Position numbers and translations under genes: made by a program | The notes under the pieces: generated by a model | What the model saw: only the letters and a program-made list of their open reading frames with translations | Told to the model about the DNA's origin: nothing | The model's database searches: none | From: a virus | Lineage: Duplodnaviria; Caudoviricetes | Reading direction: 5' to 3' (one strand) | DNA: 25,925 nt | IMG/VR virus record: IMGVR_UViG_3300033076_001064 | Span: 1-25,925 of that record | Shown: positions 1-25,925 of the stretch, in pieces | How the letters are laid out: the number at the start of each line of letters is the position of its first letter | Position numbering within the stretch: the stretch's first letter is position 1

Positions 1-850
1 CGAAGGGAACGACCGCACCCGCTGGGGCAATCGGCTGGAAGACGCCATCGCCTACGGCATCGCCGAAGACCTCGGGCTGATCGTCGAGCCCTTCAAGGTC
101 TACATGCGCATCCCCGATCTGCGCATGGGCTCCTCGTTCGATTTCAAGATCGTCGGTCTGGTGGACGATTTCGAAGGCGACAACGAAGCGCGCCGCATGT
201 TTGCCGAGCACGGCCACGGCATCATGGAGTGCAAGAACGTCGACGGCCTGCAGTTCCGCCGCTCATGGATCGACGACGGCGACAGCGTTGAAGCCCCTGT
301 CCACATCGAGTTCCAGGTGCAGCATCAGCTTGAGGTGGCCGACCTTGGCTGGGCGATCATCGCGCCACTGGTCGGCGGCAACACGCCCAAGCCCATCATT
401 CGTGTGCGTGACATCGAGGCCGGCGAAGCGATCCGCATGAAGATCATGGAGCTGTGGCAGCGCGTCTCCCACAACTTCCCGCCTGATCCTGATTTCTCCA
501 AGGATGGAGCGGTCATCGCCAAGGTTTTCCGCGACAATGACGGGTCAGCCGTCGATCTGTCGCATGACGCGCGTCTGGCCGAGCTCTGCCGCATCTACAA
601 GGCCGCTGGGGCGGATGAGAAGGCCGCCGCCGAGCGCAAATCCGCTGCCAAGGCGGAAATCCTGACCATCATCAAAGCGGCCAAGAGCATCGCTTACGCG
701 GGCGGCAAGATCACCGCCGGCACGAACAAGGAGAGCTTTCGCGCTTACTGGCGTGACACCTCCGAGCGCATCTCGATCAGCCTGACCACCGTCAAGGGCG
801 CGCAGATCGAGTCCACCGTCCCCGCTTACCGCAACATGAGGGTGATGTGA
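1..850 (+). CDS. YqaJ-like viral recombinase exonuclease (5'-truncated by window edge)
   Basis: The frame is open from base 2 (EGNDRTRWGNRLEDAIA...). It has WGxxLE, SFD, ECK and QVQHQL motifs of lambda-exo/YqaJ nucleases and lies upstream of a Bet gene. Confidence 0.85.
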   Translation, partial: EGNDRTRWGNRLEDAIAYGIAEDLGLIVEPFKVYMRIPDLRMGSSFDFKIVGLVDDFEGDNEARRMFAEHGHGIMECKNVDGLQFRRSWIDDGDSVEAPVHIEFQVQHQLEVADLGWAIIAPLVGGNTPKPIIRVRDIEAGEAIRMKIMELWQRVSHNFPPDPDFSKDGAVIAKVFRDNDGSAVDLSHDARLAELCRIYKAAGADEKAAAERKSAAKAEILTIIKAAKSIAYAGGKITAGTNKESFRAYWRDTSERISISLTTVKGAQIESTVPAYRNMRVM

Positions 851-1026
851 TGAACGAGATTTTTGTTTTGGCACTGGTCGAGAACGGCACCGCCGATGCC
901 AGCGTTGTGCGCGTCATGCGCACCTACCTGTCAGAAAAGCGCGCCGAGCAGGATCGTGAGCTGCTGACGATGGCCGACCCTAACCACGTCTACCGCGTCG
1001 TTGCGGTCGATTACATCGACGATTGA
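850..1026 (+). CDS. Small hypothetical protein (58 aa, MNEIFVLALVENG...)
   Basis: Not in the ORF track. It has a TGATG overlap with the upstream stop and fills the gap to the bet RBS exactly. Confidence 0.7.
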   Translation: MNEIFVLALVENGTADASVVRVMRTYLSEKRAEQDRELLTMADPNHVYRVVAVDYIDD

Positions 1027-1036
1027 GGAGTGTGAC

Positions 1037-1786
1037 ATGAGTACCGACATCCAGACTTTTGACGCCAAGCGTTCCCTCGTTTCGCGCTTCGCCGACCGCT
1101 ACCACATCGAGCCCGGACGCCTGCTGGACACGCTGAAGGCGACCGCCTTCCGCCAGCGTGGCGACATCGTGGTGACGAATGAGCAGATGGCCGCGCTGCT
1201 GATCGTGGCCGATCAGTACAAGCTCAACCCGTTCACCAAGGAAATCTTCGCGTTCAATGACAAGGGCGCGGTCGTGCCCGTCGTCAGCGTGGACGGCTGG
1301 TCGCGCATCATCAACGAGCATCCAGCCTTCAATGGCATGGAGTTCAACTACTCCGACCAGATCGTGACCATGCCGGGCGGAAAGCCCTGCCCTGAGTGGT
1401 GCGAGGTCGTGTTGTACCGCAAGGATCGCGACCGTCCGACCGTCGTGCGTGAATATCTCGACGAGGTGTATCAGGCTCCCCGTGGCAAGGATGGCGGCTT
1501 TGCCGGCCCATGGCAGACGCACACAAAGCGTTTCCTGCGCCACAAAGCCCTGATCCAGGGTGCGCGCATCGCGTTCGGTTTCGCCGGCATCTACGACGAG
1601 GACGAGGCAAGCCGCATCATCGACGCGCAACCTGTCGCCGCTCCCGCTCCGGCTCCAGCTCCACCGCCACAACCCGGCAAGTCCTCACGCCTGTCCGCCA
1701 TCATTGGCGCGACCGGCATCAGCGAACCTGCCGCCGAAGAACCCATCGAAGCCGACATCATCGAGGAGGAACACGCCGATGTCTGA
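1037..1786 (+). CDS. bet: Phage single-strand annealing recombinase, Bet/RecT family
   Basis: Bet-like motifs TNEQMAALLIVADQYKLNPFTKEIFAF, VVSVDGWSRIINEHP and PWQTHTKRFLRHKALIQGARIAFGF. GAGGAG RBS at 1025-1030 precedes ATG 1037. Confidence 0.92.
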   Translation: MSTDIQTFDAKRSLVSRFADRYHIEPGRLLDTLKATAFRQRGDIVVTNEQMAALLIVADQYKLNPFTKEIFAFNDKGAVVPVVSVDGWSRIINEHPAFNGMEFNYSDQIVTMPGGKPCPEWCEVVLYRKDRDRPTVVREYLDEVYQAPRGKDGGFAGPWQTHTKRFLRHKALIQGARIAFGFAGIYDEDEASRIIDAQPVAAPAPAPAPPPQPGKSSRLSAIIGATGISEPAAEEPIEADIIEEEHADV

Positions 1787-2054
1787 AACCATGACCGAGA
1801 AAGACCTCGCCGCGCGCTGGCACATGACCACACGCACCCTGCTGAACTGGCGCTCCACGGGAGTGGGGCCGCCCTTCATCAGGGTCGGGGAGCGATCCAT
1901 CATCTACCGAACGGCCGACATCCTCGCTTACGAAGACGCCAATGTCGGCGGGACACCCATCCCCAAGGCGGGATGGCACGAGACAATCCAGCGTGTCGCA
2001 GACGCGCTGGAGGACACCAAGCTGCGCGACGAACTGCGCTCACTGATTGCATAG
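1779..2054 (+). CDS. AlpA/excisionase-like winged HTH DNA-binding protein
   Basis: MTEKDLAARW..TTRTLLNWRSTGVGPPFIRVG..IIYR pattern, with a GAGGAGG RBS upstream of ATG 1779. Confidence 0.8.
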   Translation: MSETMTEKDLAARWHMTTRTLLNWRSTGVGPPFIRVGERSIIYRTADILAYEDANVGGTPIPKAGWHETIQRVADALEDTKLRDELRSLIA

Positions 2055-2064
2055 GAGTACACCG

Positions 2065-3207
2065 ATGAACGACATGACCACCTTAGACCTGTCCACCCTG
2101 CCACCTGACGAACGCGCCCAGGCTGTTCTGGCATCGACCAAAACGGAAACCTACCTGCACGGGCTGGTTGAAGAAGCCGCCACCATCACGCAGGTGATCG
2201 ACGCTGACAGCCGTGAACAGGCTCACCGCGTCGGCATGAAGCTGAAGTACGCCCGCACCACGATCAAGAAGACCGGCAAGGCCGCGCGCGACGACGCCAC
2301 CGCCTTTGCCAATGCGGTCATCAAGGAAGAAAAGCGCCTGATCTCCATCACCGAGGCCGAGGAAACCCGCGTCATGGGATTGCGGGACGGTTATGACGCC
2401 GTGATCGAAGCGGCAAAGCAGGCCAAGGCCAAGCGCGACGCCGAGATTCAGGAAAAGATCGCCGGCATCCGCGCTCTGCCGCAGGCGCTTGCCTTTGCCG
2501 GATCGGAAGAGCTCGTCCTTGAACGGGACGCCCTGCTGGCCTTCACGCCACCAGAGGACGTGTTCGGAGCTTTCACCGACGAGTGCAAGGCCGCTCTGGC
2601 CGAGGCCATTGCAGCCCTGAATGATCTCATCACGCTGGCCGTGCAGCGCGAGGAAACCACCGCAGCGGTCGCTGCCGAGAAAGCCAGACTGGAAGCAGAC
2701 CGTCGCGCCCTGGAAGAAGAACGGGCCGCCTACGAGGCCGAGAGGCTGGCGTTCGAACAGCGCAAGCTGGCAGAGAAATGGGCGAAAGAGGAAGCCGAGC
2801 GCACCGACAGCCCTGCAACGCCAGAGCAGAACGAGGCCGCCATCGAGGAAGCCGACGCCATTCTGGAAAACCTTGCGCTTGAGCCGGCTGGTTCGATTTC
2901 CGCACCAGTTGAGGAAGAACCCGAAGCCACACCAGAGCCCGGCATGGAGGTGCAGTCCGACTGGCGCACCCGCATCTATGCGATGTTCACCGCCGACCAG
3001 TTCGAGGCGCTGGCCGCCAAGGTCAATCAGTGCGGATTCTACGACTTCGCCACTGATCTCAGCGACGTCGCCGCCGCCCTGCGCAGCGGAGCGCATGACG
3101 CCAGACTGGAGGCCGCAGACAAGGCGGCCATGCAGGTCATCGACGAGAAGCTGCTCGATGCCACTGTTCAGGCGCTCGACCTGTGGACTGATCAGGAGGC
3201 TGCATGA
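2065..3207 (+). CDS. Phage coiled-coil protein of unknown function
   Basis: AGGAG RBS before ATG 2065. Ala/Glu/Arg-rich helical sequence with typical GC3 bias. Confidence 0.75.
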   Translation: MNDMTTLDLSTLPPDERAQAVLASTKTETYLHGLVEEAATITQVIDADSREQAHRVGMKLKYARTTIKKTGKAARDDATAFANAVIKEEKRLISITEAEETRVMGLRDGYDAVIEAAKQAKAKRDAEIQEKIAGIRALPQALAFAGSEELVLERDALLAFTPPEDVFGAFTDECKAALAEAIAALNDLITLAVQREETTAAVAAEKARLEADRRALEEERAAYEAERLAFEQRKLAEKWAKEEAERTDSPATPEQNEAAIEEADAILENLALEPAGSISAPVEEEPEATPEPGMEVQSDWRTRIYAMFTADQFEALAAKVNQCGFYDFATDLSDVAAALRSGAHDARLEAADKAAMQVIDEKLLDATVQALDLWTDQEAA

Positions 3208-3395
3208 ACATGATAGCCAACCTGTTCACCAACGCGGCCGTCCTGATGGCCGGCATACTCGTGCTGATCAAGCTCTTTGTGCCTGACGAGGCACGATTTC
3301 GGATCGACATCCGTGTACTGGTCGGCGTGATCGTCGGGTTTCTGTATCTGGCCTGCGTCGGCGTCGTGACCATTCTGGGCATGGTGATTGTATGA
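3204..3395 (+). CDS. Small membrane protein (2 predicted TM helices)
   Basis: ATGA overlaps at both ends and two hydrophobic stretches. Confidence 0.7.
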   Translation: MNMIANLFTNAAVLMAGILVLIKLFVPDEARFRIDIRVLVGVIVGFLYLACVGVVTILGMVIV

Positions 3396-3607
3396 AAACG
3401 GACTGGAGAAAGGCACCAGAACAAGCCAACTGGCTGGCGACGGACGCCGACGGCGGCCGGTATTGGTATGAAAACAAGCCCCTGATGAACTTTGAATACA
3501 ATAGCTGGCGGACAAACGGCGGAAAGTTATGGTGGGCAGATTCGCTGAAGACGAATGTTGATTGGAGACAATCACTTGAAGCTAGACCGACGAAGGGGAG
3601 CGTATGA
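3392..3607 (+). CDS. Small Trp-rich phage hypothetical protein
   Basis: DWxxAPExANWLAxDxDGxxYWY pattern recalled from phage hypotheticals. ATGA coupling at both ends. Confidence 0.75.
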   Translation: MKTDWRKAPEQANWLATDADGGRYWYENKPLMNFEYNSWRTNGGKLWWADSLKTNVDWRQSLEARPTKGSV

Positions 3608-3960
3608 AACCGTTTAATCTTGAGAAAGCTTTGTCCGGTGATCCGGTAATGACTTGCCAGGGCAAAGAAGTTACCCAATTGGCACTTTTCAAAGTCACCA
3701 GCGGCGATGCCTTGATTGGGGTGATTGATGGATCAATTGAAAGTTGGCTGGCCACTGGCAAGTTCTATGATGGCGCGCTTCACCCTTACGACTTGTTCAT
3801 GGCCCCTGTAAAGCGTGAGGGATGGATCGGCATTTCCCCAGGTGAGTACAGTGATGGTTCTAGAGATACATCGAGCTTATACAAAACAAGAGAAGAGGTA
3901 GAAGGACACTTTTACCCTAGCCCAACTTTTCAAATAGTTAAAGTGGAGTGGGAAGAATGA
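3604..3960 (+). CDS. Phage hypothetical protein (MKPFNLEKALSGDPVMT type)
   Basis: Recurrent phage N-terminus, ATGA coupling and a GGGGAG RBS. Confidence 0.75.
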   Translation: MKPFNLEKALSGDPVMTCQGKEVTQLALFKVTSGDALIGVIDGSIESWLATGKFYDGALHPYDLFMAPVKREGWIGISPGEYSDGSRDTSSLYKTREEVEGHFYPSPTFQIVKVEWEE

Positions 3961-4199
3961 CAGACACCAGCCCTCCAGCGTTTCCGTTCACCGAAACGGA
4001 CAACGCGATCATGTACCCTGGCATGACATTGCGGGATTATTTTGCCGGTCAAGTGGTAGGCCATATTTACAAGGATTTCTGGGACGCCGTGAGGGCAGAC
4101 AAAGGACAATTCGACGCCGATTGGCCCATGGGCCTCGCTATGGAGGCATACAGGATGGCCGACGCCATGCTGAAGGCCAGAGAACATCCTATCGCCTGA
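3957..4199 (+). CDS. Phage hypothetical protein (PAFP...GMTLRDYFA family)
   Basis: Widespread GMTLRDYFA...AYxMADAML motif. ATGA overlap at 3957. Confidence 0.8.
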   Translation: MTDTSPPAFPFTETDNAIMYPGMTLRDYFAGQVVGHIYKDFWDAVRADKGQFDADWPMGLAMEAYRMADAMLKAREHPIA

Positions 4200-4275
4200 C
4201 ATCGCCATTGCAGGCATACTGCGCAGATCAGGGACGATCAGCGCCTTTATTTCATGACTTACCGGAGATATTGAG

Positions 4276-4509
4276 ATGCAACCTTACCGAAAACAGCGCC
4301 AGACGTTCGCAGAAGACACGCTGGCCGCCATTGTCCTGATCCTCGCCGTCTGTTTCGTGCTGGCGCTCGCGGCTTTCGAAACATGGTATCCGGGGCTGGA
4401 CGACGATCCTGCCACCATGAAGGTGGTCGAGATCATCAACCACTGTGAACAGTTCGGCTACTACGACACCGGAACCACGCGCATTGAGTGCAAGGTGGTG
4501 GCGGAATGA
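4276..4509 (+). CDS. Small membrane-anchored protein
   Basis: GGAG RBS, one TM segment, and a C-terminal Cys pair. Confidence 0.65.
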   Translation: MQPYRKQRQTFAEDTLAAIVLILAVCFVLALAAFETWYPGLDDDPATMKVVEIINHCEQFGYYDTGTTRIECKVVAE

Positions 4510-4712
4510 GCAAGTACACGACAGGGCACTACAAGATCACCCTGTTCGACGAGCGCGGCACGAAAATCGGACAGTACAGCCTGGGCGATATTGGCATCAT
4601 CAGCGCGGTCGAGCATGGGCGAGAACAGGTCGCCGAAGGCAAGTGCCATTCGTTCTCGGTTGACCGCAACGTGTTCAATTCTCTGAACACCCCTGAGCGT
4701 TGGATGCCGTAA
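4506..4712 (+). CDS. Hypothetical protein (MSKYTTGHYK...)
   Basis: ATGA overlap with the previous stop and TAATG overlap with the next start. Confidence 0.65.
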   Translation: MSKYTTGHYKITLFDERGTKIGQYSLGDIGIISAVEHGREQVAEGKCHSFSVDRNVFNSLNTPERWMP

Positions 4713-5029
4713 TGCCAAGGCCAGCGCAGCAGAGGAAGATATTTGCGGGACGGATGCAATGCTCGATCTGTCGCATCGCCAAGCCGCTCAATCTGTTCAG
4801 GCTGGTCGAGCCGAAGGGACGGTCGGCCTATTACTTCCCTGAGTGCCTGGAGTGCATCAGCGCGAAGGAAGGAACCAGCGTCAGGGATGCCGAGGTGCAA
4901 GGCTGGCCGTGCCAGTATTGCCCCAAGCGACCGACCTGCCAGACGGAGTGCTTCATCTACCGGGCCTACGTCGATGGGGACATCCAGCACCCCAGCACGC
5001 TCCAGAAGCTGATCGGGATGATGGTATGA
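4712..5029 (+). CDS. Cys-rich putative Zn-binding protein
   Basis: CxxC motifs (CSIC, CLEC, CQYC) plus CxxxC. Coupled to neighbours at both ends. Confidence 0.65.
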   Translation: MPRPAQQRKIFAGRMQCSICRIAKPLNLFRLVEPKGRSAYYFPECLECISAKEGTSVRDAEVQGWPCQYCPKRPTCQTECFIYRAYVDGDIQHPSTLQKLIGMMV

Positions 5030-5220
5030 ACTGCCACATCTGCGGAGCGTGGACAGAGGTCGTCGATAGCCGCAAGCGGAACGGAACGATCCGCAGGCGC
5101 AGACTGTGCGCCAATGAGCATCGGTTCAACACCTACGAGATCACGGAGGACGATTTCAAGAGATTGCAGACGCCTAACACTATGAGGATAGTGATCCACA
5201 ATGACAGACAATGTGATTGA
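5026..5220 (+). CDS. Standalone NrdR-like N-terminal zinc-ribbon protein (no ATP-cone)
   Basis: MNCHICG..TEVVDSR....IRRRRLC...HRFNTYE matches the NrdR N-terminus. The protein is only 64 aa. Confidence 0.75.
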   Translation: MNCHICGAWTEVVDSRKRNGTIRRRRLCANEHRFNTYEITEDDFKRLQTPNTMRIVIHNDRQCD

Positions 5221-5422
5221 TTTACCTGTTGTAACGAGCCTGCCTATTGCGGCTGACAAGATACTGAGACAGGCCATTGAAGATGGTCTGGAAACAGTCA
5301 TCGTTATCGGACAAAATGCCGAGGGCGAGTTTTACCTGAACACGTCCGATCCTTCGCCGGCTAAAAACCTGTGGCTGATCGAGAACGTGAAACTTTTAAT
5401 CCTGCATGGAGAGTTTGAATGA
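5201..5422 (+). CDS. Phage hypothetical protein (MTDNVIDL...)
   Basis: Compact 73-aa ORF overlapping both neighbours, with a GAGGA RBS-like sequence upstream. Confidence 0.7.
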   Translation: MTDNVIDLPVVTSLPIAADKILRQAIEDGLETVIVIGQNAEGEFYLNTSDPSPAKNLWLIENVKLLILHGEFE

Positions 5423-5730
5423 TCTACAACTATGAGAACCTGACCGACGCCGTTGAAGCATGGGCAACTGAGCGCGGCATTATCGCCAACTCAACGCCAC
5501 TCGCCCAAGCGATCAAGACCACCGAGGAAGTGGCGGAGCTGCTGAAGGCTCTGAGCAAGAACAACATCCACGAGGCAGCAGACGCCTACGGCGACATCCT
5601 GGTGACACTGATCATCGGCGCAAAGATCAGCGGGCTCAATCTGGAAAACTGTCTGGCTGCCGCCTACAACGTCATCAAGGACAGGAAAGGCTATCTGACG
5701 CCGGACGGCATCTTCGTCAAGGTGGAATGA
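5419..5730 (+). CDS. mazG: MazG-like NTP pyrophosphohydrolase
   Basis: WAxERG, KTTEEVAEL, DAYGD and AYNVIKDRKG motifs of phage MazG-like proteins. Confidence 0.85.
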   Translation: MIYNYENLTDAVEAWATERGIIANSTPLAQAIKTTEEVAELLKALSKNNIHEAADAYGDILVTLIIGAKISGLNLENCLAAAYNVIKDRKGYLTPDGIFVKVE

Positions 5731-5903
5731 TGGCCGTTTACTTTGGTATTGCTGTTTTCCTCGTAACATTGGTGGTCGGCTTTGCGTCTACGCTCATCGA
5801 AACATTGGCCGCAAGCACGATCATTCTGAGCGCCACCGCCTACGGCACGGTGAGCGGTGCAATCATTTGGATGATGGAAACCGAACGTGACAAGAAAGGC
5901 TGA
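5727..5903 (+). CDS. Small membrane protein (58 aa, MMAVYFGIAVFLVTLVV...)
   Basis: Not in the ORF track. ATGA overlap with the mazG stop and two hydrophobic segments. Confidence 0.6.
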   Translation: MMAVYFGIAVFLVTLVVGFASTLIETLAASTIILSATAYGTVSGAIIWMMETERDKKG

Positions 5904-6609
5904 AGACAGTTCAGAACCACGGCAGAAGACCAACGGATTGAAGATGTCTCTGTCCTTGTTGCGGCAGATCAAGCCTAAAACGATCAGCCAGAACAAGTTT
6001 TTCGACGCCTATGACGCCCAGCGGGAGTTCATCCTGCTGGCCGGCAGCGCCGGAACCGGCAAGAGCTTCATCTCGATCTACAAAGCGTTGACGGAGGTGC
6101 TGGATACGTCCAGCACTTTCAAGCGGCTGATCCTCATTCGCTCGGCCGTGCAGACACGCGACGTCGGCTTCACGCCGGGCAATCTCGACGAGAAAATGTC
6201 GATCTACGAAGACCCGTATCACTCGATCTGCGCCACCCTGTTCGACCGCAAGGACGCCTATTCACGGCTGAAGGAGCAGCAATACATCGAGTTCACCAGC
6301 ACAACGGCTCTGCGTGGCATGACGTTCGACAACGCCATTGTCATCGCCGACGAGTGCCAGAACTTCACCTACCATGAGCTGAACAGCACGATTACCAGGA
6401 TCGGGAGGAACAGCAAAATCATCTTTGTCGGCGACGCCAAGCAGAATGACCTGATCAAGAAGGCCAGCGATCCATCAGGGCTCTTGCAGTTCATCGACAT
6501 CGCCCGCCACATGGACGAGTTTACGCCGATTTATTTCACGCCCGAAGACATCATCAGGTCAAAACTGGTCAAAGCGTGGATTATTGCCAGCGAACGATAT
6601 GCCTATTGA
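5887..6609 (+). CDS. phoH: PhoH-family ATPase
   Basis: Walker A GSAGTGKS, plus RSAV, GFTPG, LRGMTF, DECQN, TRIG, GDAKQND and EDIIRS motifs. The start codon is uncertain. Confidence 0.92.
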   Translation: MTRKAEDSSEPRQKTNGLKMSLSLLRQIKPKTISQNKFFDAYDAQREFILLAGSAGTGKSFISIYKALTEVLDTSSTFKRLILIRSAVQTRDVGFTPGNLDEKMSIYEDPYHSICATLFDRKDAYSRLKEQQYIEFTSTTALRGMTFDNAIVIADECQNFTYHELNSTITRIGRNSKIIFVGDAKQNDLIKKASDPSGLLQFIDIARHMDEFTPIYFTPEDIIRSKLVKAWIIASERYAY

Positions 6610-6618
6610 GGAAAACCA

Positions 6619-6876
6619 ATGAGTCTCGACGATACATTGCGGGAGAGAGGCGGCCGGTATGGCGACTTCAAAGACCATGCCAGCATCACCCAGGAACTTA
6701 AAGACGTCATGCGAGCCACCCCGAAATGGGAAGGGCTCAAGCCTTACCAGAAGGAAGCCTTGGAAATGATCGCCCATAAGATCGGGCGCATCCTGAACGG
6801 CGATCCCGACTATCAGGATAGCTGGCTGGACAGTGCCGGCTACGCCAAGCTCGTGGCCGATGAGCTCGACGACTGA
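6619..6876 (+). CDS. DUF6378-like phage protein
   Basis: ERGxxYG...KIGRILNGDPDYxDSWxDxAGY motif. GAGG RBS. Confidence 0.75.
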   Translation: MSLDDTLRERGGRYGDFKDHASITQELKDVMRATPKWEGLKPYQKEALEMIAHKIGRILNGDPDYQDSWLDSAGYAKLVADELDD

Positions 6877-7078
6877 GTGTGCGTTATGTGCCAGAGGCAG
6901 CCATATCTATGACTGTCTCTGTCTGGGCTGCTGCGCCCGTCTCGTGATGTCTGCGAGGCGTGGACGCAAGCAGGCTGCTACCCTGCTCGGCGCGCTCGAC
7001 ATGGCAAGAAAGTCGGTGCCCGGGCGCGTCGTCCCCAAGCGCGCAGCCATCATTGCGGAAGTGAAAAGCCGCATGTGA
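6860..7078 (+). CDS. Cys-rich small hypothetical protein
   Basis: CALC...CLCLGCCARL sequence overlapping the previous stop. Confidence 0.55.
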   Translation: MSSTTECALCARGSHIYDCLCLGCCARLVMSARRGRKQAATLLGALDMARKSVPGRVVPKRAAIIAEVKSRM

Positions 7079-7109
7079 CTGGTCGCGTTTTCACCTGAGT
7101 GGTAGGTTT

Positions 7110-7128
7110 TTCGAACCATTGATTCGGA
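7110..7128. promoter_or_regulatory. Imperfect 19-bp palindrome, putative operator upstream of PrtN-like copy 1
   Basis: TTCGAACCA-T-TGATTCGGA overlaps the GGAGG RBS. A related site lies at 9357-9375. Confidence 0.5.
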
Positions 7129-7135
7129 GGCCACC

Positions 7136-7411
7136 ATGAACACCGCCTTCTTGCTGATGGCTCGCTACGATGCGCGGGCCGTCATTCCCATCGAGACCAT
7201 CCAGAAAGATTTTTTCCCGCATTTGTCGCTGGTCAAGCTCGTCGGCAAATTGCAGGCCGGCGAAATCCCGCTGCCCATGGTGCGCATCGAGCCGAGCCAG
7301 AAGGCCGCCCGTGGCGTCCACGTTACTGACCTCGCCGCCTACATCGACCGTCGCAGGGAGATGGCACAGGTCGAGCTCGCTCGCATGGGAGGCTCGCCAT
7401 GCACGCTGTGA
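7136..7411 (+). CDS. Pyocin activator PrtN-family protein, copy 1 (possible recombination directionality factor)
   Basis: MNTAFLLMAxY...LP...SQKAARGVHxxDLAxYID motif. GGAGG RBS. Confidence 0.85.
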   Translation: MNTAFLLMARYDARAVIPIETIQKDFFPHLSLVKLVGKLQAGEIPLPMVRIEPSQKAARGVHVTDLAAYIDRRREMAQVELARMGGSPCTL

Positions 7412-7626
7412 TCGCGGTCTTCTACGGGCTGTTCACCTGGATGCTGATGGTCGTTTACGCCATCATCGCCCGCCCCGACCTCGTGGGGCTCGCTTTGGTG
7501 CTGGGGCCGTTCATCGCGTCAGGCATGACGCTGGCTTTGCTGCTGCTGGATGCTATCGTCGCCGGCATCGAGCGCGGTGTCCGCCGGCTCATGCCGCAGG
7601 AGAAGAAAAGAAGACCACGTTGCTGA
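7399..7626 (+). CDS. Small membrane protein
   Basis: GGAGG RBS, two TM-like segments, and a basic C-terminus. Confidence 0.6.
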   Translation: MHAVIAVFYGLFTWMLMVVYAIIARPDLVGLALVLGPFIASGMTLALLLLDAIVAGIERGVRRLMPQEKKRRPRC

Positions 7627-7631
7627 CTTTT

Positions 7632-7865
7632 GCTGCCAGAAATCGGCCAAAAACAGAAAATGAGGCACAACAACACACTGATTTTGCACCGTTTTCCTCT
7701 ATGCTCATCCACTCCATCATAGGGGCACAGGAAAAACGCCAGCGATTATAGGCAGTTACATTCATTGTCCGTCCAGTCATATTCGCCGATATTTGGAGCA
7801 CCAAGCCATTTTCGTCAATGAAATCAGCGAACGCTGGATCAAGATTCACCCGTTTCTGCCAGATT
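7632..7865 (-). other. attP-like site copy 1 with dusA-like 5' end
   Basis: The minus strand encodes AYNRWRFSCAPMMEW, resembling the DusA N-terminus RFSVAPMMDWTD. Core is CCACTCCATCATAGGG at 7709-7724. TGCCAGA motifs occur at 7634 and 7857. Confidence 0.7.
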
Positions 7866-8049
7866 CCACGCGCAACCGCTCGATTTCGTCCGCAGCGTCA
7901 CGCACAAGATCGCGCACCCACTCCTCCTGCTGAGCCTCGTGGGCGAACGCTCTCGTTCTCGCAATCGCCATCGCTGACTGCCGGCTCTCCTGCTCGCGAC
8001 GCAGCCGGCTCACGATGTCGTCGGTTTCGGACGGATCAAGCGAGCTCAT
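7846..8049 (-). CDS. Small phage hypothetical protein (DIVxRLR...AADEIERLR type)
   Basis: Recurrent phage motif. ATGA overlap with the upstream gene. Confidence 0.7.
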   Translation of the reverse strand: MSSLDPSETDDIVSRLRREQESRQSAMAIARTRAFAHEAQQEEWVRDLVRDAADEIERLRVESGRNG

Positions 8050-8345
8050 GGCTCACCAGTGGCTTTGGCAATGGCTGCGCGGGCATTGTGAATAGCCATT
8101 CCATACATGGTCACATCAACCGCCGTGATGCATTCCTTGATGGCGGCAAGCAGATCAGGCGCGGCGGCGATCAGGCGGGCGTCGGCATCGCTGAAGACAG
8201 CAGCGAAGACGGAGCCGTCTTCCTCTGTGATGGTCAGAATGGATTGACGTTCGGCAGAGACCGGACACAGCTTTGCGACAGTGCCGTTGTCGCCGCCGAC
8301 CTCAAACAATGACCACGGCCCAGGCGTGTGCGTTGGCTTATTCAT
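8046..8345 (-). CDS. Phage hypothetical protein (HTPGPW...DARLIAAAPDLL family)
   Basis: Well-known phage motif pair. AGGAGAG RBS. Confidence 0.8.
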   Translation of the reverse strand: MNKPTHTPGPWSLFEVGGDNGTVAKLCPVSAERQSILTITEEDGSVFAAVFSDADARLIAAAPDLLAAIKECITAVDVTMYGMAIHNARAAIAKATGEP

Positions 8346-8387
8346 AAACTCTCCTAAACAGTTGAAAACAATGCCATAATTCGTAAA

Positions 8388-9257
8388 TCATAGCTCACCA
8401 ACAAACAGGTCAAGTTGTTTTTGTTCGTTGTCGTTGGATGGGGTTGCGGAAGCGATCCGCTCCTGTTGAAGCGGCCCATAATCAGGGTTCAGCTCACACC
8501 CAAGATATTGCCGCGCAAGGCTGACCGACACCGCAGCCGTAGTGCCACTCCCCATGAACGGGTCGAGCACAATGTCACCGGGCCGGCTGCCTGCTAGGAT
8601 ACATGGCATGATGAGCGATGGCGGGAAGGTGGCAAAGTGCGCACCTTTGTAGGAGTGGGTAGGAACCGTCCAAACGCTGCGGCGGTTGCGAAAGCCATCG
8701 CTTTTGCGCCGAGCAAGTCCACCGTTTCCGTTTGTGCTCACAGCATCCGGGTGAAGCGCAGGCCCGCGCACCCTGCCGCACACCTCCGGCTCGCGCACTG
8801 CCTTGTGGTCGTAAAAATATCGCTCAGACTTGGTTAGAAGGAAAATGTACTCATGCGCTTTGGTGCAGCGGTCGCGCACGCTTTCCGGCATTGGGTTCGG
8901 CTTGTGCCAAATAATGTCCTGCCGCAGCACCCATCCGTCAGCTTGCAGCGCAAGCGCAACTCGCGCGGGGATCATGAGCAGCTGCTTGCCTTTCCCGTAG
9001 CTGTCCCCAATGTTCAGCCACAGCGTGCCATCATCGGCCAGCACATCACGCACGCAGCGGAATACCTCAGCGATCGCCGCAATGTATTCCTCTGGCGTGT
9101 GCTCCAGGCCAAGCTGCCCTTCGTGTCCGTAGTCGCGCAAGCCGAAGTACGGAGGGCTGGTTACGCACATCTGCGCTTTCACGCCATCGGCAGCCCATTG
9201 GCGCATGATGTTTCGACAGTCGCCGAACTCTATGACATTGTTCAAATCAGTTTTCAT
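8388..9257 (-). CDS. Orphan DNA methyltransferase, beta-class N4-C/N6-A
   Basis: Motif IV TSPPY precedes motif I DPFMGSGTT. Also WHKPNPMPESVRDR and HFATFP. Start taken as ATG 9257 (MKTDLN). Confidence 0.92.
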   Translation of the reverse strand: MKTDLNNVIEFGDCRNIMRQWAADGVKAQMCVTSPPYFGLRDYGHEGQLGLEHTPEEYIAAIAEVFRCVRDVLADDGTLWLNIGDSYGKGKQLLMIPARVALALQADGWVLRQDIIWHKPNPMPESVRDRCTKAHEYIFLLTKSERYFYDHKAVREPEVCGRVRGPALHPDAVSTNGNGGLARRKSDGFRNRRSVWTVPTHSYKGAHFATFPPSLIMPCILAGSRPGDIVLDPFMGSGTTAAVSVSLARQYLGCELNPDYGPLQQERIASATPSNDNEQKQLDLFVGEL

Positions 9258-9356
9258 AAGTTGATTTTGATTGGTGAGAAAAACTTGAGCAATGCCTGAT
9301 TCTACCACCATTGCTTCTTGTTTGCAGTTATTTCCTCAAACATAAGCGGATCGGCT

Positions 9357-9375
9357 TCCGAACCACTGGTTTGAA
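9357..9375. promoter_or_regulatory. Imperfect 19-bp palindrome, putative operator between divergent MTase and PrtN-like copy 2
   Basis: TCCGAACCA-C-TGGTTTGAA, related to the site at 7110-7128. Confidence 0.5.
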
Positions 9376-9420
9376 AACAGAACTACCAACAATGACCGCA
9401 TTGACACGCGAATCCGCGAT

Positions 9421-9458
9421 TCGGAGGATTCTTGAGCTAAGCCGCTCGGAGGACTCTT
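9421..9458 (+). repeat. 13-bp direct repeat containing an RBS
   Basis: TCGGAGGATTCTT (9421-9433) and TCGGAGGACTCTT (9446-9458), 12/13 identical. Confidence 0.6.
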
Positions 9459-9740
9459 ATGCCCCTCAACACCGCGTTCCTGCTCATGGCTCAGTATGGC
9501 GGCAGAGCCGTCGTCCCGCTGGAAGAGGTGCGGGTGGACTACTTCGGCCACCTCTCCCCGACCAAGCTGCGCGCGAAGCTCGACGCCGGAGAAATCAAAC
9601 TGCCGGTGATCTGGATCGAGCGAAGCCAGAAATCCGTGCGTGGCGTCCACATCACCGACCTAGCGACCTACCTGGACGAGCGCCGCAAGGAAGCGCACGA
9701 CACCTACCGGAAGCTCAATGGCAGCCCCTTCAGAGCCTAA
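9459..9740 (+). CDS. Pyocin activator PrtN-family protein, copy 2 (possible recombination directionality factor)
   Basis: Same motif as 7136-7411, with about 50/91 identical residues by manual ungapped alignment. GGAGG RBS. Confidence 0.85.
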   Translation: MPLNTAFLLMAQYGGRAVVPLEEVRVDYFGHLSPTKLRAKLDAGEIKLPVIWIERSQKSVRGVHITDLATYLDERRKEAHDTYRKLNGSPFRA

Positions 9741-9763
9741 CCATGGTCTGAAAATCAAACCTC

Positions 9764-10049
9764 GCTGGCAGAAAACAGCCAAAAACAGCGCAGGCAGCTC
9801 GCCAAACCACTGACAAAACAGCACAAAACTCTTTGTCTGCCCAATCCATCATAGGGCTCACCGAGAACCGCCAAGGGCTAAATCGCGAGGAATCACAATT
9901 ACTTAGCACTGTTTGACCCCCGGTATATCATCGAAACATGGTGCGCTTTTAGAACCGTTTTGCCAGATTTTTCCCCTTTTTTCCTTGCCCACTGGCAGAA
10001 ACGCTGCCAGAAAAATGGAGCGTCAGCGAGGCGTTCTGTTTTTTGGCAG
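9764..10049 (-). other. attP site (copy 2) with replacement dusA 5' end and integrase arm-type repeats
   Basis: The minus strand from GTG 9909 encodes MLSNCDSSRFSPWRFSVSPMMDWAD, divergent from the integrase. Core is CCAATCCATCATAGGG at 9841-9856. TG(C/G)CAG(A) repeats occur at 9766, 9961, 9993, 10005 and 10044. Confidence 0.8.
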
Positions 10050-10052
10050 GCC

Positions 10053-11207
10053 ATGGGCACCATCAGCACCTACAAGCGGAAAAACGGGGCGATCTCCTAC
10101 ACAGCCCGCGTCCGCATCACCCGTGATGGGACGGTCATCCATCAGGAGGTGGAGACCTTCGAACGCAAGGCGGATGCCGCGCTGTGGATGAAGAAACGCG
10201 AATCCCAGCTCTCCCTACCCGGAGCCATCGAGGCCATCAAGAACCCTGAGCCGACCTTGGGAGAGCTCATCACCAAGTACCTCGACAGCCTCATCGCCAA
10301 GTCAGGACGCACCAAGGAATACACCCTCAAGGCGATTGCGCGATCCGAGTTCGGCAAGCTGCCCGTGTCGCAGATCACCAGCCAGTCCATTACCGCCTTT
10401 GCCGAGACGCGGCTCGCCGGCAAGGCAGGGCCGGTGACGGTCGGCAATGACTTCGCCCTGCTGGGATCGCTGTTCGAGATCGCCAAGCCGGCCTGGGGCT
10501 ACGCGCTGGATCGTCAGGCGCTCATCGACGCCAAGGCGGTCTGCAAGCGGCTTGGCTACATCAAGCGCGCCAACCAGCGCGACAGACGTCCGACGCTGGA
10601 GGAGCTCGACCGGCTGTTGGCCTACTTCCACGACGCGGCCAGACGCCGGACATGGGTTCTGCCCATGCTGAAGGTGCTGCCCTTCGCCATCTTCTCCACA
10701 CGACGGGAAGCCGAGATCGTGCGCATCCGCTGGGACAAACTCGATCACGAGCGCAAGCGCGCGTGGATCAGCGACGTGAAACATCCCCGCAAGAAACTCG
10801 GCAACCACAAATGGGCTCAACTGACGCCGCAGGCGTGGGACATCCTCATGTCCATGCCGCGCGTCTCCGACCGCGTGTTTCCCTTCACGACCTCGGCGAT
10901 CTGCGCGCAGTTCGAGCGCGCTTGCGATTGGCTGGAGATCGACGATCTGAGGTTCCACGATCTGAGGCATGAGGGCGTGTCGTGGCTGTTCGAGCAGGAC
11001 TGGCCAATCCCTCGCGTGGCCGAGGTGAGCCTGCACGAGGACTGGAACATGCTCCGCCGGTACACGCACATGAACGGCTCAGGCGACAAATACGCCGGCT
11101 GGAAATGGCTGCCCGTGGTGATCGCCCATCAGCAGGGCGAAAAAAAGCCCCGCGCGAAGCGGGGCAAAAAGGCCCTTCAGGTAGAAATCAGTGACAGACG
11201 TCCGTGA
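10053..11207 (+). CDS. int: Tyrosine recombinase/integrase, DusA-associated integrase type
   Basis: N-terminus MGTISTYKRKNG..SYTARVR. Catalytic motifs STRR, DVKHP, FHDLRH, SLH and RRYTH. Divergent from a dusA-like 5' fragment. Confidence 0.92.
   Translation: MGTISTYKRKNGAISYTARVRITRDGTVIHQEVETFERKADAALWMKKRESQLSLPGAIEAIKNPEPTLGELITKYLDSLIAKSGRTKEYTLKAIARSEFGKLPVSQITSQSITAFAETRLAGKAGPVTVGNDFALLGSLFEIAKPAWGYALDRQALIDAKAVCKRLGYIKRANQRDRRPTLEELDRLLAYFHDAARRRTWVLPMLKVLPFAIFSTRREAEIVRIRWDKLDHERKRAWISDVKHPRKKLGNHKWAQLTPQAWDILMSMPRVSDRVFPFTTSAICAQFERACDWLEIDDLRFHDLRHEGVSWLFEQDWPIPRVAEVSLHEDWNMLRRYTHMNGSGDKYAGWKWLPVVIAHQQGEKKPRAKRGKKALQVEISDRRP
11140..11170 (-). terminator. Rho-independent terminator of the late/lysis operon
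   Basis: Stem GCCCCGC/GCGGGGC (11147-11165) with a 5-nt loop, followed by U7 on the minus strand, just downstream of the Rz stop. Confidence 0.8.
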
Positions 11208-11661
11208 CGAAGGATTGTAACCCATTTACCTGGAGGCGGAGCCGTTCAGCTCCGTCCGCCATGCTTCGATATTCTTCTGCGCACGTTCCAAGTAGCTTTC
11301 TTGCGGTGCCGGCTTGGCGAGCGAGGGCGGCAAGGGCGGGGTCTTTGGGAGCTGGGGCTGCGTTGAGACGTTCGATGTCGTGGCGCAGGCTGTCAGCAGC
11401 AGACTCGGCAAGATCAGCGCGAGACTGAAGCTCGGCTTCTTTCTGGGCTTGTTCACGGGCAATCCTGTCGGCGTTGTCGCGCATGGTCTGCTCCTTCGCC
11501 CGGTAGGCGACTTCCAGCTTGCGCGAGTTTTCGGAAATGATGGCTTGGTAATTGGCGAACGCCGCCTTGAGAGTGGCGTGGTGCGCTTCCTGCGCGACGA
11601 TCACCGCCAGCAGCAGGCCAATGATGGCAAGTGTCACCCATGGCGGGATCACGCGGATCAT
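11188..11661 (-). CDS. Rz: Inner-membrane spanin (Rz-like)
   Basis: N-terminal TM helix plus coiled coil, directly downstream of the endolysin, and containing a nested lipoprotein gene. Confidence 0.85.
   Translation of the reverse strand: MIRVIPPWVTLAIIGLLLAVIVAQEAHHATLKAAFANYQAIISENSRKLEVAYRAKEQTMRDNADRIAREQAQKEAELQSRADLAESAADSLRHDIERLNAAPAPKDPALAALARQAGTARKLLGTCAEEYRSMADGAERLRLQVNGLQSFVTDVCH
11226..11462 (-). CDS. Rz1: Outer-membrane lipoprotein spanin (Rz1-like), fully nested in Rz
   Basis: Basic N-terminus, hydrophobic core, lipobox LTAC and Pro-rich mature part. TTG start is uncertain. Confidence 0.8.
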   Translation of the reverse strand: MPVNKPRKKPSFSLALILPSLLLTACATTSNVSTQPQLPKTPPLPPSLAKPAPQESYLERAQKNIEAWRTELNGSASR

Positions 11662-12338
11662 AGCGCACCCTCATATTTGGGCATGCGCGACTTCAGGACG
11701 TCGCTGACATGATGGCGGTTGATGGTGCAGGCCGAGCGGCCGGCATAGAGCGGCTTGGTGGATTTGAGGCAGGTCGTCTCGACGTGCCCGAACCATTGGT
11801 GCGGATCGCATCCCTTGCGCAGACCGCAAGCGCGACGCTCGTTGATGACGCCGCCGAGCCCGCCATTGTAGGCAGCATCGGTCATGGCCAGCCGGCCGGC
11901 GTCATTGTCCACCAGCGGCATGAGCCTGTCCCAATTCGCGCGGCTCATCAGGATCAGGACGCGCATCTGCAAGTCCGGCCGCTGATAGACGGTCTCCCAG
12001 CGCAATTCGTTGAGCCCCTTGGGATCGAGCCGTCTGGCTTCATGCAGCGCATCGAAGCGCAGCGATCCGTCTTTCTTGTAAGCCCGTGTGATCTGACCGA
12101 GCCCTGCGCCTTCTTCCCTGTCCGTTTTTAGGCGGGACTGAGGGTTCCAGCATTTGGAGTGTTTGAGAGAAATGCAGCTTTCATGCTCGATGAGCCCGCC
12201 AAAATAGTGCGGAGCGAAGAAACCGGGCATGAGCTCGTCCACCTGCTGGCGGAGCATGGGCAGATAGGGTTCGGCTTGAGGGGGAACCTGAGCCTGGGCG
12301 GGAAGCGCCAGCAGCAAGGCCAGCGCCAGCCGTTTCAC
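11658..12338 (-). CDS. Endolysin, lytic transglycosylase (SLT-like) with N-terminal signal peptide
   Basis: IEHES catalytic Glu, GLGQ and AAYNGG motifs. GTG start at 12338 (GTGA overlap with the holin stop) gives MKRLALALLLALPAQA. Confidence 0.85.
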   Translation of the reverse strand: MKRLALALLLALPAQAQVPPQAEPYLPMLRQQVDELMPGFFAPHYFGGLIEHESCISLKHSKCWNPQSRLKTDREEGAGLGQITRAYKKDGSLRFDALHEARRLDPKGLNELRWETVYQRPDLQMRVLILMSRANWDRLMPLVDNDAGRLAMTDAAYNGGLGGVINERRACGLRKGCDPHQWFGHVETTCLKSTKPLYAGRSACTINRHHVSDVLKSRMPKYEGAL

Positions 12339-12652
12339 TGTTGCACCTGCGCGAAGAACGACAACAGCGCACACAGGACAATGGCGCGCAGCACACAGAC
12401 GCCCACATAGGCAATCCCGGCAGCGACATTGCTCGACACCAGCGCGGCTTCGTAGAGCCTCTGGCTGGAGGCTTTGCCGAGCATGGCTTTGGCGATGAGG
12501 TAGGACAGTCCGGTGACCAGGAACGCCTGCGCCCAGAGCTGGACGCGCAACAGCGTGTCTGCGCCATGGGAAGGATCGGTCAACAGGAACCACAAAAGGA
12601 CGACGAGAGGGATGACGGTGAACTGGAATGAACGGGAGCCGATAAATCTCAT
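12335..12652 (-). CDS. Putative holin (3 TM)
   Basis: Three hydrophobic segments, AGGAG RBS, and position immediately upstream of the endolysin. Confidence 0.7.
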   Translation of the reverse strand: MRFIGSRSFQFTVIPLVVLLWFLLTDPSHGADTLLRVQLWAQAFLVTGLSYLIAKAMLGKASSQRLYEAALVSSNVAAGIAYVGVCVLRAIVLCALLSFFAQVQQ

Positions 12653-12666
12653 GGCGTTTTCTCCTG

Positions 12667-12909
12667 TCATGGTTTGAAACCGAAGTGATTTTTTACATAG
12701 TCCAGAAAGATAAGACCGACTCCGGCGATGATAGACCACAGCAGGCCGGTCAATGTTTTCTCGATGATCGCTTTCCGAAGCTCAATGGATTGCGCCTCCC
12801 GATGAATGGCCATCCTCACCCATTGCGCTTCTTCATGACTGAGGACTTGTTCGTGTTGGACTGCCGCCACGATTTCTTTGATAAGCTCCTTGCGCTCTTC
12901 GGGTGCCAT
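12667..12909 (-). CDS. Small single-TM lysis-cassette protein (holin/antiholin candidate)
   Basis: Helical N-terminus plus C-terminal TM. First gene of the lysis cassette. Confidence 0.65.
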   Translation of the reverse strand: MAPEERKELIKEIVAAVQHEQVLSHEEAQWVRMAIHREAQSIELRKAIIEKTLTGLLWSIIAGVGLIFLDYVKNHFGFKP

Positions 12910-12969
12910 AATGTTTCCAGGTCAAGTTTGGTTTGATTTTGCAATCATCGGTTCTGAAACACAACCACA

Positions 12970-15900
12970 TCAATCGCGAAAAACGGCGATGGCGTCGCGA
13001 TACAGGGCTTCTTCGTCCTTCTCGATCTCTTTCAGCTTGGCGCGCTTCTCGGCCAGACCGAGCGACTTGTCGGCGTTGATGTCCACCATGGCGTCCCGCA
13101 TCTCTGCTGCCGCCTTGCTGGTCGAGCGGATCATCCGGTCGAAGCTCATCATCTGCGCCTTGTCGGGATTGGACAGGATCGCGTCCATGGCTTCGTCGTC
13201 GCCGGCTTTCTTGGCCTGCTTGAACTCCTCGGACGCGGCATGGGCTTCTTTCACAAGGTCGTAATAGCGTCCGCGTATCGCTTTGACGTCATTGGCCTTC
13301 ACGAAATCCTTGACGATGGGAACATCCGACGTTTCCACGCTGGCGTCCCTGGCCGCGACATTGGCCAGACTGCCGAGATCGGTGACGAACTGTCCAAGGC
13401 CGCCCGTATAGGTGCGCCACAGCATCTTGAGCGTTTCCGGGCTCACCTTGCTGATGTCGTTTTCATAGCGCCCTGCCCCCATGGCTTCGCCGGCAGAGGC
13501 AAGCCCCTGAGACACCGCCTCGAAGGGCGAACCTTTAGTGCCGCGATAGAGCTTCAGGTTGTCCGGGCGATCCTTGGTGAACTCGTTGTCCGGCACGATC
13601 TGCGAACCGAAGGAATTGCGGTTGGTGGCGATCTGGAAGCCGGGCTTGATGATGGTGGGGATAGTTGCGCCCACGGCATCGAGGACGCGATTGTCGGAAT
13701 CCTCGATGTAGAGCCCTTGCAGCGGGAAATAGGCGTTGAGGAACGACGACACGACATGCGCGGCTGCCGCCATGCCTCCGGTCTTCTTGCCTTCCGCCAT
13801 GGCCACGCCTGCCGCATAGAATGGCGCAAACTCCATCGAGACCGGCACACTGATATGGCTGCCGCCAATGTTCATCAGCATGTTCTTGGATCGCGTCTCC
13901 CAGGATTCGCCCAGCCAGCGATCCTCGTCGTCGTCCATGCCCTGGCTGGCCATGTAGAACCCCAGCGCGGCCAGAACACCGAGCGTCGTCCATGCCTGCG
14001 CCCGGTGCTTGCCCTTGACCAGTGTCTTGATGGCGTTCGCTGTGCCCTGCACGGCCGGATTGAAGAAAAGGTAGATGGCTCCCAGCGCCGGCGACAATGT
14101 GCCCTTGCGGTCGAAGTCCACCGTCACGCTCTTGGCGGCCTGAGCGGCTTCTCCCGCGCTCCTGCCGTCCTTTCGCATGGCCATGTAGAGCGCCAGACGC
14201 AGACTGTTTTCCGTCGCCTGATTGAGAACCTCGATGGTGTGCGCCATGCCGCCCACGATCTTGCGGCCGGCCACGCTGGCCGCCTTGGCATAGTTCTTGT
14301 CCTTCAGGTAGCCTGTCGCGCCATAGGCGTCATCGAACAGGCGTTGCAGCGTCTTGCCCTGCTGCTCCAGATCGGACATCCATGACGCGCCCGTCTTGCC
14401 GCCGTTCTGACGGTACTCGTCGAGCATGACGCCAGCCTCGCCAGACGGAACCTTGCCCGTCGCCGCGTAAGCAAACAGAGCCTTCATGGCTGCCGGGTAA
14501 TTCACCCACGCCTTGGCCGCGATCCCTGAGCCCTCGTTGCCGATCATGTTAATCGAGCCCGTCATGGCGTCGCGCGCCATGTTGCGGATGATGAAAGCCG
14601 GATTGTAGCCGGTGTAGACGCGCGCCAGATGGCGATTCATCACCCGCATCATTTCGAGGATCGGGTGCATCTGCCCTTGGTTCAGCGGCCGGAGCTGGCT
14701 TGCCAACTGCTCATCGCCGATGATCTGCATGCGCACAAGCTGGCCATTGATGTAGACGGGAACCTCATTGTCTTGCAGCGGACGCACGAACTCGCGCACC
14801 CTTTCCCCGCCGGCATAGACCTCGAACTGAGCCGCCTGCGGCCCCACGCCTTCCAGGAAAGCCGAGACCTGAGACTTGGAGGTGAAGGTGGCAATCTCAT
14901 TGCCGCCATTCCGCACAGAAAACACCGTGCCGGCCACATAGCGGCCGCGTGGCGGGATACCCACCGTCCAGAGCTTTGGATCAGGGTTTTCCAGCACGAG
15001 CTGCGCCAGCGATTGCCGCGCAAGGTTCTTTTCCCCTGCCACGACCGCCTGCTGGTAGTCGCGCGCGATGTTCTGGATGATGAACTCCTCGCGTTCCTCA
15101 TGCCCCATGGCGCGTTTGATCTTCGGGCCGTATTCGCCATCGCCTTTCAGCGGGACGTAATTCTCATACATCACGTCCAGCGTGGCGTAGGTGTCCGCGT
15201 CGATCAGGCCATAGGCCAGCTTCAGATCGAGCGTGGCTCTGGCGATCTCTCGCGCATCGTCCGCCAGAGCGTGGAGCGTGGCGTTTGTGCGGTACTTGGA
15301 CAGAATTTTCTTGGCATCCGCCGTCGTCATGCCCGATCCGCCGTCCGGCATGTCGGGATTGATCTTGGCCACCGCCTCGTTGCGCTCCTCGGCATGCATG
15401 GCATGCAGCAGTTCGGAAAGCTGCTCGATGGTGTGACCTGACTTGGCCAGCTTCGCCATGAGCGGAGCCGTCATGCCGCGCTCGAAATCCTCAAGCCGGG
15501 CAGCAATCCGCCCAGGCCGCTGGGTCTCGGCACCGTAATAGTTCGCGTACTCGGAAACGGGCTGGCCGGTCATCTTGGAGATGCGCTCCTGCACCTGCCG
15601 TACCCGGTTGAAATTGTCCTGCAAGGATGCCTGAAGCCGGCGGAGCAATCCCTGTTCTGGCAGCGTCAGGCCGGTCGGCTTGGGCGTGGAGCGACTGAAC
15701 GCAGCCTCGGCCATGTCGCGCCCGGTCTGTACACCATTCTCCACATACGCCCGCGCCGGCAGCAGGTAGTCCCGGATGATCTCGGCATCCGACAATTCCA
15801 GATTGCCCATGCCCGGCACGTTCTGCCGCAGCCATGTGCGGATCGCCGCCAGAGCGCGCTTTACAAAGCCAAGCTCAGGCCGTGTCTGCGCCAACTCGGA

Positions 15901-16464
15901 CAGCACTTCCTCGGCTGCCTGCAACAGGTCGTCTTGATTGGTGGCGTCGAGCCCGTACTGTTTCGCCTTGGCCAGCACGTCGCCTTTGCGCAGCGCCACG
16001 ATCTGGTCGAGGACAGGCTTCAGCGCGGAACCGTAGACGCCGCGCAGGCCGTAGTGCCCCAACCCCTCATGGAACAGCACTCTGGTGGCGTCTGCCGGGC
16101 TTTTCAGCTTGGCCGACAGATACACGGTGCCCTGATAGAAAAACCCCTCTGGCTCGCCCGTCGCGCCGCCTGAGCGTTGTTTCTGGTCGGCTGCTCTCAC
16201 CTTGGGCGGAATGGCAGGATCGCTCATGTCGGAAAACACGACAATCTTGGGAGGGTTCTTCCACGCCTTGGCCAATGATGACGCGGTATCGCGCACCATC
16301 GCCCCCTGCTCCATCGAAGGCGCAACAGCCTTGAAAGCCGAGGCAGCGCGATCCGGCAGCAGGCGCGCGAGATTGTCGCCAGACGCCAGATACGCTTTCA
16401 GCGCCGGCTTGCCTTCCAGCGTGATAGGGCCGTTAGGCGTGTTAAACGTATAGCGGCATGTCAT
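12970..16464 (-). CDS. Large polyvalent/internal virion protein with zincin-like peptidase motif and LPD38-like C-terminal region
   Basis: 1164 aa. VLFHEGLGHYG near the N-terminus. NPAFIIRNxxRD, VDFDRKG, YLFFNPAVQG and NRNSFGSQIVP patterns toward the C-terminus, with hydrophobic segments. Confidence 0.7.
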   Translation of the reverse strand: MTCRYTFNTPNGPITLEGKPALKAYLASGDNLARLLPDRAASAFKAVAPSMEQGAMVRDTASSLAKAWKNPPKIVVFSDMSDPAIPPKVRAADQKQRSGGATGEPEGFFYQGTVYLSAKLKSPADATRVLFHEGLGHYGLRGVYGSALKPVLDQIVALRKGDVLAKAKQYGLDATNQDDLLQAAEEVLSELAQTRPELGFVKRALAAIRTWLRQNVPGMGNLELSDAEIIRDYLLPARAYVENGVQTGRDMAEAAFSRSTPKPTGLTLPEQGLLRRLQASLQDNFNRVRQVQERISKMTGQPVSEYANYYGAETQRPGRIAARLEDFERGMTAPLMAKLAKSGHTIEQLSELLHAMHAEERNEAVAKINPDMPDGGSGMTTADAKKILSKYRTNATLHALADDAREIARATLDLKLAYGLIDADTYATLDVMYENYVPLKGDGEYGPKIKRAMGHEEREEFIIQNIARDYQQAVVAGEKNLARQSLAQLVLENPDPKLWTVGIPPRGRYVAGTVFSVRNGGNEIATFTSKSQVSAFLEGVGPQAAQFEVYAGGERVREFVRPLQDNEVPVYINGQLVRMQIIGDEQLASQLRPLNQGQMHPILEMMRVMNRHLARVYTGYNPAFIIRNMARDAMTGSINMIGNEGSGIAAKAWVNYPAAMKALFAYAATGKVPSGEAGVMLDEYRQNGGKTGASWMSDLEQQGKTLQRLFDDAYGATGYLKDKNYAKAASVAGRKIVGGMAHTIEVLNQATENSLRLALYMAMRKDGRSAGEAAQAAKSVTVDFDRKGTLSPALGAIYLFFNPAVQGTANAIKTLVKGKHRAQAWTTLGVLAALGFYMASQGMDDDEDRWLGESWETRSKNMLMNIGGSHISVPVSMEFAPFYAAGVAMAEGKKTGGMAAAAHVVSSFLNAYFPLQGLYIEDSDNRVLDAVGATIPTIIKPGFQIATNRNSFGSQIVPDNEFTKDRPDNLKLYRGTKGSPFEAVSQGLASAGEAMGAGRYENDISKVSPETLKMLWRTYTGGLGQFVTDLGSLANVAARDASVETSDVPIVKDFVKANDVKAIRGRYYDLVKEAHAASEEFKQAKKAGDDEAMDAILSNPDKAQMMSFDRMIRSTSKAAAEMRDAMVDINADKSLGLAEKRAKLKEIEKDEEALYRDAIAVFRD

Positions 16465-16949
16465 GAGCCCATTTCCTGATCAATCAGCAGAACGCCGGCC
16501 TCGTTCTGTCCGGCCCTCGCCAGACGGGTCAGCAGGTCGCCATATTCGCCGATGCTGGTGCGCTGGATGTCCAGGAATTGCAGCATGAACTGCTGCACCA
16601 TGGGCTGATCCGCGACCGCCTTGAACCAGCGTTCGTAGTCCTGTCCGAGCTGCAATTCAGTGTCGTAGGCGATCTCCAAAGCGTCCTGAAGGCTCGCCAC
16701 TTTGTCGGTGATCGCTTCCAGCATCGGCACCTTGGCCACCGTCCCCATGTCATTCATGAAGTCGGCGATCTTCTGGTAGTGCTCCAGCTCGTCGGCCGAC
16801 TCGGAGGCAAAGTGCTTCTGCGCCCCGAAATACCCGATGCGCTGCAACTGGTTCGCCAAGTGCCGGTAGAGGTGCGAGGCGTAAAGTTCAGCCTGTACCG
16901 CTTCGTTCAACGCGGCTTCGTTTGATTTGGAAAGGAGATTCTTCAGCAT
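16461..16949 (-). CDS. Non-heme ferritin (FtnA-like)
   Basis: 162 aa. E21, Y28, E54, H57, E98 and Q129 match the spacing of FtnA E17, Y24, E50, H53, E94 and Q127 as recalled. The C-terminus GVLLIDQEM resembles GLYFIDKEL. Confidence 0.85.
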   Translation of the reverse strand: MLKNLLSKSNEAALNEAVQAELYASHLYRHLANQLQRIGYFGAQKHFASESADELEHYQKIADFMNDMGTVAKVPMLEAITDKVASLQDALEIAYDTELQLGQDYERWFKAVADQPMVQQFMLQFLDIQRTSIGEYGDLLTRLARAGQNEAGVLLIDQEMGS

Positions 16950-19900
16950 TTGATGTCCACCAGCCCTTTGTCGTCCAGTTCTTCGAGAATATCGAAAAAT
17001 TTTTTGTCTATGTACGCAATTCTCTCACCTTCAGCCATGTTCGACAAAGCATCAAGCATGCGCGACCGTTTGCCGCCGTGATTTTCCAGCGCGTAGAAAA
17101 TCAGTTCCAGACCTGAACGGCTGGCAGCCGGTTCTTCAGGCGTTGGCTGGTCTTTCTTCTTCGGCCTGAGCTGGTCGATGATCTCGACATGGCGCGCCTT
17201 GGCGTCGGCCAGTTCCGCTTCCTGCCCCCATGGCTTGACCTGCGCTTCCAGCTTGGGGATGTCGTTGCGGTTGGTTTCTGCCTGAGAACGTGAGCGCTGC
17301 GCCTGCTCGGCCAGACTTTTGACCGTGTTCTGCAAACGAAGCGCAAGGCCGGTTGCGGACGATCCAGGTTCTGCGTCGGTCTGGTACGCCCCATTGCCCT
17401 CGACCGTCAGCACCGCCTTTTTGAGGATGCCTCTGGATACGTCATCGAGGGACAGCTTGAACCCGCCAAAGGTGCCGATCTCGCGATGGTCGTCGCCGGC
17501 TTTCAGCATGGCGTCCACGGCCTTGAGGATCGCCTCGCCGGCTTCGCCATGCTTCTCGTAGGTCGTGCCGGCAATCGTGACAGCAAACTCCTTCGGCGCT
17601 TTCGGCGCGTCGGATTCCATCACCTTGGCTTCCCTGTCGAACCGTTCCGCCTGCGCTTCCAGAGCGCGCATCCTGTCCTTGATGCGGTACTGCTCGCGAT
17701 TGTGCTCGGACTGCGCGTTCTCCAGTTTGCGGATCGCCTGACGCAGGCTCATTTCTTCGAGGATCAGCGGATTGCCGGACGATGCGGCTTTCATCTCGGC
17801 GGAATTGGCCGCTTCGCCGGCAATGTCCTCGATCTCGCGCTCATTTCCTGCGCCCTTGCGCACCTGCTCGATGAAGCGCGCCTTGGCTTCGATGGTCTGC
17901 CACATGCGGCTGTCGAGCGTCTGCTTGGTGGCGTAGCGCATGATCCGCACTTCGAAGCCTTCAGGGTCGGCCTCATAGAGCTTGTTGCCCTGGCGGATGA
18001 TGCGGCCTTCGCGCTGTTCAAGATCGGACGGACGCCATGGCGCATCCAGATGATGCAGAGCCACCAGACGCTCCTGCACGTTCATGCCCGCGCCCATCTT
18101 GGCTGTGGAGCCGAACAGCACACGGATGCGGCCGGAGCGCACCTTGCCGAACAGTTCCTCTTTCTGGAGCTCGGTATTGGCGTCGTGGATGAAGGCGATC
18201 TCGCTTTCAGGGATACCCAGCGCAATCAGCTTGGCCTTGAGATCGTCATAGACGGAGAACTTCGCATCGAGCGCCAGCAATTCATCGGGGCTCATTGCAT
18301 CGAGCTTTTCCTGTGCGGCCTCATCGCCCTGCGCTGCCGCATCCACCAGGGCTTGCAGGGCTGCGCGCTCCTTGCCGGCCGCGCCCTTCGGCGTAGACAG
18401 GTCGATGAACACAAGCTGCGTTCCTCTGTCCTTGCTCCACTGGTCGTAGATGCCCTTGATGTTTTCGGCAGCGACATTGACCTTGGAATCGGGATTGTCG
18501 GGATAGCTTGGGTCGATGAGGCGCATATCGAGCGCGGCTTTCCTCGCGTCCGACATGATCTTGAGCATGTTGTCTGCGCCCTTTTCTGCTTTCTTGGGCA
18601 GGTGCTCGGAGCGCCAGATCAGCGATCCTTCAGGGTACACTTCCTGGCCGTTGTCATTGGTCATCGGCACACCGATGTACTCGGCCTGATCGTTGGAGCG
18701 TGGAACGACGATGTTTTCAGGCTTGCCGGTCGCCACCTTGGGAACGGGCAGCTTTTTGCCCTGCGCCGCCAACTGCCGATTGATGTCGTCGCGGTTGATG
18801 ACGTCACCGAAAGACTGATACCGCTGCATCAGCTCCGGCATGTTGACGAACTTCGCGAAGCGGGAGTTCATCTTGTACTGGCCGGACGGAGACAGTTCCC
18901 AATCCGTCACCACCTCGCCAAACGTCTTTGCCCAGGCGTCGAAATGCGCGATGCCCTGTGCTTTCAGCGTGGGGTAATCCAGATACCGCTGCATGGTGTA
19001 CATTTCGGCCATGGTGTTGCTGATCGGTGTGCCTGTCGCAAACACGACATTCCGGCCGTTGGTGCGCTTCAGAACGGATTGCGTCTTCATAAACATGTCG
19101 GACGCCTTGTTCGATCCGGCTGGATTGCCGAGACCGGCGACGCGCTGCATGCCCGTGGAGAAGCCAAGGTTCTTGAACTCGTGCGCCTCATCGAGGAACA
19201 CGCCATCGACACCCAATTCACTGAAATACAGATTGTCGTCCTTGGCTCCCGTGTCGAACAGGCGCTTCAGCTTTTCCTCAAGGGCGGTTTTCTGCTTCTC
19301 GATCTGCTTGACGTTGCGGCTGTTCTTGCCCTCGGCAGCGCGCATGGCTGCAATCGATGTGTCCATGTCGCTGATCTGCTGACGGATGAAGGCTTCCTGG
19401 AACTCAGGATCGACCTCGACCTTGCCGAATGAGGAATGAGCGACGATCACCGCGTCCCAATCGCCCGTCGCGATCCGGGCAAACAGGCGCTTGCGGTTCT
19501 CCTTCTCAAAATCCTTCTTCGTAGCCGCGAGGATGTTGGCTCCGGGATAGAGCCGCATGAAATCCTCGGCCCACTGTCCGACAAGATGGTTCGGAACCAC
19601 CAGCATGGGCTTTTTCGCCAGCCCCATGCGGCGCATTTCCATGATGCCGGCAATCATCGTGAAGGTCTTGCCTGCACCGACGACATGATCCAGCAGCGTG
19701 GTTCCAGACTGCACCATGCGCCAGACCGCGTTGGCCTGATGCGGGCGCAACTGGATGATGTCGTTGCCCACCTTGCCCGGGAATGTCAGGTGCGAGCCGT
19801 CATAGTCGCGCTGCACGTCCGTGTTGAAGGTGTCGTTATAGATACGCGCCAGACGCACCCGGCGGTCGTCATCCGACCATAGCCAGTTCTTCCACTCGGC

Positions 19901-22900
19901 CTTGATGCGCGTGACCTTTTCATTGGCTGCGGTCGTAGCAGCCTCGTTCAGCGTCCGAGTGCCGTCCTGATGCTCGTCATAGACGGCGATCTGCTTCTGG
20001 TTTGCCGCCGCCTCCATGATCTTCATGACGGGCGTTCTGTCCGTGCCCCATTGCGTGGAGACGGAAGCCGGTATGCGATCCGCGCTCAGCGTCCACGATG
20101 CGGTGATCGGGTTGTAAATAGCCTTGACCGTGCCGCCTTCGGTGATGTGGCGGATAAAATCCTCCATGTCAGAGACGGGCACCCAATGCGCGCCAGTCTT
20201 GACGTCGATGTCGATAGCCTCGATGTCGGCCGGCTGCACCGCTCGCAAAGCCTCGGCGTTCTTCTCAAAGCGCGGCTGCTTGGCGGCCAGCTCAAGAGCC
20301 TGTGCCAGCTTCTTCTTCACATTGCCGGAGAGATATTCCTCACGGGTGACATAGCTGCCGGGAACATCCTCATAGATCAGCCCGTCGAGCTCCTGAGCGA
20401 TCACGTCAGGCGTTTTGCCGTAAAGGCTGGACATGTAGTCCAGATCGACCCGTCCGCGCTCTGACAGCGACGTGACCAGCGCATCCTTGGCTGAATTGGC
20501 CTTCTCTGGTGGCTTGTAGGGCGACTGTGTGCGCTTGAAGAAGATGGCGGCTTTACTGGCGGATGCCGCCCGCGCTTTTTCGCCGGTCTTCTTGGCGACA
20601 GCCGCCGAGATACCCTTGTCGAAATCGTTTTCCAGCGCGGCCAACTGCGGCCATGTCGGATCGTCGCGCATCAGACGCTTATTGGCGTCCCCATTGATCG
20701 GGCCGTTCTCCTTGACGAAAGCGTCATAGGCTGCGTTCAGGCCAGCGCGAGCATTGGCGAGAGCCTTGTCATTGACGCCATCGGTCAACTGCAAGCCGCG
20801 CACGGCGACCAACGCATCGCGCACCTTGATCATGCCGGAGACGCGCTCCTTCGCCTTCTCGTTCGGGAAGGTGACGGGCATGGCCTGCTGTTTGCCGAGA
20901 ACGTCCTCTCTGCGCTCGAAAATCTCACCGCCCTGTTCGAAAACCGAACCAATCTTGACATGCGAAACGTCGTTCAATGGCTCCACCGTCTCCCGCGTCG
21001 GTTCGGCGGTCGGTGCGTCCATGAAGTTTCTGGGCAGATGCGCGACGGCTTCACGCAGAAGCGCAGGCGTGTCCTGCCCGTCGCGCGCCACCAGGGCAGG
21101 ATCGTCTGGGGAGTACATGGAGCCATAGGCTCCGAACTCGCCCAGCATCATGTCGGGGTTGCGGATGAAATACTCGTTGAGCGGAACCGTCTTGCCGGCC
21201 TTGTCGGTGAACTGCTTGACGTCCATCCATGGCTGGCCGTTGCTGGCCTCACCTTCAGCGCGTTTGCGCATGAAGATGATGTCGGTCGTCACTTCCGTGC
21301 CGGCGTTCTTGGCGAAGGCGTTGTTGGGCAGGCGGATCGCACCGAGGAAATCCGCGCGCTCGGCCATGTAGGCGCGAGCCTTGTCACCCGCGCTGTCCAG
21401 CAGGCGGTTTGTCACCACCATGGCCAGCACACCGTTGGGCTTCACCGTATCGAGGGACTTGGCGAAGAAATAATTGTGGATCGAGAAGCCGCTGATCTTC
21501 TTGCGGTTGGGATCGTAGATGCCCTCACGCCCGAACGGTGGATTGCCGATGGCCAGATCGAAGTAGTTGTCCGGTGAGGACAAATCCTGGAAACCGACCG
21601 GAGCCTGAATGTTGGCCTGCGGATAAAGCTGCTTGGCGATGCCGCCGGTGATGTGGTCGAGCTCCACGCCGGTCAACTGGCTGGCATGGCGCAGGGCAGA
21701 CGGCATCAGGCCGAAGAAATTACCCACGCCCACGGATGGCTCCAGCACCCTGCCGCCCTGGAACCCGAAATGCTTGAGCGCGTCCCAGACTGCCGAGACG
21801 ATCTCGGTCGAGGTGTAATGCGCGTTGCGCGTCGAAGTCGCGGCTGCGGCCAGTTCTTCAGGCGTCAGCAGGGCTTTCAGCTCTGCCGCTTCCTTGTCCC
21901 AGCCCTTCGAGACCTCATTATTGTCGCGGTAGAACGCCTGTGGCAGTCCGCCCCATCCGACATACTTGGCCAGTACAGCCTGTTCGTCGCGGGTCGCGTT
22001 GCGGTTTTCGGCCTGCAACTGCTTCAGCAGGCGGATGGCGGCGACGTTCTGCTTGAACTTGGTCTTGGCTCCGCCTTCTCCGATGGCGTCCTCATCCGTG
22101 ATGATGAAGTCGTCGGCGCGATCCTGTGCGCGGGTGCCGTCAGCCGGGATCAGGTCTAGCTGTTTTCCGCCTGAAGGATTCTGTTCTGAAGCGCCAGCGC
22201 CTCCTGATACAGCTTCACCCCGGGGCTTTCCACCTCGTCTGGCGTTTCTTCTGGCGGCAAGAGTAGATACTTCTCCCGCGTCATCTCCCACGCTTCCTGC
22301 GCGCTGTACCCGGCCGCTTCCAGTTCGCTGATCTCCAGATACGTCCGTTCCGCTGCGTCCTTCAGGGCTTCTCCCAGCTTGCCCGTCCTGTTCAGTTCCT
22401 TGAACAGCCTCGGATTGTGCTCCTTCCAGCTCTCCCGAGCCAGGCTGATCCAGTTTTTGAGGTTCATTGGTGGTTCCTTCATTGTCCGTGCCGGTTGGTG
22501 AGAATGTGCTCTCCTTGCCGATAGCCCGCAACACGGCATTGAGCATGTTTGTGCGGTATGGCTCGACCAGTTCCTTCAAGGCGCGGGCGATAGCAGCGGC
22601 AGGGTCTTTTTTGTCGTCGCTCATGCGCAGGGCAAGCGCAACATTGTTGGCCAGACGATAATTACCGCCAACGGCCTTCAGGATTTCGGGATGTTCGAGT
22701 TCCGCAATGGCTGTGTTGACCTGATCAAGTTTCTGGCGGGTGCTGGCGTTCTTCACCCGGCCTTGGTTTTCGAGCTCATCCTGCAACGACGTGCGCAGAG
22801 CTTTGAGCTCGTCGAGCTTGGATGTCTCGGTGTCTTCTGGCGCGTTGAGTGCGTCAAACGCCGCTTTGGTATCCGCGACCGGGGTCATGCCCTCGGTGTC

Positions 22901-25900
22901 CATGCCGGGGTAGTTGCGCGCGGCTTCGTAGAATGACAGCAGGTAAGGCTTGATCTTGGGGCCGAAATCGTCGGTCATCACCTTGGCGTAATCCGCGAAG
23001 GATCGAACGCCGGCCTCGATGTAAGCGCCGGCAATCGTCATGCCGTCCATGACCATTTCAGGGTCAATGCCGCTGTTGAGCTGGCTCAGCTTCGACCGCA
23101 TACGGGCGCGGGCTTTCTCCACCGCATCGGCCGTGAAAATCTTGTTGTTGGCGAACAGATCGGCAGGTGGCGTGTTCTGTGCTGCGCGCAGCTTGGCCTG
23201 CCTGACGGCTTCATCAAGTCCAGCCTGATTGCGTCCCAGTCCGTTGACTGCGCGAGTGCCGTTCTCCGTCAGGTAGACGCTATCGCGCTCGGCCTGGATG
23301 TCATAACCCGGAGGCAACTGTTCGCGCGCCGCCCTGATCGCCTGCATGAAATCGACAATGCCTGAACCTTGGCCGGCAGATGGCTCTGACGCGACTGCTG
23401 TGTCCCGTTTTTCATTCGCAACAACGCGGTCTACTTCTTTTTTGGCAGCATCCAATGAATTGAACGTGCCTGAGTTCTCGATGCCGTCAGCATACGTCCG
23501 CCCCTTTATTTCCCATGTCTCTTTGCCGTTAGTTCTGGTCGGCTGGATGACGTAACCGGAATGCTCGACATCAACGCGCGTGTCGCTTGCAGAAGCCTCA
23601 TCTTCTTGGCGTCTGCCTTCCAGCCATCCGGCTTCGTACGCCGCCTTGTCCTTTTTGCTTCGAATGACGCTTCCTGGCGGTTCCATGCGGGAACCGCGAA
23701 TAGCGTGTGCCAATCCCATTTGGAAAGCATCGCTGTTGCGGTCTACGCCATCGGATTGGGCAGGCGCGTTGCTGTCTTTTCCGCCATCAGGCTTGATGAG
23801 ATCGCGGATCGCCTGATTGGCTGCCTCGTCATCCAGATCCATGTAGTAGAAATCTTCGACGGCGCTGTCGATTTGCTCAGGCGTCACGCCGGAATCAAGG
23901 GCCTTCTGGATCAGCCCGCGATCAAGGCGGTCGTACTTGCCGGCCACCGCCAGCACGGGATTGTCGATGGCGTTGTTGGCCTCGAAGAACCCGTAAGCGA
24001 AGCCTTCCGGCGTCACGCTGCGGGCGTTCTTCGTCGCCATGGACTTGCCGCCGTACTTCTTGTGCATCATCGAACCTTCGGTCGGCTCGACGGGCGCAAT
24101 CGGCAGGTCGCCATTGAAGCGGCCCCAGATCAGCGTCTTCTTGGTGTAATTGTCCCCGATGTGATTAGGGTCGAACGACAGCCGCCATGGTGGCAGTCCC
24201 GTCAAATCCTCGATGCGGCCGACAGGGTTTTCCAGAGCCCACACCGCAGGCTTGAAATACTCAATCGCAGCCAGCGTCTTTTTGACCAGTTGCACCGATG
24301 ATACGGTGCGTCCGTCCTCGTCCTTGGCCTTGAAATGACGTGCGCCAGAGACGGCAAAGTCCGTGCATGGACACGCCGCCAGAATGGCATAGACGTCCTG
24401 CCCGTCAAAATCGCCAAACCAGTCGCCAAAGAACTCGGTCGAGAACTTGGTGACATCGCCCAGGTCAGGGTCGGCCTGGATGTCAAAACGGTAGACCTGA
24501 TAACCGGCTTCTTCCCAAGGCTTCGACCATTCGCCGGAAAGATCGAACAGGGACAGTACCACCTTGTTGCTGTTGGCCGTTGTCTTGCCCTGCTTCTCCG
24601 CGTTTTTCTTCCATGTGGCGATTTCCGCCTTGGCTTCGGCCTGCGTCATCCAGCCCTTGTCGGCAACATAGACGCGCACCTTGTCCTGAAGGCGCACGAT
24701 CTCGTTCTTCTTGGGCGCGTCAAAGACATGCGTGACACCCGCATCTGCGCCGCTGTCGATACGTTGACGGAACGCGGCCGCGATCTGCTTGAGCTCGCTG
24801 ACGCTGACGCCTCGCATCTCGTCGGTCTGGACATGCTCTGGAGCGGTAGCGTTGGGGAGCGTCGATGGCTGTGATGCTGCGGCCTGACCTTGCAGGCTCT
24901 CGACGACTTCTCGCACGACATCAGCCATAGGGCCAAAGTTTTTGTCGAGGCGTTGCGCTGCTGTTTCCAGCACTTCGGCAACACTGGTTACCGTTTTTGG
25001 CTTACGCAATTCTGTGATGGCATCGCGGACAATGGCTACCGCGCTGGTTTCTGGCTCGCCACGGGAATGCAGCTTGCGTGAGTCAGACTTCTGCATCTGC
25101 TCATACAGCTTCTCCAGCCGGTCGGCTGCTGCGCGCTCGGCAGCTCCATTGATGCGAGTGCCTGGAGCATCCTGCTTTTCCTGCGGACGGAGGATGCGGA
25201 TCAGGTCTTTGATCAGTGTCGGATCGCCGGCCTTGTACTCGGCCACGGCCTGATCAATCTGGCTTTGCTGCGCTCCATAGTTTCTGAGCGATGTGACTAG
25301 GTTAGACAGCGCGCTGTCTTCTGCTACTTCTTTCTCTGCATCGGGTTGAACAGCGGCGGCCGTTTGTCCTTGGCCGGCTGACGCTCCCATTTCTTCTGTG
25401 CCTGCGGGCTGCCCGCTGGTACGCTGGTCTGTGACATTGCTAACCTCTGATGATTGTGCTGACGCCGCCTTGGCCACGATGTCCCAGCGGCCGCCCTTGC
25501 CCTTGACGGCTTCGTGCGTGTCATTCAGGCCGTTTTTCGCGATGAAATCTTTGGCCTTCACGCCGTCATTGAACCAAGCCCTGCCGGCCGCGATGCGCTC
25601 CAGCGCCTTGGGGTTTGGTGATGTTCCCGAAACAGATTTCGGTAACATGGATGCAGCCTGCGTCGGCTGGGCACTCCCGGCCCCTTCCTCCGATGCGTCA
25701 CCAGTGGGAGCAGGCTGCAAAACTTCGTCGCGCTTCTTGCGCTTCTTGATCTGCCAGCCGTCATCCTGGCCGACACTGACGCGGTATTCGTTCTCCGGGT
25801 CGTTCTTGGCGAGTGCTGCCGCCGTCTGATCGGCGACGCTGGGGGAGCTGTGAAACTCGACGTCGATCCATTCGCCGGCATTGTAGCGGGCTGTCTCGTC

Positions 25901-25925
25901 CGATTTCTTGGCTTCCTGCTTCAGC
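16943..25925 (-). CDS. Giant DarB-like polyvalent protein (C5-MTase-like + N6-adenine MTase + SNF2-type helicase); 5' end beyond window
   Basis: The frame is open from 25924 (>2990 aa). Motifs: VLSLFD/CPC/ENP (about 24.57-23.97 kb), EPSVGVG and GNPPF (about 21.75-21.53 kb), GAGKT (about 19.67 kb), DEAH (about 19.19 kb) and PWRPSDLEQREGRIIRQGN (about 18.0 kb). Confidence 0.9.
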   Translation of the reverse strand, partial: LKQEAKKSDETARYNAGEWIDVEFHSSPSVADQTAAALAKNDPENEYRVSVGQDDGWQIKKRKKRDEVLQPAPTGDASEEGAGSAQPTQAASMLPKSVSGTSPNPKALERIAAGRAWFNDGVKAKDFIAKNGLNDTHEAVKGKGGRWDIVAKAASAQSSEVSNVTDQRTSGQPAGTEEMGASAGQGQTAAAVQPDAEKEVAEDSALSNLVTSLRNYGAQQSQIDQAVAEYKAGDPTLIKDLIRILRPQEKQDAPGTRINGAAERAAADRLEKLYEQMQKSDSRKLHSRGEPETSAVAIVRDAITELRKPKTVTSVAEVLETAAQRLDKNFGPMADVVREVVESLQGQAAASQPSTLPNATAPEHVQTDEMRGVSVSELKQIAAAFRQRIDSGADAGVTHVFDAPKKNEIVRLQDKVRVYVADKGWMTQAEAKAEIATWKKNAEKQGKTTANSNKVVLSLFDLSGEWSKPWEEAGYQVYRFDIQADPDLGDVTKFSTEFFGDWFGDFDGQDVYAILAACPCTDFAVSGARHFKAKDEDGRTVSSVQLVKKTLAAIEYFKPAVWALENPVGRIEDLTGLPPWRLSFDPNHIGDNYTKKTLIWGRFNGDLPIAPVEPTEGSMMHKKYGGKSMATKNARSVTPEGFAYGFFEANNAIDNPVLAVAGKYDRLDRGLIQKALDSGVTPEQIDSAVEDFYYMDLDDEAANQAIRDLIKPDGGKDSNAPAQSDGVDRNSDAFQMGLAHAIRGSRMEPPGSVIRSKKDKAAYEAGWLEGRRQEDEASASDTRVDVEHSGYVIQPTRTNGKETWEIKGRTYADGIENSGTFNSLDAAKKEVDRVVANEKRDTAVASEPSAGQGSGIVDFMQAIRAAREQLPPGYDIQAERDSVYLTENGTRAVNGLGRNQAGLDEAVRQAKLRAAQNTPPADLFANNKIFTADAVEKARARMRSKLSQLNSGIDPEMVMDGMTIAGAYIEAGVRSFADYAKVMTDDFGPKIKPYLLSFYEAARNYPGMDTEGMTPVADTKAAFDALNAPEDTETSKLDELKALRTSLQDELENQGRVKNASTRQKLDQVNTAIAELEHPEILKAVGGNYRLANNVALALRMSDDKKDPAAAIARALKELVEPYRTNMLNAVLRAIGKESTFSPTGTDNEGTTNEPQKLDQPGSGELEGAQSEAVQGTEQDGQAGRSPEGRSGTDVSGDQRTGSGRVQRAGSVGDDAGEVSTLAARRNARRGGKPRGEAVSGGAGASEQNPSGGKQLDLIPADGTRAQDRADDFIITDEDAIGEGGAKTKFKQNVAAIRLLKQLQAENRNATRDEQAVLAKYVGWGGLPQAFYRDNNEVSKGWDKEAAELKALLTPEELAAAATSTRNAHYTSTEIVSAVWDALKHFGFQGGRVLEPSVGVGNFFGLMPSALRHASQLTGVELDHITGGIAKQLYPQANIQAPVGFQDLSSPDNYFDLAIGNPPFGREGIYDPNRKKISGFSIHNYFFAKSLDTVKPNGVLAMVVTNRLLDSAGDKARAYMAERADFLGAIRLPNNAFAKNAGTEVTTDIIFMRKRAEGEASNGQPWMDVKQFTDKAGKTVPLNEYFIRNPDMMLGEFGAYGSMYSPDDPALVARDGQDTPALLREAVAHLPRNFMDAPTAEPTRETVEPLNDVSHVKIGSVFEQGGEIFERREDVLGKQQAMPVTFPNEKAKERVSGMIKVRDALVAVRGLQLTDGVNDKALANARAGLNAAYDAFVKENGPINGDANKRLMRDDPTWPQLAALENDFDKGISAAVAKKTGEKARAASASKAAIFFKRTQSPYKPPEKANSAKDALVTSLSERGRVDLDYMSSLYGKTPDVIAQELDGLIYEDVPGSYVTREEYLSGNVKKKLAQALELAAKQPRFEKNAEALRAVQPADIEAIDIDVKTGAHWVPVSDMEDFIRHITEGGTVKAIYNPITASWTLSADRIPASVSTQWGTDRTPVMKIMEAAANQKQIAVYDEHQDGTRTLNEAATTAANEKVTRIKAEWKNWLWSDDDRRVRLARIYNDTFNTDVQRDYDGSHLTFPGKVGNDIIQLRPHQANAVWRMVQSGTTLLDHVVGAGKTFTMIAGIMEMRRMGLAKKPMLVVPNHLVGQWAEDFMRLYPGANILAATKKDFEKENRKRLFARIATGDWDAVIVAHSSFGKVEVDPEFQEAFIRQQISDMDTSIAAMRAAEGKNSRNVKQIEKQKTALEEKLKRLFDTGAKDDNLYFSELGVDGVFLDEAHEFKNLGFSTGMQRVAGLGNPAGSNKASDMFMKTQSVLKRTNGRNVVFATGTPISNTMAEMYTMQRYLDYPTLKAQGIAHFDAWAKTFGEVVTDWELSPSGQYKMNSRFAKFVNMPELMQRYQSFGDVINRDDINRQLAAQGKKLPVPKVATGKPENIVVPRSNDQAEYIGVPMTNDNGQEVYPEGSLIWRSEHLPKKAEKGADNMLKIMSDARKAALDMRLIDPSYPDNPDSKVNVAAENIKGIYDQWSKDRGTQLVFIDLSTPKGAAGKERAALQALVDAAAQGDEAAQEKLDAMSPDELLALDAKFSVYDDLKAKLIALGIPESEIAFIHDANTELQKEELFGKVRSGRIRVLFGSTAKMGAGMNVQERLVALHHLDAPWRPSDLEQREGRIIRQGNKLYEADPEGFEVRIMRYATKQTLDSRMWQTIEAKARFIEQVRKGAGNEREIEDIAGEAANSAEMKAASSGNPLILEEMSLRQAIRKLENAQSEHNREQYRIKDRMRALEAQAERFDREAKVMESDAPKAPKEFAVTIAGTTYEKHGEAGEAILKAVDAMLKAGDDHREIGTFGGFKLSLDDVSRGILKKAVLTVEGNGAYQTDAEPGSSATGLALRLQNTVKSLAEQAQRSRSQAETNRNDIPKLEAQVKPWGQEAELADAKARHVEIIDQLRPKKKDQPTPEEPAASRSGLELIFYALENHGGKRSRMLDALSNMAEGERIAYIDKKFFDILEELDDKGLVDIKC
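22156..22467 (-). CDS. Nested out-of-frame gene inside the DarB-like gene (103 aa, helical, possibly TnpV-like)
   Basis: AAGGA RBS before ATG 22467. The sequence is protein-like (MNLKNWISLARESWKEHNPRLFKELNRTGKL...), while the host frame here is a low-complexity G/S/Q/E linker. Confidence 0.65.
   Translation of the reverse strand: MNLKNWISLARESWKEHNPRLFKELNRTGKLGEALKDAAERTYLEISELEAAGYSAQEAWEMTREKYLLLPPEETPDEVESPGVKLYQEALALQNRILQAENS

Follow-up and report, generated by a model that had tools for sequence, protein, structure and literature searches.

Introduction

Integrons stack recombinase-less units at one site, and phage satellites (P4, PICI, PICMI) are small elements carried along by a helper phage and bring their own integrase and replication genes. 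CIMEs and accretion are reportedly treated in works by Pavlovic in 2004 and Bellanger in 2011. For conjugative elements, accretion and cis-mobilisation are already known (reviewed in Guedon 2017, PMC5704250). At dusA, Farrugia 2015 (PMC4482086) described islands with prtN nearby in 60 of 94 cases and with relatives that include the Burkholderia phages DC1, BcepIL02 and BcepMigl; the search for these islands went by way of the integrase, which every one of them encodes, and the smallest measures 4758 bp. Durand 2021 (10.1101/2021.06.18.448947) reported that the PrtN homologue RdfN is the sole directionality factor (RDF) of Vibrio dusA elements, and that IEVpaBan1a/1b stand in tandem at dusA, the second with an RdfN homologue. 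Huang 2026 (PMC13651849) described a phage integrase that excises a phage-ICE tandem formed by site-specific accretion.

The window analysed here is the whole 25,925-nt stretch of one viral record (IMGVR_UViG_3300033076_001064; Duplodnaviria, Caudoviricetes). We think it probable that it represents a Bcep22-like temperate phage with one dusA-type attP, in whose core sits a mini-island of 2132 bp that has no integrase and was likely acquired through site-specific accretion.

Results

A dusA-type integration module with two cores

An earlier note on this DNA had assigned it a DusA-associated integrase and replacement dusA starts, and our data support this. The integrase has all the RHRH-Y residues of a tyrosine recombinase, shares 53% pairwise identity with the integrase of phage DC1, a DAI in Farrugia 2015 (PMC4482086), and has relatives at 41-51% identity located at dusA; a dusA body (TDRH..R) lies upstream of 44-50% identical integrases in 8 of 26 viral loci. 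Core 9845-9856 and the replacement dusA start PWRFSVSPMM adjoin int, and a PrtN/RdfN gene lies across the attP from it. PF11112 (PrtN) was detected twice, once before each repeat copy as the note had stated, and the two proteins are 57% identical. The proposal that PrtN acts as directionality factor is in line with Durand 2021 (10.1101/2021.06.18.448947).

The repeat that the note had reported between 7632-7741 and 9764-9873 was confirmed: it is ungapped at an offset of 2132, with 69/110 identities; after local shuffling of region 6500-12000 (20 copies), the best diagonal of 110 nt reached 51-55. The left block (22/25), CACTGA and the core were found as described, as were the minus-strand DusA-like peptides (RWRFSCAPMMEW and PWRFSVSPMMDW) and the related palindromes, CGAA-N7-TTCG followed by GAGG, at 7112-7126 and 9409-9423. 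The right-side motif is present as CCGTTTCTGCCAGATT at 7850-7865 and CCGTTTTGCCAGATT at 9955-9969, but its spacing from the core differs (+139 vs +111). A core weight matrix trained on 114 other dusA-type cores scored the two copies at 26.8 and 24.4; these were the only scoring sites in the window, and 20 shuffles gave 0 matches. The features of 7112-11207 are as follows.

7112..7126, no strand: palindrome CGAA-N7-TTCG ahead of the phage prtN, possibly a regulator box; family D3
7136..7411, plus: PrtN1, the phage's PrtN/RdfN-family excisionase (PF11112, E 6e-26; phrog_1300 excisionase); covered in the single-attP relatives
7399..7626, plus: 75-aa hydrophobic ORF of the phage backbone, without family; covered in X1-X3
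7627..7712, plus: phage left (P) arm; retained in X1 and X2
7634 (TGCCAGAAA) and 7645 (GGCCAAAAA): direct-repeat pair in the phage P arm at -84/-73; likely Int arm-type sites
7713..7724, plus: copy 1 core TCCATCATAGGG, bounding the insert on the left; internal site, a hybrid of phage P arm and island P' arm
7725..7866, plus: right (P') arm of the mini-island, probably cut short, with a single arm-type site (7857)
ATG at 7765, minus, within 7725..7866: replacement dusA start MNVTAYNRWRFSCAPMM in the island P' arm
7846..8049, minus: o67, 67 aa, of an unnamed family also in other integrase-less mini-islands; without Pfam or PHROG match
8046..8345, minus: o99, small phage-type protein (phrog_1273, E 6e-17)
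8388..9257, minus: N6/N4 DNA methyltransferase, cargo (PF01555, E 1e-50; phrog_67); longer start at 9311 possible
9409..9423, no strand: palindrome CGAATC-N3-GATTCG before the island prtN; family D3
9459..9740, plus: PrtN2, the mini-island's PrtN/RdfN-family excisionase, intact (PF11112, E 5e-28); uncovered in the single-attP relatives
9741..9844, plus: mini-island left (P) arm, with repeat pair TGGCAGAAA at 9766 and AGCCAAAAA at 9777 (-84/-73)
9845..9856, plus: copy 2 core, bounding the insert on the right; predicted to serve the composite phage as its working attP
9857..10052, plus: complete right (P') arm of the phage; sites at 9961, 9993 and 10005 plus an inverted copy at 10040; retained in X1 and X2
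GTG at 9909, minus, within 9857..10052: replacement dusA start in the phage P' arm
10053..11207, plus: DusA-associated-type tyrosine integrase (PF00589; R218, H302, R305, H328 and Y337 intact)

Relatives with a single attP define the insert

The earlier note had proposed looking for relatives integrated through either site; those we found carry one attP. Contigs of two other studies (X1, X2) contain the same phage, 93-98% alike to the window, with the left arm of copy 1 joined to the right arm of copy 2 and 2132 bp skipped at the core. The X2 joint runs from 7712 to 9845, a skip of exactly 2132 with 12 letters fitting both sides; the X1 joint runs from 7726 to 9866 with 7 other letters between, again 2132 net. 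Because the relatives' single attP is a hybrid, copies 1 and 2 must be reciprocal hybrids flanking an insert, and because the skip falls at the core, this insert is 7713-9844. Judged from their sequence, the two copies are the ends of a 2.1-kb integrase-less mini-island lying inside the phage's single attachment site. Gain of the island in the window is likely, rather than loss in X1 and X2.

The insert contains a replacement dusA start, two small genes, a DNA methylase and a second PrtN/RdfN excisionase. ORFs and family scans of 7713-9844 revealed no integrase or transfer genes, and the family scans no replication genes.

X5 is possibly the window's own sample. Its contigs read across both cores, over 7350-8109 for core 1 and 9000-10250 for core 2, with 0 differences and at similar depth (9.5-11.6). 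The joined, island-less form was not seen among these contigs, which drop rare variants. On the phage circle, excision between copies 1 and 2 should be possible; as X5 shows no joined form, the sites may be little used. Run X4 (share 0.11) gave just scattered short matches to the window.

Arm anatomy and crossover overlap

The arm repeats are all present at copy 2, while copy 1 lacks the right-arm trio. The attP loci inspected have a right-arm repeat pair plus an inverted copy before int; copy 1 has only one such site, at +139. Our data support both sites as true recombination-site sequence. The block common to all att pairs examined, TCCATCAT, is identical in copies 1 and 2, and the E/D base that distinguishes MMEW from MMDW falls outside it. 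D-type arms occur in E-type dusA genes at two loci (L162, L166), and MMEW is rare (2/42 dusA bodies examined).

The right arm of copy 1 best matches four cassette arms of the chromosomal locus L164 and the metagenome contig L309 (40-48; next 24, median 16, n=123), the left arm of copy 2 best matches three left arms of L164 (46; next 30, n=126), and the right arm of copy 2 best matches arms of Bcep22-like phages. The intact features conserved with L164 comprise PrtN2, the pair of left-arm repeats, the core, and the replacement start together with the motif upstream of it. Since the island's arm repeats match those of the phage, phage Int could use the island arms.

Integrase-less units at other loci

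L164, on an alphaproteobacterial chromosome (MAG), has an intact dusA (NCBIfam above cut-off) followed by three units of 2330, 2388 and 1721 bp whose ends are 88-97% alike, whose middles differ and in each of which prtN comes last. Unit 1 has the gene order of the window (o67-like, methylase, prtN). No integrase was found in the locus, and no DAI match in its MAG. L309 has dusA, a 2088-bp integrase-less unit with complete arms and neither int nor prtN, and then an L164-type arm and an o67-like gene. All five sites of the window/L164 arm family are without an integrase. The double-att layout recurs in a distant phage, the 63-kb viral record L354, in the order prtN, core, 2279-bp unit with an o67-like gene and second prtN, core, int. 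Its integrase is 46% identical to the window's, and its unit has genes in common with our insert and arms of a different family. By weight-matrix count, 0/22 other attP-form loci have this layout.

The arm family is rare. Exact patterns of the window-type arm matched 0 viral contigs. The arm pattern scored 1/301 in genomes, that one being L164's own, and 1/88 of its metagenome matches lay at a dusA-type core, the other 87 having no such core. No integrase-bearing member of the window/L164 arm family was found in these limited, exact-pattern searches. Phage and plasmid collections held no near-identical copy of the insert, matches being limited to methylase, prtN and int pieces, and no direct repeat of the anchor was found at L369, L370 or L371.

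We rejected o67 as a dusA marker: none of its 7 matches in 401 genomes had a dusA core or prtN within ~10 kb. The o67 alignment confirmed nothing among metagenome contigs and gave 13 generic viral matches without att core or prtN; a search with alignment A4 returned just L354 again, and o67 had no match in phages or plasmids. Its last 7 residues are weak proof of a deletion junction, as C-termini vary across the family. A quick PrtN tree (172 rows, 86 columns) did not resolve kinship. Rfam gave no match at gathering score in four sources; at E<=1 it gave none over 7000-10100 and one chance-level match in L354.

Discussion

The window phage is best understood as holding a passenger island in its attachment site, which relatives show in the empty form. 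To acquire it, the phage would integrate next to a resident mini-island, at the dusA 5' end which that island had restored, and so produce the tandem dusA-P'(phage)...phage...P(phage)-core-P'(island)...P(island)-core-old dusA start. Int and RdfN would excise at the outer sites, and phage and island would be packaged together. Copy 2, whose arms are complete, is predicted to be the attP, and copy 1 an attR-like site in the interior. Once the phage had integrated again, excision at copy 1 would free it without the island, which would stay behind in dusA of the new host, with MNVTAYNRWRFSCAPMM restoring the gene; excision at the outer site would take the island along again. Because no chromosome with this phage beside this island was found, the order of events (phage beside resident island, then co-excision) is one that we infer, and a free island circle inserted into the phage attP is an alternative route that would give identical sequence.

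Could the insert be a one-off relic, a decayed prophage end that the core took up a single time, with copy 1 inert and the island not redeposited? Its cargo is phage-type, the right arm of copy 1 ends after one arm-type site with o67 running into it, the first L309 unit looks as if left by deletion, and the joined form is absent from X5 contigs. We nevertheless consider a relic improbable, given the intact elements conserved with L164, the 5/5 arm-family sites without integrase, the L164 units alike at their ends and differing in cargo, and the layout in L354; moreover, phage-only excision needs the left arm of copy 1, which is whole. The mosaic relic that the earlier note had named as its refuting case also fits poorly, since both insert ends fall within the core and another phage has the layout too. 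That two dusA phages underwent homologous or illegitimate recombination, with no Int action on the island, is very unlikely: phage genomes are mosaic and the 12-nt identity could serve the phage RecT (PF03837), but both ends lie in the crossover core, the core is duplicated exactly, and the insert arms match chromosomal integrase-less units, not phage arms.

We give scant credence to the earlier note's central proposal, two alternative attPs with their own directionality factors for MMEW and MMDW dusA alleles of different hosts. Each copy does combine a core with a left-arm pair (-84/-73), has prtN upstream and supplies a replacement dusA start, and one right-arm site is left in copy 1. Against this stand the single hybrid attP of X1 and X2, the incomplete right arm of copy 1, the identical overlap, the D-type arms in E-type dusA genes and the rarity of MMEW; integration through copy 1 would also part int from attL. 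An assembly chimera of phage contig and host island seems extremely improbable. The record is a metagenomic contig, and none of the X5 contigs listed bridges 8110-8157 without differences, but X5 contigs span both cores cleanly and at similar depth, o99 reads through the 8110-8157 gap and matches its family end to end, and L354 is an independent case of the layout.

Capture of a passenger island would provide a route between hosts for islands without integrase or transfer genes, and phages would gain methylases at a fixed point. One integrase, two excisionases and two 330-bp sites make phage-borne cis-mobilisation open to testing. Where a phage has its attP doubled, a wider host range does not have to follow, and dusA island surveys that rely on the integrase would overlook a class of small elements. 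Tentatively, and with more doubt than confidence, we raise the possibility that these are a new class of ~2-kb non-autonomous cassettes with DAI-type arms, a dusA start and their own excisionase, which may stack integron-like at dusA, join the attP of compatible dusA phages, be packaged and be dropped at the next dusA, swapping methylases and small genes, with cousins that use guaA.

Relative to integron cassettes, which hold a single promoterless ORF, the units here have several ORFs on both strands and junctions that are DAI-type cores. Unlike satellites, they have DAI-type arms and no integrase or replication gene of their own, and carriage is covalent, inside the helper genome. Like the DAI islands of Farrugia 2015 (PMC4482086), the window has a tyrosine integrase beside a dusA-like core, a replacement 5' end and prtN near; we found neither integrase-less 2-kb units nor a two-core phage described in that paper. 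The elements of Durand 2021 (10.1101/2021.06.18.448947) are large, have integrases and are moved by conjugation, whereas here the partner is integrase-less and lies inside an excised phage genome. In Huang 2026 (PMC13651849), whose main text mentions 'dusA' and 'CIME' 0 times, an ICE carries the phage by conjugation, whereas here the passenger lies within the phage genome. No report of phage capture of dusA mini-islands was found in the literature searched.

A further parallel is with CIMEs (Guedon 2017, PMC5704250), which keep att sites without integration genes, form a chimeric internal att with the incoming element and are moved in cis. Our insert has att sites at both ends, one of them chimeric with the carrier, and a right arm that is likely shortened; the presence of such units inside two excised phage genomes suggests that a mini-island of this kind is moved in cis by its neighbour's recombinase. 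CIMEs are described as decayed ICEs or IMEs that depend on conjugation, whereas our unit is carried by a phage and has an RDF of its own, and units of similar size recur and stack.

A 2132-bp insert in the attP of a temperate phage

The window belongs to a temperate phage whose relatives include the Bcep22-like phages of Burkholderia and Ralstonia; RecT, PhoH, lysis and DarB-like genes were identified in it by family scan. Phage genes flank the att region on both sides, indicating that the phage is in its excised form. A ferritin-like gene (PF00210, 16461-16949) separates the DarB-like gene from the LPD38 virion-protein gene. The att region contains:

7136-7411, prtN1, the phage's own excisionase gene
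7632-7741, att copy 1 (core 7713-7724)
7713-9844, insert (mini-island) with genes for o67 (67 aa), o99, a DNA methylase and PrtN2
9764-9873, att copy 2 (core 9845-9856)
10053-11207, tyrosine integrase (Int), catalytic residues intact

The earlier note's assignment of Int to the dusA-associated kind is supported by its intact catalytic residues and by a dusA body just upstream in 8 of 26 viral relatives of this tyrosine integrase. In available excerpts, this DusA-associated integrase (DAI) family and its replacement 5′ end are described by Farrugia 2015 (PMC4482086), and the PrtN homologue RdfN is shown to be the directionality factor by Durand 2021 (10.1101/2021.06.18.448947). A further viral contig (L103, 5995-8685) has three genes of PrtN type together with a distant integrase (28%), and lacks a dusA-type core.

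The repeat described in the earlier note is real: the two copies share 69/110 identities, ungapped at an offset of 2132, compared with 51-55 in shuffled controls. A weight matrix built from 114 other cores matched only these two sites in the window and none in 20 shuffles. As had been claimed, a DusA-like N-terminus is encoded on the minus strand of each copy, and each follows a PrtN-family gene (PF11112, family scan). PrtN1 and PrtN2 are 57% identical and no closer to each other than to other family members, which excludes recent duplication. The motif CGAACCA lies ahead of prtN1 (7112-7119) and prtN2 (9359-9366), and of all three prtN genes of the alphaproteobacterial locus L164, making it a candidate shared regulator site.

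The stretch is present, whole or partial, in five public sequencing runs (X1-X5). In one X2 contig, 7712 is followed directly by 9845: exactly 2132 bases are skipped, and 12 letters at the joint fit either side. One X1 contig runs from 7726 to 9866 through 7 other letters, for the same net difference of 2132. The flanks show 19/274 and 42/1936 differences from the window in X1, and 24/331 and 38/1161 in X2. These joints define the native attP as copy 1 left arm, core and copy 2 right arm, and we are highly confident that 7713-9844 is an insert with its ends in the core. The X1 attP has other letters right of the core (window 9857-9865; WRFCTAPMM versus WRFSVSPMM), so the replacement dusA start varies between strains beside the crossover. 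A close relative in X3 lacks the attP and most, indeed nearly all, of int: 7559 is joined to 11093 across 7 shared letters, with prtN1 kept. It also skips 5878-6873 (PhoH, DUF6378), and is likely a non-integrating variant of the window phage.

Arms of the two att copies

By eye, the attP-form loci inspected usually have a direct-repeat pair near -85/-73 on the left. On the right they usually have a second pair, at about +120 to +157, and, ahead of the int start, an inverted copy. These repeats are likely arm-type sites for Int, like those that lambda-type integrases bind. Copy 2 has all three features; copy 1 has the left pair and a single right-side site, within the end of o67. The 22/25 block singled out previously is the left pair, and is thus arm sequence common to island and phage. 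The motif spacing, said to be constant, differs: the right-side motif of copy 1 is at +139, that of copy 2 at +111.

The earlier note proposed that the copies match MMEW- and MMDW-type dusA alleles. The smallest block common to att pairs within one locus (7 loci with at least two cores) is TCCATCAT, identical in both copies. Since the E/D base falls outside it, and D-type arms sit in MMEW-type dusA genes at L162 and L166, no basis for allele-matched attPs is left.

Related mini-islands in chromosomes and a second phage

A genome search with PrtN2 gave 79 loci, among them L164, an alphaproteobacterial MAG in which an intact dusA is followed by three integrase-less units (2330, 2388 and 1721 bp) that all have prtN and a core at their end; one prtN is frameshifted. 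A search of this incomplete genome with one query found no DAI. The units are 88-97% alike at their ends and differ in the middle. Two contain o67 homologues (34-36%) in matching place and strand, and unit 1 has the gene order of the insert (o67, methylase, prtN). L309, the single case among 88 metagenome pattern matches to include a core, has dusA, a 2088-bp unit without integrase or prtN, then an L164-type arm and an o67-like gene, with no further core after it. Beyond the DusA motif, the copy 1 right arm scored 40-48 against the four cassette arms in L164 and L309 (123 arms compared; the next scored 24), and the copy 2 left arm 46 against the three L164 left arms (next 30; 126 arms); the copy 2 right arm is nearest to Bcep22-like phage arms.

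Alignment of o67 led to a second phage, L354 (63,284-bp viral record, rated complete), with the order prtN, core, 2279-bp unit (o67-like gene and second prtN), core, int and lysis genes. The integrases of the two phages are 46% identical, and their backbones are 64-75% alike in a few stretches. The L354 unit has o67, prtN and upstream DNA in common with the L164 units and falls outside the window's arm family, which fits a separate capture. Of the attP-form loci with 2.7 kb or more upstream, 23 are distinct (11 attL and 2 coreless loci were left aside), and L354 alone among them has a second core; as it was reached through a cargo gene, the unbiased count is 0/22. Conserved non-coding blocks upstream of cassette prtN genes (L164 7990-8130, L354 5000-5160; 83-86% over 46-57 nt) are possibly structured RNA; they have no Rfam match.

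The arm pattern occurs in no viral contig and 1/301 genomes, so this mini-island class is rare among the sequences searched. o67 has 112 relatives. We rejected it as a dusA-tied gene: none of its 7 matches in 401 genomes (one family) has a dusA core or prtN within ~10 kb. Three lie within ~1.5 kb of the guaA 3′ end (L369, L370, L372) and one beside tRNA-Arg (L371), all in small islands. The L372 island, a 1.6-kb unit, has a methylase and is bounded by a guaA-end repeat, L370 has a reverse-transcriptase-like ORF with weak retron matches, and L369 shares 250 bp with the L354 unit. The o67-homologue cluster pairs P0033/P0077 and P0104/P0108 have longest contigs of equal length (3745 and 3590 bp) and are perhaps further cassette arrays.

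A second integrase-less dusA island type occurs in Rhizobiales (L162 9856-11710, L166 9838-11176, L214 9854-13478; also L171, L180, L196, L202): prtN starts ~150 bp past attL and the cargo behind it varies (1.3-3.6 kb in those whose far core is visible). Four tested genomes with such islands gave no DAI match.

A model for mini-island capture

We think it probable that the phage captured the mini-island at a resident island's dusA start, by joint excision, and would redeposit it through copy 1. Directly observed elements of this model are the empty site, the ends in the core, arms that are reciprocal hybrids, arrays of similar units in chromosomes and the second phage. The phage would have integrated at the dusA start restored by the resident mini-island, and Int and RdfN would then have excised both together at the outer sites. 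Copy 2 is predicted to integrate, and copy 1 to be an internal attR-like site letting the phage deposit the island in the dusA of a new host; the island's start, which matches MAVTHWNRWRFSCAPMM at the head of the L164 dusA, would restore that gene. An identical sequence would result if a free island circle had inserted into the phage attP. Copy 1 x copy 2 recombination could also resolve the island on the phage circle, yet X5, possibly the source sample, shows the full form only: both cores are spanned with 0 differences from the window, and the joined form is absent from its contigs, in which rare variants are invisible.

Relation to known elements

In literature that covers subscription journals thinly and partly in excerpt, we found neither integrase-less mini-islands with RdfN described at dusA nor a phage described as carrying one in its attP. 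Available excerpts describe accretion, chimeric internal att sites and cis-mobilisation for conjugative elements (Guedon 2017, PMC5704250), phage-ICE tandems (Huang 2026, PMC13651849) and a tandem at dusA (Durand 2021). The mini-island works like a cis-mobilisable element (CIME), and agrees with one in two structural respects.

Follow-up and report, generated by a model that had tools for sequence, protein, structure and literature searches.

The DarB-like gene and its neighbors

The window analyzed here (the whole stretch of DNA, 25,925 bases) is a virus record in which temperate-phage genes are present. A DarB-like polyvalent gene, truncated at its 5' end, lies at 16943..25924 (-); 2993 codons are seen, and the product matches phrog_10089 with E=0. 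Profile matches place an N6-adenine methyltransferase (MTase) and an SNF2 helicase in this single open reading frame (ORF), the fusion seen in DarB-like polyvalent proteins. The MTase, with an NPPF motif (Eco57I, E 1.8e-9), and the LPD36-like helical domain that precedes it span 21065..22099 (-), while the SNF2-type helicase lobes, matched by ResIII, SNF2-rel_dom and Helicase_C, span 17987..19756 (-). The helical domain is a putative LPD36, assigned by a GxGG-type motif (here GEGG) and by its position rather than by a profile; both fit the description in section 14 of PMC5512222. In architecture the host ORF thus resembles the DarB-like LPD36-MTase-SNF2 dyad set out there by Iyer (2017). The N-terminal part of the giant protein includes a second domain resembling a C5-cytosine methylase (host aa 445-654, ~23960-24590 (-)), with a Pfam match below the cut-off (E 4e-4) and a phrog_757 match at E 3e-43.

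The stop of the giant ORF (16943) overlaps the start of a 162-aa ferritin-like gene, after which comes an LPD38 protein of 1164 aa whose match in the DarB-like PHROG is to the C-terminal part (region 12970-16949 (-)). Three relatives share this end of the host ORF and have the same ferritin-like gene after it, and from these sequences the polyvalent gene appears to be split around it. The temperate-phage genes lie at positions 1-11207 and include a RecE/RecT-like pair, PhoH, an N6/N4 methylase (8388-9311) and a tyrosine integrase (9960-11207), with Rz-like and endolysin-like genes after the integrase.

A small gene in the +1 frame

Wholly inside the 2993-codon ORF, in its +1 frame, is an ORF of 103 codons plus a TAG stop at 22156..22467 (-), which we describe as a nested TnpV-like gene on the basis of its reading frame, homologues, selection pattern and structural model. 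A Shine-Dalgarno-like AAGGA is found 7 nt before its ATG, at 22475..22479 (-), and a second in-frame ATG is at 22482. The initial annotation, made from this DNA alone, had proposed a same-strand, alternate-frame gene with just this ribosome-binding site and start, and we can confirm both. An SD-like 4-mer precedes the nested start in 48 of 49 phage loci, compared with 16 of 93 out-of-frame ATGs of the giant gene taken as background; among loci whose enzyme has a short N-terminus, only 6 of 19 have one. No RNA holder is listed.

In the host frame, the overlapped segment (22157..22468 (-)) encodes a linker rich in Gly, Ala, Arg, Ser and Pro, with an FWYILV content of 10% as compared with 26% in the enzyme part; a linker of this composition is probably disordered. 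A helical host domain, read by eye, lies just 5' of the nested gene (22900..23160, limits approximate, (-)). The linker had been placed immediately before the MTase. It is indeed upstream of that module, but the nested stop falls 21 codons before the LPD36-like GxGG helical domain, and the MTase comes only after this domain. The limits of the small ORF had likewise been said to coincide with those of the linker; they do match, although the match is largely circular, because the codons of the small gene dictate the composition of the linker.

An AlphaFold2 model of the 103-aa protein (mean pLDDT 82, pTM 0.58) predicts a four-helix core at residues 3-67 and a C-terminal helix that is less certain than the core. 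No PDB sequence matched the protein at E<=1, and in a fold search of viral models a single one of 185 matches reached E<=0.001; this is Q8W6J4, which we take to be a fused protein from phage PBC5. Ten residues are near-invariant across 129 diverse members of the family (W14, P19, G29, L31, A38, T42, G53, A59, W60 and R64). We considered the possibility that translation of the inner frame acts only in cis, tuning the flow of ribosomes along the giant gene or the stability of its mRNA, with the protein itself incidental. The internal start site is conserved, as this would require, although the near-invariant residues and the existence of intact free-standing copies (discussed below) point to a folded protein, and we consider a cis role quite unlikely. 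We also considered, and rejected, the idea that translation of the enzyme restarts by coupling once the small gene has ended: no host-frame ATG was found near the stop in any of 68 loci, so the nested gene is not a coupling device.

Conservation and selection in the two frames

Length by itself says little, because long +1 openings are common in the giant gene: there are five others of at least 100 codons, and when the host linker is recoded synonymously the +1 frame stays open in 58% of cases. An ORF of 103 codons is therefore not above chance expectation, and its status as a gene has to rest on conservation. Here the evidence is extensive. The 103-aa protein has 41 close homologues and 812 homologous clusters (50% identity clusters, E<=0.001), where a lack of homologues would have counted against the gene. 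A tblastn search found the nested ORF in 21 phage records, including those of PEp14, Pavtok, Stean, Itty13, SopranoGao, LASTA, SJM3, VvAW1, PBC5, Atu_ph08, POI1126 and Mwe-JY07. The host frame is open across the nested gene in 70 of 77 distinct anchored loci, a count that excludes three matches with no anchor motif (L050, L093 and L094); the seven misses are one contig edge and six free-standing copies.

Comparison of the two frames indicates which of them carries the constraint. In 47 phage loci, identity is 56% in the small frame versus 38% in the host frame, with the small frame ahead in 1080 of 1081 pairs. Nucleotide identity by small-frame codon position is 0.68, 0.68 and 0.56, lowest at the third position. 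The comparison of selection in both frames that had been suggested as a check gave pN/pS values of 0.27/0.57 for the small frame and 0.37/0.25 for the host frame (15 loci), with an enzyme control at 0.22/0.57 (14 loci). Near-identical contigs, for which 40 of 96 variants are listed, agree: among those listed, all six variants inside the nested ORF are at its third codon positions, and 25 of the 34 outside it are at host third positions. When the small gene is recoded synonymously, the host frame stays open in only 1.1% of cases. Both frames are kept open by selection, and the sequence constraint is on the small frame.

That the ORF is a chance opening with no gene in it is hardly credible: the frequency of long +1 openings would allow it, but it leaves unexplained the selection pattern, the 812 clusters, the free-standing copies and the confident fold. 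Judged by its sequence record, the conserved 103-residue gene nested in the DarB-like gene is a real gene, as the initial annotation had supposed. It had also been called overprinted; if this means that a young gene arose over a linker, the evidence does not support it. A newly overprinted gene should be younger, narrower in distribution and less constrained than its host, whereas here the inner frame is the more conserved, with relatives in four phyla. Since purifying selection acts on the small frame and the family shows the same nesting in Bacillota, the host-frame linker looks like the more passive of the two. We infer that the small gene is probably the older frame and that the enzyme gene came to read through it as a linker.

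Few cases are known in which one gene lies fully inside another on the same strand and the pair is conserved across bacterial phyla. The comS gene within srfA is an embedded pair, and the products of Rz and Rz1 work together. As in the embedded class of Rz/Rz1 pairs (PMC9144972), a small gene lies wholly inside a larger gene of the same strand, in another frame. Unlike those pairs and comS, the host here is an enzyme gene of 1,700-5,000 codons with a low-complexity linker over the overlap, and the arrangement occurs in both phages and plasmids.

A remote relationship to TnpV

A resemblance to TnpV had been suggested from a residue pattern, and it proves remote but real. Against the TnpV family (PF14198), the nested protein scores 14.1 bits (E 0.048), under the Pfam gathering cut-off of 27 bits, and relatives score 22-23 bits. 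Over the family, a TnpV match at E<=0.01 is obtained for 35 of 129 members, the best at 4.5e-6, and a profile-profile comparison with hhalign gives a probability of 64% and E 7e-5 over 48 columns. The TnpV model in turn recovers the nested ORFs in three of five genomes. One Atlas cluster is 11% TnpV at a score of 0.78, which we treat as a lead only. By these profile comparisons the nested protein is a remote TnpV relative within a TnpV-like superfamily. It differs from TnpV itself in having no TnpV N-terminal segment, a shorter middle, an extra C-terminal helix and a phage origin; what the two have in common is +1-frame nesting in MTase-SNF2 ORFs, seen for true TnpV in L110, L111, L119, L120 and L121.

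In the literature consulted, TnpV (from Tn4451 and Bacillota mobile elements) is described as a free transposon gene only, and in PMC11913394 it is mentioned just as a neighbor of tet(O). A role in Tn4451 excision has been proposed on the basis of homology with lambda Xis (PMC3158075), and the nested protein might by extension be a DNA-binding or recombination accessory. A free TnpV following a recombinase gene in one plasmid (L122, below) would fit such a role. The model of the nested protein is, however, all-helical and the protein net acidic, while Xis has a winged-helix fold, and the nested copies sit inside a late or transfer gene, in this record ~11 kb from the integrase; we regard an Xis-like function as unlikely.

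Distribution of the nested arrangement

Twelve distant MTase-helicase loci, hand-picked from the 110 matches listed, were inspected for a comparable ORF. In nine of them, a +1-frame ORF of ~100-180 codons precedes LPD36: Bcep22, Ralstonia phage Gerry, Pseudoalteromonas phage Y7, P. putida pGRT1, a Xanthomonas plasmid, an Arthrobacter plasmid, an Enterococcus plasmid and two gut records. The ORFs in both gut records are true TnpV (E 7e-32 and 1e-24), and those of Arthrobacter and Bcep22 match TnpV weakly (E 0.008 and 0.08). The pGRT1 and Xanthomonas ORFs, with no TnpV match and an hhalign probability of 10%, and the Y7 ORF, with no direct match, are counted for their position alone; the TnpV likeness of L116 is a reading by eye. 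No +1 ORF was seen before LPD36 in the remaining three loci, P1 darB (where DarB starts at LPD36), an Agrobacterium pTi and a Streptococcus snf2, so the enzyme family can do without the nested gene.

A TnpV search of plasmids returned 27 records, five of them under helicase or SNF2 annotations. Four plasmid records were examined, and in three TnpV is nested in the same frame of ORFs of 1,985 to 2,073 or more codons; in the fourth, L122, TnpV is free. Verrucomicrobiota-type elements also nest the small gene, although their enzyme starts only 15-40 codons upstream of it and has no phage domains. Matches were found in 6 of 301 Verrucomicrobiota genomes sampled and in none of 400 other sampled Pseudomonadota genomes. 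As most loci were found through the small protein and the distant loci were hand-picked, the sample is biased and yields no prevalence figure. On these sequences, nesting recurs in phages and plasmids of several bacterial phyla (four so far).

The short-N MTase-helicases have a motif of the QLDLF, QLDFF or QLSF type at their start, just before the crossing with the nested gene, in 14 of 21 short-N rows (the motif region is in rows L064-L066, L071-L077 and L096-L105, and also L113 and L118). We take it to resemble a sliding-clamp-binding motif. A QLDLI is present at the stop of the small gene in this record and is not kept in relatives.

Free-standing copies and fusions

Six copies of the small gene are free-standing, with an intact small ORF and a host frame interrupted by 1-12 stops; the three of these seen in full have no MTase-helicase in the locus. 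In a tree of 85 columns, the free copies arise among nested phage copies, which takes three label changes, although the starred branches leave a single origin possible. The free copies L080, L081 and L084 are 73% identical to the protein of this record and lie in non-phage islands, and in L081 and L084 the ATG is overlapped by the stop of an upstream 345-aa lipoprotein-like ORF.

These copies suggest another reading, that the small protein works independently as an effector in trans, with a target in the host or in a competitor, such as a defense system or the MTase-helicase of another element, and is nested only for co-expression and compactness. The position of free copies inside nested phage clades favors this, as does the company they keep, since their island neighbors presumably resemble UmuC, integrase, type III R-M and Sir2 genes. 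TnpV-carrying IMEs are moreover described as inserting into snf2 genes of S. suis ICEs (PMC9815147). Against it, the nested position is held across four phyla, the target has yet to be named, and a median net charge of -7 per 100 aa is mild for a DNA mimic, with Ocr as the comparison. It is the main alternative to the role proposed below, although we lean away from it.

The small domain is also found fused. In P0060 and P0186, and in P0043, P0044, P0061, P0071 and P0191, it is joined by our reading to a domain like the helical one upstream of the nested gene, in both orders; this upstream domain is a possible second candidate partner. In phage PBC5 (L014, NC_003324.1), the annotation has two genes, gp22 and gp21, in place of one DarB-like gene; the split is at a one-base gap with respect to Atu_ph08, and gp22 ends in the small domain in frame. 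The latter likely explains a match to phrog_938 ("endolysin"), which we attribute to the frame switch in PBC5 and rejected as a clue to function.

Both PBC5 gp22 and the database proteins that fuse the upstream helical domain to the small domain could be taken to mean that ribosomes translating the N-terminal half of the giant gene undergo a programmed frameshift and that the ORF supplies the C-terminus of the product. We find this very unlikely. The gap between PBC5 and Atu_ph08 is ~47 nt upstream and is what a sequencing error or mutation would give, the +1 frame opens just 2 codons 5' of the ATG in several phages, and of 49 loci 4 have slippery-like motifs, whereas 48 have their own start with an SD-like 4-mer.

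Possible role of the nested protein

TnpV, DarB-like dyads and embedded genes have each been described before. In a literature search limited to main texts, few of them in subscription journals, we found no description of TnpV-like genes nested in MTase-helicase enzymes; the main text of PMC5512222 contains neither "TnpV" nor "overlap".

DarB-like proteins are virion cargo in phages P1 and JC1 (PMC9024508, PMC9144972); virion packaging and cis antirestriction are reported for P1, and virion presence only for JC1 (PMC5512222, PMC9144972). The LPD36-MTase-SNF2 dyad has been proposed to act on transferred DNA (PMC5512222, section 14). P1 DarB, in whose gene no nested ORF was seen, needs a small helper, Ulx, which aids its localization (PMC9024508). 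Ulx offers a functional analogy at most: it is a small protein encoded beside DarB that acts as its helper, but it comes from a separate downstream gene, and no sequence similarity to the nested protein was found, so that homology between them is rejected.

We put a probability of about 40% on the nested gene encoding a dedicated chaperone or inhibitor of the MTase-helicase module, translated from its own ribosome-binding site on the mRNA of the giant gene. The small helical product would bind the LPD36-MTase-SNF2 module, silence the enzyme while it is in the producing cell and keep it ready for export until its packaging or transfer with the DNA. Such restraint, and a state fit for export, are plausible needs of a folded translocase that modifies DNA and is made in the donor. 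Translation, binding and the chaperone or inhibitor role are all things we infer. Supporting this reading, the nested gene stays 5' of LPD36-MTase whatever lies N-terminal, be it long phage domains (49 loci), short N-termini (a 17-row clade) or Bacillota domains. Linkage of gene and enzyme is nonetheless weak evidence of binding, because nesting itself forces co-inheritance. The scarcity of SD-like 4-mers in short-N loci is a counterpoint, and the persistence of free copies with no enzyme in the locus, together with enzymes that have no nested gene, favors the independent effector instead. A prediction of the small protein in complex with LPD36, the MTase and the middle region (host residues 1270-2055) scored 0.00 twice, with controls not folded, and weighs neither for nor against binding.

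The nested arrangement suggests that a component of DarB-like antirestriction has been missed in Bcep22-like phages, in which P1 helper genes had been looked for (PMC9144972). It also gives the uncharacterized TnpV family a home context. More broadly, and in our view rather doubtfully, the TnpV superfamily could be an ancient co-encoded inhibitor or chaperone of LPD36-MTase-SNF2 enzymes, hidden in the +1 frame in at least four phyla, with free "transposon" TnpV genes being escapees that other elements or hosts would use in trans against the enzyme.

The nested gene has been invisible to annotation, having an entry of its own in none of the 21 phage records. For one plasmid the reverse is seen, the gene table (known to be incomplete) naming TnpV and omitting the surrounding 2,073-codon helicase ORF. 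In the Itty13 record (L009, NC_070969.1), three antisense hypothetical genes are annotated over a DarB-like ORF of more than 4,100 codons that is itself unannotated.
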